This document shows, one piece after another, positions 1-64,000 of a DNA stretch of 64,000 nucleotides. The position numbers and the translations under genes are program-made. The stretch's first letter is position 1. Every line of letters begins with the position of its first letter. Location of the stretch: the NCBI GenBank assembly GCA_963729715.1, contig CAVSPA010000018.1, positions 1-64,000 of the forward strand, given 5' to 3'. Under the pieces are notes generated by a model, which worked only from the letters and a program-made list of their open reading frames with translations, was not told the origin of the DNA and ran no database searches. The DNA is from an uncultured delta proteobacterium. Lineage in GTDB: Bacteria; Desulfobacterota; Syntrophia; Syntrophales; UBA2185.

Positions 1-2
1 TT

Positions 3-3000
3 GCCTGTTTCGAGCCGCCACTGCGGGCAGAGTTATTCAGCGCCGATCAAATGGAGCAGCATGGCAGGACTCTCGCAGGCTCACATACGTTAAGCCCGAG
101 ACACGCTCCGGATCGGCTTCTGACACGGCTGGCTGAAAATGAAGTCCTCCTGATTGGAGTCCAGAATTTACTGACGGAGGCGGTAAAGGCAAACCGCCGG
201 ATTACACCTGCCGGGGAATGGCTGCTCGACAACTTCTATCTGATTGAAGAGCAGATACGCACCGCCCGGAGGCATTTGCCAAAGGGGTACAGCCGGGAAC
301 TCCCCCGCCTGATGAATGGCCCTTCGGCTGCTCTGCCGCGCGTCTATGACATTGCGCTGGAGATGATTTCACATGGCGATGGGCGGGTCGATCCGGAGAT
401 TCTCAGCAGATTTGCCGCAGCTTACCAGACTGTCACTCCACTGAAGTTAGGCGAATTGTGGGCAATACCCATCATGCTGCGCCTGGCGCTGATCGAGAAT
501 CTCCGACGCATTGCCGCCCGGATCGCTACTGATAGAATCGACCGCAACCTGGCCGATTATTGGGCAGACCAGATGACAGAGAGCGCCGAGAAGGACCCGA
601 AGAGCCTGATTCTGGTGATCGCAGACATGGCACGATCAAACCCGCCGATGGTGAGCTCTTTTATCGCGGAAATTACACGCCGTCTGCAGGGACAAGGCCC
701 TGCTCTGTCATTGCCGCTTACCTGGCTTGAGCAGCGGCTTTCCGAGTGCGGCCAGACGATCCAGCAAATGGTGCAGGCGGAGAACCAACAACAGGCTGCC
801 GATCAGGTATCCATGAGCAACAGCATCGGCAGCCTTCGTTTCCTGGGCGCGATGGACTGGCGCGAATTCGTCGAGACGATGAGCGTTGTCGACCAAGTGC
901 TGCGCGAGGACCCTGGCGGCGTTTACGGCACAATGGATTTTTCTACCCGTGACCGTTACCGCCATGTCGTGGAAAAGATAGCGAGACACAGCCGGTTTTC
1001 CGAGAGCGAGGTGGCGCGCACGGCGATCGGGCTGGCGCATGAGGGTGCGAACGGGAAAGACGGCAATGATCGCGCGGCACATGTCGGCTTTTACCTGATC
1101 GACAAGGGATTGCCCCAACTTGAACTGGCGCTGGAGGTACGCCTTTCCCCATCTGAGTACCTTCAGAGATGGAGCCGCCGGTTTCCTTTGCTCCTCTATC
1201 TGGGTACAATCACACTGATGACGGCAATCTTCGCCGGGGGCTTACTGGCGAAGGCGCATGTCGGTGCGTTGCCGGGATGGGCAATTGTTCTGATCGTACT
1301 CCTCTCAGTTCTAAGCGTAAGTCAGCTGGCCGTTGCCCTGGTGAACTTGCTGGCGACGCTGTTGGCGACACCCCATCCGTTGCCGCGAATGGACTTCTCC
1401 AAAGGGATACCGCCGGAATTCTGCACACTGGCCGTGGTTCCGACGATGCTCACAAGCAGGCAGAATATAGAGGACCTGATCGAGGCGCTTGAAGTGCGGT
1501 TCCTGGCAAATCAGGACGCTAACCTCCACTTCGGCCTATTGACCGATTTTCGGGACGCACAGGAGGAAAGGCTGGCTGAGGACGAACCGCTGTTGAGGCT
1601 TGCCCGGCAAAGGATCGAAGAGCTGAATATCAAGTACGGTCATTCCCGGGGCGACACCTTCTTCCTTTTCCATCGTCCGCGTCGATGGAATACTCAGGAG
1701 CGGATATGGATGGGTTATGAGCGCAAACGGGGGAAACTGGCGGAATTAAATGCTCTCCTGCGCGGCGGGGAAAATGCGGAGGATCGTTTTTCCCTCATCA
1801 TCGGTGACCTGACAGTCCTATCGAACGTGAAGTATGTGATCACGCTGGATACGGATACGCAACTGTCGCGCGACACGGCATGGCAGTTTGTGGGCGCCAT
1901 GGCGCACCCTCTGAATCGTACACGGTACGACGAAGATAAGCAGCGTGTCTGTGAAGGTTACGGCATCCTTCAGCCACGGGTCGCCGTAAGCCTGCCTGGC
2001 ATGAACCGGTCGCGGTATGCGGCAATGTGGGGAAGCGAGCCTGGCATCGATCCCTATACGCGTGCAGTTTCCGATGTTTACCAGGACCTGTTTGGCGAAG
2101 GCTCGTTCATCGGCAAGGGCATTTACGAGATTGATGCCTTTGAGCGAACGCTCAAAGGACGTTTCCCCGAGAACCGGATCCTCAGCCACGATCTTCTGGA
2201 AGGGTGTTATGCGCGGGCGGGGTTGTTGAGCGATGTAATGCTCTATGAGGAATATCCGCATCGCTACAATGCAGACGTGAACCGTCGGCATCGCTGGATT
2301 CGCGGTGATTGGCAGCTCCTGCGATGGCTGCTGTCGGGTGTTCCCGGCCCTGATGCGCATCTTCAAAAGAATCCGCTCTCATGGCTGTCCCAATGGAAGA
2401 TATTCGACAACCTGCGGCGCAGTCTCGTGCCAACGGCGTTGACAATCCTTTTACTGCTGGGCTGGACGGTCTTGTCAGCTGCCTGGTTCTGGACCCTGTC
2501 GGTGCTCGGAATCATCCTGATCCCTTCTCTGATTATCTCTCTCCTGCAAACGCTTCGGAAGCCGGACGATGTGCTTCTGAGTCAGCACCTTGATGCCAAT
2601 CTGCACTCCGCCGGCCGGCACTTCGCTCAGGCGGCATTTACGCTCATCTGCCTTCCCTACGAGGCGTTTTTCAGTCTTGATGCGATTGTACGCACGGGCT
2701 GGCGGATGCTGATCACCCACAAGCGGCTTCTCGAATGGAATACGTCGGCCGAACGAAATGGCAGTGACCGCACGGGCCTTGGTTCTTTTTGCCGATCCAT
2801 GTGGATCGCCCCGGTTCTTGCCGTTTTCGCGGTTATCGATCTGACGCTTTCGAGGCCGGCGACATTAGCGGTGGCCGGGCCCATACTGGGACTCTGGTTT
2901 GTCTCTCCTTTTGTCGCCTGGTGGATCAGCCGGCCGCTTGCTCGTCGCGAAGCAAGGCTGACGGATGACCAGATCACCTTTCTCCGGAAACTTTCCCGCA

Positions 3001-6000
3001 AGACCTGGGCGTTTTTCGAAACCTTCGTCGGCCCGGAAGATCATTGGCTGCCCCCTGACAATTTTCAGGAGCATCCCGTTGCCGTAATTGCACATCGCAC
3101 GTCACCGACCAACATGGGCCTGGCCCTTCTCGCAAATTTGTCCGCCTACGACTTCGGCTACATCTCGGCGGGACAATTCATCGAGCGTACGGCAAATGCA
3201 CTCCATACAATGGAATCATTGGAACGTTACCGAGGCCACTTCTATAACTGGTACGACACGCAATCCCTGCAACCTCTGCGGCCTACCTACATCTCGACGG
3301 TGGACAGCGGAAACCTTGCCGGCCATTTGCTGACACTGCGGCAGGGACTGCTCGCACTTCCCGACGACCGGATTCTGGGATCGCAGGTGCTTGAGGGAAT
3401 CAGCGACACCATCCGTATCCTCGAGGACATGGATGGTAAAATTGCTTCGGACCAACTCGTGCAACTGCAAAAACTGCTGAAGTCCGCAATCGATTCCCCG
3501 CCCACCACGCTTTCGGCGACGCGGCTGTGCCTTGATCAGTTGGCAGCGTCCGCCGCGGAAGTGGTCACCGACGTCGATGTTCTCGATGCGGACCCCGAGA
3601 GCCAGGCGCAGTGGTGGGCGCATGCCCTTGCCGGGCAATGCCGGGCCGCCCTCGATGATCTGACGTTTCTCGCGGCCTGGACATCATTGCCGGCATCGCC
3701 GGACAGGCTCCGCGAGATGCCGGATATCGACGAAATCCCGACGCTGCGCCAATTGGCCAACCTTGAGGCGGAATTCCTGCAAGCAATCGAAGGACGGCCA
3801 AACTCTGACGAGACATCGGAGAGCGTATGGCCTGGCGAACTTCGTCATCTCATTAAGGAGGCAAGCCGACGCGCTGGAGAGAGGATTATGGTAATCGAAG
3901 GGCTGGCACGGCAAATCGACGAACTCACCCATATGGAATACGACTTTCTGTTCGACGAGCCATGCAATCTCCTGGCTATCGGGTACAACGTTGGTGAACG
4001 TCGGCGGGACCCGAGTTACTACGATCTACTGGCTTCGGAAGCAAGATTTTGCAGTTTCATTGCGATTGCGCAGGGACAGCTGCCGCAGGAGAGCTGGTTT
4101 GCTCTGGGACGTTTGCTGACCACAGCCGGTGGAGAACAGGTCCTCCTTTCGTGGAGCGGTTCGATGTTCGAATACCTCATGCCGCTCCTGGTGATGCCGA
4201 CGTACGAACACACACTGCTCGATCAGACCTACAAGGCGGCGGTGGCCCGGCAGATCGAGTATGGGAGGAAACGCGCGGTGCCCTGGGGCAGTTCGGAATC
4301 CGGCTACAACGCAATCGACGTTCATCTCAACTACCAGTACCGCGCCTTTGGCGTACCTGGCCTGGGTCTCAAACGCGGGCTCGCCGAGGATCTGGTCATT
4401 GCGCCCTATGCCTCTGCGCTGGCGCTGATGGTAGCGCCCGAAGAGGCATGCCTGAATCTCGAGCGTCTTGCGTCTGAAGGCGTTATGGGAACGTATGGTT
4501 TTTATGAGGCAATCGACTACACTCCTTCCCGTCTGCCGCGCGGACAATCAAGCGCTGTGGTCCGGTCCTTCATGGAACATCATCAGGGCATGAGCTTCCT
4601 CTCTCTGGCCTATGCGCTCCTGGACCGTCCGATGCAGAAGCGATTTGAGTCGGAACCCATGTTCCAGGCGACCATGCTGTTACTCCAGGAGCGAATCCCC
4701 AAGGCGACGGCATTCTATGCACGCACCGCCGAGCTCTCCGACCGCCATGCAGCAGCCATGGGCACTGAGGCGCCGGTGCGCGTGTTCGGCAGCCCGAACA
4801 CGCCAAAACCGGAAGTGCACTTGTTGTCAAACGGCAGATACCACGTGATGATCACGAACGCAGGCGGCGGGTACAGCCGCTGGAAGGACATGGCCGTCAC
4901 CCGCTGGCGCGAAGATAGCACCTGCGATAATTGGGGCACCTTCTGTTACATCCGCGACGTGACGAGTGGGGAATTCTGGTCAACGGCCTATCAGCCGGCG
5001 CTCAAACAAGCGGATACTTATGAAACGATCTTTTCGGAGGCGAAAGCGGAGTTCCGTTGCCGCGACCACGACCTCGACACGCATACGGAAATTGCGGTTT
5101 CGCCCGAGGATGACATCGAGTTGCGCCGCATCACCATCATCAACCGTTCCGGGAAACGCAGAGCGATTGATGTCACGAGTTATGCGGAGGTCGTCCTCGC
5201 CTCGCCGGCCGCGGATGCACTGCATCCGGCGTTTAGCAATCTCTTTGTTCAGACCGAGATCCTCCGCCGGCAACGGGCGATTCTCTGCACGCGCCGGCCG
5301 CGCTCCCAGGGCGAGCACGCTCCTTGGATGTTTCATCTGATGGCCGTGCACGGCGCGAATATCGGAGAAATCTCTTATGAGACCGACCGCCTGCGGTTCA
5401 TCGGCCGCGGAAATACAGTTGCCTACCCGCAAGCGATGAGTGATGCATCGGCCCTCTCCGGCAGCGAGGGCTCCGTGCTGGATCCGATCGTCTCGATCCG
5501 TTATCGAATCACGCTCGATGCGGAAGAAACGGCAATGGTCAATATTGTCTCAGGCATCGGCGAGACTCGCGACTCAGCCTTAAGCCTGGTCGGGAAATAC
5601 CAGGACCGGCGTCTCGCAGATCGAGTCTTCTATCTGGCGTGGACACACAGCGATGTCTTTTTGCGGCAGATCAATGCCACGGAGGCCGACGCGCAGCTCT
5701 ACGGAAGCCTCGCCGGCTCGATGATCTATGCCAATGCTTTGCTACGCGCCGACGCGAGCGTCATCATCAAGAATCACCGCGGGCAATCCGGTCTCTGGGG
5801 CTACGCCATTTCCGGCGATTTGCCGATCCTACTCCTGCGGATTGAAGATCCGGCCAATATTGACCTGGTGCGTCAACTCATACAAGCCCATACGTACTGG
5901 CGCTTAAAAGGACTGGCGGTAGACCTGGTGATCTGGAACGAAGATCACGCCGGTTACCGGCAGCTACTCCACGATCAGATTATGGGGCTCATTGCCGTAG

Positions 6001-8654
6001 GCGTCGGAACCAACGTGACGGATCAACCGGGCGGTATTTTCGTAAGGCCTGCGGACCAGATATCGAACGAGGAACGCATCCTGCTCCAAACGGTCGCTCG
6101 CGCCGTCGTCACCGACAGCCGGGGGACGCTGGCGGACCAGATCAACCGTAGGAGCCTCGTGGAATTAACTATGCCGCTCCTTACGCCGACCCGGACTCAC
6201 CGTGGCGCTCTCCCAGCAGTTGACGCCTTGCCTCGCCACGATCTGCTGTTTTTCAACGGACTCGGTGGATTCACCCCTGATGGCCGCGAGTACATCATTA
6301 CAACCACGCATGATCAAGTGACGCCGGCGCCATGGGTGAATGTCCTGGCAAATCCGCACTTCGGAACCGTCATCTCGGAGAGCGGCTCTGCGTACACCTG
6401 GGCCGAGAATGCCCACGAGTTTCGCCTCACTCCCTGGTATAATGATCCCGTGAGTGATACGAGTGGGGAAGCGTTCTACCTCCGGGATGAAGAGCGCGGC
6501 CATTTCTGGTCTCCCATGCCGCTGCCCAGCCGCGGGACAACGCCTTACGTTACCAGGCACGGATTTGGCTACACCGTCTTCGAGCACACAGAGCGCGGCA
6601 TCCGCTCCGAGGTATGGGTTTACGTGGCCATGGACGCATCAATCAAGTTTACGGTATTGAAGGTAAGAAACGAGTCAGGCAGATCACGCCGGCTCTCTGC
6701 TACCGGATATGCGGAATGGGTTCTGGGAGATCTGCGGCCCAAAACGACCATGCATGTGATCACCGAAATTGACCCCGTGAGCGGGGCGCTTTTCGCGCGG
6801 AACCCTTACAATACGGAATTCCCCAACCGGACTGCCTTTTTCGACGTGGAAGAAGCGACCCGGACGGTGAGCGGCGACCGGACTGAATTCTTGGGGCGCA
6901 ACGGCACGCTCGCGAGTCCGGCCGCGATGACCCGGTTGCGGCTCTCCGGCAGAGTAGGGGCGGCCCTGGACCCCTGCGCCGCGATTCAGGTTTCTTTTGA
7001 ACTGGCCGATGGGCAAGAACGTGAAATCGCCTTCAGGCTCGGCGTAGGGAGGGATACCGATGACGCCGGCAACCTGGTGCATCGATTCCGGGGATCTGCC
7101 GCTGCGCGTGGCGCGCTCGAAACGGTCTGGCAATACTGGCAGCATACGCTCGGTGCAGTGAACGTGGAAACACCCGACCAGTCCCTTAACATGTTGACCA
7201 ACGGCTGGCTCTTGTACCAGACGCTGGCATGCCGCCTGTGGGCACGCAGTGGCTGCTACCAGTCCGGGGGCGCCTTCGGTTTTCGCGATCAGTTGCAGGA
7301 CGTAATGGCGCTCATCCACACCGAGCCGCGCCTCGTGCGTGAGCACCTCCTTCTTGCCGCAGAGCGTCAGTTCCCCGAGGGAGATGTACAGCACTGGTGG
7401 CATTCTCCTACGGGCCGCGGTATGCGGACACACTGTTCCGACGATTACCTCTGGCTGCCGTTGGCGATGTGCCGCTACGTCCGGAGCACCGGGGATTACG
7501 GTGTATTGGATGAGACCAGCCACTTCCTTCAGGGCCGCCCGATAAACGCGGATGAGGATTCCTATTACGATCTGCCCGGCCGGTCTCAAGAAACGGCCAG
7601 TTTGTATGAACACTGTGTAAGAGCCATCCTGAGAGGTCTCAACTATGGCGAGCACAGATTGCCGCTCATGGGCTCCGGCGACTGGAACGATGCCATGAAC
7701 ATGGTAGGTGCAGATGGGAAAGGCGAAAGCGTCTGGCTGGGCTTTTTCCTGTATGATGTGCTTATGCAATTCACTGAAGTTGCCCGCAGGCGTGGCGATC
7801 TACCCTTCGCCGAACGGTGCGAGGCAGAGGCGGCTCAAATACGCCGGAACATCGAGCAGCATGGCTGGGATGGCGGGTGGTACCGCCGCGCTTACTTCGA
7901 CGACGGCTCGCCGCTTGGCTCGATGAGCAGCCCCGAATGCCGGATTGATTCGATTGCGCAAAGCTGGTCTGTTCTCTCCGGCGCAGGTGATGCCGAACGC
8001 GCGCGCATGTCCATGGAGGCGGCGGATCAGCGCCTTATCCACCGAAACCAGGCGCTGATCCAGCTCCTGGACCCGCCCTTCGACAAGTCTGATTTGAATC
8101 CCGGCTACATAAAGGGATACGTCCCCGGCGTACGAGAGAATGGCGGGCAATACAACCATGCCGCGATCTGGATGGCGATGGCCTTCGCTCAATTGGGCGA
8201 CAGCCGGCGCGCCTGGGAACTGATGGCCATGGTCAATCCGGTGAACCGTGCGAGGTCTCCTGAGTCGATTGCGACTTACAAGGTGGAACCCTACGCCATC
8301 GCGGCTGACGTTTATGCGCTCTCACCGCACACCGGCCGTGGCGGATGGACGTGGTACACAGGTTCGGCTGGCTGGATGTACCGGCTGATCGTGGAATCAC
8401 TCCTGGGGCTGAGGCTGGAGGTGGATAGACTGAGTTTCGCACCCCTCCTCCCGGCGGATTGGGAGGGCTTCACGGTGCACTACCGTTATCGGGAAACGGT
8501 CTACCACATCGCCGTTCTGCGCAGGCAGCTTGGCGATGGCGCAACGGGTCTGACCATCGACGGCGTCCCGCAAATGGATGAGACGATTCCCCTTGTTGAC
8601 GACCATCAGGAACACGCAGTCGAGGTGAGAATACCCGCCGACGGAATTGATTGA
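3..8654 (+). CDS. ndvB: Cyclic beta-1,2-glucan synthase (GT84 plus C-terminal GH94 phosphorylase), 5'-partial
   Basis: 2867-aa ORF with ITLDTDT, SHDLLEG, RRHRWIRGDWQ and GH94 motifs (QSGGAFGFRDQLQD, GDWND, ENGGQYNHAA, WTWYTGSAGW). The frame is open to the window edge (EPPLRAELFSADQM), so the true start lies upstream. Confidence 0.93.
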   Translation, partial: ACFEPPLRAELFSADQMEQHGRTLAGSHTLSPRHAPDRLLTRLAENEVLLIGVQNLLTEAVKANRRITPAGEWLLDNFYLIEEQIRTARRHLPKGYSRELPRLMNGPSAALPRVYDIALEMISHGDGRVDPEILSRFAAAYQTVTPLKLGELWAIPIMLRLALIENLRRIAARIATDRIDRNLADYWADQMTESAEKDPKSLILVIADMARSNPPMVSSFIAEITRRLQGQGPALSLPLTWLEQRLSECGQTIQQMVQAENQQQAADQVSMSNSIGSLRFLGAMDWREFVETMSVVDQVLREDPGGVYGTMDFSTRDRYRHVVEKIARHSRFSESEVARTAIGLAHEGANGKDGNDRAAHVGFYLIDKGLPQLELALEVRLSPSEYLQRWSRRFPLLLYLGTITLMTAIFAGGLLAKAHVGALPGWAIVLIVLLSVLSVSQLAVALVNLLATLLATPHPLPRMDFSKGIPPEFCTLAVVPTMLTSRQNIEDLIEALEVRFLANQDANLHFGLLTDFRDAQEERLAEDEPLLRLARQRIEELNIKYGHSRGDTFFLFHRPRRWNTQERIWMGYERKRGKLAELNALLRGGENAEDRFSLIIGDLTVLSNVKYVITLDTDTQLSRDTAWQFVGAMAHPLNRTRYDEDKQRVCEGYGILQPRVAVSLPGMNRSRYAAMWGSEPGIDPYTRAVSDVYQDLFGEGSFIGKGIYEIDAFERTLKGRFPENRILSHDLLEGCYARAGLLSDVMLYEEYPHRYNADVNRRHRWIRGDWQLLRWLLSGVPGPDAHLQKNPLSWLSQWKIFDNLRRSLVPTALTILLLLGWTVLSAAWFWTLSVLGIILIPSLIISLLQTLRKPDDVLLSQHLDANLHSAGRHFAQAAFTLICLPYEAFFSLDAIVRTGWRMLITHKRLLEWNTSAERNGSDRTGLGSFCRSMWIAPVLAVFAVIDLTLSRPATLAVAGPILGLWFVSPFVAWWISRPLARREARLTDDQITFLRKLSRKTWAFFETFVGPEDHWLPPDNFQEHPVAVIAHRTSPTNMGLALLANLSAYDFGYISAGQFIERTANALHTMESLERYRGHFYNWYDTQSLQPLRPTYISTVDSGNLAGHLLTLRQGLLALPDDRILGSQVLEGISDTIRILEDMDGKIASDQLVQLQKLLKSAIDSPPTTLSATRLCLDQLAASAAEVVTDVDVLDADPESQAQWWAHALAGQCRAALDDLTFLAAWTSLPASPDRLREMPDIDEIPTLRQLANLEAEFLQAIEGRPNSDETSESVWPGELRHLIKEASRRAGERIMVIEGLARQIDELTHMEYDFLFDEPCNLLAIGYNVGERRRDPSYYDLLASEARFCSFIAIAQGQLPQESWFALGRLLTTAGGEQVLLSWSGSMFEYLMPLLVMPTYEHTLLDQTYKAAVARQIEYGRKRAVPWGSSESGYNAIDVHLNYQYRAFGVPGLGLKRGLAEDLVIAPYASALALMVAPEEACLNLERLASEGVMGTYGFYEAIDYTPSRLPRGQSSAVVRSFMEHHQGMSFLSLAYALLDRPMQKRFESEPMFQATMLLLQERIPKATAFYARTAELSDRHAAAMGTEAPVRVFGSPNTPKPEVHLLSNGRYHVMITNAGGGYSRWKDMAVTRWREDSTCDNWGTFCYIRDVTSGEFWSTAYQPALKQADTYETIFSEAKAEFRCRDHDLDTHTEIAVSPEDDIELRRITIINRSGKRRAIDVTSYAEVVLASPAADALHPAFSNLFVQTEILRRQRAILCTRRPRSQGEHAPWMFHLMAVHGANIGEISYETDRLRFIGRGNTVAYPQAMSDASALSGSEGSVLDPIVSIRYRITLDAEETAMVNIVSGIGETRDSALSLVGKYQDRRLADRVFYLAWTHSDVFLRQINATEADAQLYGSLAGSMIYANALLRADASVIIKNHRGQSGLWGYAISGDLPILLLRIEDPANIDLVRQLIQAHTYWRLKGLAVDLVIWNEDHAGYRQLLHDQIMGLIAVGVGTNVTDQPGGIFVRPADQISNEERILLQTVARAVVTDSRGTLADQINRRSLVELTMPLLTPTRTHRGALPAVDALPRHDLLFFNGLGGFTPDGREYIITTTHDQVTPAPWVNVLANPHFGTVISESGSAYTWAENAHEFRLTPWYNDPVSDTSGEAFYLRDEERGHFWSPMPLPSRGTTPYVTRHGFGYTVFEHTERGIRSEVWVYVAMDASIKFTVLKVRNESGRSRRLSATGYAEWVLGDLRPKTTMHVITEIDPVSGALFARNPYNTEFPNRTAFFDVEEATRTVSGDRTEFLGRNGTLASPAAMTRLRLSGRVGAALDPCAAIQVSFELADGQEREIAFRLGVGRDTDDAGNLVHRFRGSAAARGALETVWQYWQHTLGAVNVETPDQSLNMLTNGWLLYQTLACRLWARSGCYQSGGAFGFRDQLQDVMALIHTEPRLVREHLLLAAERQFPEGDVQHWWHSPTGRGMRTHCSDDYLWLPLAMCRYVRSTGDYGVLDETSHFLQGRPINADEDSYYDLPGRSQETASLYEHCVRAILRGLNYGEHRLPLMGSGDWNDAMNMVGADGKGESVWLGFFLYDVLMQFTEVARRRGDLPFAERCEAEAAQIRRNIEQHGWDGGWYRRAYFDDGSPLGSMSSPECRIDSIAQSWSVLSGAGDAERARMSMEAADQRLIHRNQALIQLLDPPFDKSDLNPGYIKGYVPGVRENGGQYNHAAIWMAMAFAQLGDSRRAWELMAMVNPVNRARSPESIATYKVEPYAIAADVYALSPHTGRGGWTWYTGSAGWMYRLIVESLLGLRLEVDRLSFAPLLPADWEGFTVHYRYRETVYHIAVLRRQLGDGATGLTIDGVPQMDETIPLVDDHQEHAVEVRIPADGID

Positions 8655-8909
8655 TAAGAACTACCTTTTTTGTGGTTGGAGTAGAAAAAAGGCTTTGTGT
8701 CAATGAAATAATGACCACAAGGTGTTACTCCCTTTCTATCAGTAATCAAAAAATGGATATTCATCGGCTGCTGAACAGTAGTAGGTGCTCAATAACCGGA
8801 ACATCCCCCTTTTTCTTTGATCATCACTGCGCACTACATGGTGAAAGTTGCTGCTGTCCAGGTCTCTATTCTCTTCCCGGTCCGGAACACAAATCCCGTT
8901 TCAACGACT

Positions 8910-9080
8910 TTACCGTTTCTTCGGCTTTGCTTTCGCATCAGATTGTTCCTTATGCAGCATAGCCCGGATAGCATCCTCAAGCAGTTCGGATAAGGTCACT
9001 TCCTTTTCCACGGCAAGTATTCTAAGTGCTTTCATGACATCCGGCTGGACCCTTACCGAATAAGTCTTCCTTTCCCCCAT
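8910..9080 (-). CDS. Ribbon-helix-helix (CopG-like) DNA-binding protein, 56 aa
   Basis: MGERKTYSVRVQPDVMKALRILAVEKEVTLSELLEDAIRAML fits the beta-alpha-alpha RHH pattern. Start re-assigned to the ATG at 9080; divergent from the ABC operon. Confidence 0.75.
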   Translation of the reverse strand: MGERKTYSVRVQPDVMKALRILAVEKEVTLSELLEDAIRAMLHKEQSDAKAKPKKR

Positions 9081-9115
9081 AATGCCACACCCAAAATTTT
9101 GAAGCCCATATTCTA

Positions 9116-9144
9116 TTGACACGCCAAGTTGGGGTTCATATACT
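9116..9144 (+). promoter_or_regulatory. sigma70 promoter of ABC operon
   Basis: TTGACA-17 nt-TATACT, ending 6 nt before the ATG at 9151. Confidence 0.7.
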
Positions 9145-9150
9145 TGCCTT

Positions 9151-9855
9151 ATGATTGAATTGAACACCGCAACCAAACGATATGGTTCCCTTGCGGCCGT
9201 CGACAATGTCTCATTTGCTGTCAAGGCGGGTGAGTATTTTGCTCTTCTTGGACCCAATGGGGCAGGAAAGACGACAATCGTTAAGATGCTTCTTGACTTT
9301 ACACGACCTACATCGGGAGCTTTGTTGTTAAACGGCCTTCCAAGCACACTTGCAGCAAGCCGCACCGCAGTCGGTTATCTGGCTGAAAACCTCCATATTC
9401 CACCGTACCTTTCAGGATGGCAGTATCTACAACGCTGTGCGGAGCTATTGTATATCAGCCGGTCCGATGCCATTGATCAATGCAGGCGCATCATCGATCT
9501 CATCGGCATACAAGGCAGGGAACACACAAAGGTGAACACCTATTCCAAGGGCATGATTCAGCGGTTCGGACTCGGAGCTGCACTCCTGGGAAATCCGAAG
9601 GTGTTAATTCTCGACGAGCCCACTGCTGGTCTTGATCCCATCGGCATCAGAGAAACACGCCAGTTTTTAGAGTCGCTTAAACATCAAGGGATGACTATCT
9701 TCCTAAATTCACACCTGCTATCGGAAGTTGAAAAAATATGCGATACTGCTGGAATCATCAACCGCGGTAAGCTTCTGGTAAAAGACGCAATTTCCAATAT
9801 TGTTAAGGACGGTGATACGCTGGAAGATGTGTTTGTAAGGCTTGTGAAGGGTTGA
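9151..9855 (+). CDS. ABC transporter ATP-binding protein
   Basis: Walker A GPNGAGKT, signature YSKGM, Walker B LILDEP, H-loop SH. Confidence 0.95.
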   Translation: MIELNTATKRYGSLAAVDNVSFAVKAGEYFALLGPNGAGKTTIVKMLLDFTRPTSGALLLNGLPSTLAASRTAVGYLAENLHIPPYLSGWQYLQRCAELLYISRSDAIDQCRRIIDLIGIQGREHTKVNTYSKGMIQRFGLGAALLGNPKVLILDEPTAGLDPIGIRETRQFLESLKHQGMTIFLNSHLLSEVEKICDTAGIINRGKLLVKDAISNIVKDGDTLEDVFVRLVKG

Positions 9856-9856
9856 C

Positions 9857-10705
9857 ATGAAAACGCAGAAGGCGCTTCCCCCCATCATCAGGATTGCGAA
9901 ATATACGCTTACCGATGAAGTACGGCAGAAAAGCTTCGTCATCATGTTTGTTATCTACGCCATCTTCATATTTTTTATTCGTGGTTGTTATCAAGGCAAT
10001 TACATGGTGAATGGACAGTTGCTGGATGCCGGGACCGTTGTAAAGACAGTGTCGAAAGTGACCTTCCACTTCATTGCTGCAGGCGTGATGCTCATAGCGG
10101 CTTTACTTTCGATGCGTGTATTTAGGCGCGACCGGGACGATGGGATGCAAGCGTGTATTTTGTCCAAACCGATAGCTCGGTGGCAGTATGTTACGGGTAA
10201 GATAATCGGATTGTGGGCTTTATCGGTACTATTCATGTTTATCCTGCACAGTATTGTGTTTTTAATTACATCCATAAATTTGAAGATTGTCATGCCGGAA
10301 TACCTCATTGCCTCACTGCTATGCTCTTTCAACCTCCTCTTTGTGGTTGTTGCCGCACTTTTTTTATCGCTCTTGATATCCGATATTGTCTCTTTTCTTT
10401 GTGTTATGGGCATCGGCATCGTGAGCTTTGTGGCCGACGGGATATCAGCTATAAGCCACAGTCAGATGGCACAGGCGATGATGCAGCAACCGGGTGCCCA
10501 CCCGCATTCGGACTTCACTTGGTGGAAAGTTATCTACTATTTATGGCCAAAGCTCTCAGGTACGCAGCAGTTGGCTTCTTCGTTGATTGGCAGCGAAGCC
10601 CTCCATGGGTTCGGGTCCATATATCCGCTCATCAATGTCGTTCTTTATTGTCTTATCCTCGGTGTATTGCTATTCTGGTATTTTGGCAATGAAGACATAA
10701 TTTGA
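9857..10705 (+). CDS. ABC-2 type permease
   Basis: Multiple TM segments, ILSKPIARWQYVTGK motif, directly after the ATPase gene. Confidence 0.85.
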   Translation: MKTQKALPPIIRIAKYTLTDEVRQKSFVIMFVIYAIFIFFIRGCYQGNYMVNGQLLDAGTVVKTVSKVTFHFIAAGVMLIAALLSMRVFRRDRDDGMQACILSKPIARWQYVTGKIIGLWALSVLFMFILHSIVFLITSINLKIVMPEYLIASLLCSFNLLFVVVAALFLSLLISDIVSFLCVMGIGIVSFVADGISAISHSQMAQAMMQQPGAHPHSDFTWWKVIYYLWPKLSGTQQLASSLIGSEALHGFGSIYPLINVVLYCLILGVLLFWYFGNEDII

Positions 10706-10852
10706 CCAGCACGATATTTCTTGCGAGAATAGTGGTGAGCGTCAAGGAAAAGGCAGAGCATGACCTTGTCAGGTGTGGTCTACGAGATGGTGATTGCCCT
10801 CCGCGGCAAGTTCCCATCTACCCCTGGCGTATAGAGGAATGATGAGGAATCT

Positions 10853-12844
10853 ATGGACGCTGTAAAGGGGATCTTTGTTACCCTAGGGCTTCTCCTATTC
10901 TTATGCTCCGGCACAACGGTTCAGGCACAGGCAAAAATAGCTGTGTATCCTCCCTTTGCCAGCGGCTATATTTCCATCAAGGTCTTCGACAGCCAGGCGC
11001 GATTCGTAGGTCGGATCCTGCCCGAGAAAAGATACTGGGCCTCCATCGACCAAATTCCCATCTTCTTACAAAATGCCCTAGTAGCCATCGAAGATTCCCG
11101 TTTTTACGAACATGGAGCAATCGATCTGCGCGGCATGACCCGCGCCCTAGTCAAGGACATGCTCAAAAGGAGAATGGCCGAAGGGGGATCGACGATCACC
11201 CAGCAGTTGATCAAGAACAAATATTATTCCGGTAAAAAAACCATAAACCGGAAGCTGAGGGAAATCCGCCTGGCCATTGATTATGAAGGTAAATACACCA
11301 AAAAGCAGATTCTGGAGATGTATTTTAACGAAGTCTACTTCGGGAATGGGGCCTGGGGCATAGTCCAAGCCGCTCGTCTTTATTTTGACAAGTACCCGCA
11401 TGAATTAACCGAGGCCGAGTGCGCCCTTCTGGCCGGGGTTCCCAAATCTCCGTCTCGCTACAACCCACTGGGGAGACCCGCGATTACCCGCGATCGGAAA
11501 AACCTAGTTCTCAAGCGCATGGCGGAACTCAAGATTATTACTTCCGCCCAGGAAAAACGGCTGCGGATTCAGCCCATATCCGTGGTGCAACCGGGGCAAG
11601 CCCCGTATTACCTGGCCCATATCCGCAACAAATTGATGGAACGGTATGGAGCGGAAATCATCGAACATGGGGGACTGGAAGTCATTGCGGCCATGGATCT
11701 GAAGCTGCAAACGCTTGCTGAGCGGGTCTTGCGCGAAGGCATCGGACGGATTCCCCCTCAGCTCCAGGGCTCATTATTGTCTCTGGATCCTCATACAGGG
11801 GATGTTCTGGCGGTCGTAGGGGGAACCGATTTCAAGCGGAGCCCCTATAACCGCGCCTTTTTTGCCAAGCGTCAGCCAGGATCAACTATCAAACCCTTGA
11901 TTTATGCCGCCGCCCTGGACAAAGGGATTACAGCCGGCGACATCTGGAATGACGAACCGGTCACCTACCCGCGAAACGAGCATGAAACCTGGAAACCCCA
12001 GAACTACGAGAAAAAGCATTATGGGAATATTTCCCTCCGGCAGGCCCTGGCCTACTCGGACAACATCATCACGGTCAAATTGTTGGAGGCCATCGGGGTC
12101 CCATATTTCGTTCATTTTGCCGGAACGCTGGGGCTCTCCCTCCGCTCGCCGAACGACCTCTCACTGGCCCTGGGAACCGATGAAGTCACCCTGAGCGACC
12201 TGATGCTTGCATACGCTCCCCTGGCCAATGGCGGCGCGCGTCCCGAACCCAGGACCATCATCCGCATTTATGATCTATACCGAAATAACTGGACGGAGAT
12301 TCCCCAGGCAGTCAACCCGGTCATTTCCCCGGCCATCGCCTACATCACGACCTCTATGCTCAAGGATGTCCTGATCTACGGCACCGCCAAATCACTTCAC
12401 AGCTTCAGTCGTAAACGTCCGGCCGCCGGGAAGACCGGGACCACCGATGATTACCGGGACGCTTGGTTCATCGGCTACACTCCCCAGCTGATCACCGGCA
12501 TCTGGGCTGGTTATGACAAACCCACAACCATGGGAAGAGGTTTCACCGGAGGGGCGATCTGTGCGCCCATCTGGGGCCGGTTCATGCTCTCTGCCCTCGC
12601 CGATAAACCGACTGTTGATTTTCCGAAGCCCGATTCGGTTATATCCGTCCAGATTGACCCTGCGACGGGCGATCTGGCCACGCCAGACTGTCCGAAAAAG
12701 CAGGAGGAATTCTATGTCGCGGGGACACAGCCGACCGTGTACAGCCCGAACCATGGGGGACCCAACCTTGCGCCCACATCACCGGCGACGGCCCCTGAGC
12801 TGCAGCCGACAAACGACCGTTCTCTTCCACCCCATCAGCAATAG
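10853..12844 (+). CDS. Class A penicillin-binding protein (PBP1A family)
   Basis: Transglycosylase motifs EDSRFYEH, GGSTITQQL, RKLRE; transpeptidase motifs STIK, SDN, KTG. Confidence 0.93.
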   Translation: MDAVKGIFVTLGLLLFLCSGTTVQAQAKIAVYPPFASGYISIKVFDSQARFVGRILPEKRYWASIDQIPIFLQNALVAIEDSRFYEHGAIDLRGMTRALVKDMLKRRMAEGGSTITQQLIKNKYYSGKKTINRKLREIRLAIDYEGKYTKKQILEMYFNEVYFGNGAWGIVQAARLYFDKYPHELTEAECALLAGVPKSPSRYNPLGRPAITRDRKNLVLKRMAELKIITSAQEKRLRIQPISVVQPGQAPYYLAHIRNKLMERYGAEIIEHGGLEVIAAMDLKLQTLAERVLREGIGRIPPQLQGSLLSLDPHTGDVLAVVGGTDFKRSPYNRAFFAKRQPGSTIKPLIYAAALDKGITAGDIWNDEPVTYPRNEHETWKPQNYEKKHYGNISLRQALAYSDNIITVKLLEAIGVPYFVHFAGTLGLSLRSPNDLSLALGTDEVTLSDLMLAYAPLANGGARPEPRTIIRIYDLYRNNWTEIPQAVNPVISPAIAYITTSMLKDVLIYGTAKSLHSFSRKRPAAGKTGTTDDYRDAWFIGYTPQLITGIWAGYDKPTTMGRGFTGGAICAPIWGRFMLSALADKPTVDFPKPDSVISVQIDPATGDLATPDCPKKQEEFYVAGTQPTVYSPNHGGPNLAPTSPATAPELQPTNDRSLPPHQQ

Positions 12845-13321
12845 ATAAATTGAGAGTTGAGCATGAGAGCCTGCAGCAATCTCGGCAAGAAATTGGCGAC
12901 CATCCTGTAGTCTACAAGCAGGTTCTTATACACCATTGCCACCGCCCTAGCCCATCGGCACCGCAAATTCTTCATCCTCGCTTTTCGCTGCCGAAACAAA
13001 TAATCACTTCTTCTGCTATCTTTGAGACTAGTTGTTTACAGAGAATAGAAGCTTACTATCTGATAATCATCGCCATAATTCCAAAGTGAAACTTGAGAAT
13101 AAGGTCGACACGAGAGCCGGTATATTTTACATTCCCATTGGCCGATCTTACACAGTATCGGTTGAAACGTACAGATTTAAAATTTCCATTTCTATACTGA
13201 TGACAAAAATAAATATCTTCCTCCAGTCTTCAGTCTTCAGTCTTAAGATTTCTGTAAAAATGCAACACTTCAACTGGTAATGGTTAAAATATCTCTTTGC
13301 CCATTCAGCCAAAAGAATCTC

Positions 13322-13350
13322 TTGACAAACAATTAAACGGACAACATACT
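13322..13350 (+). promoter_or_regulatory. sigma70 promoter of Fur-family gene
   Basis: TTGACA-17 nt-CATACT. Confidence 0.6.
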
Positions 13351-13358
13351 TTAACTAG

Positions 13359-13377
13359 ATATGGAATGGTTCCGAAT
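13359..13377. promoter_or_regulatory. Candidate PerR operator, copy 1
   Basis: ATATGGAATGGTTCCGAAT, 16/19 identical to the palindrome upstream of katG; lies between promoter and start codon. Confidence 0.55.
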
Positions 13378-13382
13378 AGAAT

Positions 13383-13826
13383 ATGATAACAAAAGAATCA
13401 TTTATCCGAAATCTAAAAGATAGAGGGCTAAGAATCACTCCTCAAAGACTCGCTATTATTGATGTGTTAGTTGAGAAAGGGCATCTTCATCCCGGGGTGT
13501 ACTATATCCAAAGGGAGGCAAGGAAGAAAAGCAAGGGCCTCTGTGTATCTACTACCTATGCAACTATAAATGAATTTTCCAGGCATGGCATGATCAAGAC
13601 GCTTCAGTTCGAAGGAATTCAGAACCGCTGCGAGGTGAATCTTGACGAGCACATCAATCTGATCTGTGAAACATGCGGAAAGATCGTGGATTACAAAGCC
13701 CCCCTCGCCGTTGAGCAGAATGATGTGAGAAGGAAAACTGGTTTTATCATCACTAACAACAGATTGGAGTATTACGGATACTGTCGAGACTGTAGCCAAG
13801 ATAAAAGACGCCGCCAAGTTTTGTGA
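13383..13826 (+). CDS. perR: Fur-family regulator, PerR-like
   Basis: GLRITPQRLAI, HINLICETCG and YGYCRDC Zn motifs; immediately upstream of katG. Confidence 0.8.
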   Translation: MITKESFIRNLKDRGLRITPQRLAIIDVLVEKGHLHPGVYYIQREARKKSKGLCVSTTYATINEFSRHGMIKTLQFEGIQNRCEVNLDEHINLICETCGKIVDYKAPLAVEQNDVRRKTGFIITNNRLEYYGYCRDCSQDKRRRQVL

Positions 13827-13860
13827 CAAAGGTTGTGCTATTAAATTTTTTTGCAATTAA

Positions 13861-13879
13861 ATCTGGAATGATTCCGGAT
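13861..13879. promoter_or_regulatory. Candidate PerR operator, copy 2
   Basis: Near-perfect palindrome ATCTGGAATGATTCCGGAT upstream of katG. Confidence 0.6.
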
Positions 13880-14006
13880 TTGTTTAAAAAAGGTAAATTA
13901 AAGTCTAAAATGATTTGAAATAAAAATGAATGGAAATTAATCGGAAAAAACGAAGTTCGTATATTAATTGTTAGCTAGATGGGCAGCGAAACACCATTAT
14001 TCATAG

Positions 14007-16244
<2,238 letters not shown>

Positions 16245-16275
16245 TCGTAGCATAAACGTCTTCGAGGGCTTCTGA

Positions 16276-16404
16276 CAGGATGGGATCCATACGTTGTATG
16301 GGGCAGATGGGAAAATACCGACTGTTCCAGAACCGTCATCTTTTCTACTCATTGGTCTTGGTTTAGCAGGATTGGCAGGTGTGAGGAGAAAGTTTAAAAA
16401 ATAG
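16276..16404 (+). pseudogene. Orphan PEP-CTERM sorting-signal fragment
   Basis: Translates QDGIHTLYGADGKIPTVPEPSSFLLIGLGLAGLAGVRRKFKK*: VPEP, TM segment and basic tail, preceded by an in-frame TGA at 16273. Confidence 0.8.
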
Positions 16405-16429
16405 AAAAGAAACTGATTTTTACCATAGC

Positions 16430-16460
16430 AAGGCAGAGTCAATTGGCTCTGCCTTTTTTT
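16430..16460 (+). terminator. Rho-independent terminator
   Basis: AAGGCAGAGTC-AATT-GGCTCTGCCTT followed by a T run. Confidence 0.8.
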
Positions 16461-16850
16461 ACCAGTTACGAATGGTAATCTTCATTTCAAGCCCAAACCA
16501 AAAACCAGTATTATCTTAAAAAATTCCCGAGATGAACGGGTCACCTGCTTTATAAACTTGAGATTACGATCTCCTCAGACCACGCGTCTTCGACCTTGTT
16601 TATCTCTTACCGAGAACAAGTCGCGAAGCCCCTTCCCCGGCGGAATAGAACCAGATATCTTAAAAAGACTTATAGACGACGATCTCTTGCCGGTGCACGT
16701 AATCTATCTCATCTTTTCTGCGAACCCTTCGAAGTAGCCCGATCTTCAAAACATGCCTCCCCTCTTTCCACATCATCAACATCATTTGTTTCGCAGAGAC
16801 CATCGTCAAATGTCCCATGTAAATCCTTGTAAACTTCTGTGCTTTCTTTC

Positions 16851-16961
16851 GGAACTAATGCTTCAGGTTACCCTTTGCACCTCCCTCCAGCTACGTGGGC
16901 GAACTACCGAACTCCCACGGTCGGACTTTAACCGACAAGTCATACGTTTTACACGGCATAC
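16851..16961 (-). mobile_element. Group II intron 5' fragment (relic 1)
   Basis: Reverse complement GTATGCCGTGTAAAACGTATGACTTGTCGGTTAAAGTCCGACC... is nearly identical to the intron start at 44029. Confidence 0.8.
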
Positions 16962-17125
16962 CCTACGAGCCAGCAACTTCAAAGAGAATTTGTCCTGATG
17001 ATTACGGCTCGAAATGCATAACAAAAATACCATGCCGACTAGTGTGACGTCTCACTTATAATTTGTATTTATTGTAATAGTAGCCAGCAGATATCATTCG
17101 GCAATTGCCGTATAACTAATTAAAC

Positions 17126-17338
17126 TTATTTCTGGGACAAAACACTAGCTGCTAGATGGTGGACCCGCTCACTTTCATTAACCTTGACCGTCCGATAAAT
17201 AAGTTCGGGAAGTCCCAGGCTGTGAATGAACTCATCTCGGATAATACCTCCACCGACACTGACCACGGTATCGTTTCCTTCTACGAGGATAATCTTCTTC
17301 CTATAGGCAACTTTCATTTTCACCTCTTGGGTGACCAA
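17126..17338 (-). pseudogene. Possible transposase N-terminal remnant (IS1380-like)
   Basis: GGIIRDEFIHSLGLPELIYRTVKV resembles IS1380-type N-termini; short, truncated and next to other mobile relics. Confidence 0.3.
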
Positions 17339-17528
17339 GATTATGTTATTCTAATAGGACGAAAACCCTTTGTCTCTATGAATTTCAAAGAACTTGGTAC
17401 ATTTTTACCAGTGCATTAGCGCTGGATCTGGAATTTTATAATGCTAATCATCGGCAATCGGCATAATAGCTGTTACCGATTAGATCCTGGCATCGCCTTA
17501 GCCTTAGATTTTGAATATTCCAGTATAG

Positions 17529-18203
17529 TCACTTTTTCGGTCCGAAGATTTCCAATGAAATGATTCTCCCGTTCTCCCAACCAACCCTGTAGACTTGGAT
17601 GATATCGGCTGGTATTTCGCTAGATGTTGAGCTCGTAATACCCTCGACGGTGTAATAAATTTTGTTGTCGACCTTCTCTGTCTTGATAACATAAGGATCT
17701 CTAACTATCAAAAGACCCATGGCCTTGCGTATAATATCCGAGTTTGCGTATTTGCTGATGACTGCCCTGTATCTTTTCTGCGATGTATGAGCCTGCATGC
17801 ATTCCTTCATTTCAGGAATAATATCGGCGACAGCAATCCCCTTTTTTGCACCCAGGGGAGTGAAGGATACAATCCTTCTATTTTCCCAGCACACCTTATA
17901 TGTCTGGACGATATCACGCGGAATTTCAGATGCTGTTTCCACCGTGACACCCTCTACAGTGTAACAGATTTTCTGCCCTTCTCGATCCGCATTCGTGATA
18001 TAGGGCTCCTTGATGATCAGAAGTCCCATGGCCTGATTGACAATGGCTGGGTCGGCATATTTCTGTATAACGGACTTGTACTCTTTCTGCGATCCGTGGG
18101 AACGCATGCACTCCCTCATCTCGGGGATAACCTCCATCGCGAAGGCATGACCCCACATTCCAAAGAAAAGATACATTATGAAGCAAATCGTAGTTCTCTT
18201 CAT
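17529..18203 (-). CDS. Secreted protein with two tandem ~95-aa repeats
   Basis: Signal peptide MKRTT...HAFA; repeats IPEMRECM...AMGLLIIKEPY...YTVEG...SEIP...WEN and IPEMKECM...AMGLLIVRDPY...YTVEG...SEIP...WEN; RBS GGAGG before 18203. Confidence 0.8.
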   Translation of the reverse strand: MKRTTICFIMYLFFGMWGHAFAMEVIPEMRECMRSHGSQKEYKSVIQKYADPAIVNQAMGLLIIKEPYITNADREGQKICYTVEGVTVETASEIPRDIVQTYKVCWENRRIVSFTPLGAKKGIAVADIIPEMKECMQAHTSQKRYRAVISKYANSDIIRKAMGLLIVRDPYVIKTEKVDNKIYYTVEGITSSTSSEIPADIIQVYRVGWENGRIISLEIFGPKK

Positions 18204-18246
18204 CTTCGTCCACCTCCACTTAATTCCGTTCATCCAAAATCTTCAC

Positions 18247-18801
18247 TCAGCGACTTTTATCTTCCTCATTGAGTTTCTTCAAATAATCCAAGATTTCCTC
18301 ATAGTTTGGCGAGCCATCCTTGGCGTAACGTACGACACCTTTTTTGTCGATGATCACCGTGCGCCGGTTGAAGACGAAGAGCGATCCCGGGGGTATCACG
18401 CCAAAAAAATCACCGAGATAACCGGAAATATTAGAGAGTATCGGAAAGGTCAGTTTCAGGGATTTGGCCCAGTATTTTAGAGTGACAACATCATCGCGGC
18501 TGACGCCCGTGACCCGGGCGTTGAGGGACTCATAGAGGGGAAAGTGCCTCTGATGACCCATCATTTCACCCGATCAGATCGGTGTGAAAGCCGCAGGGAA
18601 AAATGTCATAATCAGATAATACCTCCCATAGTAATCCTGATTGTAGCCGACCAGCCGATCCTCTGTAGAAGACAGGTAAAAGTTTAGTGTCTGCTTGTCT
18701 AGGAGGCTTTCCACCTTGAAAGCGGCTTGGGCATTAGACAGAGTCAGAATACTGCAGACGAGGGTTGCAAGAACAAGAATTGTTTTAGTCTGCTTTTTCA
18801 T
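18247..18801 (-). CDS. Secreted selenocysteine peroxiredoxin (AhpC/TSA, 1-Sec), 184 aa
   Basis: Two same-frame ORFs join across the TGA at 18574-18576 to give FFPAAFTPI-U-SGEM, which is the PxxxTxxC motif with U at the peroxidatic site. Conserved RRTVIID downstream; N-terminal signal peptide. Confidence 0.88.
18551..18563 (-). promoter_or_regulatory. Candidate SECIS hairpin (peroxiredoxin)
   Basis: UGAUG-GGU-CAUCA stem-loop starting 10 nt after the UGA. Confidence 0.6.
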
Positions 18802-18977
18802 AAAAATCTCCTCATTGAAAAGAAACAATGATGCCGTTCCCTGCATCATTAGAATCGCGGGATGATGGAAATGTTTTCAGGAAAAGCCGGGGACTCCTGA
18901 TTCAGAAAATTTACGAGGTCGATGCCTTCACCCGACCACACTTAACCCGGAATCGCTCATCCCGAAAATCTCCCCGC

Positions 18978-19289
18978 TCATTTCACGGGTGTCGGACGCC
19001 CACGAACGTGGAAGCCCCCCTCTATCAGGGCCTTTAAGATGCTGTCGACGTTAGTCACCTTGTCGTCAAAACTTACGACAAAGACCTCTTTCCGGGCGTC
19101 ATAATCGGTGCCTGTCACTCCGTCGACATTTTCCAGGATAACACCTACCCTGGTTTTCTGCACTCAGGTCTTGCAATCGGCAATTTTGATCTCCACCTTG
19201 CTCTCGGCGCCATGTGCGGGTTGAGAAACAGTAAAAGCGATCAGTAAAATCAGTAAAAGGGGGGAAACAAAGACCGGTTTTAATCTCAT
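18978..19289 (-). CDS. Exported HMA/MerP-like selenoprotein with CxxU motif, 103 aa
   Basis: The ATG at 19289 reads MRLKPVFVSPLLLILLIAFTVSQPAHGAESKVEIKIADCKT-TGA-VQKTRVGVILENVDGV...VSFDDKVTNVDSILKALIEGGF. HMA-fold pattern with C39-x-x-U42. Confidence 0.85.
19133..19153 (-). promoter_or_regulatory. Candidate SECIS hairpin (HMA selenoprotein)
   Basis: CCAGGGUA-GGUGU-UAUCCUGG 8-bp stem starting 10 nt after the UGA, with a GGU-led loop. Confidence 0.7.
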
Positions 19290-19315
19290 GACTTAATCCG
19301 TCGGGCCGATCCCTT

Positions 19316-19879
19316 TCAAGCCCAGTCATCCAAATCAATATCCGGGCAAAGCCCCATCATGTTGTCGACCCATTCCTCGTTGTCCTTGATCCACTGCCTG
19401 GCATCGGCCCGTGAAATCATGTTCTCCTTGACCAGGTTCATGGCGGACTCAAGTTTGCCTCCGCATAAGCAGAATTGCTTGACGAGTGTCGTAAGCGCTG
19501 GTCTCTTCTTCTGCAGACCGCTACGAGCTATGGTATGAATCGTTTTCTTTTCGTCTATCCAGTTTGGACCGAGGTCTTCGACCTTCTTGGCATATTTGGT
19601 GTAGTAAGCTTTCTGTTCCGGTAATGTCGCGCTTAATGTGGCGTCGTACTTCCCCTCAACTATGCCTTTCCACATGTCATCAACGGTGGTCTTAACAAGA
19701 TTGACCTTTATGCCTAACTTGTCCTCGAGGATGTACTTCAGCATGTATGATTTTGCAATGGAATCCTTTGTATCGATATAAGCCACGGTGACCTGCGGTG
19801 CCGCCGCAATTGCGGCGGAGACCGTCATGACAATCATGAACGCGGCAACTATGCTTATCTTCAATAGATAACGCCTCAT
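19316..19879 (-). CDS. Glycine-betaine (OpuAC/ProX)-like binding-domain protein
   Basis: Signal peptide; ILEDKLGIKVNL, MWKGIVEGKYDATLSATLP, VEDLGPN and ARQWIKDN match OpuAC segments, but the protein is short (187 aa). Confidence 0.7.
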   Translation of the reverse strand: MRRYLLKISIVAAFMIVMTVSAAIAAAPQVTVAYIDTKDSIAKSYMLKYILEDKLGIKVNLVKTTVDDMWKGIVEGKYDATLSATLPEQKAYYTKYAKKVEDLGPNWIDEKKTIHTIARSGLQKKRPALTTLVKQFCLCGGKLESAMNLVKENMISRADARQWIKDNEEWVDNMMGLCPDIDLDDWA

Positions 19880-19951
19880 AATAACCTCCTTTCCAAAATA
19901 TTTTTCTTTCGGTTGAGAAATCCAACCGGACATCCCACCTAGGAAGTAAAT

Positions 19952-21124
19952 TTAGGTTGCCCTGAACTCGATGGTATCGCCATTGCCGAGGTAAGCCTTG
20001 TCCTTTGACCGGAAACGGGCCGTTCCCTGGACGATGGGGTATCCCGCTTCGATGAACTTCTTGGCGCAGGTGATCCCTGTGCAGTGGTTGCAGCCAACCT
20101 TCTCGAACTCGTACTTCCTCATGGAAAGGACCAGGTCATCGTATTTGGGATCCCAGTCCTCGAAGGGCGAGATGTGCAGCCCGCCGTAGATGCCGTAGTT
20201 TTTCTTGTACTTGATGGTGTCCTTGGCCGTAGCGGCGAACTGGATAATCCCCTGGTGGCAGCAGCCCGTCACGGAGACCATCCCCGCGTCCTTGACATTG
20301 AAGTACCACGATTGTTCACCATAGACCCGGCATATGATGGGAATGGCGAAGTTGTAAATAGCGCAACCCGAGAAGAGAGGAGTCAGTCCCGGCTTGGTAA
20401 CCACTAGCTTACCCCGATGACCGCTGTCCTTGATATACTGCATGCCCTCCTGGTAGAACCCTTCAGGAATGTAAGTAATTATCTCCGGGTTATACTTATA
20501 CACCACGGGCAGACCCCAGAAGTGGTCGAAGTGTTCATGGGTTACCATGAATAAATCTATTTCCTTACGCTCAAGCATCCGGTCAATCCCCTCGCGCTTA
20601 TAAGCCTGATCCATCCAGTTGTAAGACCATCCAGCATCCTGGAGTATCTTCTTCTTCGTGCCGTCCAGGAGTTCTACTTCGATGAGGCAGGAAAACCCTC
20701 CGGCGTTCTCAGGATGAACGGCATTTTCGATTTGAAACTGCCAGGCCTTGTCTAAATCACGGGGCAGCCACCGCTTGATCTCCTTGATACCCTTCTCGTA
20801 GGAACCCTTCCCAAGTTGCCCTTTCGGTTCTGCAAAAGGCGGCCAATTATACGTGTACTGGTTGACCAGCAATCCCCCGGATCCCTTGATGTCACCCATG
20901 AGTACTTTATTCTCGAACCAACTCGTCTCTGAAACATTCGTTACCTTAACGCTCCTGCATTCCCCAATATCAATATTTTTGGGCGCGACTCTCGCGAAAT
21001 GACTCTTACGCCAGGGGCTGTAAGAGTATATGCCCATGGCCCCAATAGTGCCTGTAACTCCTCCCACGATAAGACCCTTGACAAAATCGCGCCGGTTCAG
21101 GCCTTTCTTTTCTTCTTCTGCCAT
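19952..21124 (-). CDS. Tat-signal MBL-fold metallo-hydrolase (COG1237-like)
   Basis: Twin-arginine LNRRDFVK; THEHFDH, TGCCHQG, GGLH, NHCTG. Confidence 0.85.
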   Translation of the reverse strand: MAEEEKKGLNRRDFVKGLIVGGVTGTIGAMGIYSYSPWRKSHFARVAPKNIDIGECRSVKVTNVSETSWFENKVLMGDIKGSGGLLVNQYTYNWPPFAEPKGQLGKGSYEKGIKEIKRWLPRDLDKAWQFQIENAVHPENAGGFSCLIEVELLDGTKKKILQDAGWSYNWMDQAYKREGIDRMLERKEIDLFMVTHEHFDHFWGLPVVYKYNPEIITYIPEGFYQEGMQYIKDSGHRGKLVVTKPGLTPLFSGCAIYNFAIPIICRVYGEQSWYFNVKDAGMVSVTGCCHQGIIQFAATAKDTIKYKKNYGIYGGLHISPFEDWDPKYDDLVLSMRKYEFEKVGCNHCTGITCAKKFIEAGYPIVQGTARFRSKDKAYLGNGDTIEFRAT

Positions 21125-21185
21125 AATTAGTCCTCCTTCAGTTTAGGAGAAATTTTCCCGAAGAGGGGAAAATCTGTTTTAAAAT

Positions 21186-21311
21186 TCAGCTTATTTTGGT
21201 TAGCATCCAGTTCCATTTTGCCATGATGGGCAGGGCCCATACAACGGCAAAATAAACCAGAATGCCGAGAACGATGCCCACAAAAATGCCAAACTTATAT
21301 TCTGTGCTCAT
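21186..21311 (-). CDS. Small single-pass membrane protein, 41 aa (not in ORF track)
   Basis: RBS GGAGGAG then MSTEYKFGIFVGIVLGILVYFAVVWALPIMAKWNWMLTKIS*; fills the operon gap. Confidence 0.75.
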   Translation of the reverse strand: MSTEYKFGIFVGIVLGILVYFAVVWALPIMAKWNWMLTKIS

Positions 21312-21323
21312 TTCATCTCCTCC

Positions 21324-22595
21324 TTATGTAATGGCGGTTTCTGATGTCTTGACCTTCTTCCATCCCGGCCAGTTGTCCATAAACCAGTGATTGATGAGCA
21401 TGATGTTGATAAACCAGATGGTGGGAATCATAGGGAATTGCTGGGGATGTGAGTAGCCCTTCTGGGTGCCCAAGACCAGGTGGCTGGTGTTGTAGTAAAG
21501 CCAGTAGACAAAAAGTCCGCCCATGATGGCGATCAGGGTCCGGATAAGCCAATTAACAGGAATACTGTACTTCCTCGGCCAGTTATTGCAGTAGAACTTG
21601 ACAAAGAGTGCCGGAATGAGGAAGAAGACAATCGTTTCACCCACATGGAGCCAGCGCCAGTCCGGGGCTGCATCCCGCCTGGTTCCCCGGATAGCTGGGC
21701 CCCACCACAATTCCTGTGCAAAGTAAAGAAACAGAAAACAGCACCAGGCAATAGCGATGATGCCGAAGAACGCCACAAGCCGACGGGTCCAATCATGCTT
21801 AATGACCCGGAAGGGGTAACGATCCCAGATGCTTTCGTACATCCAGACAATAACGGTGCAGCACATGATCCAAGCCACGTGGAAATTGCCGCTTACCGTG
21901 TCGGCGAAATTCTCCCAGTAGGGCGGCGCGATGGAGCAGAAGTACTGCCAGGGATAATAGAGGATGCCCATGTGGGGGTGCATGGTGCAGAAATAGACAA
22001 TGGTACTTATAAAGAAGGTGACAATGAGAACGGTCGTACCCAGGACCGGTTGTTTAAGGTTCTGCCAGGGGGCCATCTCCATCGCCACCGGCCACGCGGG
22101 GCTCAGCCAGGAGGCAATGGCAGCAAACATGAGGCAGGCCAGGGCCGAGTACTCGATAGCGAAGAACTCCGTGATCCCCGGCAGCTTCATCAATTGGTGA
22201 GAATTAAAGTAGGCCATCGACAAGTTTCCCAGAAGTCCTTCAAAGAAACCCTTGATGAGTATCATAAGAATGATCACGGAAACAGCCGTCATCGCGACTC
22301 CTTTCAAAACAGGGTGCCAGTTTTCCAACTGTTGTCTCCTGAAAGGCCAGTAATGATAAATATATACCATCCAGATTAACATGATCAGGAGCCAACGTGT
22401 GTACATGTAGCCCACGTAAGGGGTATACATCCGCAGCCATCCTCTTGGATCTTGAAAGATCCACCATGTAACGTAAAAAATAGCGAGAATAAAAATTGTG
22501 TTCACAATCTGCGGTATTGGTGCAGGCCATCTGGGGACGAGCGTCCGCTCTTCAAGATATCCTTCACCATAACGCTCCTCGACTTTTCCCTCCAT
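21324..22595 (-). CDS. Polytopic Trp/His-rich membrane protein of unknown function
   Basis: About 10-12 hydrophobic segments, repeated W-P motifs (YWPF, RYPF, NNWP, DNWP); RBS AGGAGG. Confidence 0.8.
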   Translation of the reverse strand: MEGKVEERYGEGYLEERTLVPRWPAPIPQIVNTIFILAIFYVTWWIFQDPRGWLRMYTPYVGYMYTRWLLIMLIWMVYIYHYWPFRRQQLENWHPVLKGVAMTAVSVIILMILIKGFFEGLLGNLSMAYFNSHQLMKLPGITEFFAIEYSALACLMFAAIASWLSPAWPVAMEMAPWQNLKQPVLGTTVLIVTFFISTIVYFCTMHPHMGILYYPWQYFCSIAPPYWENFADTVSGNFHVAWIMCCTVIVWMYESIWDRYPFRVIKHDWTRRLVAFFGIIAIAWCCFLFLYFAQELWWGPAIRGTRRDAAPDWRWLHVGETIVFFLIPALFVKFYCNNWPRKYSIPVNWLIRTLIAIMGGLFVYWLYYNTSHLVLGTQKGYSHPQQFPMIPTIWFINIMLINHWFMDNWPGWKKVKTSETAIT

Positions 22596-22654
22596 ACCAA
22601 ACCTCCTTTCTCTTTTTATGAAGTTGGACGATTGCCAAGAATGGTTATCTTTTG

Positions 22655-22978
22655 TCAGTTACCTTTTGTCTCCTCCCGTGAGAAGATCTCCCTGGCAATA
22701 TCCATTTTACTTTTTTCCTTGACATCAATTCCTCTTTTAAGAGCCTCTTCCATAAGTAACTCACCGGATTCCGAAAGCAGGGGATAGCAGGTCTCAAAGG
22801 AATTGAAATAGTTGTATTCACTTTCTTCTCGAAAATCAGTGCGCGTGCCATCAGCTATTAAGTCGGCGATCTCTCTGATCAGATCTTTCGTCAAAAAGTT
22901 CCTTCTCCTTTTATCGAATGTTATCAACTTTTCCCCTTCTTTAATCTTTGGTGGAGATAGACCGTGCCATACTATCAA
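22655..22978 (-). CDS. Hypothetical protein, 107 aa
   Basis: TTG start overlapping the stop of the upstream NifX-like gene; fills the operon gap. Confidence 0.55.
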   Translation of the reverse strand: MIVWHGLSPPKIKEGEKLITFDKRRRNFLTKDLIREIADLIADGTRTDFREESEYNYFNSFETCYPLLSESGELLMEEALKRGIDVKEKSKMDIAREIFSREETKGN

Positions 22979-23304
22979 TCCACTATATCTCCACGGTTCA
23001 ATTTACGCATAATGTATCGATGAAAAACCGCGTCAACACCGCCAATGACGTTATCAATGAACCGGACGTTATATTTTCTCATCAACTCCTGGCAATCATC
23101 CTGGGTGCCCCCGCATATGACTACCTCAACACGCATGCGGCTGAGGAGGGCGGTTTGATCCTCCAGTTGTAAGTCCCCTATGGGAATAACCCCCCTCTCT
23201 TCAATAGTCCCGATGTTATTGACGGTGAACACGACTATTTCAGAAGAGTGATCATATCTGGGTGCGACTCTTCCCTTTATCTGGCAAATGGCAATTTTCC
23301 TCAT
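22975..23304 (-). CDS. NifB/NifX-family (FeMo-co-binding domain) protein
   Basis: KIAI...RVAPRYD...VEVVICGG pattern. Confidence 0.8.
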   Translation of the reverse strand: MRKIAICQIKGRVAPRYDHSSEIVVFTVNNIGTIEERGVIPIGDLQLEDQTALLSRMRVEVVICGGTQDDCQELMRKYNVRFIDNVIGGVDAVFHRYIMRKLNRGDIVD

Positions 23305-23316
23305 GGTTCAGGATTT

Positions 23317-23332
23317 TGCACAGTATATGCCA
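23317..23332 (-). promoter_or_regulatory. sigma54 (-24/-12) promoter
   Basis: TGGCAT-ATACT-GTGCA on the minus strand, upstream of the operon and next to an enhancer-binding protein (bEBP) gene. Confidence 0.6.
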
Positions 23333-23492
23333 TGTGCTACGAATTAAATAATTCACAATAAAGTCAGCTATTTGAGAATATGAGACAATTTAGAGAAGCA
23401 TAAAACGACATTGCAAAATGTTGCAGGATGAAACATCAGAAAGAGTGCCTATGAGCAGAGGCTTATAAGGGTGGGCATTGGAACGTTTCAGA

Positions 23493-23517
23493 CACAATGC
23501 AACAATGTTGCATTGTG
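23493..23517. promoter_or_regulatory. Perfect 25-bp palindrome, candidate enhancer site
   Basis: CACAATGCAACA-A-TGTTGCATTGTG; related TGCAAAATGTTGCA at 23412-23425. Confidence 0.6.
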
Positions 23518-23522
23518 CAACA

Positions 23523-24884
23523 TCAGTTGCTTTGTTTTGAAAAGAGGTTATGCTTTTTCATCTTCCGCCAGAGAGTTGTTCTGTTCATTTGGAGTGCTCT
23601 GGAGGTTTCGCCCCGTCTCCACCCATGTGCTTTGAGCGCCACGAGGAGCTTCTCTTTTTCATTGAAGGAGGCCCCTTGCTTGGAGACAATATCCACATTG
23701 GATGATGAAAACAGCGGGGATGAATTATTTTTCTCAAAAAGATAGAGTGGGAGAAGGTCTTTATCCATTTTTCCGCCTCGGTAAAGGATCATGGCGTGTT
23801 CAATGATGTTTTTGAGTTCCCGGACATTGCCGGGGTAGGGGTAATTAAGAAGAAGTACCATGAAATCGGATGTAACAATCTTAATTTCCTTTCCAAGAAG
23901 TCTCGCCTGCTCTGCCAAAAAATGATCCACAAGCAGAGGGATGTCCGTAGATCTTTCCCTCAGAGGCGGGATTTCGACCTCGACCACCCTCAGACGATAA
24001 TATAAGTCCTGCCGGAAGATCTTTTCCCGGGTCATGTCGGGAAGCTTGCGATTTGTGGAGGTGATGACCCTCACGTCGACAATAACAGGACGGGTAGACC
24101 CAAGGGGATAGAATTCTTTTTCATCCAGGACCTGTAGAAGCTTGGCTTGGAGGTCGTTGGGAAGCTCACCAATTTCGTCGAGGAAGATGGTTCCCCCTTC
24201 AGCCGTCTGGAATCTTCCAAGCTTATCATGCTTCGCATCGGTAAAGGCACCTTTTTTGTATCCGAAAAGTTCTGATTCGAGTAGTTGCGATGGAAGAGCA
24301 GCACAGTTGACTTTGATAAAAGGACCATCTCGGCGATGACTGGCATTGTGAACGGCCTTGGCAAAGATGTCTTTGCCGGTCCCCGTTTCACCGAGAAGAA
24401 GAACAGGGGCATCCGTCGGGGCGACTGTGTTCAGGAGATCGAAGATTCTTAGGATCTTTTCGTCCTTGCCGATGATATCTCCGAAAGAGTGCAACCCCCG
24501 AATCTCCTTTTCTAGGGTGACACGGATCGAGTCATCTTGAAAAGACTCGACACCGCCGATGATCCGCCCCTGATCATCCTGAAGAATCGCAACAGTGATA
24601 TCAACGGGGATCTCTTTGTTGTGCCTGTTCAAAATCCTATTCCGGACCTTGACAATCTTGGAGCCGGTCTCCATAGCCATCCTGAGATAGCACCCCCTCT
24701 GGCAGAGTTCGGTCCGGAAGATCTCATAACATTTACGGCCCAAAGCCTCTTTCTTCGAAAAGCCGGTGATCTTCTCCGCTTCTTCGTTGAAGCAGTTGAT
24801 ATTCCAGCCCATGTCCACGGTGAATATTCCCAAGGCCACACTATTCAGTATTTTCCTGCTATCGAATTCTCTTTTCATAAACAC
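23523..24884 (-). CDS. PAS-domain sigma54-dependent activator
   Basis: PAS N-terminus, GETGTGKD, ESELFGYKKGAFTDA, FLDEIG, PGNVREL, C-terminal Fis HTH. Confidence 0.95.
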   Translation of the reverse strand: MFMKREFDSRKILNSVALGIFTVDMGWNINCFNEEAEKITGFSKKEALGRKCYEIFRTELCQRGCYLRMAMETGSKIVKVRNRILNRHNKEIPVDITVAILQDDQGRIIGGVESFQDDSIRVTLEKEIRGLHSFGDIIGKDEKILRIFDLLNTVAPTDAPVLLLGETGTGKDIFAKAVHNASHRRDGPFIKVNCAALPSQLLESELFGYKKGAFTDAKHDKLGRFQTAEGGTIFLDEIGELPNDLQAKLLQVLDEKEFYPLGSTRPVIVDVRVITSTNRKLPDMTREKIFRQDLYYRLRVVEVEIPPLRERSTDIPLLVDHFLAEQARLLGKEIKIVTSDFMVLLLNYPYPGNVRELKNIIEHAMILYRGGKMDKDLLPLYLFEKNNSSPLFSSSNVDIVSKQGASFNEKEKLLVALKAHGWRRGETSRALQMNRTTLWRKMKKHNLFSKQSN

Positions 24885-24973
24885 GTAAACTTGCCGAAAC
24901 CCAAAGTATAATAACAGTCAAGCCATCTAAAGTCAAACGGATACCCCGGGGTTCTGCGTTCTTGACTTAACCC

Positions 24974-26917
24974 GTGAGTTGTGACACAGAAAAACCGGGA
25001 GGTAGAATGACCTTGGCGACCTTGCGTGACCTTCAGCCGTCGGGCATCGTAAATTATCCTGGAATCGGTTTCCCAAATTTCATCGAAAACATTTTAATCA
25101 GGATTTCCTTCGAGCCTGTAATCAAGGAAAACATCGGGTGGATCGGTACAGCGTACCGCACGGGCCGCAAGAGAAGCTGGACATTCCGGATCCGGGGTTT
25201 CAAAGGGATCTACTGCCTGACTTTTCAGGGTTTCGAGGAGGAAGCAGCGGGTTGGCATCATGGCGTCTTTGAGCTTCAGTATTTCCCGAAGTCCGATGAG
25301 GCCATTCTGGATACTTTTTCCGTCCGGGAAAATCTTCTGCGCCTGGATCCGTTTTTTGATAAATTGGTCCGGCGTGCTCCGGAAGAGGAAGATCCTCTGG
25401 TGTCACAATTCATGGTGGGGAACATAATCTTGACCTGCGATGCCGGCGAGAAAAACCTCTTTCTTTCTCTCTGGGCACCGGTCAGATGGCGTGAGATCCG
25501 GCGGGCAGGCCTCTACATGAACGCACATGACGGGTCGCCGGTGGAGGCCGTTCCTCCGGGGGGCACTGACAGAAATGTTCCCTCTTTCGCCCTTGCTTGG
25601 CCATTCTTCGACAGACTCGTTTTGACCCTTGCCTGCCAAATGAGGCGACCTCCCCTTTGTGTAATACTGAAGCGCAGAAACTGGCCCGTTTGGATCATAG
25701 CCGGAGGCAATGATTGCGTGCCGTCTGAGGAAAATTTTACACTACAGAATTTTCTTTCCGTTGGATTCGGTCCGTGGTCCAAGAATAAGACCGAAGATCC
25801 ACGTGTCAAATGGGCAATGGACTTTTTCCCGGCGGATACCGGTTTCTCCGCATCGTCTAAAACAAGAGTCGTTTGGTCCGTGACACCTTGGAATCCTTTA
25901 CCTAAAAGGGGGAATTCACTATGGTGGAAAGCACCCTTCTGGAAGGAAAAGGGCAGAATGAGAGGATTTCAAACCTTGGGGATTCATTATAGACCCCCGC
26001 TTCTGGTGATCACGGGATTCTTGGGGAGCGGCAAGACGACACTGCTCAACCAGATCGTCGAGTATAAAGCCCTTTCGTCTTACAAGTTCATAGCCGTTAT
26101 CCAGAATGAGGTGGGTGATGTCGATGTAGACAGCAAGCTTATGGACAGCGCTTATTGCATCACGTCCTTGGATGAAGGTTGCGTCTGCTGCACCCTGCTT
26201 GGAGAGTTCCGTCAGGCAGTCCGGAAGATCTGCATCGAATATGAACCGGACTTAATCATTATCGAGACCACAGGTGTGGCCGATCCCCACAGCATCCTTG
26301 CCGCGATCCCTGACCTCGAACCATTTGTCCGCTTTGATACTGTTGTATGTGTTGTGGACGGTCCGAATCTTGAATATATCTTGAAAGACTATCCTGTTGC
26401 ACGATCTCAAATTGAATATGCCAGCTTGATCCTCCTCAATAAGAAGGATCTTATGGATGCAGAAACCCTGGCAAAAGCGGAGAGGATCATCTGTGCAATC
26501 AATCCTCATGCAACTATTCTTCATACGATCTATGCCCGTGTGAATCCAGGCCTTTTTTTCGCCATTGAGGAAAATATTGGTTTGCCAATGATGAAGAGAG
26601 ATCGGATATCACTTGAAGCAACAGATTTGGACGCCCAGCAGGTTCGTGCTTTTACACTCATATTACCCGGGGACCTGAAGGAACCTTGTTTCATGCAGTT
26701 TCTGGATGATCTTCCCGATTCGGTATACCGCCTGAAAGGCGTCATTAAAATAAAGGGCCGGGAGCAACCGCAGCTGCTTCAATACGTGGTCCACCGCTAT
26801 GAAATCTCCAACTTTTTGGAAAAGAACATGGAGCCCAACACTCTCGTCTTTATCGGCCGGAATCTCGACGAAAATGCCTTGAGGAAAGATTTCCTGAGAT
26901 GTCTTGCTGAAGAGTGA
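24974..26917 (+). CDS. COG0523/CobW-type GTPase with long N-terminal extension
   Basis: GFLGSGKTT, GCVCC, ETTG, NKKD and YRLKG in the C-terminal half; first ~340 aa unrecognised; start uncertain. Confidence 0.85.
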   Translation: MSCDTEKPGGRMTLATLRDLQPSGIVNYPGIGFPNFIENILIRISFEPVIKENIGWIGTAYRTGRKRSWTFRIRGFKGIYCLTFQGFEEEAAGWHHGVFELQYFPKSDEAILDTFSVRENLLRLDPFFDKLVRRAPEEEDPLVSQFMVGNIILTCDAGEKNLFLSLWAPVRWREIRRAGLYMNAHDGSPVEAVPPGGTDRNVPSFALAWPFFDRLVLTLACQMRRPPLCVILKRRNWPVWIIAGGNDCVPSEENFTLQNFLSVGFGPWSKNKTEDPRVKWAMDFFPADTGFSASSKTRVVWSVTPWNPLPKRGNSLWWKAPFWKEKGRMRGFQTLGIHYRPPLLVITGFLGSGKTTLLNQIVEYKALSSYKFIAVIQNEVGDVDVDSKLMDSAYCITSLDEGCVCCTLLGEFRQAVRKICIEYEPDLIIIETTGVADPHSILAAIPDLEPFVRFDTVVCVVDGPNLEYILKDYPVARSQIEYASLILLNKKDLMDAETLAKAERIICAINPHATILHTIYARVNPGLFFAIEENIGLPMMKRDRISLEATDLDAQQVRAFTLILPGDLKEPCFMQFLDDLPDSVYRLKGVIKIKGREQPQLLQYVVHRYEISNFLEKNMEPNTLVFIGRNLDENALRKDFLRCLAEE

Positions 26918-27264
26918 AGGATGTTGGCTATCGTATCTGTATCCGTAATAAAAATGCGCATTTACACGGCAAGTTACATAAAATTAACAAAACCCTGCTT
27001 ATGAAAAAAGACCAGCAATGAGCATAATCGCATATGCAGTTATGCATACCATTTGGCATAATTAAAAAAGGATGAGCTTATATCTATTTTGCAGATTTCA
27101 AAGGAAAGTGGATAGATTGCGGGATAGGACTAAGAGAGGATTTTCGATTCCAATAAATTTTGGACAGGAAAGAAGCAATTGACGATCCTCAATCGACGGT
27201 CACATTTCCAACTCTTTTTTCATGCACTGATATCTACAAATTTGCATGGCTTCAGACTCGTAGG

Positions 27265-27345
27265 CTGTGCCGTGTAAAACGTTCTCGGTTAAAGTCTGAC
27301 CCCGTGGGTTCGGTGGTTCGCCTACATAGCTGGAAGGAAGTGTCA
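27265..27345 (+). mobile_element. Degenerate group II intron 5' fragment (relic 2)
   Basis: CTGTGCCGTGTAAAACGT...TCGGTTAAAGTCTGAC...GTTCGCCTACATAGCTGGAAGGAAGTGT aligns with 44029 onward. Confidence 0.7.
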
Positions 27346-27523
27346 ATGGCAGAATTCTAAGTTAACATGCGGTGCGAGAATCGAGAGCACGTCAAATTCG
27401 TGCGTCTCATATGAAACATAAAACGTCGTGCCCCTATAAACTCCTATCCTAATCTATTGGCGGATTATTCGAATGACCTGGCCCTATCAGATCGAATAAA
27501 TCCCCTGCGGACCACTCAGAATA

Positions 27524-28558
27524 CTATTTAAAGGAAAGCAAGCCTGATCTGAGATTTGACTTCTTGTATCTCATTCCCAATTTATTTCGAATGTTGAATC
27601 TGTGAAAATCGACCGTCTGTTGCGAACAGCCCAACAACTCGGCAATATCTTTTGTTCTCTTTCCCTCTTTTACGAGGATAGCAATCTCGATTTCTCTAGG
27701 AGTGAAATTAAAATATCTGGATCTTAAATTGTGCAGGAATGGCGAAACGATATCGCTTAGATGGGATTCTAATATATTTACATAATCCATTTGAGCATTG
27801 CTCAACCGCATCTTCTTGAATTTTTTAATATACGGCATCACAATTTCTTTAACGTTAGATAATATCTTTTCTTCAAGTTCAACTTTGTCGTCTTCCCTGC
27901 GCTTTAATAGAACCGATAATGCAATATTAACTCTTTCGAGATTTTCTGATTTCTTACTTATTTCCCTATCTCTTTTTCGCAGTGCGGCGGCGATTTTCTT
28001 GCGTTCTATAATTTCTTGCTTCAGAAGTTTATTCGCTCTGGAGAGATCGGCAGTCCGATTGTTGACTTGCCGCTCAAGCTCTTCTTCTAGGCGCTTTTGA
28101 TCCGTTACATTTATGACCGTTGCAATGGCTGCCGGCTTCCCCTCGTATGTAAAATAGCTTGGTCTAACCTGTATCCACCGCTCCTTTCCCTTTTTTGTCA
28201 AGATCTTGTATGCCCAAGATGAAGGAAGAGTCTTGTCTCCTTTTTGCCGGGCAAGACCCCTTTCTTTGACTAATGCCTTGAAATCGGGATGAGCATAATC
28301 CCAGAAGTTCATTGTGACGAGTTCCTTTGCGCTGTAACCGGTAAGCAACTCGTGGCTGGGATTCACATACTTAAATTTATTGCCTTGGAAAATGACTATT
28401 GAAGCGGTAGCGGATTCTACAAACGTCCTGAATGGTGCTTCATTTACAGACATTTCATCCGGGTGCTTGCTCACAGTATTTGCGAATATATCCCCCTCAG
28501 ATGATAGATAATCGCTGTTGCGTGATAGCTTTTGTTTCTGTTTTGAATTTTTTCTCAT
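27524..28558 (-). CDS. PAS + LuxR-HTH transcriptional regulator
   Basis: PAS domain (YVNP, HPDF), coiled coil, FTPREIEIA...TVDFHRFNIRNKLG. Confidence 0.9.
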   Translation of the reverse strand: MRKNSKQKQKLSRNSDYLSSEGDIFANTVSKHPDEMSVNEAPFRTFVESATASIVIFQGNKFKYVNPSHELLTGYSAKELVTMNFWDYAHPDFKALVKERGLARQKGDKTLPSSWAYKILTKKGKERWIQVRPSYFTYEGKPAAIATVINVTDQKRLEEELERQVNNRTADLSRANKLLKQEIIERKKIAAALRKRDREISKKSENLERVNIALSVLLKRREDDKVELEEKILSNVKEIVMPYIKKFKKMRLSNAQMDYVNILESHLSDIVSPFLHNLRSRYFNFTPREIEIAILVKEGKRTKDIAELLGCSQQTVDFHRFNIRNKLGMRYKKSNLRSGLLSFK

Positions 28559-28603
28559 TGCGGGACACGCCTCTGCTCTATGATTTACACGACATAGTTT
28601 ATA

Positions 28604-28618
28604 TTAGGTTTTACCTAA
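28604..28618. promoter_or_regulatory. Inverted repeat in divergent promoter region
   Basis: TTAGGT-TTT-ACCTAA followed by a second ACCTAAAA half-site. Confidence 0.35.
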
Positions 28619-28709
28619 AAATAACCTAAAAATTATTAAATATTTTCATATTCATGATTTCAATATAAACGTTTGCGAAAGATTTGCAAGAGATTTCAGG
28701 AGGCGGACA

Positions 28710-29477
28710 GTGTCACAGATTCTTTATAAGAAGGAAGATCATATCGCTTATATTTCTTTAAATAACCCTGACAGTTTAAATGCATTGAATCTGGAAATGG
28801 CGAAAGAATTTGAAGCTATCTGGGTGGATTTTCGGGATGACAAAGAAATGTGGGTGGCCATTTTAAGTGGCGAAGGCAAGTCTTTTTGTGCCGGTGCGGA
28901 TGTAAAAAAGATGGAAAGGGGCCGATGGCAGTTCCGGCAGTCCCTCATTTTAGGGGATTACAGTGTATCCTCCAGACGTCATAACATATGGAAGCCTATC
29001 ATCGCCGCAGTCCATCGCCACGTCTATGGGGCAGGACTTTTATTGGCCCTGGAATCAGATATCAGAATTGCATGCGATGATGCCTTATTTGGAATACCGG
29101 AAGGGAAGGTGAATGTGCCCACATTATTTGCGCCGTTTGCTTCCAGATATATGCCGAGAGCGATAGCTTGCGAGTTATTGTACACAGGAAGGCCAATAGA
29201 TGCACAACGTGCATATCAGGTGGGTCTGGTGAACAAGGTTGTATCCAGAGACCAGCTGATACCCACTGCCACAGAAATAGGAAAACAAATTTGTGAAAAT
29301 GGGCCATTATCAATTTGGGCTACCAAGGAACTATTCTGCAGGGGTGAGGATATGAGCTATGAGTGTGCTCTGGCCCTCATTGAACATATCGTGCCGCCCA
29401 TCTTCAACTCTGAGGATTCCGTCGAGGCTAAACGAGCATTTCTTGAAAAAAGAAAACCTGTATGGAAATTAAAGTAA
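28710..29477 (+). CDS. Enoyl-CoA hydratase/isomerase family protein
   Basis: SFCAGADVK, KPIIAAV, FGIPE, AFLEKRKP. Confidence 0.92.
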   Translation: MSQILYKKEDHIAYISLNNPDSLNALNLEMAKEFEAIWVDFRDDKEMWVAILSGEGKSFCAGADVKKMERGRWQFRQSLILGDYSVSSRRHNIWKPIIAAVHRHVYGAGLLLALESDIRIACDDALFGIPEGKVNVPTLFAPFASRYMPRAIACELLYTGRPIDAQRAYQVGLVNKVVSRDQLIPTATEIGKQICENGPLSIWATKELFCRGEDMSYECALALIEHIVPPIFNSEDSVEAKRAFLEKRKPVWKLK

Positions 29478-29582
29478 GGAAGAGACATGGACGGAGTTTC
29501 AAATCTTCAGGGTCACGAATTGGTATAACGACGCTGAAAATCTTCACCGTCCTTAAATGCAGCCAGCAAGGAGATAATCATC

Positions 29583-30317
29583 ATGTACACTATTAGACCA
29601 CTCTTACTCTCCACCGTGGAAACCAATCGAAGTATGATGACGTACACTTTGTACTTCAACAAGACCGATTCCAATCCGATGGTATGTTGGTACATCAATG
29701 CCGATGGAAAACATATATTGGTGGATACGGGAATATCCGTCGAGGAACACAAAAAGATAGCAAATGTTCCTATGACTGATGTCCAGTCCTTTGAGGCGGC
29801 GCTTCAGAGTATCGGATTAAAGCCTGAAGACATCGATATTGTCATACAAACGCATTTACATTATGACCACTGCGCCAACACGGCAAAATGTACGAATGCC
29901 AAGGTTGTTGTGCAAGAGAAAGAATTAATGTTCGCATATTCCCATGATCCGGTATTTCATCATTTATACGTGAGGAAATATTTTGAGGGGCTGAATTATT
30001 GGCTGATTGACGGAAAAATGGAAATTGTGCCCGGGATCGAGGTTATTCCAATGACGGGACATACCCCGGGATGCCAGGCAGTATCGGTAAAGACGCCGCA
30101 AGGGTTAGCGGTTATCAGCGGTGTTTGTGCAATTAAAGAAAATTTTTTCCCCCCGCCCAAACTCGCAAGCATCTGGCCTGTGTTGATTCCTACATTTCAT
30201 ATAGATGCGAAAAAATCATTCTATGACTTGTTGTATATAAAACACTTGGCAGACATTTTAATCCCTCAGCATGATATCGGCTTTGCATCCATGAAAGAGA
30301 TACCTGCTAACAAATAA
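29583..30317 (+). CDS. AttM/AiiA-type lactonase family MBL hydrolase
   Basis: LVDTG, THLHYDH, GHTPG, IPQHD. Confidence 0.85.
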   Translation: MYTIRPLLLSTVETNRSMMTYTLYFNKTDSNPMVCWYINADGKHILVDTGISVEEHKKIANVPMTDVQSFEAALQSIGLKPEDIDIVIQTHLHYDHCANTAKCTNAKVVVQEKELMFAYSHDPVFHHLYVRKYFEGLNYWLIDGKMEIVPGIEVIPMTGHTPGCQAVSVKTPQGLAVISGVCAIKENFFPPPKLASIWPVLIPTFHIDAKKSFYDLLYIKHLADILIPQHDIGFASMKEIPANK

Positions 30318-30340
30318 TCTACAATCTTAGGAGGCTGAAG

Positions 30341-31066
30341 GTGAACAAAGTACATACAAATGTGATGGATGCGATCACTGATATCACAGACGGAAGTTCA
30401 GTTATGATGCAAAGCTTCATCGGTCCGCTGGGAGTGGCGCAAACCTTAATAGAAAATTTAACAAAATTAGGCTCGAAGGATTTGACACTCATTGTAACCG
30501 CTAACATCAGTCATGCCGGAGGCTATACAATCCATCCACAGTTTAAGCCTTTCATTGCGCCGAGAATTCTTATTGAAGCTGAGCGGGTGAGAAAAGTTAT
30601 TCTGGGCTGGGGAGTGGGCGCCCAGTTTCCAGGAGAAGAAAGGTCCCCCTGGATAGGTAGAGAGGAAAAACTCGATTATGAATATTTGCCAATAGGAGTA
30701 ATGGCACACCGTATACGTGCTGCCGGAACCGGGATGGGAGCCTTTTACAGTCCTGTTGGACCCGGCACTTGGTTTGCGAAAGGCAAAGAAGTGCGAGTGA
30801 TTAATGGACAGGAATACCTCTTGGAATTTCCACTCGGAGCTGACTTTGGATTTGTCAGGGCCAGTAAGGCAGACAAGCTGGGAAATCTTTACTACAAGCT
30901 CTCAGAACGCATGTACTCTCCGCTGATTGCCAAAGCATGCAAAACGACCATAGCTGAAGTCGATGAAATTGTTGAACCCGGCGAAATTGCTCCTGACCAG
31001 ATTATTACACCCGGTATTTATATAGATAGAATTGTGCTTACTGATAGAAAGGTGGTGCCCCAGTGA
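30341..31066 (+). CDS. Family I CoA-transferase subunit A
   Basis: RIRAAGTG, ADKLGNL, EVDEIV, IITPGIYIDRIV. Confidence 0.9.
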   Translation: MNKVHTNVMDAITDITDGSSVMMQSFIGPLGVAQTLIENLTKLGSKDLTLIVTANISHAGGYTIHPQFKPFIAPRILIEAERVRKVILGWGVGAQFPGEERSPWIGREEKLDYEYLPIGVMAHRIRAAGTGMGAFYSPVGPGTWFAKGKEVRVINGQEYLLEFPLGADFGFVRASKADKLGNLYYKLSERMYSPLIAKACKTTIAEVDEIVEPGEIAPDQIITPGIYIDRIVLTDRKVVPQ

Positions 31067-31749
31067 AAAAGACCCTTGATAAACATGAAATGGCCAGACG
31101 TATGGCACAAGAATTAAAGGATGGGGACGTAGTAAACTTAGGAATAGGAATACCATCTCTGGCTTCCAGTTATTTGCCAAAAGACATACAGATAATATTT
31201 CATGTAGAGAACGGCATTATTGGTTTTGGAAGAGTGCTTGGCAAGCAAGAGGTAGAATCGATGGATTATTATCTGGCAAATGCCGGGGGCCAGTTCATTG
31301 CCCCGATACCCGGTATGTGTATAGTCGATTTTGCCGAGTCTTTTGACGCTGTCCGGACGGGAAGAGTAAATATCACCATGTTAGGCGCTTATCAAGTCTC
31401 AAAAAGTGGTGATATAGCAAGCTGGACAGTTAGTCAAACGGTGGATGAGGTCTCTCCCTCGTCTCTAACGCTCGGCGGCGCCATGGATATGCCGATCGGG
31501 CCTAAGAAGGTCATTATTGGGATGAAACATTTAACCAATGATGGAAAACCCAGGATAGTAAATAAATGTGATTTGCCATTGACAGCAGTGGGTAAGGCTA
31601 AACTGATAATTACAGATGTGGCTGTTATTCAGGTTACACCCGCGGGATTGGAATTGTTGGAAATAGCACCAGACTGGGATCCGGAAGACGTTCAAGCGAT
31701 AACTGAACCACCTTTGATAATTTCACAAAAAATAAAAAAGATGTTTTAG
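31063..31749 (+). CDS. Family I CoA-transferase subunit B
   Basis: VNLGIGIP, ENG with catalytic Glu, GGAMD. Confidence 0.9.
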   Translation: MKKTLDKHEMARRMAQELKDGDVVNLGIGIPSLASSYLPKDIQIIFHVENGIIGFGRVLGKQEVESMDYYLANAGGQFIAPIPGMCIVDFAESFDAVRTGRVNITMLGAYQVSKSGDIASWTVSQTVDEVSPSSLTLGGAMDMPIGPKKVIIGMKHLTNDGKPRIVNKCDLPLTAVGKAKLIITDVAVIQVTPAGLELLEIAPDWDPEDVQAITEPPLIISQKIKKMF

Positions 31750-32048
31750 AAAATTATCCTTATCTTAAATTTCAAGCTATTGGTGGGTACAATCCGTCGA
31801 TTGCATATTGTGCGACAGAAAATCTTGCCGACGATTTATAGGGATGCATGGGAATGAATTCGCCATTCATATGTATTTAGAAGAAGCAAACTGTTGCTTC
31901 TTATCCCCTTGGGGACTTCACGGCGGATTTTTGACAATCTTCACTATGGAAGCTAATTGGTACTCTGATTAATATCGGAGAAGACGTTAACATAAAAAAC
32001 AGACGAAATCGGATTGCTAAACAGTACTATCTGAAAGGGGGTGTTACT

Positions 32049-32141
32049 GTGTTGTCAGGTGCTCAATTGATAGCCATTTTACACGGCCTTATATTAGTTG
32101 CAGCTGGAGTGATCGGTCTATGGATAAAGAAGCGTTTGTAA
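32049..32141 (+). CDS. 30-aa membrane peptide upstream of symporter (not in ORF track)
   Basis: GTG start, MLSGAQLIAILHGLILVAAGVIGLWIKKRL*, purine-rich RBS-like sequence upstream. Confidence 0.6.
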   Translation: MLSGAQLIAILHGLILVAAGVIGLWIKKRL

Positions 32142-32162
32142 CTTAAGGAGGTGAATTGAAAA

Positions 32163-33740
32163 ATGGTCATTGCCATATTTTTTGGAATTCTTATATCGTA
32201 CTTGGTGATAGGGTTCATCGCCTCGCGCCACACTAAAGGAGCCGATGAATTCTATGTAACAGGGAGACGATCCGGAATAATTCTTGTTCTCGGAGGATTT
32301 GCCGGAACTTGGATCAGCGCTCTGGGCACTCTTGGGTATCCTGGCATGTCCTATTCACAGGGTATAGGATTAGTGGCTATTTGGGGAGCTCTCCCGGGAT
32401 TCTTGTTGGCGGCTTTCCTTATTGTGCCTCAATTGTATAGGAGCGGTTCCTGGACGCTTTTTGATTTCTTTGAATCTCGTTGGCAGGACAAGAGGTTAGC
32501 CGCTGTCGGCGTCTGCGTCATGTTTTTCGGCATGTTTCCTTATTTTGTTGCGCAAATTATGGGGGCTGCAACTTTATTATCGACACTTACAGGGTTAAGC
32601 TATCAAACTATGCTCTATATAGTGTGCGCAACATTTTTCCTCTTAACAATTGTAGGAGGCGCCTGGTCTGTAACGGTTACAGACACTGCCATGCTGCTCG
32701 TCAAATTAAGTCTTGTAGCATTCATTCTTCCTGCTGCACTTGCTTTTTTTGGCGGCATTAATAAAGTCACCGTCGATATGTATGCTTCCTCGCCACAGCG
32801 TTTTAGTCTCACTGGTTCTCTGCCTCCTCTTTATGTTTTGTCCTCATGTCTAATCTGGTTCTTTGGCATGTTCGCTGCGCCACACCAGGCGTCACGTATT
32901 ATGATTGCGAAAGATACGAGAACAGCCGTCGCCGGAGCTATATTAGCGTTGACTTTAGGAACTGTTATTGTCTGGGCCTTGCATTTCATGGCAAGCGGTT
33001 TATGGGTCATTACACACGACGTTAAGCCGTCTTCCAGTGCCCTCCCTTATCTCTTTGCGCATTTGCCAAGCACGGCAATAGGCGCTTTAGGAATATCGGC
33101 CTTATTTGCTGCTGCTTTGTCAAGTGCAACGGGGATGCTATTGACTTTGAGCATGGGAGTCGGGAGAGATGTGGTAAAGCGTTTTTTTAAATCAGACTTG
33201 CCTGATAAAAAGCTATTGAGCATTACTCGCTGGGCAGTACTGGGGTTCACTCTCGCTGTATTGGCCACATGCTTGGCTCAACCGGAAGCAATTGTCAAAT
33301 TTGCAGAGTTAGGGGGTTCGATATTCGCGTGCACGTTCTTTGCTCCATTGTTTTTCGGTGCCAACTGGCGGCGTGTTACAAAAAATGCAGTATTCTGGTC
33401 GATGATTTTGGGTGGCGGGATAGACATAATCCTCTGGATTGGGTGGCGCTTTATGGGTATGCCGTTGCTGTTTGGAATTCAGCCCGTTCTTTATGGCATC
33501 ACGGCCTCGATTTTGACACTCGTCATAATAACCTTAAAATCTGATCCCACGCCTGCGGAAATTAAGGAGTTTGAACGAATCACGACGAGAATGGAAGTAG
33601 CTACAGTTGCAGTAGGCGCCAACCAATCGAATGCAGTAATTAAGACGAGGCGGATTGACGGCTATGATTGGACGTGTATTCTGTCCATTGTCATAGGATT
33701 GACTTTAGCCATAGGAGGTACGGTTATTCTTCCACCCTAA
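32163..33740 (+). CDS. Sodium:solute symporter (SSS family)
   Basis: EFYVTGR, TLFDFFESRW, GGAWSVTVTD, AAALSS; many TM segments. Confidence 0.92.
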   Translation: MVIAIFFGILISYLVIGFIASRHTKGADEFYVTGRRSGIILVLGGFAGTWISALGTLGYPGMSYSQGIGLVAIWGALPGFLLAAFLIVPQLYRSGSWTLFDFFESRWQDKRLAAVGVCVMFFGMFPYFVAQIMGAATLLSTLTGLSYQTMLYIVCATFFLLTIVGGAWSVTVTDTAMLLVKLSLVAFILPAALAFFGGINKVTVDMYASSPQRFSLTGSLPPLYVLSSCLIWFFGMFAAPHQASRIMIAKDTRTAVAGAILALTLGTVIVWALHFMASGLWVITHDVKPSSSALPYLFAHLPSTAIGALGISALFAAALSSATGMLLTLSMGVGRDVVKRFFKSDLPDKKLLSITRWAVLGFTLAVLATCLAQPEAIVKFAELGGSIFACTFFAPLFFGANWRRVTKNAVFWSMILGGGIDIILWIGWRFMGMPLLFGIQPVLYGITASILTLVIITLKSDPTPAEIKEFERITTRMEVATVAVGANQSNAVIKTRRIDGYDWTCILSIVIGLTLAIGGTVILPP

Positions 33741-33819
33741 TGTTATGACAATATTACTTGAAAAAGTTCGGGGCCCCTCGGACCTGTTTTTCAATGGAGA
33801 AACACGAAGGAGCAGAAAG

Positions 33820-34707
33820 ATGCATATACAGAAGATCATGGTCGTGGGTTCAGGTTTCATGGGCTCCGGTATCGCGCAGGTTGCGGCTGCTGCAGGCTTT
33901 ACGGTGACAATGCAGGACATAAAGGATGAACTCGTTCAGAAGGGCATGGCGACCATCGAGAAAAACCTTAAGAACAGCGTTGCCACAGGGAAGCTCAGCG
34001 AGGAGGACATGAGGGCCACCCTCGGTAGGATTACCCCGACCCTTGATTTATCTCTCGCTAAAGACTGCGACGCAGTAATCGAAGTCATATTCGAAAAAAA
34101 GCAGGCTAAAACGGAGCTCTTCAAGAAACTGGATGAGCTTTGCCCGCCGGAGGTCATATTCGCAAGCAACACTTCCTCTATCCCTATCACGGAACTGGCC
34201 GCCACCACCAGGCGGCCAGCCAGGTTTGCCGGTATGCATTTCTTCAGCCCCGTCCCGGTCATGAAGCTCGTTGAAGTTATCAGGGGCTTGAAAACATCCG
34301 AAGAAACTGCCACGATCATTAATGATCTGGCGATAAAGTTCGGCAAGGTTCCGGTTTATGTAAAGGACGGCCCCGGTTTCTTGGTCAACCGGGTCAACGC
34401 GGCGCTTCGCAATGAGGTTTACAGATGTTTGGCGGAGGGCGTCGCAACCATTGAAGACATCGACAAGGCCCTGAAGTTCGGCCTCAACCATCCCATGGGT
34501 CCGTTCGAGCTCAATGATTTCGTCGGCCTCGAGATCGGACTGGCCGTCTTTGAAACCCTCTGGGAGAATTTCAAAGACCCGAAATGGGCGCCCTCGCTGA
34601 TTCTGAAGAAGATGGTCGCTTCCGGCGACCTAGGCCGCAAGACCGGCAAGGGCTGGTATGACTATACATCCGGCGAGAAGAAGCCGCGGACAGACCTTAA
34701 CTTCTAA
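33820..34707 (+). CDS. hbd: 3-hydroxyacyl-CoA dehydrogenase
   Basis: GSGFMGSGIA, ASNTSS, GMHFFSP, HPMGP, GRKTGKGWY; start moved to the ATG after the RBS. Confidence 0.92.
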   Translation: MHIQKIMVVGSGFMGSGIAQVAAAAGFTVTMQDIKDELVQKGMATIEKNLKNSVATGKLSEEDMRATLGRITPTLDLSLAKDCDAVIEVIFEKKQAKTELFKKLDELCPPEVIFASNTSSIPITELAATTRRPARFAGMHFFSPVPVMKLVEVIRGLKTSEETATIINDLAIKFGKVPVYVKDGPGFLVNRVNAALRNEVYRCLAEGVATIEDIDKALKFGLNHPMGPFELNDFVGLEIGLAVFETLWENFKDPKWAPSLILKKMVASGDLGRKTGKGWYDYTSGEKKPRTDLNF

Positions 34708-34742
34708 TCAGACTTTCTGAAAAAATTACGGGGTGACAAAAA

Positions 34743-36011
34743 ATGGAAGATGTAGTTATTCTGAGCTGTGTCCGCACACCGATAGGCGCTTACGGCGGAG
34801 CCATGAAAGATATCCCGGTCTATAGGCTGGGAAGCCTAGTCTTAAACGAGGTCGTCAAGAGGGTTGGCATCGAAGCCTCTGCGGTTGATGATGTGATCAT
34901 GGGAACATCCTACCAGAACGGAGAGTGCGCCAACGGCGCCCGGATGGCCGTTCTTGATGCGGGCTGGCCGGATACTGTGCCGGGCGTCGTGATCGACCGT
35001 CGCTGCTGCTCTGGGTTGGAATCAATCTTTTATGGTGCTTTACAGATTCAAACGGGAAATGCAGAAATCATCGTCGCCGGCGGTATGGACAGCATGAGCC
35101 AGGCGGAACTTTATATACCGGGTGATATCAAGTGGGGTCTCGGTGGTAAGAGCCATGAAAAGTACGGTTTCATGCCCAGAGGTCACGGCGCCCTCGCCAT
35201 GTGGGGGATACCTCTCTATGACAGGCTTCAGCGTGGGAGGGTGATGTCTCAGCCCATCCACCGTTACGGAGAGTTGAACTCGATGATGTCCTGGGCGGAG
35301 ATGGCGGCCAAGAGGGAAAAAATAACCCGTGAAGAGGCGGACAAGTGGGCGTATCGCAGCCACAAGAGAGCCATTGCGGCATGGGATGCCGGGAAATTCG
35401 CGAATGAGATAGTCCCCGTTCCTGTCGGAAAGGGGAAAGACGGGGACATGATCTTTTTTAATACAGATGAGGGACCGCGTCGCAAAACGACAATGGAAAA
35501 GCTTGCCAAGCTCCGGCCCGTTTATCCGGACGGGGTGTGTACTGCCGGTAATTCCTCTTCAGAGAATGACGGCGCCTCCGTCGTTGTCCTCGCATCGGAA
35601 AGAAAAGCAACAGAACTCGGTATCAAACCGATGGCATATTTTCGTTCGTGTGCTATTGCCGCCACGGATCCGACATTGACATATCCGGCGGTGCCTGTCG
35701 CCGTTTCCAGGGCTCTCAGTAAGGCCGCTTTGAAGATCGATCAGATAGATCTCATAGAAGTGCAGGAGGCCTTTGCAGTCCAGGCCTTGGCCGATGCAAG
35801 GCTCTGCGGGCTCAGTGAAAAAGATATGGAAGAGAAAGTGAATGTGAATGGATCGGGCATTTCCCTCGGCCATCCGGTAGGCGCAACCGGCACGATGAGA
35901 TTGACAACGCTTCTCCATGAAATGAAGAGGCGTAGTGTCCGTTACGGGCTTGAGACCATCTGCGGCGGCGGCGGACAGGGCATCTGCATGATCGTTGAGA
36001 GAAAATCATAA
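34743..36011 (+). CDS. Thiolase family protein
   Basis: RTPIG, RRCCSG, NDGA, QEAFA, GHPVGATG, CGGGGQG. Confidence 0.93.
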   Translation: MEDVVILSCVRTPIGAYGGAMKDIPVYRLGSLVLNEVVKRVGIEASAVDDVIMGTSYQNGECANGARMAVLDAGWPDTVPGVVIDRRCCSGLESIFYGALQIQTGNAEIIVAGGMDSMSQAELYIPGDIKWGLGGKSHEKYGFMPRGHGALAMWGIPLYDRLQRGRVMSQPIHRYGELNSMMSWAEMAAKREKITREEADKWAYRSHKRAIAAWDAGKFANEIVPVPVGKGKDGDMIFFNTDEGPRRKTTMEKLAKLRPVYPDGVCTAGNSSSENDGASVVVLASERKATELGIKPMAYFRSCAIAATDPTLTYPAVPVAVSRALSKAALKIDQIDLIEVQEAFAVQALADARLCGLSEKDMEEKVNVNGSGISLGHPVGATGTMRLTTLLHEMKRRSVRYGLETICGGGGQGICMIVERKS

Positions 36012-36029
36012 ATCAGCAAGGAGAACAAG

Positions 36030-36168
36030 ATGGATTTTGCACAAACGCAAGAACAGCAAATGATTCGAGAAAATGCTCGAACTGGGCTTCTTCGGTTTCT
36101 GGATTGACGAGAAATACGGCGGCAACAGCATTGTGTTCTTCGAGGGGTCCTGGTGATTGAGCAGCTTT
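36030..36168 (+). pseudogene. Acyl-CoA dehydrogenase N-terminal remnant
   Basis: RBS AAGGAG then MDFAQTQEQQMIRENAR, followed in a shifted frame by ELGFFGFWIDEKYGG; truncated. Confidence 0.7.
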
Positions 36169-36284
36169 ACCGCCCCGGGTTAAAACTCACCACTGTTTCA
36201 GATCATTATTCTCCTACACGCTTAGATGTCGATAAATTATTCATAAAAACATTGCAACATAATCTCGGTTTTTTCAATCATTGT

Positions 36285-37259
36285 CTATGAGGAAAAGGTC
36301 AGCTTCGTTCCAGACATGTTGAGGATGAACTGATCGGGCATTTCTTCTTTAATATGCATCATCGCATTTCTTCCTGTACAGTGAGTTGGTATAATATAGC
36401 CGGGATTAATTTTGTGCAGTTCTTCTATTGTCCTTTCGATGATTGATTCAAAAAGAGGGCCGCTCAGGTGAAACCCACCCATGATTGCACGCACGTCTTT
36501 AATTCCTGTAACCTTCATAGCATGATAAACTGTATTGATGATACCCGAATGGGCACACCCGGATAGAATAACCAAGCCCTTGCCCTTAACGTTCATAGCA
36601 ATTGATGTGTCATCTTCAATAGCATCAAACTTCTCTCGACCATCCTCCAAAAGGCGGGCAATCGGATAACCTTTTTCAAAGTCTGTGGAGCGCTCGATCT
36701 CTCCCAGAAATAGGGCATCACCATCAAGCATAAGCCGAGGCTCTCTTGTTTCCACAACTCTAATTTCGAGTTTTTCAAGAGCATCTCTGGTGATTGCAGG
36801 AAAGAAGATTTTTTGTTCTTCATTGTACTTCAGATAACGTGGGGCTTTAAATACGGATGGGTGAACAAACAGTTCGATACCCGGTTTCCCAATCATCTTG
36901 ACAAACCTCTCCAGGCCGCCCGCGTGGTCATCGTGCCCGTGTGAAAGGGCAAGAACTTCGATTTGCGATGTGTTCACGCCAAGAGCTTCGGCATTGAAAA
37001 CGGCTCCGATCTCCGAAAATCCGAAATCAAAAAGCATAGTTCTCGTCTGGCTTCCCGTTGTTGCCCTGATAATCGAGGAAAAGCCGTGCTCGGACAGGAT
37101 GGATTTTCTAAATCCCCCCTCTTTCATCGGCATGGCTCGTGTAACCATTTCGCTGTTGTCTCTTATCGTCAAGTCTATGTAGTTATCCTGTAAGGTTAAA
37201 ATTTCTGCCTTATCTACTGCGTTCAAGATAACTTTTCCCATGACATTTCCTCCGAACAT
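36285..37259 (-). CDS. MBL-fold metallo-hydrolase (COG1237-like)
   Basis: EHGFS, SHGHDDH, SGCAHSG, GGFH, PTHCTG. Confidence 0.9.
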   Translation of the reverse strand: MFGGNVMGKVILNAVDKAEILTLQDNYIDLTIRDNSEMVTRAMPMKEGGFRKSILSEHGFSSIIRATTGSQTRTMLFDFGFSEIGAVFNAEALGVNTSQIEVLALSHGHDDHAGGLERFVKMIGKPGIELFVHPSVFKAPRYLKYNEEQKIFFPAITRDALEKLEIRVVETREPRLMLDGDALFLGEIERSTDFEKGYPIARLLEDGREKFDAIEDDTSIAMNVKGKGLVILSGCAHSGIINTVYHAMKVTGIKDVRAIMGGFHLSGPLFESIIERTIEELHKINPGYIIPTHCTGRNAMMHIKEEMPDQFILNMSGTKLTFSS

Positions 37260-37337
37260 CCTATCTCGATGTATTCATACTTTGAATTTTATATGCGAGA
37301 TCCCGTACCTACAAAATGTATTGCTTCTGGATTTCCA

Positions 37338-38321
37338 TTATTGAAGCGCCTTCTTGCATAGTTCCGTTATGAATATCGGATTGATTGAATCATCCTTGCA
37401 TAGCTTCCGAAGATTGAGATAGCACATGGGGCAGAGGAAGACCATGGCATCCGCATTCACTTTTTTTGCATCGTCTATATTCCACTTTTTTACAATCGCC
37501 GCCCGTTCTTTGTCGCGGGCCATGAGCGGCGCGCCACAGCAAAGTGCGTTTATTCTTTCGTACTTCCGTGCCGGCCTCTCCACTCCGAGGAGTTCAAAAA
37601 TCTTATCGAGATAGATATCCTTCCCCTGTGTGTAGCGCGAGGCGCAGGGGGACTGGTAGGCAACGCGGATGGGAACCGCCTTGAGACGGCCCTCGCGCTT
37701 CTTGAGTTCCCGGTAGAGATATTCAAAGATATGGACAGGGTGGAAAGGCACTTTCAAGCCATACTCCTGGGCCAGCGTGGTCAGCATAGTGTAACAGTCG
37801 TCGTGGAAACAGATAACTTCTTTGGCTCCCAAGGCTGCGAGGTTCTCGATGAATCTCTTTGCCTCCTTCTTAGCGGAGCTCGGTTTCCCGAGGTGAATAT
37901 GTCCAACAGTACAGAAATAGTCCGCGCCTTCGACAATCGTCAAATCATCGAAAAGAGGATTGTCCAGAAGTTCACGGACCATATCTCCCACAATGCACAG
38001 ATTCAGCACGGGTTTGCCCTCTTTGCCTTTTTTTACGATGGTCGGCAGATTATAGAGCTTAGCGAAATTCTGCATGGCCTGCTCGGGAATGCCGAGGGCA
38101 CCCGTTTCTTCCTGACGCTGGTTCAGCAAATCGAATGGATTGGCTTGGGTCGGGCAGACCAAATTGCACGATGCGCAAGTAACGCATAGACCCACAATCG
38201 GCGGTGTTCCTCCCGATACAAGCTCCTTCATTTCCTCTTGGGCCCGATTGAGGTCGTATTCCACATAAGGACAAAACTCCAGGCAGTTTCCACATAAATT
38301 GCATTTTTCTTGGTAAAACAT
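37338..38321 (-). CDS. Fe-S protein with CCG-type domains
   Basis: CNLCGNCLEFCP, CVTCASCNLVCP, LCCG, CPMC. Confidence 0.88.
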   Translation of the reverse strand: MFYQEKCNLCGNCLEFCPYVEYDLNRAQEEMKELVSGGTPPIVGLCVTCASCNLVCPTQANPFDLLNQRQEETGALGIPEQAMQNFAKLYNLPTIVKKGKEGKPVLNLCIVGDMVRELLDNPLFDDLTIVEGADYFCTVGHIHLGKPSSAKKEAKRFIENLAALGAKEVICFHDDCYTMLTTLAQEYGLKVPFHPVHIFEYLYRELKKREGRLKAVPIRVAYQSPCASRYTQGKDIYLDKIFELLGVERPARKYERINALCCGAPLMARDKERAAIVKKWNIDDAKKVNADAMVFLCPMCYLNLRKLCKDDSINPIFITELCKKALQ

Positions 38322-38531
38322 TGATTCCTCCTTGGCTTTTATATTTGGCCGTTTATGTCAGTATGCTTTTTTACTACAATTCAAAAGAATTCGCGTCACT
38401 TTGCCGGAAGCTGCACCGGCACTGCTTCTCCTTTCGCGCGGATCTCACCTTCCGCAGATAACGTGACGCTCACAATGATTTTTCGTTTTCCCGTTCCATT
38501 TGAACAATGCCGGCTGGACGCTTAGAGATGC

Positions 38532-39224
38532 TCATTTCCGCCGTTTCACCGCGTTCAGGGACCGATAATAGCTGTCCATTGTATAAACTGCGGCCAGGGG
38601 ATTGTGGCCCAGCAGGCGGTCCTTGACGGCAAGTACGGTGCAGGGGGCCTCGGCATATTTCATGAACAGCGAATCGTGACCAACGCACAATCCCATCATG
38701 ATGTTAAACTCAGTCTTTTCATGATTGAGCAATAAGGCCTGGGCGATCGGATTGCACATGGATTCAAAACATCCTATCCTGACTTTTTGATTTTCCAGGA
38801 TTCCGATCACTTCTTTCGGGACGCGACCAATTTTGCATACACCCGAGACGACATCAAAACCGTAGGAAGAAAGAAACCCTTCCACAGCTCTGGCCTCTTT
38901 CCTGAGGCCGAGACAGAAGGCAAACCCCAATTTCTTGTAGTTCATCTTTCCTGCAAATTCTACAATCTCAAGAATCCGGGGTTTGACCGGTTTTGCTTGC
39001 GCAAATCCGAGTTCCCTGTCCGCATACCCTTCTCCTTCCTGAATAGACGCCTGTCTGGCAAATTCCAGGACCTCGCCTTTTTTGAGTTCTTCCAGTGCCT
39101 TTTCGATAACAGTTGCTTTATGTACCGTAGGACAGAAAGGTGGCGCTTTACCGTTTTCTTCCTGGCAGATACGCTCCTGACGTTCAAAAGGGCAGCGGGC
39201 GCATTGCGGATGGTTGTGTTCCAT
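38532..39224 (-). CDS. DUF1847 family Cys-rich protein
   Basis: AFCLGL, MCNPIAQA, GLCVGHDSLF, KDRLLGHNP. Confidence 0.85.
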   Translation of the reverse strand: MEHNHPQCARCPFERQERICQEENGKAPPFCPTVHKATVIEKALEELKKGEVLEFARQASIQEGEGYADRELGFAQAKPVKPRILEIVEFAGKMNYKKLGFAFCLGLRKEARAVEGFLSSYGFDVVSGVCKIGRVPKEVIGILENQKVRIGCFESMCNPIAQALLLNHEKTEFNIMMGLCVGHDSLFMKYAEAPCTVLAVKDRLLGHNPLAAVYTMDSYYRSLNAVKRRK

Positions 39225-39410
39225 CAGGTCTCTCCTTGAACATTATAATATTTCTCTATAGGCGGCACTGAACGGGTACCGGTGTAATCTTGGCGTGATT
39301 CTTCTCTCTTTCCGGGGGTGATCCCGGACGATTTGAGACTGCTTATAATGCCGTATCCCCCTTGAATATCATACACCACACCGTTAGACTGATCAGCGTT
39401 TCCTCTTACA

Positions 39411-39842
39411 TCATTTATCCTTTTTCCCGACGGCGAAGTCCCTCAATGCTCTATGCAGTGTCGTGGCGGCGAGAAGGGCACAATGCCTGGCTTCTTCCGG
39501 CATCCCTCCCAGATGCTCCAGGATGGCATTCTGGTTGATCCTGATGCAGTCCTTCGGGGCTTTCCCCTTAGCCATCACTGTGGCAGCCGAGACAGCGGCA
39601 TGGGATGTCATGCAACCATCTGTGGTATATCGGACGTCTTCAATTCTGCCGCTTTTCACCCGTAGAAATATTTCTACCGTATCCCCGCATGGTCCGGTTA
39701 TCTTTGCATAGCCGTCCGGCTTTTTTATTGTACCGCAATTTCTCGGGTTAGTCCCGTAATCAATGACTCTTCCGGAAAAAAGATTCTTGGTTTTTTCCAA
39801 GAGCAAATCCATCATTTCTTTTTTGATCTCGTCTTCTTCCAC
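39411..39842 (-). CDS. IscU/NifU N-terminal-type scaffold protein
   Basis: NPRN, GPCGD, DGC, HCALLA. Confidence 0.88.
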   Translation of the reverse strand: MEEDEIKKEMMDLLLEKTKNLFSGRVIDYGTNPRNCGTIKKPDGYAKITGPCGDTVEIFLRVKSGRIEDVRYTTDGCMTSHAAVSAATVMAKGKAPKDCIRINQNAILEHLGGMPEEARHCALLAATTLHRALRDFAVGKKDK

Positions 39843-39878
39843 TTCCTTAATCCTGCCTGCGATTCCTCTGCGGGGCGC

Positions 39879-40127
39879 TTATTTGTGACATGCCGCCCCC
39901 TGCGCACACGGCGCCGTGTCGCACCGCTCCTCTCTGCCGCAGCAGGTCCTGCCTCCTCGAGAACCCATTATCTGACCTATTCTCGATGTGACCCCCTTCG
40001 ACAGGATTCTCTTTAAGTCTTCATTTCCGCAGACACGGCACCTCCTCGCGGTTTGCTCCTCCGTCATACCTTCAAGCAACTCGGAGATTCCGCCGCATGC
40101 GGTGCATTCATACTCATAAATCGGCAT
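39879..40127 (-). CDS. FmdB-family zinc-ribbon protein
   Basis: MPIYEYECTACG...CRVCG, Cys-rich tail. Confidence 0.85.
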   Translation of the reverse strand: MPIYEYECTACGGISELLEGMTEEQTARRCRVCGNEDLKRILSKGVTSRIGQIMGSRGGRTCCGREERCDTAPCAQGAACHK

Positions 40128-40143
40128 AGTGCAAAAGACCTCT

Positions 40144-41025
40144 CTATTTCTTTGTCATTCCTAAAATCGGTTTGACGGCTTTGACAAAGGCCTTGGCCGC
40201 AGAGGTTTTCCCGTAATGATAGATAAATGGTTTCCCGTTGTCCGAAGCCTCCACGATCAGCGGTTCTATGGGAATGCGCCCGAGAAAGGGAACTCCCATT
40301 TCGCCTGCCATTTTTTCGCCACCTCCACGCTTAAAGACATCGACGCCTTTCCCGCAGTGCGGGCAGACGAGACCGCTCATGTTTTCAATCACCCCCAGGA
40401 CGGGAACTTTCAACTGTTTACAGAAATCTATGGATTTTCGCACGTCGATGAGAGACAAATCCTGGGGCGTGGTCACAATAACGGCGCCGTCTGCGTCAGG
40501 AATCATTTGAGCCACGGAAAGGGGTTCATCTCCCGTGCCCGGAGGAAAGTCAATAACGAGGTAATCGAGATGACCCCAATTCACCTCCGTCAAAAGCTGT
40601 TTTATGACATTGACCTTCATGGGGCCTCTCCAGATCACGGCCCTGTTCTGTTCAGGCATAAAGAATCCTATGGACATTACTTTTATTCCTTCCACAAAAT
40701 CCACAGGGTTAATGCCTTCATCGCCGGTTTTCACCGACTTCCCATTGAGATGGAGCAGAGTGGGGATACTGGGACCATGCAAGTCTACATCCAGAATTCC
40801 CACCTGTTTTCCTTGCATGGCCAGGGCAACGGCGATATTAACCGCCACAGTGCTCTTGCCGACGCCGCCCTTCCCGGACAGCACCATGATCTTATGATCG
40901 ATCTGCGCCATACGATTTGCCAGTGTTACATCTTCGGTACTGTCATTTAATCTATTATCAGGTTCCTTGTATTTGCCTTGACAACCCTGGTCTTCACCAC
41001 CACTGTGTTTTTCACAATCCATCAT
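40144..41025 (-). CDS. mrp: Mrp/NBP35 Fe-S carrier ATPase
   Basis: SGKGGVGKST, WRGP, PPGTGD, ENMS, CPHC. Confidence 0.93.
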   Translation of the reverse strand: MMDCEKHSGGEDQGCQGKYKEPDNRLNDSTEDVTLANRMAQIDHKIMVLSGKGGVGKSTVAVNIAVALAMQGKQVGILDVDLHGPSIPTLLHLNGKSVKTGDEGINPVDFVEGIKVMSIGFFMPEQNRAVIWRGPMKVNVIKQLLTEVNWGHLDYLVIDFPPGTGDEPLSVAQMIPDADGAVIVTTPQDLSLIDVRKSIDFCKQLKVPVLGVIENMSGLVCPHCGKGVDVFKRGGGEKMAGEMGVPFLGRIPIEPLIVEASDNGKPFIYHYGKTSAAKAFVKAVKPILGMTKK

Positions 41026-41141
41026 CGCTCACCTTTAGTTGCTTGGTTTCGTATCCTGCATTATGGGCTCCATTTTATTCCAAATGGAAATTATTTCACC
41101 CGCCACCTTGTCCTGCGCATATTCAATTCGCTTAAGCCTCA

Positions 41142-42611
41142 TTATTTCTTTTTCTTTTCCGGTTCTGGAATCTCCTCAGTTATGCCGGCAATTTTTCTGG
41201 CGTATTCGGCAAACTGGTCAATTGGGGTAAGAGCCCTGACAACCAGTTTTGCACCATCAGGAGAACCGCCGCCGTGCATACATCCAGGAACGCCTGCGCC
41301 GAGCGTCAGCCATTCAGAAAGCCTTGCTGCGCGCGCCCTTGATTCAGCGCTGAACTTACCGGAGGCTTTCAGGGCCGATTGAACCATGGCTCCTAATTTT
41401 GGGTCATTAAAGTCTTTCGAAGACGGGAAACATCCTGTTTCAACGATACCGCCGCCGATGTCCTGGCAGATACGCTTTGTTTCATAAGGGAGAGTTGCCA
41501 CATGTACTTTATTGGCATGAGCGGTCAAGGGATCTGAAACCCACATACCACCGGGACCTTTCTTTCCAAGGGCCATCGCACCAATTCCCATGCAGTATGT
41601 TGTCTCATTGTTGACAGCCATCTCTACCAGCTTGTTTGCAAACGTGCTGGCTGCCAATCCGTTCGTCCTTGCCATAAGCGCCGCAGCGCCGATCATCACG
41701 TCTCCCTGACCGGCGACACATGCGCCGATGCACGCACGGTAGTTAGCTGTGAAATATCCAATTATATTGCCTGTATATTTGAATTCTTTACACATAAAAA
41801 CCCTGTCATTGGGAACAAAGCAGTCCTTGAAAAACAGGAAAGACTGGGTGATGCCTGAGTCGGGAATGTCGAATCCGCCTTCCATTTCTCTCGTATCGCT
41901 CGGCCTCCGGGCCTCCACGATTGTAAGACCTTTTATATCCCGCGGCACAACGCAGCTCACTGCATAGTCCTGATCCTCTTCCCTGTAGGCGCCTCCCGGC
42001 AAAAGAAATATTTCGTTAGAGGCGGCCACACCGCAGATCATCGCCTTCATTCCACTGATTATGATGCCGTCTTCGCGGACTTCTGTAATATGCAGATTGC
42101 TGTCGGGATTCGCCTGCTGTGATGGTCTCAGGCTGCGATCCCCTTTGGCATCTGTAAGAGCCCCCGCTACGAGAAGGCCGTTTTTCTGAGAATTGATAAT
42201 CCATTTTTTGAGCCGCTCCTGATATTTCGTGCCTAATTCCTTGTCCATAAGCGACGTGATATTCCACATAACGTTCTGGGCGTTCCAGCCTACGCACACT
42301 CCGCCGCTGCAGCTTCCTGTCAAGCGATACATCCACCTCTTCATCCTGGAATTGGCCATAATATCTTCAAGGGTTTCCATCATGGAATTCCATCTGTGGA
42401 TCTTTTCACCGCTTATGAAGGTGGAGGTAGTAGTGAAATCATCTGCTAATTTTGGGTCATGCGATGCGTCAATTGCCCGTGCATGGCTTTCTACGACTCT
42501 TTTTGTTGCCGGATGAATTGTTACGTCTTCAATCAGCTCTCCAAATTTGTAAATGTTCGGCCTCATTGCCTTTAATGATTTCTTGTATTCCTCTCTCGTC
42601 TTCAAAGCCAT
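41142..42611 (-). CDS. HpaB/4-hydroxybutyryl-CoA dehydratase (AbfD)-like flavoprotein, divergent
   Basis: TDAKGDRS, DGIIISGMK, QDIGGG, MHGGGSP; start set at MALKTREEY after the RBS. Confidence 0.85.
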   Translation of the reverse strand: MALKTREEYKKSLKAMRPNIYKFGELIEDVTIHPATKRVVESHARAIDASHDPKLADDFTTTSTFISGEKIHRWNSMMETLEDIMANSRMKRWMYRLTGSCSGGVCVGWNAQNVMWNITSLMDKELGTKYQERLKKWIINSQKNGLLVAGALTDAKGDRSLRPSQQANPDSNLHITEVREDGIIISGMKAMICGVAASNEIFLLPGGAYREEDQDYAVSCVVPRDIKGLTIVEARRPSDTREMEGGFDIPDSGITQSFLFFKDCFVPNDRVFMCKEFKYTGNIIGYFTANYRACIGACVAGQGDVMIGAAALMARTNGLAASTFANKLVEMAVNNETTYCMGIGAMALGKKGPGGMWVSDPLTAHANKVHVATLPYETKRICQDIGGGIVETGCFPSSKDFNDPKLGAMVQSALKASGKFSAESRARAARLSEWLTLGAGVPGCMHGGGSPDGAKLVVRALTPIDQFAEYARKIAGITEEIPEPEKKKK

Positions 42612-43056
42612 TTTGTTGTCCTCCTTAAATAAATTATTTTTTGTACCTTTCATAAAATTCATAACCAATTGTAATTACCGTTTTATTTGGCATACCATTT
42701 TTCCCCATAGAAATGGCCTTTTATCTGCCCAATAACAGGCTCTAAAAAGTTCGCAAAGTAAGTCTGCGTCTGCCTCTGGTGGCATCCTAAATTCCTCAAC
42801 GGTTCAGCATGCATCATTGGTCACCGTCACAAAATCCGATTCGTTAAAACCCTCTTCCAAATCTCTAATTTTGTGAAGCCCTATAATCATAATCTGTCCC
42901 TTGTGCTCTATGCCAATAACAAGTATTTCAAAAATAGGCTCTTGTCGATGAAGACAATTCTTAATTACAGTAAATGTCATATTTCTGGAGTCACTTGGCA
43001 GAACCGGGGATTTAGAAGCCTTTTATGCAGACATATTGGCAAATATGTATTTCCTA

Positions 43057-43431
43057 TCAATGACCACAGCATCCCTGATGGCCGCTGCATGTGTGATGTA
43101 GAGTCAGTTCGGGCAGCCTGTTGTCTTTTAGTAATTCAAGGTTCTCTTTTACTGTCTCGCTTGCCGATTTATATACCTTAATATCGTCCGCATTGAGTTT
43201 CCTCAGAGCCCCTGCGCCGATCCCACCGACAACTACCGCGTCAATCCTATGCCCTCCCACAGCCATGACAGGATTGCACGCCCCATGGACGTGGTCCAGG
43301 TCTTTGTTGCCGACCGTTATCGTGCTCTGGAGTTCCGTGTTAACAACAATGAATTCAGGTGCTGAACCAAAATGATCATACACCTTGCTGTTGACGCCTT
43401 CATCTTTATAAACTGGGAAACATACTTTCAC
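43057..43431 (-). CDS. NifB/NifX-family protein
   Basis: HFGSAP, HGACNP, GGIGAGA, His/Cys-rich tail. Confidence 0.87.
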   Translation of the reverse strand: MKVCFPVYKDEGVNSKVYDHFGSAPEFIVVNTELQSTITVGNKDLDHVHGACNPVMAVGGHRIDAVVVGGIGAGALRKLNADDIKVYKSASETVKENLELLKDNRLPELTLHHTCSGHQGCCGH

Positions 43432-43473
43432 GCTTCAATCTCCTTTTCAAATTAATATTATTTTCTTTTTACG

Positions 43474-43956
43474 TTATTTTTGATGAATCCCGCGACATCC
43501 GCAGCCCTGACCCATACGTCTGCGTCCACCCGCAGCGAATCCTCTGTCTTCTTCCGCCCTGTGTATATTTACACTCTGGCAGGAAGGACAACCTCTAATT
43601 CTCCCTGTTCCATGTGGTACTTCCCAAGTATGCTGACAATCGTAACATTTAAATTTTCTCATGGCGTTCATTTCAAAATTACCTCCTTCAATCTTCAACG
43701 TTTTTCCTTGAACCAATGTCTCCGCCACCTTATGTCGCGCCGCTTCAATAATCCTTCCGAAAGTCGGCCGTGAGACATTCATCTGTTCTGCCGCCTTATC
43801 GTGGTAAAGCCGGTCAAGATCCGCCAAGCGGATTGCCTCAAACTCATCCATGGATAAGACCACGTGATCAAGCGCGGATGCTGGCACACCGGCCGGCTTG
43901 AAAATTTGGCATACCGGTTCTCCTGCTACTCTCCGACAACATTTTGGCCTCCCCAT
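43474..43956 (-). CDS. DUF134 HTH protein with C-terminal zinc ribbon
   Basis: MGRPKCCR, EFEAIRLAD, MNVSRPTF, ARHKVA, IEGG, CYDC...CPSC. Confidence 0.9.
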   Translation of the reverse strand: MGRPKCCRRVAGEPVCQIFKPAGVPASALDHVVLSMDEFEAIRLADLDRLYHDKAAEQMNVSRPTFGRIIEAARHKVAETLVQGKTLKIEGGNFEMNAMRKFKCYDCQHTWEVPHGTGRIRGCPSCQSVNIHRAEEDRGFAAGGRRRMGQGCGCRGIHQK

Positions 43957-43975
43957 TCTTCTTTCTCCTGGACGC

Positions 43976-44004
43976 ATTATAAGCATATGCCCATAACTTG
44001 TCAA
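43976..44004 (-). promoter_or_regulatory. Consensus sigma70 promoter with overlapping palindrome
   Basis: TTGACA-17 nt-TATAAT on the minus strand; palindrome TTATGGGCAT/ATGCTTATAA at 43977-43996. Confidence 0.8.
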
Positions 44005-44028
44005 GTGAAAAAGTAATATTATTGTAAG

Positions 44029-44668
44029 GTATGCCGTGTAAAACGTATGACTAGTCGGTTAAAGTCCGACGGTGGGAGTTCTGTAGTTCGCCCACGTAGC
44101 TGGAGGGAAGTGTTAAGGGTAACCTGAAGCATTAAGTTCCCTGACAAAGGTTCCTATAGGGAGTCGAGCAAACCTGCGGGTCGCAGCGTGAGCGAACCTA
44201 GATGTAGCCTCAAAAATCACAATGGAGTTGTCGACCCTCTCCTACACAGGGGAAGACCGGAGCATCTATCCTGACGAAAACCACCAGAACCGATAGATGG
44301 ACTTCCGTGGTAACAGGGGTGACACGCAGGGGCAGCCAGACGAGAATGAACGCGGGAGACCCTTGTCGATGCTGCGAGAGCGGCAACTGGTGGATATAAG
44401 GAAACGAAGTTTCACTGGGTCGGCACGGGAGTCGGAGTTGCCCATAGTACCGCTTGTATCTCAAGGACAGCATAACCTTGAGAGAGGAAAGGGGCAATAC
44501 CTTCATCATGCTTCTAAAGGAGAGAAGGAAAGGAGATTGCGGTAACGCTATCAACTCCAAAGATTCCAGGAACTCCGGTGGAAGCTATACTGGAAGGCCA
44601 AGTGAAAGCGAAAGCCTCTGGAAGAAGATGATTGGAAAGCCGTGTGCGGGAAAACTGCATGCACGGTT
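44029..44668 (+). mobile_element. ORF-less group II intron (RT gene deleted), interrupted at end of domain V
   Basis: 5' GTATG; domain V AAGCCGTGTGCGGGAAAACTGCATGCACGGTT at 44637-44668; RT relic LSTP/QELRWKLYWKAK joined to AKASGRR*. Confidence 0.85.
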
Positions 44669-44900
44669 GTGTGTCCAGCGAAGGCTGGTCTGTTCAGTAG
44701 GAGTCAAACCTGCCAGGGTAAAAGCCAGAGCCCTGTAGCTTGGATAGCAGGGTGGAGGAAAACCAAAATCTTGGAGCCTATTGACACACCCATCAAAAGG
44801 AAGGGAGCGAGTTACCAGGCCGTAACGAGAGTGAACGCAGAGGTGGCCCCGAAAGTTCGAAGCCTCGGAAGCAGAGCTGGAGCTCACTATCAGTGGAACC
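44669..44900 (+). mobile_element. 5' portion of a second group II intron
   Basis: Starts GTGTGTCCAGCGAAGGCTGG, where domain VI of the first intron should be; no RT or domain V seen downstream; end approximate. Confidence 0.6.
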
Positions 44901-45395
44901 ACGCTTATTTGGAGGTTTCGTTTTACATGGGCCTCACCTGAGGTACAAATGCCTCGCCCGATCGCGACATGGAAGGAATTTGACCCTTCGCAAATCATAG
45001 GACGCGAAGCTACCAGTAGAACATCCGGACATAGCAAATTTACTATCAGCGAAGACGGCAGCAGCATAACCGAGAATGGTGCAGACGGCACTTTCACGTA
45101 CTACCGTCAGTAAAGGCAAGGGTTTCGGAGTCTGTGCTTGGGGCCGAACTTTGCGTTGGTTTGAAATGGCAATGCCCTGTGTTCAGCCCCATGGCTGACA
45201 CAATAGTTGTGGGTGCCACTATTAACGGATCTCTTTCATATTTTGATTCATCTTTCTCACGCAGTACGGGTTGAAACACGCGAAGGCTCGAAAGCTTATT
45301 TTCAGTTCGCATAAAATCCGGCTGCCTTCCTTGTTTGACATGCCTATCAGGACATTGTAGAGTTTAAGTCATAATACTTCCATGGAGGTGCCACG

Positions 45396-46001
45396 GTGGA
45401 ATTATCAGAAGTTATCGCTTCACGGCGAAGCATTCGTAAATTCAGACAGCAGGATATTTCGGCTGACACTATCCGCCTGCTGCTCGAGGCTGCGCGGCTT
45501 GCCCCTTCGGGATCAAACCTCCAGCCCTGGCGCTTTATCATTGCTCAATCACCTGCCGCCAAAGAGGCCCTTGGCCGATGTACGCCCTATAAGTTTATAG
45601 TCAAGGCAGCGGCTATTTTTGTATGCTGCGCCGACCTGACGGCCATGACAACAAGAGAGCGTCGTCTCGGAGAACTGGTGCAAGAAGGCGCCTTCGAAGG
45701 TGTGGATATAGATATGAATGATGCATCAATCACAGCCAGCCCTATCGTGGACGCGGAAACGGTTAAGGCCTATCTTTCCATGAATGTGGCGATAGCTGTA
45801 GAGCACATCGCCCTTAAGACCGTCGATCTGGGTCTGGGCAGTTGCTGGCTTGCAAGGTTTGATCGCGATAAGGTAAAGGAATATCTGGCGCTAAACGAAA
45901 GTATCCACCCGGTAGTGCTTTTGCCCGTAGGTCATCCCGATCAGTCACCCAAAGCAAGACCGCGCTTTGCTTTGGACAAGTTGGTGCTGAAGATAATCTA
46001 A
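45396..46001 (+). CDS. Nitroreductase family protein
   Basis: RRSIRKF, APSGSNLQPW, GLGSCW; TTGACA-17-TAGAGT at 45335-45363. Confidence 0.93.
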   Translation: MELSEVIASRRSIRKFRQQDISADTIRLLLEAARLAPSGSNLQPWRFIIAQSPAAKEALGRCTPYKFIVKAAAIFVCCADLTAMTTRERRLGELVQEGAFEGVDIDMNDASITASPIVDAETVKAYLSMNVAIAVEHIALKTVDLGLGSCWLARFDRDKVKEYLALNESIHPVVLLPVGHPDQSPKARPRFALDKLVLKII

Positions 46002-46072
46002 GCAAGTACCGAGCTTCGGGGACATCATCCGGGCATGCTTCTCCCAGGAATGATGAATAGGGGATAACTATT

Positions 46073-46741
46073 ATGAAAAAGATTACTTGTTTCGTCCTTT
46101 GGATTACGTGTCTTTGCCTTTCGCTTTCCGGAAATGTATGTTTAGCTCAACGCACAGCAGGTATAAAAGGAACCGCCGACTTTCCGCAATCAACCATCCT
46201 TGAATTAAAGAATATCGGCGTGATGATCGGGGAAGGTGAACCTCAGGAGAGATATCTGGCAGCCTGGAAACAGTTGGCAGGTAAATCAAAGAACATGGAT
46301 ATTGGTCGGGCAGTCAATATCGTCATTGAAGAGGCTAAACAGGAAATCAACCGAAATGTGAATCAACATCGTTTCAAGGTACAAAAGTATGTTGAGATAA
46401 AAAGAAATATAGCTCAGGAAATAAACGTTAACCGCTCAATTTTAAGCCGGTCAGCAGGCAGGATTCAGCCGATTCAGAAGAGTATATATGTGATAGAGCG
46501 CGGCAACCCGGACAAATTCACAATCCAGAAAGGAAATGTAATTAATACGAGAAGTGAGCTGGAAAAATATACTAAAGATTTGGAAGATCAATTGAACTCA
46601 GTGGGAGACGACGCGCAATTAGCAAACGTTGACTTACAAAATGTCCTACAAAAACAGCAACAGACCATGCAGATGATGTCAAATATTTCGAAACTGCTCA
46701 GTGATACCGCAATGGCTGTTATCCGGAAAATAGGCGGATAA
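46073..46741 (+). CDS. Secreted helical hypothetical protein
   Basis: Signal peptide; C-terminal QLANVDLQNVLQKQQQTMQMMSNISKLLSDTAMAVIRKIGG. Confidence 0.75.
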   Translation: MKKITCFVLWITCLCLSLSGNVCLAQRTAGIKGTADFPQSTILELKNIGVMIGEGEPQERYLAAWKQLAGKSKNMDIGRAVNIVIEEAKQEINRNVNQHRFKVQKYVEIKRNIAQEINVNRSILSRSAGRIQPIQKSIYVIERGNPDKFTIQKGNVINTRSELEKYTKDLEDQLNSVGDDAQLANVDLQNVLQKQQQTMQMMSNISKLLSDTAMAVIRKIGG

Positions 46742-46804
46742 GTTCATAGAATTTTTTCGCGGCCGTGTACAAATTTCTATGAACATAATCAGACCGTCTG
46801 CATA

Positions 46805-47305
46805 TCAGTCAGTTTCATAACAAGCCAGCACTTCACCAAAATAAAGGGTATGGTAATCCTTCTTGGGATACAGGGATGAATCATAACCCTTGTCAAGATG
46901 GGCCGGGTTCATAGCAGACTTGTAGATGATTTTGCACTCGTAATGGCGCCCTCGGGTTTTAATAATCGGCGAAGCGACCTTGCGGCCATTGGTCGTTTCC
47001 AGGTTACACATCTTAAACTTGTCCACGTTCCGGCCGGATTTTGAGCCGCAATAGGCAGTCTCTTTATGCATGTCGCCCGCCGGGACCGTAACGGTAAAAT
47101 CCTTGGCCGCCTCGATGATTCCAAAGGTGTGCCGGCTCAACCGCACTGCCACCATCATGATCGGTTTGCTCCAGACGACTCCGAAGGTAGCCCAACCGAT
47201 GGTCATGGTGTTAAGTGCCTTCCCGGACTTAACGGTTAAGAAAGCGCCCTCTTTGATCTTTTCGATGCTGTCCTGGGCAACGCTCATGTAGTCCACATCT
47301 TTCAT
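46805..47305 (-). CDS. Flavin reductase-like (flavoredoxin) protein
   Basis: NTMTIGW, CGSKSGRNVDK, HTLYFGEV. Confidence 0.88.
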   Translation of the reverse strand: MKDVDYMSVAQDSIEKIKEGAFLTVKSGKALNTMTIGWATFGVVWSKPIMMVAVRLSRHTFGIIEAAKDFTVTVPAGDMHKETAYCGSKSGRNVDKFKMCNLETTNGRKVASPIIKTRGRHYECKIIYKSAMNPAHLDKGYDSSLYPKKDYHTLYFGEVLACYETD

Positions 47306-48013
47306 AGGAAGCTCCTTTTGTTATTTAGAATTCTTACGCGCGGCTGCACGAAGAAAGAGATCACTCACTGTATGGACATGTATTACACTCCTGCGAGTAG
47401 GTTGATCAGCCACACGAGAAAATGCTAATAGTAAAGACCTGACCCTTCTACTCCCTATAACCATTATACCTTATCACTCGACGGCAAAGATATTCTCAAA
47501 GCGTTCCTTAAATTTGTTTATTGCGTCTATTTAAACCAAGAACGTCATCGGTTTTATGCAATATAAAAAGAAACAAGTAAATGCTCGTTTCAAGCACTTC
47601 TCTGTGCCGTTTATCACTCGTCTAGAAGTTGCCGGATTGTTTTGTAGTCGCTTACATCCATCAAGTAAGGCCTGTTCATCTGCCATATGCATTAGGGGTA
47701 TATGTGGATAGAAAAATAAAGGCCCTAAATGCTGCATGGCGAAATTGATTGAGTCGGTATACCGGTTTCTCTCTGATATACCTGTGATGCTTGTTTTCTC
47801 TATTTACCGCCTGTTTTCCAATCTTGCCACAGTACTTCAAGAATTACTGATTATACTCTTGCATAATTATCACAATCCGTCCATCACGGATTCGAGAAGT
47901 AAGTTGGTCGTGAATATAGTCGGGACTTAACCGATATTAAGCGGTTTAGATAGGTTTCAAAAAACAATAAAATGGGACTAAGGCTTTTCCTTATAGCTTT
48001 CACGTTAACCTCC

Positions 48014-48811
48014 TTACTGTTGACGTGCCTCCGGCTGCTTTTTCAGCAAGTACTTGTCAAAGAAATTGAGAGTCCTGTTCCAGCTATCCTGCATTGCAGA
48101 ATAATTGTAACCACGAACTCTGTCATACTCATGCCCGGCATTAGGGTATATATGCTTCTCATAGGGAACCTGCTTCTGATCCAGAAGAGCAGACAACCTG
48201 TCGGCTCCGGCGGCGGGCTGGGTCATATCATTTGATCCATGGAGGATGAGAACGGGGGAACTCTTTTCATCAAAGATATTCTCGAATCTGTACCTCATCT
48301 TGCCACGCTTTCCCCTTCCTCCCGAGAGGACACCGTAATAGGAAACGCCCGCTTGAACCTTTCCCTGTGCAGCAAGCACCATGGCCCAATATCCGCCCAT
48401 CGAGAAACCGACGGCGCCCAGTTTGTTCTTGTCTATCTTCGGGTTCTTCTTCAGGTACTCCAGTGCATCCAAAAGATCGGCAAGTATCTCTTCTGCATGA
48501 TCCGTAAGAGCATATCCTCTTGATCCATACGAAATGCCGTGAGCCTCGAAATAATGAGGAATCAGAGAGGCATAACCCTTCTTGGCCAGTTCTTCGCCAT
48601 AGCTGGATTCCGCGCCGAATATCCCGCCGCTCGTGTGGAGGATAATGACGGCGGGAAAGGGGCCGTTACCGTCAGGCAGGATGAAATCCGCCTTCATGTT
48701 CTTCTCAATGCCCAGATCATTGACAATCACATGTTCTGTTGCATGGGCAAAAGAGGAAAACAAAAAGCAGATAATGAAAATGGCGATTAATTTTTTGAAA
48801 GTGTTCTTCAT
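48014..48811 (-). CDS. Exported dienelactone hydrolase-family protein
   Basis: Signal peptide, GFSMGG nucleophile elbow, LILHGSND, YPNAGH. Confidence 0.88.
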   Translation of the reverse strand: MKNTFKKLIAIFIICFLFSSFAHATEHVIVNDLGIEKNMKADFILPDGNGPFPAVIILHTSGGIFGAESSYGEELAKKGYASLIPHYFEAHGISYGSRGYALTDHAEEILADLLDALEYLKKNPKIDKNKLGAVGFSMGGYWAMVLAAQGKVQAGVSYYGVLSGGRGKRGKMRYRFENIFDEKSSPVLILHGSNDMTQPAAGADRLSALLDQKQVPYEKHIYPNAGHEYDRVRGYNYSAMQDSWNRTLNFFDKYLLKKQPEARQQ

Positions 48812-49210
48812 TGTAGTCTCTCCTTGAGCGAAAGATGTAGTACGCGATAAGGTTCTCGTCTAACTGGAATTCTACGGCATGATGCCGAATTTATATTTCT
48901 CCATGCAGCATGTCAAATATGCACTTAAGTGAGTAAAGAATTCTATCTGTAATTGATAGTGCGTGACCGTAAAACAGAATTGCGGATATGGGTCTGCCTT
49001 TTCGTAATGGTAGTTTTAGCTTACCACTATACGTACATTAAACCACTATTGAGATATGGAACGAATGCGTTAATATATGTTTTAAGATGTCATTTTATCA
49101 CGAACCTTAAGCAAACCATTTATTAGACAGCAGGGAAACTAAAATCAGTAGGTAAAGAAAAGAGGGTGGGTTTAAACAATCTAATCTTAACTAAGTTTAA
49201 GGAGGAAACT

Positions 49211-49693
49211 ATGCGAAAGTTGGCAATAGGGGTTGTGTTAGTTGTGGCGATCAGTATGATGTTTATGCCGGTGGCATTTGCCCAGAAATCACAGGCAGCA
49301 GGGGCCGGTGTATCAACAGGTGCATGGACTCTGGGACTTCCCGGGACAATTTCCGTCGATTCAGGCTTTACTGGAACCGAGGCTATTGTGGTTGAATCCG
49401 GCAAGATTGTGAAAATGGAGAAGATGGCCGGTGTAAAAAACGGTATGCAGATGAAATTCAAAAATGATCAGGGTAATGCTTATACTGTTTACATGGGGCC
49501 CAAGTGGTTCATTGAAAATCAGAAGATTAAATTTATGGCCGGTGACAGCGTTATGGTCAGAGGCAAGAAATTTGGTTCCTCTATCATAGCTACAGAAATC
49601 AGCAAGGGCGATTGGACCATGAAACTCCGTAATGAAGAAGATGGCCAGCCAAAGTGGGAATGCTGTTTTCCCGGACCAGTGAAAATGCAGTAA
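49211..49693 (+). CDS. Exported OB-fold-like protein (MamS/MamX-domain-like)
   Basis: RBS GGAGG, signal peptide, VYMGPKWF...GDSVMVRG...LRNEEDGQPKW. Confidence 0.55.
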   Translation: MRKLAIGVVLVVAISMMFMPVAFAQKSQAAGAGVSTGAWTLGLPGTISVDSGFTGTEAIVVESGKIVKMEKMAGVKNGMQMKFKNDQGNAYTVYMGPKWFIENQKIKFMAGDSVMVRGKKFGSSIIATEISKGDWTMKLRNEEDGQPKWECCFPGPVKMQ

Positions 49694-50012
49694 TAATCGG
49701 AGACCCACCCAATTTCTTTAGCTGGTTTTAAACTTTACCCAGTCTGCAGATTTGTTTTTGATATGCGTTGCTTGTTGGTTACAGGAAAAGATTAGTCAGA
49801 ATAATAAGAGGCAAAAAGGTATTTTAACGATAGCTTCCTCCCTCCGTTGTTCTCTCATCCCGGAGAGAGGTTGTTCTAAGGGAAGCCCAAGGCGGATATT
49901 GTCAGCTCAATCGCTTTGGGTTTTCCTGTTCTTATCACGCCCGACGATGACCAGTCCTTGCACCCTTTCCTAATCCTCGGCGGCGGAATAGGCTTATATT
50001 CCGTTTTGTCGC

Positions 50013-50325
50013 TTACGCCCCAAACGTATACTTGGTTCCAGCCGTATTAATAATGAATTCGTTCGGCATCTCCCTGCTGAAGGATACGATTGCTTCGAAT
50101 CCCGTGCAATGGGTCGGTACGATGTAGTCCGGCTTCATTGCCTTGATATCGGCTACCGTATTCTGAATAACCTCAGGTTTCGCATTGATGAGGCGAAATC
50201 TTCCCATCACTGCGTCGATATTGTCTGTGCCTGAAACCTTCTGCGCATGCTTGACGGCGTTGACTATGCCGACGTGTGCACAACCGGAAAGGACCACCAG
50301 CCCTTTCCCTTTCACGTTAAAGAAT
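50013..50325 (-). pseudogene. C-terminal fragment of COG1237-like MBL hydrolase
   Basis: NVKGKGLVVLSGCAHVG...PTHCTG is homologous to the C-terminus of 36285..37259; lacks the HxHxDH half. Confidence 0.75.
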
Positions 50326-50530
50326 AGCGCAATCAGGATCACGGCGCGGATCCGGTTCAGGACTTTATCCTGCTGAAATAGGGGATTTGAAACAGAGAAG
50401 TAAGGGGCTGCCTGATTGAATACATTTTCTATTTGCAATATATTTTCATCGTCGCAGTCGGGTCTGGTCAAGGGATGTGTGATAGAAGATGTCATGCAAC
50501 TACAATGAGAAAGACTGAAGGAGGAATTTT

Positions 50531-50956
50531 ATGGAATCGATGAGACACAACATCAGTACCAAGAGGCACTTTGTCCTACTCTTTACAGTTATGATAGTAA
50601 CTCTCTTCTCCATCACCTGCCCTGTTTACGGGCAGCAGGCAAAGCCAAGTGAAAAAGGAACCTTTTTATTGACGATATTCCTGAAGCACGACCAGTCGAA
50701 GACATTGGGTGAGCTTCACGACCAGCTTACGAAAAGCGAATTCGTGAAGAACTTCCCTCCGGAAGGGGTAGAGATCGTATCGTGGTACGTCATGATGGGG
50801 ATCGGTCAAGTAGTCACGCTGCGGGTGCCGGCGGAAAAGCTGCGGGCCGTGAACCGGGTCATCGAGCAGAGGGCATGGGGCGCATTTCGGACAGAGTTCT
50901 ACCCAACCTATGACTACAAGCATATCTGGGAAGCGGAGCGGCAAAAGGCGCACTGA
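50531..50956 (+). CDS. Exported hypothetical protein
   Basis: RBS GGAGG, signal peptide, FPPEGVEIVSWYVMMGIGQVV. Confidence 0.7.
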   Translation: MESMRHNISTKRHFVLLFTVMIVTLFSITCPVYGQQAKPSEKGTFLLTIFLKHDQSKTLGELHDQLTKSEFVKNFPPEGVEIVSWYVMMGIGQVVTLRVPAEKLRAVNRVIEQRAWGAFRTEFYPTYDYKHIWEAERQKAH

Positions 50957-51159
50957 AAGCGGACCCGTTGCCATCTTTTCTCATAACTATCTGCAACAGC
51001 CGTAGACAGGATGTGCTGGTTTGTGCGGCGATGGATACAGAGATCGCCTGCCGGATCAACAGGACTCACTTGAGAAGTGAATCGCTGCTTACTGCCTGCC
51101 ATGAGGCTTCGTAATGACGTCCTGCTGTTGTAATATTTTCCGGTTGCTCCGGGTCGCCC

Positions 51160-52158
51160 TCATTCTTTAACAGGCGTCCAGGTTGCATCGGGATTGTATG
51201 ATTTCATCTCTGAGGCGATCTTCGCTGTGTCCGGCCCGAGATTCTTCTGGTACACTTTCCCCTGCTGATTGACAATAAAAGTCATGACCCCTGATTTTCC
51301 CCAGTTTGAGGGAAAAGCGACCAAGGCGAAGCCCCCAACCATGTTACCGTTGATGACATAGTTGTATTTTCCTCCCGGCGCTTTCTTCCCCTGCCTTGTT
51401 AATATCTTGAAATAGTAGCCGTGAAAAGGTACCGGCTGCTCTTCCTTGAAGGCGGCCTTTTCCTTCTTGTATCCCTCATGCCAGGCTCGTGCCAAGAGCT
51501 CACCTAGGGGGCTTGACTCTTCTCCCGGCGCGCTTCTCCAGAAGAGGCCGTTTCTCTTCCCGGAATCGCTCCGGAGTTTCTGCGCGTATGCAAATATCCC
51601 GTCGCCACCGCAGTCTTTAAGCGCGTACTCGCGTTGCGCCTTCACATAGGCGCGGCTGACCAGTATGGCGGTGAGTTCATTTTCTCCGATCCGGCGGTTC
51701 AGTATCTCTTCCTTGCCTGCCTCCGTGTCAAAGAACCATTGGTTATCTTTTTTTACAATGGGAATAGGAAAGGGCCAGTTCTCATTTCCTACGTGAAGGA
51801 TAACTTTTGTATCGCCTTCTTTCACGAGGCTGGTTTTTTCAGCGAGGTGCTTGGCAAGCTCTTCAAACTCTGCGGCGTCCTGCACCCTGTCGCCAGAGCG
51901 CAGGTCTTTTCCGGAGGGCCCGAAGATCTGATCGAGTGCGGCTTTGTCCTTTGTCTTGACGGCATCTGCAAGATTTTTCACGGCGTCTTCGGGAGAGGAA
52001 AAGAGCCTCTGCGATGGCGCCCCGAATACCGGTATAGTCCAGGTAAAGACAAGGACCGCAATCAACAGGATCAAAGCGGTGAAGGCCATTCCCTGCGATG
52101 GGCGACATGCGGGTTTCTCTTCTATTGTACCCATAGTTTCCTTCCTTTCCATATTCAT
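51160..52158 (-). CDS. DUF2950 family protein
   Basis: WPFPIP, RRIGENE, PFHGYYFKIL, GVMTFIVN. Confidence 0.88.
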   Translation of the reverse strand: MNMERKETMGTIEEKPACRPSQGMAFTALILLIAVLVFTWTIPVFGAPSQRLFSSPEDAVKNLADAVKTKDKAALDQIFGPSGKDLRSGDRVQDAAEFEELAKHLAEKTSLVKEGDTKVILHVGNENWPFPIPIVKKDNQWFFDTEAGKEEILNRRIGENELTAILVSRAYVKAQREYALKDCGGDGIFAYAQKLRSDSGKRNGLFWRSAPGEESSPLGELLARAWHEGYKKEKAAFKEEQPVPFHGYYFKILTRQGKKAPGGKYNYVINGNMVGGFALVAFPSNWGKSGVMTFIVNQQGKVYQKNLGPDTAKIASEMKSYNPDATWTPVKE

Positions 52159-52202
52159 TAATTCTCCGTTGCCAAAAAATATTTAACGCAAACCTGCATT
52201 TG

Positions 52203-53438
52203 TTACCGCCCCGGTCTGCCCCCGGAGGAACTCCTGCCCGCTGGCGCGCTCCCTCTGCTCGCAGGAGGGGCAGAGGGTCGTGTTACGGTGCTGCTCTGAC
52301 GACTCTCCTGGCCGCGAAGGCTCTGCGACCTTGCCTCGCTGCCTCCCCTGTAACCGCCAAAGGTAACTGATGGCGTCCTCGCGGGCTGCATTATTCCCAC
52401 TGCAGGACGGAGCGGCGGGGAAACGCTGCTGATATGAGGGGCCGGCATGGACGGCTGTCGGCTGAGAGCGGCAGCCGGTGGCGCCTGCCGCTGGTTGATT
52501 GTACCGAGGCTCTGCCTGCCGCGATTGCTGAACGAGCTCGTGTCGCCCCTCGGGCCGAAAACTACTCCCGGGACATTCATCTGCGTTGTCCCTCTTCCCC
52601 TGACTTCAGGTGTGTGCGCAACCGTGCCTCTGCTGACGCGGCCGGGCTGTGATGCACGGAACCTTTCAGGGTCGCCGTGTGACATATCATGTCTCCAGGT
52701 CTCGTTTATGAAAGGCCTGCTTCTGTTGACGTAAACATTCGGTACGTGGACATAGGGCCTCGCATGATTGACCCAACCCGGCCGATTCCAGCCATGATAG
52801 ATTACGTGATGCTGGCGCCAGTCAAAGTCCATGCTCAGCCAGCCCCCGATTGCCAGACCGGAGCCGTACGTGACGAAGGGCGGCGAGCCCGGAACCCAAC
52901 TATTGTCATATACGACCAAATCATCATACTCGGGAACGTACATATAGTCTGCTTGAGTCGGAATGATCTCGATGTTGTCGCCGTCGATAATGACTTGCTC
53001 TTTATCGTTGCTCTCCAGATTACCGGCGTCTCTGGCCTCCCACCTGAGCCGCTGGATCGCTCTCGTCACATCTTCCGGCTGATTGAGAAACGCATCTCCG
53101 AGGTCGGCAATCCAGCCCAAATTTCCAGCCATCATTTTAAGAATCTCGGGATAGTAGGAAATTGCCTTGACGGATTCATCCCAACTCTGTCCGTCAATAC
53201 CCGATACGGTCCCGCCTCTTTTAAACCATGCATCCGCATCGGCAATTTCCGCCGGATACGTCGAGGCCGGCAACATCACGGCAAGCAGGGGGTCGGGATA
53301 GAGGGCGATGGGTGCGAGGAGATCATCAAGCTCTTGATCAGAAGATGCGCTTGCGGGTGAGCCGGCACCTTCAGCCTGCGCGAAGAAAGCGCCGAAGAGA
53401 AAAATAAAAACAATGAATGTGCGTACTGTTTTTTTCAT
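52203..53438 (-). CDS. DUF3300 family protein
   Basis: LAPIALYPDPLL, LGDAFL, AIQRLR, low-complexity tail; paired with DUF2950. Confidence 0.88.
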   Translation of the reverse strand: MKKTVRTFIVFIFLFGAFFAQAEGAGSPASASSDQELDDLLAPIALYPDPLLAVMLPASTYPAEIADADAWFKRGGTVSGIDGQSWDESVKAISYYPEILKMMAGNLGWIADLGDAFLNQPEDVTRAIQRLRWEARDAGNLESNDKEQVIIDGDNIEIIPTQADYMYVPEYDDLVVYDNSWVPGSPPFVTYGSGLAIGGWLSMDFDWRQHHVIYHGWNRPGWVNHARPYVHVPNVYVNRSRPFINETWRHDMSHGDPERFRASQPGRVSRGTVAHTPEVRGRGTTQMNVPGVVFGPRGDTSSFSNRGRQSLGTINQRQAPPAAALSRQPSMPAPHISSVSPPLRPAVGIMQPARTPSVTFGGYRGGSEARSQSLRGQESRQSSTVTRPSAPPASRGSAPAGRSSSGGRPGR

Positions 53439-53509
53439 ACTGCCTGATCAGAATAACGTTATATTAAGATTATAGGCCATCTGAAAACAAAGTCAAGCAA
53501 CAGCATAAA

Positions 53510-53539
53510 GGACCAAGTCCTGAGAACAGAACTTGGTCC
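53510..53539 (-). terminator. Hairpin, probable terminator
   Basis: GGACCAAGT...ACTTGGTCC just downstream of the flavoprotein gene. Confidence 0.5.
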
Positions 53540-53565
53540 CGTGGCACTTCTTCCCAGGGCCGCTT

Positions 53566-54132
53566 TCAGCCGCAGAGCTTCTTCGCCATCCAGGCGATCT
53601 TTTGCCCGAGGGCCTGCGCGCTCTGCACGCCTTCCTTATCTTTGTCCACCTCTCCTTTATCTCTCGCTACGCTAATTGAGCGACCGGCGATGATAAGCTC
53701 ATTAGCGAAGAAGAAATGGTTCATGGTTTCGATTGTATGCATCCCTCCGCTGCGGCGGAAACAGGATACGGAAGCCCCGATCTTGTTCTTGTACATCCTC
53801 CCATTTGCCAATCCGACGAAGCCGGCCCGGTCGACCAAGGCCTTCATCTCCGCTGTTACATCCTGAAAATAGGAAGGAGATCCCAAAACGATACCCTGAG
53901 CCATCGTCATTTTTTCGATATACTCATTCGCCGCATCTTTCTTAACGGCGCACCGCTGGTCCTTATTCTCGAAACACTTGTAACAGGCGATGCACCCGTG
54001 AATTGCCTTTGCAGAAAGCTGAACGATTTCCGTTTCTATGCCCTCTTTCTCGACCTCCCGTAAGAGATGGCCTAACAACGTGTTGGTGTTGCCGTCTTGC
54101 CTTGGACTGCCATTGAAACCGATAACCTTCAT
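53566..54132 (-). CDS. Iron-sulfur flavoprotein (multimeric flavodoxin family)
   Basis: NGSPR..GNT, CIACYKC...C, GSPSY. Confidence 0.9.
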   Translation of the reverse strand: MKVIGFNGSPRQDGNTNTLLGHLLREVEKEGIETEIVQLSAKAIHGCIACYKCFENKDQRCAVKKDAANEYIEKMTMAQGIVLGSPSYFQDVTAEMKALVDRAGFVGLANGRMYKNKIGASVSCFRRSGGMHTIETMNHFFFANELIIAGRSISVARDKGEVDKDKEGVQSAQALGQKIAWMAKKLCG

Positions 54133-54162
54133 ATCCGTCCTCCTCTCCGTTATGATATCTAC

Positions 54163-54717
54163 TTATTCCTTTCGGTCTGCTTCAATTTTTTCTTTTATAA
54201 AATTTACCAGGGACCCTTCCGCACGCCATGTCCAACAGGTGTTGAGAAGCATATTGAACATATCTGATGTGAATTTGGGGGACTCCTGCAATTTGTAGGC
54301 AGCGTATCCCTGAATGGTTGAGGAACCCATTGCTGTCAACAGCGCCACGAGATGGTTGCACCCTTTACCACTGCCTGCGAGAGCCTTTACCCTTGACGTA
54401 AATCCACGTGTAATCCTTAATCCCTTGACAGGCTCCAGGCTGTTGATGGTCTCCAGACACTCTTCTCGCGGAACGGCAGGCATTTCGACATGCAGATCCT
54501 CAATCTCAAGCGTTGTCTTGTTAACGAGCATATGGATGATCATCTGATGCAATAGGCCGGGCGATCTTTTTTCACCTGTGGCCAAATGATATTCCTGCAA
54601 TCGATGATCTGTCAAGCACCCCTCTACGACTAATCTCTGTTCGTCATATTCATAGGTATTCACCTCTATGGTTCTTGTGTGATATTTTTTTCCGTTCGGT
54701 TTTTCAAAGAAGCTCAT
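54163..54717 (-). CDS. DUF2889 family protein
   Basis: HTRTI, HQM, P..EC, GCNHL, NTC. Confidence 0.8.
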   Translation of the reverse strand: MSFFEKPNGKKYHTRTIEVNTYEYDEQRLVVEGCLTDHRLQEYHLATGEKRSPGLLHQMIIHMLVNKTTLEIEDLHVEMPAVPREECLETINSLEPVKGLRITRGFTSRVKALAGSGKGCNHLVALLTAMGSSTIQGYAAYKLQESPKFTSDMFNMLLNTCWTWRAEGSLVNFIKEKIEADRKE

Positions 54718-54983
54718 CGCGCTCTTTCTCCCATACCTTTAATATTAAGATACTCTGACGAAATATCATATAAAGATAACGGCCCTGTATGTCAATGCAA
54801 TACCAGCGACAGATTACGGCTTGAAGTGTTCTGTGATTGAGAAATCCATTGGGTCATTGATAACTGGAAGACAGGCTGCCGATGCCACCTACACTTCTTG
54901 ACGCCTTGGTGTCACGATTCAACATTTTCATTTGAAATCCTTACCCTGCGGAGTCTGTATCTCATCAATTTGTCTTAACTGGT

Positions 54984-55943
54984 TTAAAAGCGATAACCTG
55001 GCCCGACCATGATCACGTCGGTATCGCGGTTGTAATCTGTGGTAATGCGATTCCAGGAGAGACGTACCAACCAGTTCGGGTTGAATCGATAGCTTGCGGA
55101 CAACGTGATAACACCCGCCACAGCATACCTATCTTCATTGCCGTATGTGTCAACAAGGAAGTAGGGACCTAAGCCGACTCCAAGGGCTAGATGCTCATCA
55201 AGAAAAGCACGGGCCAGCCAGGCTTGAGAAAGGATGCCGTTGCGGCGGATGAGATGATTATCACCCTCGTTGAGCCATGCAATAGTCCAGTCTATGTATC
55301 GTGCAATACCGTGGCGGTATTCGATGCTTTGAGCCATTGATTGCGGGGAATTTGCGCTGTTGACGGTGGTTTGACCGATCATCACTGTTATCTCGTTATC
55401 CGTCGTTTTCACACGCGGGGGCCCTGCTCCGGACGATGGATCACGTGCTGATGAATAATCGAGTTGATACCCCACCCCGACCATGGCAGAATATGTATCG
55501 ATATTGTTAGTTTTAACTAAATTGCTGCGTAACTGGATGACCCACGGGCTTTCCGTGTACCAAAAACCGGCAAGGCTGAAGACCCCTCCCACGCCGTGTT
55601 CGTCGGAGAAACGGCGTCCTCTTCTTGCCAATTCGGTATCATAGAAATAGTAAGGTCCGACCCCAGCGGCTAAGACGAACTGCTTGTCTATAGGCTTGGT
55701 ATGTGCCCAGAATTGTACTGTCGGGCCGTCGCGGTGGTTATTTGGCAAATGGCCCTCATTCAGCCACGAGACACTAAATGCTGAATATTCTCCCAACGCC
55801 TGCATGTATTCGACAGACCAGCTATATGAGCGGTCCGTGCTCGCTGTATCTCCGAGTGGTCCGCCAAGCAGATAAAGCTCCTGCGCATGTACAGGGGTAC
55901 AGCAAATCAATAGCCCACACAAAAGAGTAAGAACCCTACGCAT
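54984..55943 (-). CDS. Outer-membrane beta-barrel protein with internal duplication
   Basis: Signal peptide, repeated WLNEG...R(D/N)G and GxGPY halves, C-terminal GYRF. Confidence 0.75.
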   Translation of the reverse strand: MRRVLTLLCGLLICCTPVHAQELYLLGGPLGDTASTDRSYSWSVEYMQALGEYSAFSVSWLNEGHLPNNHRDGPTVQFWAHTKPIDKQFVLAAGVGPYYFYDTELARRGRRFSDEHGVGGVFSLAGFWYTESPWVIQLRSNLVKTNNIDTYSAMVGVGYQLDYSSARDPSSGAGPPRVKTTDNEITVMIGQTTVNSANSPQSMAQSIEYRHGIARYIDWTIAWLNEGDNHLIRRNGILSQAWLARAFLDEHLALGVGLGPYFLVDTYGNEDRYAVAGVITLSASYRFNPNWLVRLSWNRITTDYNRDTDVIMVGPGYRF

Positions 55944-55983
55944 TGGAATTTTTCGCTATGAATATTTACTTTGGGCTCTGAAC

Positions 55984-56525
55984 TGAATTACCCTCGACTA
56001 TAAGTCGAGGGGTTTAAGAGGGGGCGATTTCAAATCGACTGTCATCAGTCACCGGCTCCCCTTCTTGCTCTTGAATATAGTGCTGGATCATTTCATCCGT
56101 TATGTTGCCGGAACTTACGGCCAGATACCCTCGCGCCCAGAGATGTCTGCCCCAAAATTGCTTTTTTAAATGGGAAAATTCAGATAGCAAAATTCGCGAG
56201 CTTATCCCTTTTAACCATTGAACGGTTTTGCTAACATCATGGCTGGGTCTATATGAAATGAACATGTGAACATGATCGCTCGCTACTTTGCCGGTAATTA
56301 TATCAAGTTCATGTTCCAAGGCAATTTGGCGCAAGACATCTCGTGCGTGAACCGCCACTGGCCCTACCAATACTTTTTTACGGTATTTCGGTATCCAGAT
56401 TAAGTGAACCTTGAGGTCACTCGTTCTATGTGCTCCTAGTTGATAACGTCGCATAGCGACAGTATATAAACTTTTCTTCGCCCAAAGGCGAGGGGTTTCC
56501 ACCATCCCCGAAAGGGACACTAAAC
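55984..56525 (-). mobile_element. IS200/IS605-family element (tnpA only)
   Basis: Subterminal hairpins CCCTCGACT-ATA-AGTCGAGGG and CTTCGCC-CAAA-GGCGAGG flank tnpA; ends approximate. Confidence 0.8.
56014..56454 (-). CDS. tnpA: Y1 HUH transposase
   Basis: HLIWIPKYR, DHVH, KGISS, LWARGY, YIQEQ. Confidence 0.95.
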   Translation of the reverse strand: MRRYQLGAHRTSDLKVHLIWIPKYRKKVLVGPVAVHARDVLRQIALEHELDIITGKVASDHVHMFISYRPSHDVSKTVQWLKGISSRILLSEFSHLKKQFWGRHLWARGYLAVSSGNITDEMIQHYIQEQEGEPVTDDSRFEIAPS

Positions 56526-56593
56526 GTTTTCATGTTTTGAATTATTTTTCCCCGAACTCTCAACAGCCATCAAACCGGCATCACAATCTCCCG

Positions 56594-57313
56594 CTATTTC
56601 ACGGTATACCCGCGGGCATCGAGACAGGCACCCATCGCTCGTTGATAGTCCGCGCGCTTCTGGTTCATTTGAACTGCGGACATACCAACAGGCGGCTGGG
56701 TAGGGTCATAATGTGTCTGGCCCACAGCCCAGCTGTGGCACTCATAGCGATCTTTTGCCTGTTGCTGTTCGCTCTGGCCCTGGCGGGGATAGATGAACGA
56801 TTGGTCTGACGGCATTTGGCCTGTAGATGGGTGTGCCTGCATGGGTGGTGCCTGCATGGGTGGTGCCTGCGTGACTCCAGCCGGCGGCTCAACAACCATG
56901 TAGCCACTTGGATTTTGAACGTAATATACATCATTGGCATAATAGTAAGGGAAACCACCTATCATGATTGTCGTGTAATAGGGAGGCAACAGGGGAACTA
57001 CGATTCCGAACGGAGGCGCAACGATGACGAATCGCGGGCCGTACGGGCGGTACCAGACACCTCCGTGGAAATAATATGGTGAGCCGCCATGAAACACCTC
57101 CCGGTAGCCGTTTGGCAACCTTTCAACATACTGACCGCGCACCGGGTAGATACCGTCATGGCCATGACGCATATCCATGAACTCTTCGTGATGGCCGAAG
57201 CCGCGCTCTTCCGCACATACCACCTGCGTTAACCCGAATGGCATGATTCCTGACAACATTGCTAACATAAGCCCAATCGTAAGGTACCGACTCGTATTTC
57301 GAATGTGTGACAT
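56594..57313 (-). CDS. Exported Tyr/Pro-rich protein with C-terminal YP-x-x-GQ...EC...C domain
   Basis: RBS AAGGAGG and signal peptide; YPRQGQSEQQQAKDRYECHSWA...ACLDARGYTVK; 15-bp QAPPM repeats near 56828-56870. Confidence 0.75.
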   Translation of the reverse strand: MSHIRNTSRYLTIGLMLAMLSGIMPFGLTQVVCAEERGFGHHEEFMDMRHGHDGIYPVRGQYVERLPNGYREVFHGGSPYYFHGGVWYRPYGPRFVIVAPPFGIVVPLLPPYYTTIMIGGFPYYYANDVYYVQNPSGYMVVEPPAGVTQAPPMQAPPMQAHPSTGQMPSDQSFIYPRQGQSEQQQAKDRYECHSWAVGQTHYDPTQPPVGMSAVQMNQKRADYQRAMGACLDARGYTVK

Positions 57314-57356
57314 GGCTATTGCCTCCTTAAAATCAAATATAGATCCCCCGTTTTTC

Positions 57357-57968
57357 TCACTGTACGGTATACCCGCGGCCTTCGAGGCAGGCAGACATCG
57401 CACGCCGGAAGTCACGTGCCTTTCCTTCTTCATGGCGGGCATCGAGCGCCTGATCGCGGTTGACATAAGCTTCCTGCATTTGCTGGGCCTGCTGCTGCCG
57501 GGACAAATCTGATGCACCACCTACAACAGCCCCGCTGCCTGCGCCGATCAATGCGCCGGCCCCGGCGTGCCTCGGTCCGGCTATTAACGCGCCCAGAACC
57601 GCACCGGTGATAGCCAAAACAGCTGTATCATGGCCTGGTGGGGGCATAGGCACCACTTTTACGCGACGCTCGGGCGGAATCGATGATTGACTCGGATCGA
57701 AGCCGGTCTGTTGCATCGCCCAGTTGTAACATTCATAGTGGTCTCGCGACTGCTGCTCGGTCGTCTGGCCGGCTTTCGGGTAAAAATAAACTTGGGTAAT
57801 GGGAGCACTTGGGCTTGGGCCTGCGCTTGGGACCTCGCGATAAGTCGCAGGATAACACGCAGCCAGGGCAAGTATTAATAAGAGAAGCAAAAGCCGAAGA
57901 CCTGCTTGTGATAACCGCCGTTTCAGTATATATGTTCCTGTCGTCATTTTCCAGATTGACACCATCAT
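57357..57968 (-). CDS. Glycine-zipper lipoprotein
   Basis: Lipobox LAAC, YPKAGQTTEQQSRDHYECYNWA, glycine zipper, ACLEGRGYTVQ. Confidence 0.8.
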   Translation of the reverse strand: MMVSIWKMTTGTYILKRRLSQAGLRLLLLLLILALAACYPATYREVPSAGPSPSAPITQVYFYPKAGQTTEQQSRDHYECYNWAMQQTGFDPSQSSIPPERRVKVVPMPPPGHDTAVLAITGAVLGALIAGPRHAGAGALIGAGSGAVVGGASDLSRQQQAQQMQEAYVNRDQALDARHEEGKARDFRRAMSACLEGRGYTVQ

Positions 57969-58244
57969 TTATGTCCTCCTTCGTAATTAAACACTTGAGA
58001 AACCATCGTCACAAAAAGATGGCTTTCGTTGTTGATTATTCTTTTTCTTTTCATGGGTTTTACATCTGTTTTATGCATACACAGCAACCGGATCGCATGA
58101 ATTATGCTTACATCTTCTCCATGTGTCTCAGGATCCCCCAACTCTTTAGAAGTTCTATTGCACTCTTTAATTGGTTATCCTTCATAGCATCTAAATCTCC
58201 TTTTGCCTGAATCGATGCCTGCGCGGTTCAAACATGACAATTGA

Positions 58245-58698
58245 TCATAACCTTGCCCACTTCTTTTTTGCAAGCCTAGGATATAGTATATCATTACATT
58301 CCGGACAAATACTATGGCGAAATTCCGCATTTGTATTATCACTGATAAAGAGCTCTATCTGCTTCCAGTGACCATTATCGTCACGAATTTTTTTGCAGGA
58401 AGAACAAACGGGTAACAGGCCGCTTAAGGTCTTTATCTCATCAAGTGCCTTCTGAAGCTTGAGAACAAGTATTTCGTTCTCATCTGAACTCATTCTCTCT
58501 TGATGTATCAAGTAAACAACAATTGTAAAAAAGCTGAAGTGGATAAAAAGATTCCAAGAGTCGATGAAATAATTCTGAATGACTTTTCCCGCCAAAATAT
58601 CTGTAGAGATTATTGTTACAGTGCTAATTACCGACATAATAATCCCGGCTTTTCTATTGATAAGCCGAGATAAAAGGCCGATAGGCATTAAATAAAAA
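58245..58698 (-). pseudogene. 3' part of IS-interrupted membrane protein with LPVCSSCKKIRD...HSICPEC tail
   Basis: Joins in frame with 60067..60196 after removing the IS and one target duplication. Confidence 0.8.
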
Positions 58699-60066
58699 GG
58701 GTCTTCTGGGTTTGTTGTGCATAAATTTAATTCTATTTCGGTTCTTTGATAAAGGAAGTTATAACTTTGAGCATCAGGTATTCCTGATCCTTAATGCCGT
58801 ATGCTCTGCGCTGGATGACGCGGATCTTGTTATTCAAGCCTTCCATGAATCCAAGTGAAACCTTGTGATCAGGATGGCAGTAACTGATGATTCCGTCCCA
58901 GTGACGCTCAATGAGAGCAGCAAACTTCTCAAAGGGTTTAAGCCGCTGCCAGCGCAACTGGTCTTTCCAGCTTTCAAAGAACTTTCGTGCCCATGTTGGG
59001 TTGTTATAATCCCAGAGTTGCCCGAACGATTCTTTCAACAGATAGGCTTTATGAAGCCGTTTGTTTGCTTTTAACAGCATTTGCAAGGCCCGTCGGCCTT
59101 CAATATCTAAATTGGCTTTATGGGACAGCAACGTATAGCGCTGCCCCTTGATGAACCGACGTTCTTTCTCATTGACACGTTTGTACTCGCTGCGTCTGAC
59201 CTGATCAAGGGCGTCTGCCAGATGACGCGTGATGTGAAACTTGTCATAGACAATCTGTGCGTTGGGAGCATGACTCAGCGTTGCTTTACGAAATGGCTTC
59301 CACATATCCATGACCGCCAGTTCGATTGTCTTGCAGCGCTCAGGCCCCATGGTGTCGAAGAACAACTGTAAATCCTGTTCGGTGCGACCCTGTCCACCCA
59401 GCCAGATCGGTCGTCTCTGGTCAAGATCGGCGACAACGATGGCATAGGTGTGGCCCTTACGGGTCGATATTTCATCGATGCCAATGGTCCGAAGCTGTGC
59501 GGAAGGCGGATGCTGCTCCAGCAGGCGACGCATGTAACCCTTCTCCATGCGACATACCTGGTCCCAGCTCAGGTTGTTAAGCTCTGCAACACGTTTGATG
59601 CTCATCTCGCGACAGAGCAGTCCAATGCGGTCTTCGAACCGCTGAGTGAACCGGGACGACTTGGCCAGCATTGAAAGAGTCTCGCGTTTCACGGCTTTGC
59701 AATGCGGGCAGGCAACCCTGCGATACTCGAAGTCAAGATAGATGCGGGTTGCTCCGGCATCCAGGTCTCGCACCCTATGAGTTCGCCGGTCCCGATAGCT
59801 TGATGCCGTTGTACCGCAGCCGGAACAGACTGTTTTTTTTGGCGGCGCTCCAGGGTAACAATGCATCCTTCAGGATCTTCCGGGTGTGGCTTCAGCGTGG
59901 CACGGGCACGGAATCCAGGAAATTTATACAGGTCTCGGAGTGTATTTTTCGTTTTCATCTAACTACTCTATCCGAGATTAGAAAACGTGTCAATTTTCAA
60001 AGAACATTTATAAAAGCGTTACAGGTACTTATGCCTGTTTCTTTGTACAAAAAAGTCAGATGATCC
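58699..60066 (-). mobile_element. ISL3-family insertion sequence
   Basis: Imperfect IRs GGGTCTTCTGGGTTTGTTGTGCA / GGATCATCTGACTTTTTTGTACA; 8-bp target duplication AATAAAAA at 58691-58698 and 60067-60074. Confidence 0.92.
58733..59958 (-). CDS. ISL3 transposase via -1 frameshift
   Basis: ORF 59958 (..ERRQKK) joins the -1 frame (KKTVCSGC..) at an A8 run, 59833-59840; motifs IGIDE, MDMW, DKFH, EGLNNKIR, RRAYG. Confidence 0.88.
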
Positions 60067-60196
60067 AATAAAAAAAGCCCATTCCAATTTCGTAACCCGT
60101 TAAATAATCAATAAGCCCTATAATCAAATTCAACAGGAGACCGATAACCCAAATAAATGATCTTGGCTTTCTTTCAAAATAGTCAACGAGGTACAT
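60067..60196 (-). pseudogene. 5' part of IS-interrupted membrane protein
   Basis: MYLVDYFERKPRSFIWVIGLLLNLIIGLIDYLTGYEIGMGFFY continues as LMPIGLL beyond the IS. Confidence 0.8.
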
Positions 60197-60350
60197 ATTC
60201 ACCCTTTAGAAGCCTGGCAGGTTATTACGAATTTCTGTTTGCAGTCCTATCTATATCCTTAGTCAACGAAAGGGCTCAGGAGAAAGACATTTCTTAGTAT
60301 TTTCCTGCTGTGCTATGACTCCTTTCGGAAGAATATTTGATCATATGAAC

Positions 60351-60366
60351 AGCAACATATATGCCG
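60351..60366 (-). promoter_or_regulatory. sigma54 promoter candidate
   Basis: CGGCAT-ATATG-TTGCT on the minus strand; several TGGATA/TATCCA half-sites at 60410-60580. Confidence 0.5.
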
Positions 60367-60677
60367 ACCAGAATGACGCATACCAAGCATTTAATATTAC
60401 TAAATGTTTGCTAATGGATACCGGAATGTCTTAAGCGCTAGTGGATAAAATGTATCCAATCTAAAGTATCCAGTTGATTAAAAAATATCCACACCTGAAT
60501 ATACCCTATCGAATGAAATTTGACTCCTTTTCAAATGATAGGTCAATTTGATTAGTCACGCGTGTTCAATGGATATACGGTTGCGTCAGGCAGACTTCTT
60601 AATGTATTAATAATATACGAATGGAGTCAATCCGGTATAAGCCTTAGCGGAACGGAAGCTATTTTCACTGTGGTAAT

Positions 60678-61514
60678 TTGATGATAGAAATTAAAGGACT
60701 GACAAAAACATACGGGAACGTAAAGGCGGTTGACAATATAACCTTTTCCGTCAGCAAGGGAGAGGTATTCGGCCTTCTCGGCCCGAACGGCGCGGGAAAA
60801 ACAACGACCATCAAGATGCTAACTGCCCTGAGCAGGCCCGATTCGGGCAGATGCACGATCAATGGCTTTGATGTCGCAGCAAACCTCCATGAAATAAAAA
60901 AGCACATCGGTGTCGTGCCCCAGGAAAACAACCTCGACCGCGAGCTTACGGCTTACGAAAACCTGCTCATCTATGGAATGCTGCATCGCGTGAAGGACAA
61001 AGAAAGAAAGATCCGCAAACATTTAAAAATGGTTGATTTGTCTGACAGAAGGGATTCACTCGTAGCGTGGTTTTCCGGAGGCATGCAGAGGAGGCTCCTC
61101 CTGGCAAGGGCACTGCTGCCGGAACCGGCCGTTCTCTTCCTCGACGAACCGTCCATCGGTCTGGACCCGCAGATCAGGCGACAGCTCTGGGACATCATCA
61201 GGAAGACCAGGATAGAAGGCCGGACCGTCGTCATCACCACACACTACATCGAGGAGGCGGAGGCGTTGTGTGACAGGGTGGGCATTCTTGCAAGGGGCGC
61301 GCTGATCGCCCTCGATACCCCTCATCACCTCAAGGGCAGTGTGGGCGATTACATTGTCGAGTATATCGATGCGGAAGGAAAGCTCATACAGCACATCTGC
61401 AAGACTCGGGGCGAGGCGCATGATATCGCAAAACACCAGCCGAACAGCGTTACCGTGAGAAAGTCAAATCTCGAGGATGTATTCATAAGACTTACGGGAG
61501 AGCGCATAGAATGA
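60678..61514 (+). CDS. ABC exporter ATP-binding protein (NodI/DrrA-like)
   Basis: GPNGAGKT, FSGGM, FLDEP, TTHY. Confidence 0.95.
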   Translation: MMIEIKGLTKTYGNVKAVDNITFSVSKGEVFGLLGPNGAGKTTTIKMLTALSRPDSGRCTINGFDVAANLHEIKKHIGVVPQENNLDRELTAYENLLIYGMLHRVKDKERKIRKHLKMVDLSDRRDSLVAWFSGGMQRRLLLARALLPEPAVLFLDEPSIGLDPQIRRQLWDIIRKTRIEGRTVVITTHYIEEAEALCDRVGILARGALIALDTPHHLKGSVGDYIVEYIDAEGKLIQHICKTRGEAHDIAKHQPNSVTVRKSNLEDVFIRLTGERIE

Positions 61515-62257
61515 TCACACCCGCGTGGTATCCGATCTTCTTAAAGGAAATGCTTCATTTCAAGAGAAGGCTCCTCAAACTCGGCTATATCTTTTCCGCG
61601 ATGGTCGTGCCGATAATCTATCTCGTCGCCTTCGGCTTCGGACTCGGCAAGAGCGTCCGCATCGAAGGCGCCGATTATCTCACCTTCCTCCTCCCGGGAC
61701 TCGTGGCCATGAGTTCCATGAACAACTCCTATACCTGGGTCTCGACCTCCCTGAATCTCAACAGGCTCTATTTCAAGACATTCCAGATCTACGTGCAGGC
61801 TCCTATCAGCCCTTCTTCGATCATGACCGGGGAAGTGTTGGCGGGCATGGCAAAGGGGATATTTGCATCATCTTTAATCATCATCGTCGGTTTTATATCT
61901 TCGCCGGATTTTTCACTCACCCCATGGTTTGTGATCGCCCTGCTTCTGAACTGCTTTCTCTTTGCCAATTTGGGCGTGATCGTCGGGATGGTCACGAAGT
62001 CCCACGAGGACACGGCCACGTATTCCAACTTCTTTGTCATACCCATGGCGTTTTTCAGCGGTACATTTTTCCCAGTGGATAAATTGCCTGTTTACTTCAA
62101 GGCGGTTATCTATGTGCTGCCCCTCACCCATGCAAGCATCCTGATAAGAAAGACGTCCATGGATGCAGATGGGTTGCTTTCTCTCTGTGTGATGTTTGTC
62201 TATGCGGCGGTGTTTTTTATCTACGGCTCGAAGCTGATCAAGGATTACAGCGAATGA
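61511..62257 (+). CDS. ABC-2 permease (NodJ/DrrB-like)
   Basis: YLTFLLPG, FFSGTFFP, LPLTH; ATGA overlap with the ATPase gene. Confidence 0.92.
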   Translation: MITPAWYPIFLKEMLHFKRRLLKLGYIFSAMVVPIIYLVAFGFGLGKSVRIEGADYLTFLLPGLVAMSSMNNSYTWVSTSLNLNRLYFKTFQIYVQAPISPSSIMTGEVLAGMAKGIFASSLIIIVGFISSPDFSLTPWFVIALLLNCFLFANLGVIVGMVTKSHEDTATYSNFFVIPMAFFSGTFFPVDKLPVYFKAVIYVLPLTHASILIRKTSMDADGLLSLCVMFVYAAVFFIYGSKLIKDYSE

Positions 62258-62504
62258 TTATACGGGGAGCGAGCGACAAACTGAAACCCTACGATAACGC
62301 CGCGTCAAATACGACCTGACCCGGAATACTTGGCATAATACAGATCCGTTTTATTTTTATATCCTGCAGAAAACATTTTGGCAATAAAATCAGCGAGCGG
62401 ATCCTCTCGAAGCGGCTTTTCCCCGAAAAAGCAGGAGACCGGCAGTACGTATTTCGAGATTCCCAAGCACGAAGCAGAGACTCGTGCCCGCGGCCGTTTC
62501 ATCA

Positions 62505-63998
62505 CTATGTGACCTTCATCCTGCTGATAACTTCAAAGAGCTTCTCGGCCGTCACCTCTGCGGCATGAAGGGGCGTGCCGAATTCGAGGGAGATACGCGA
62601 CCATTTTCTTCTGAAGGGCCGCCGGTCTTCACCATGGTACATCCTGCTAAAGTAACTGCCCCAGAGACCGTTCAGACAGGCGGGCACCACCGGGACAGGA
62701 GTCCTCTGCACTATCTTTTCTATTCCCGGCTGAAACGCATGTATTTTGCCGTCGTTTGTGAGCATGCCTTCGGGAAAGATGCAAACCACTTCATCATTCT
62801 GCAGCCCTTCTGCAATTTTATCGAAAGCGGCGTTCAGCACATCCGGGGCTTCATCTGCGCCAGCCATGGGAATAACCCTGCCGTCTTTGAATATGCGGCC
62901 GAAGAACGGTATTTCAAAGTATTTGTAGTACATCGCGAAGAGCGTGGGTCTGGGGCAGCCGCTTTCGACGATCAAGCCATCGATGTAGGTGACGTGGTTG
63001 CACGCGATGATGAAAGGGCCATCGAGAGGAAGGTTCTCACGTCCGATAACTTTGAGACGGTATATTATATTGGCGATGCCCCAGGCCGTAAGCCTCAGCA
63101 AGAACTCCGGTATCTGGGTGTATATATATGCGGCGACAAGGATGTTCATTAGGGAAAAAATCAGGAATATCTGTGAGTAGCTGAATTTATAAATATAGAG
63201 TACTGTAAGAAAAAGAGAGGAAACGACCATGAAAAGTGCGTTTATGATGTTGTTGCCGGCTATGATACGCGATCTGATTTTCCTGCGCGACCCCTGCTGG
63301 ATGAAGGTGTAGAGCGGCACGGTAAAGAAACCGCCCGACACAGCAAGAAGAAAAACATCCAGGGATATCCTCTTCCCATGATCAGTATTTAAGAAATCCA
63401 TAACTGATACAAGTCCACCGGATGAAAGCACCGAAGGCTGCCCCACCAGAAAGAGGTCAAAGGTGAACAGCGAGATACCGAGTGAGCCGATCGGGACGAG
63501 CCCCAGTTCCGTCCTCCTGAAACTCAGTTTCTCGCAGAGTATGGAACCCACGCCGATACCGATGGAAAAAAGTACTAAAAACAGCATGACGACCGATTCT
63601 CTTGCCTGCAGGTAATCCTTGCAATACACGGGAATGATCGACAGCAGAGCAATGCCTATAAACCAGAACCAGGCGATTCCGAGGACGGAGTTGAAGATGA
63701 TATTCACTTTTTTCGTGATTCCCAAAATTTCAGCGGTCGTGGTGATCGGATTCATATTGATCTTGAGCTCCGGCATCACTGGTTTGATGGATCTTATTGT
63801 CAAACTGATAAGAAATCCTATCATGGCAATCGCAACTACCACTATCCCCGTCGCCCATGTACCGCTCTCTATGGAGATTAGTTGTACCCCCAGGATTGAG
63901 CCGAGGAGAATAGCTATGAATGTGCCGGTCTCAACATACGCGTTGCCCCTGACAAGCTCATCACTGTGGAGGAGATGGGGCAGGATGCTGTATTTCAC
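62505..63998 (-). CDS. MFS (LplT-like) / acyltransferase fusion, 5'-partial
   Basis: KYSILP...GNAYVE, RIIAGNNIINA, then PlsC motifs NHVTYID and IFPEG; runs to the window edge. Confidence 0.9.
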   Translation of the reverse strand: MKYSILPHLLHSDELVRGNAYVETGTFIAILLGSILGVQLISIESGTWATGIVVVAIAMIGFLISLTIRSIKPVMPELKINMNPITTTAEILGITKKVNIIFNSVLGIAWFWFIGIALLSIIPVYCKDYLQARESVVMLFLVLFSIGIGVGSILCEKLSFRRTELGLVPIGSLGISLFTFDLFLVGQPSVLSSGGLVSVMDFLNTDHGKRISLDVFLLAVSGGFFTVPLYTFIQQGSRRKIRSRIIAGNNIINALFMVVSSLFLTVLYIYKFSYSQIFLIFSLMNILVAAYIYTQIPEFLLRLTAWGIANIIYRLKVIGRENLPLDGPFIIACNHVTYIDGLIVESGCPRPTLFAMYYKYFEIPFFGRIFKDGRVIPMAGADEAPDVLNAAFDKIAEGLQNDEVVCIFPEGMLTNDGKIHAFQPGIEKIVQRTPVPVVPACLNGLWGSYFSRMYHGEDRRPFRRKWSRISLEFGTPLHAAEVTAEKLFEVISRMKVT

Positions 63999-64000
63999 CG

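Follow-up and report, generated by a model that had tools for sequence, protein, structure and literature searches.

Within a 64,000-nucleotide stretch of DNA from an uncultured delta proteobacterium (the window), we found a locus that is one copy of a bacterial gene set, widely shared and apparently undescribed, encoding an exported metal enzyme and an orphan membrane protein. The core of this set has four parts and is independent of selenium: an MBL-fold enzyme, a membrane protein (MEM), a mini-protein with an RR motif, and a protein built on an unnamed domain (NTD). Four proteins of the module lack a family despite its strong conservation across phyla. The original prediction for this locus had not recognised the combination as a described pathway, and no description of the core module was found in the literature searched, the scope of which was largely without subscription journals.

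The nine minus-strand open reading frames and the PAS sigma-54 activator of that prediction are all present, with intergenic gaps of -4 to 176 bp. Two of the genes are hidden by in-frame TGA, at 19164-19166 in the HMA gene (CKT-U) and at 18574-18576 in the Prx gene (PAAFTPI-U), and by sequence inspection each of the last five proteins has the N-terminal hydrophobic stretch expected of the export signals assigned to it. Just beyond these genes lies a core gene that had been missed, encoding a fusion of NTD to a CobW-type GTPase (25007..26917, plus strand). No Rfam family reached its gathering score across positions 10000-32000, and scans for sigma-70 promoters and for terminators gave numbers close to chance (19 found versus 15.1 expected, and 17 versus 11.0, respectively); the terminator scan gave no minus-strand terminator-like site between the MBL and Prx genes.

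Among the nearest 80 loci of our genome survey, in which MEM is 68-90% and MBL 61-96% identical, MBL directly follows MEM in 80/80, and in a further set of 80 metagenome loci MEM lies upstream of MBL in all 67 that have room upstream. NTD was identified in 70/80 genome loci, the G3E GTPase in 61/80 and, with an iterated HMM, the RR-motif mini-protein in 62/80. The MEM-MBL pairing persists down to 27% MEM identity, and wider module loci retain NTD (32/33) and the mini-protein (29/33). The records containing the module come from Desulfobacterota, Alphaproteobacteria, spirochaetes and SAR324. The genes around it are mainly of Fe-S, thiol, sulfur and TonB types, and no substrate-specific gene recurs there in the surveyed loci; a GntR-family regulator occurs in 28/80, with best matches to NanR/PdhR/LldR, all below cut-off. 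TatC is also present. The conserved synteny anticipated by the original prediction holds for the MEM-MBL core but not for the Sec-HMA (4/80 genome loci, 7/80 metagenome loci), the Sec-Prx (5/80 and 3/80) or an OpuAC-like gene (10/80 genome loci).

The Tat-signal enzyme (19952..21124, minus strand) matches the Pfam Lactamase_B profile and falls in the Tflp/tw9814/TM1679 branch, for which both the fold and the Cys-containing metal motifs were found, and which we take to be COG1237-type. Fold similarity to the tw9814 (7DCK), Tflp (2P4Z) and TM1679 (3H3E) structures reaches Z 24.3, 21.3 and 20.1, respectively, with an rmsd of about 3 A over 225-235 residues. The motifs HEHFDH, GCCH, GGLH and CNHCTG are kept in 33-34 of 34 sequences; GCCH and CNHC, present in 33/34, supply four near-invariant active-site cysteines, and the Tflp-type cysteines (in motif 4 and after the motif-5 His) occur in 34/34. 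The titles of the closest solved relatives name one phosphodiesterase and one ferredoxin-like protein, and beyond the Tflp branch the next structural class is that of phosphodiesterases and nucleases. In the accessible part of its description, Tflp is a di-iron protein that holds Fe-S when reduced, and is classed as an iron-dependent oxidoreductase (10.1101/2020.04.16.045138).

MEM (21324..22595, minus strand) is predicted to have 10 helices, arranged in five repeats with [WY]P-like motifs at their ends, and HHalign among the four tested units gave E values of 7e-6 to 2e-4 for five of six pairs. It had been described as His/Trp-rich; it is rich in Trp (6.9%), but not in His (2.6%). The 41-aa peptide encoded next to it (21186..21311, minus strand), previously taken as a gene product of its own, is the last helix of MEM: it is present in 80/80 loci, as a separate frame in 16 and fused to MEM in 64, and we rejected it as a separate subunit type. 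Although there are 466 MEM homologues and 351 genome stretches encoding a relative (no plasmid match was found), MEM matches no Pfam or NCBIfam family at E 0.1, and the database label 'AAT amino acid transporter' carried by homologues was rejected on the same grounds (0 Pfam and 0 NCBIfam matches at E 0.1). The structure model, on which the LeuT/APC fold was considered as well, has a mean pLDDT of 75.5, with large outer loops below 50, and Foldseek returned no match at E 0.001 or better; ActC was rejected as a structural relative on weak Foldseek rows with TM 0.16-0.18. In structural comparison the top match is a designed barrel with five inner helices (Z 9.0, rmsd 6.7, 240 aligned), a Z of 9 being in the uninformative range for helical bundles. 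A wide structure search with the model gave no convincing natural fold, which does not in itself prove a new one.

In a quick tree of MEM, 34 module rows are split with an SH-aLRT of 100 from 18 rows whose loci lack the enzyme, with 22-24% identity between the two clades. An acyl-CoA-handling gene lies within 2.5 kb in 15/18 of the enzyme-less loci versus 4/113 module loci (9/113 if measured from the module edges). In this count, most of the queries were themselves drawn from enzyme-less loci, which are related to one another, and part of the module loci had been retrieved twice. Because the enzyme-less sister clade adjoins acyl-CoA enzymes, this neighbourhood suggests that MEM could be a carboxylate permease, and in syntrophic bacteria the clade offers a testable candidate for the uptake of fatty acids; with only 22-24% identity, a transport role need not carry over between the clades. 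H317 is invariant in both, and within the module clade only H208 and H317 are invariant histidines. The module-specific H206 and H208 lie on the inferred outer face, as do 18/21 of the residues whose conservation is confined to the module clade (binomial p 7e-4, on an inferred topology); residues common to both clades are outside in 14/22, so that the module-only bias is not significantly stronger (Fisher p 0.16). Prediction of a MEM-MBL complex (score 0.06, mark 0.32) spoke neither for nor against such a pair.

The mini-protein (22655..22927, minus strand) carries an RR-x-F[LF] motif and probably starts at TTG 22927, giving 90 aa, within a longest frame reaching 22978; no hydrophobic segment was found in it. 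In the fusion gene, the roughly 320-aa NTD precedes a G3E part that matches cobW at E 1e-43 and has a CobW_C domain and a CxCC motif (GCVCC), which identifies a COG0523 G3E GTPase; this candidate cytoplasmic maturase is the likely metal-delivery gene. Scores for the named COG0523 subfamilies (CobW, ZigA, YjiA) are 98-122 bits versus NCBIfam cut-offs of 332-600, and a 636-aa form of the fusion is on record. NTD itself has no Pfam family, no usable match in the Atlas and chance matches only in a PDB sequence search. Since it stands alone in 22/22 distant module loci, the GTPase is an optional part; stand-alone NTDs end in a C terminus with three or more Cys/His in 22/32. The module provides a COG0523 metallochaperone with a client defined from genomes, and shows the constant partner to be the unnamed domain and not the GTPase.

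The activator (23523..24884, minus strand) combines PAS with a Sigma54_activat domain (profile E 9e-68) and, like 13/17 full-length neighbours, has a C-x8-C-x3-C motif (C52, C61, C65). By analogy with OrpR, for which the available part of the source gives three PAS cysteines (PMC8359166), it is predicted to be an Fe-S redox sensor. The OrpR site GGGCGYRTTTTGCGCCC, as that part states it (PMC8359166), has 0 matches in the window at up to 3 mismatches. Two candidate activator sites 87 bp apart, at 23506..23522 and 23419..23435, came from a pattern search as 17-bp palindromes (TGTTGCA-N3-TGCAACA); there are two matches in the window versus 0.07 expected for a pattern derived from these same sites, the genome has no further match, and related repeats occur in aligned loci. 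The -24/-12 element (TGGCA-N7-TGC, 23318..23332, minus strand) is 13 nt away from the start codon of NifX. Such motifs are not above chance in number (4 found versus 2.66 expected); at this place TGG-A and TG are invariant in 8/8 aligned loci, the -12 being GC in three and GA in five, which bears out the element as originally read.

Three accessory genes vary among loci. The NifX/NifB-like protein (22975..23304, minus strand; 12/80 loci) matches the MrpORP C-terminal domain at E 2e-6 and PF02579 at E 0.0066, below cut-off. The secreted OpuAC-like protein (19316..19879, minus strand) does match that profile but is a single lobe, half a binding protein, whose approximately 162 mature residues match only two pieces of the 256-268-aa domain; no ABC permease or ATPase was found among its flanking genes, and we do not take it to indicate betaine transport. 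The secreted protein at 17529..18233 (minus strand, likely start ATG 18203) consists, as had been noted, of two repeats of about 100 aa and has no family; it occurs in 21/80 genome and 26/80 metagenome loci.

The two selenoproteins are real, but they are local add-ons and not core. These are a secreted HMA/MerP-like protein with CxxU (18978..19289, minus strand) and a secreted peroxiredoxin with PxxxTxxU (18247..18801, minus strand), the mature chain of which has no Cys. The genome encodes selA, selB and selD above cut-off and tRNA-Sec (selC), the machinery whose presence the original prediction had proposed to confirm. The UGA position of HMA is TGA in 21/23 distinct sequences and Cys in 2/23, including TGT in a same-genus homologue of 93% identity; that of Prx is TGA in 16/16 sequences and is kept as TGA in 5/5 close homologues, and distant homologues have no stop. 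Sequence is conserved on both sides of each UGA. Candidate SECIS-like hairpins follow both (HMA, about 19133-19153, z -1.85; Prx, z -2.97), and 21 HMA sequences share a consensus 7-bp stem 11 nt after the UGA, which is also present, though weaker, in L009, the form with Cys. On these comparisons, both UGAs are credible Sec codons. Prx scores 67 bits to AhpC-TSA (PF00578; cut-off 26), with the motif PAAFTPIU, and 34 versus 270 bits for the PrxU equivalog; HMA falls short of MerP (TIGR02052; E 5e-8, 33 versus 92.55 bits), and no mer genes were found among its scanned neighbours.

Credible Sec codons, co-oriented genes with short gaps, and a Prx orthologue that, within this lineage, is still close to the module where rearrangement has occurred (L010, L011, L014) are what could be expected if all nine genes formed one selenium-dependent periplasmic complex in which Sec-HMA delivers metal to MBL. 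We consider this very unlikely: besides the rarity of both genes beside the core, no close Prx orthologue was found in genomes with a 90%-identity MEM, 9/40 module genomes, cultured isolates among them, have no selA above cut-off, one same-genus HMA has Cys in place of Sec, and the HMA-Prx pair is also found without the module, in this very genome, next to genes for cytochrome bd and for an FAD oxidoreductase. Metallation of Tat substrates, moreover, normally precedes export. What stands of the original model is a sigma-54-type unit of an exported metalloenzyme and a membrane protein, without the selenoprotein system and Se-dependent delivery.

From what is observed, namely the gene set with its conservation and motifs and the enzyme's fold class, we infer the functional steps. 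Our tentative preference, held at somewhat less than an even chance, is for an O2-sensitive Fe/Cys enzyme under OrpR-type redox control, docked on the outside of a channel of five repeats through which its acid product is imported. MBL, with a predicted oxygen-sensitive iron/cysteine site, would release a small acid from an external substrate while docked on the outer face of MEM and anchored by its uncleaved Tat helix, and MEM would pass the carboxylate or other weak acid inward. The NTD protein, carrying a Cys/His tail or else fused to a CobW GTPase, would load metal in the cytoplasm, the mini-protein would escort or time Tat export, and the activator would induce the operon when the redox potential is low. 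A secreted Sec-HMA and Sec-Prx pair that already existed has been appended in this lineage and would protect the periplasm from peroxide. It is possible, if doubtful, that MEM represents a new family of single-chain five-repeat channels with two branches, one an unrecognised permease for short-chain fatty acids in syntrophs and sulfate reducers, the other an enzyme-capped channel. In the latter, an iron-sulfur MBL at the outer mouth would hand a periplasmic product straight into the cell, aided by a new chaperone class (NTD, with optional fused CobW GTPase) and a Tat-signal-mimic protein.

Given the predominance of Fe-S, thiol, sulfur and TonB neighbours, a redox role fits equally, and there is perhaps a one-in-three prospect, or slightly less, that the same core is a membrane-bound redox enzyme, its exported Fe-S or di-iron MBL reducing or oxidising sulfur species, peroxide, NO or O2 in the periplasm and MEM serving as electron conduit to the membrane. 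The four near-invariant cysteines, the oxidoreductase class of Tflp, the OrpR-type sensor, the outward H206 and H208, and nearby NifU, Mrp, rhodanese, C_GCAxxG, CCG Fe-S, YeeE-type and ferritin genes are all consistent with it. However, the usual di-haem b conduit needs more than the two invariant histidines of the module clade, no polyferredoxin or cytochrome subunit recurs across the 80 loci, the sister clade is associated with acyl-CoA metabolism, and a hydrolytic enzyme sensitive to oxygen would depend on these helpers too. It is improbable that MEM instead exports a cytoplasmic metabolite or cofactor precursor for the outer enzyme to modify or destroy, as efflux-coupled detoxification or envelope chemistry. 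Sequence cannot tell the direction of transport, and the same architecture and conservation, together with the phosphodiesterases and nucleases next in structural class, would suit export; but CoA-activating enzymes, such as those beside the enzyme-less clade, usually follow uptake, and no biosynthetic genes recur in the flanks.

Compared with known systems, the selenium part is ordinary in kind. Bacterial Sec-peroxiredoxins (PF00578, TxxU) and a putative mercuric transport selenoprotein (C/SxxU) share its motifs and Sec position, and relative to the families as outlined in the portion consulted (PMC13188914), what is notable here is a secreted Sec-Prx without resolving Cys paired with a secreted CxxU protein as a two-gene unit. 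The orp operons of Desulfovibrio vulgaris, in the available part of their description (PMC8359166), likewise have a three-cysteine PAS sigma-54 activator and a NifX-like neighbour, whereas the palindrome and target genes differ. With the COG0523 metallochaperones ZigA, CobW and YjiA, as far as the accessible text covers them (PMC11672702), the fusion shares a G-domain with CxCC and CobW_C, but it adds the 320-aa N-terminal domain and scores below the named-family cut-offs. MBL shares with Tflp, tw9814 and TM1679 the fold and the HxHxDH, GCxH, GGxH and HCTG motifs, at 21-24% identity; it differs in its Tat signal, fixed membrane partner, two extra conserved cysteines and insertion of about 70 residues. 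GlpQ and GlpT pair a periplasmic hydrolase with a product permease, and FocA is a weak-acid channel. The proposed logic of an outside enzyme with membrane uptake of its product resembles the former, and the proposed five-fold helical arrangement with a conserved His the latter. Unlike these systems, to which no sequence relationship was found, MEM is a single-chain five-repeat protein and the module has a dedicated maturase and an RR-motif helper.

Ten minus-strand genes are present in the region, and they bear out the gene set of the original prediction, which proposed a nine-gene sigma54-controlled selenoprotein system. The predicted span is incomplete, as the gene for NTD, an unnamed ~320-aa domain fused here to a CobW G3E GTPase, falls outside it at 25007-26917. 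The host genome measures 3.76 Mb in 19 contigs, and its closest named relatives in a scan of species genomes are Syntrophaceae/Syntrophales MAGs. In that scan, 351 stretches encode a relative of MEM, the core membrane protein without a family; cultured carriers include Malonomonas rubra DSM 5091, Pseudovibrio exalbescens DSM 16456 and Rhodospira trueperi ATCC 700224. With MEM and the Tat-signal metallo-beta-lactamase-fold enzyme (MBL) as anchors, their predicted linkage is conserved, with MBL directly 3' of MEM in 80/80 of the best 80 of these 351 stretches, but the predicted partners seldom accompany them: an OpuAC-like protein in 10/80, a Sec-peroxiredoxin (Prx) in 5/80 and the secreted CxxU protein (HMA) in 4/80. 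The 41-aa C-terminal helix of MEM occurs in all of the same 80 (fused in 64, separate in 16), NTD in 70, its G3E domain in 61 and a small RR-motif mini-protein in 62, many of the NTD and mini-protein misses lying at contig ends; the repeat protein (21/80) and NifX (12/80) are less frequent. Among 80 MBL-anchored metagenome loci, the best of at least 223 confirmed, MEM is found in every one of the 67 that have over 700 bp of sequence upstream; HMA accompanies seven of the 80 and the close Prx three. The core of the module therefore consists of mini-protein, MEM, MBL and NTD. Literature searches did not find this module described.

As predicted selenoproteins, both HMA and Prx are credible. The genome has selA, selB and selD over cut-offs and a tRNA-Sec, so the expected Sec machinery is in place. 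The HMA gene carries an in-frame TGA within CKT-U. Of 23 distinct stretches homologous to it, 21 keep this TGA, and their consensus forms a 7-bp stem 11 nt 3' of it; one same-genus copy, 93% identical, has Cys at this position. The Prx TGA, in PAAFTPI-U, is kept in 16/16 stretches, and the folding z-scores after the UGA are -1.85 (HMA) and -2.97 (Prx). The CxxU protein is a possible reductant of Prx, whose mature form contains Sec but no cysteine. Secreted Sec-HMA is matched in 32/61 relatives, and a third copy lies at G000:C6:159189-159479 in the host genome.

A second, paralogous Sec-HMA and Sec-Prx pair at G000:C5:367452-368482 adjoins cytochrome bd and an FAD disulfide oxidoreductase. Within 16 kb of it there are no module genes. 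Six other relatives have such a pair with module genes absent from its 1.5-kb flanks, and in one single-contig genome (G005) it lies ~330 kb from the module. In two genomes with 90% identical MEM, only distant, stop-free Prx matches were found. Three loci count against a purely accidental link: their Prx orthologue has shifted to the module's other side and is still adjacent to it. Among 40 of the 80 module genomes, picked for taxonomic spread, 31 have selA over the cut-off; the other nine are eight alphaproteobacterial records (three not labelled MAGs) and one planctomycete MAG, their completeness not being given. Selenium does not belong to the core module.

MEM relatives occur in 44/201 genomes of the order and 35/401 of the phylum. 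A tree of 51 fetched loci plus the genome's own paralogue, minus one partial MEM and made by a quick method only, parts 34 rows with the module from 18 that lack MBL. Fetched module loci encode NTD in 32/33 and the mini-protein in 29/33; G3E is found in 9/33, all within the window's subclade, and in 0/22 outside it. A Cys/His tail ends 22 of 32 stand-alone NTDs, consistent with a role in metal handling. The enzyme-less rows, from which L045 was dropped as a module locus cut at a contig end (listed as a nineteenth 'solo'), adjoin CoA-transferases, acyl-CoA ligases, acyl-CoA mutases and beta-oxidation genes. Such genes lie within 2.5 kb in 15 of these 18 rows versus 4 of 113 module loci, in a comparison with queries mostly from enzyme-less loci, non-independent kin and some duplicated module loci. 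The genome's own enzyme-less paralogue (G000:C10:81215-82534; L086:9216-10535), 23% identical to MEM, heads a CoA-transferase and beta-oxidation cluster and is a candidate for a new fatty acid permease family.

The sigma54 motif claimed upstream, at 23318-23332, does not by itself exceed chance as a -24/-12 match, but its position is conserved in 8/8 aligned loci, selected for their activator-NifX layout and including two from a single genome. Only 13 nt, with no evident ribosome-binding site, separate the -12 element from the NifX ATG (window 23304-23318), and the sigma54 transcript is possibly leaderless. A 17-bp palindrome occurs upstream in two copies and nowhere else in the genome. The activator shares with OrpR three PAS cysteines, which PMC8359166 ties to a redox-sensing Fe-S cluster, but the OrpR binding site is absent here. 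This activator presumably regulates the module. Many loci outside the Syntrophales instead have a PAS protein (25/80) and a GntR regulator (28/80) in its place upstream of the module, for example at L039:1395-2699 and L070:8877-9617.

Two inverted copies (79%) of a ~115-nt dispersed repeat flank the module; it occurs at window 16851-16969, 27257-27349 and 44024-44140 and on C3, C7 and C13, and weakly matches the Rfam group II intron D1-D4-4, at an E of 4e-4 that falls short of the gathering threshold. Convergent on the module's end are a Fur/PerR-family regulator and a catalase-peroxidase (13383-16244); the GC content of katG, 63% against 41-52% in module genes, suggests recent acquisition. 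An apparent gene remnant, a short ORF at 16294-16404 with a PEP-CTERM-like tail, is followed by a terminator-like hairpin (16430-16455). Beyond the module lie an acyl-CoA cluster (28710-36008: crotonase, lactonase-like MBL, CoA-transferase, SSS transporter, thiolase) and an orp-like cluster (36288-44004: cytoplasmic MBL, CCG Fe-S, DUF1847, NifU, Mrp, NifX, DUF134), whose MBL is related to the module enzyme.

The MBL model (pLDDT 81.9) matches 7dck, 2p4z and 3h3e far better than other MBLs. The Tflp/tw9814/TM1679 branch is of the COG1237 type. Tflp, according to a bioRxiv survey (10.1101/2020.04.16.045138), is a di-iron protein that has two cysteines close by and, in its reduced state, an Fe-S centre; both of these cysteines are retained by 34/34 module MBLs, and 33 have two more. 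The MEM model (pLDDT 75.5) has five helical repeats, with both termini placed inside by positive-inside counts. Of the 21 invariant residues specific to the module clade, 18 are on the predicted outer side, the expected position of a Tat-exported partner; as residues common to both MEM clades also lean outward (14/22), this bias is suggestive only. The OpuAC-like protein spans one lobe.

The gene set, the motifs and the fold class are established observations. We tentatively favor an outer, oxygen-sensitive enzyme (MBL) coupled to a product-importing channel (MEM), with NTD perhaps serving in metal loading and MBL perhaps docking on the outer face of MEM. A membrane redox enzyme is a somewhat less probable reading of the same pair, and chemistry coupled to efflux, which would reverse the direction of transport, is unlikely. 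The nine-gene selenium complex can draw on credible selenoproteins and on the adjacency kept by Prx, but with HMA and Prx so rare beside the core and selA missing over the cut-off from 9/40 module genomes, it is not borne out and appears very improbable. The logic of an outer enzyme feeding an importing channel would resemble that of GlpQ/GlpT, in which a periplasmic hydrolase is paired with a product permease, and MEM may be compared with FocA, a weak-acid channel.
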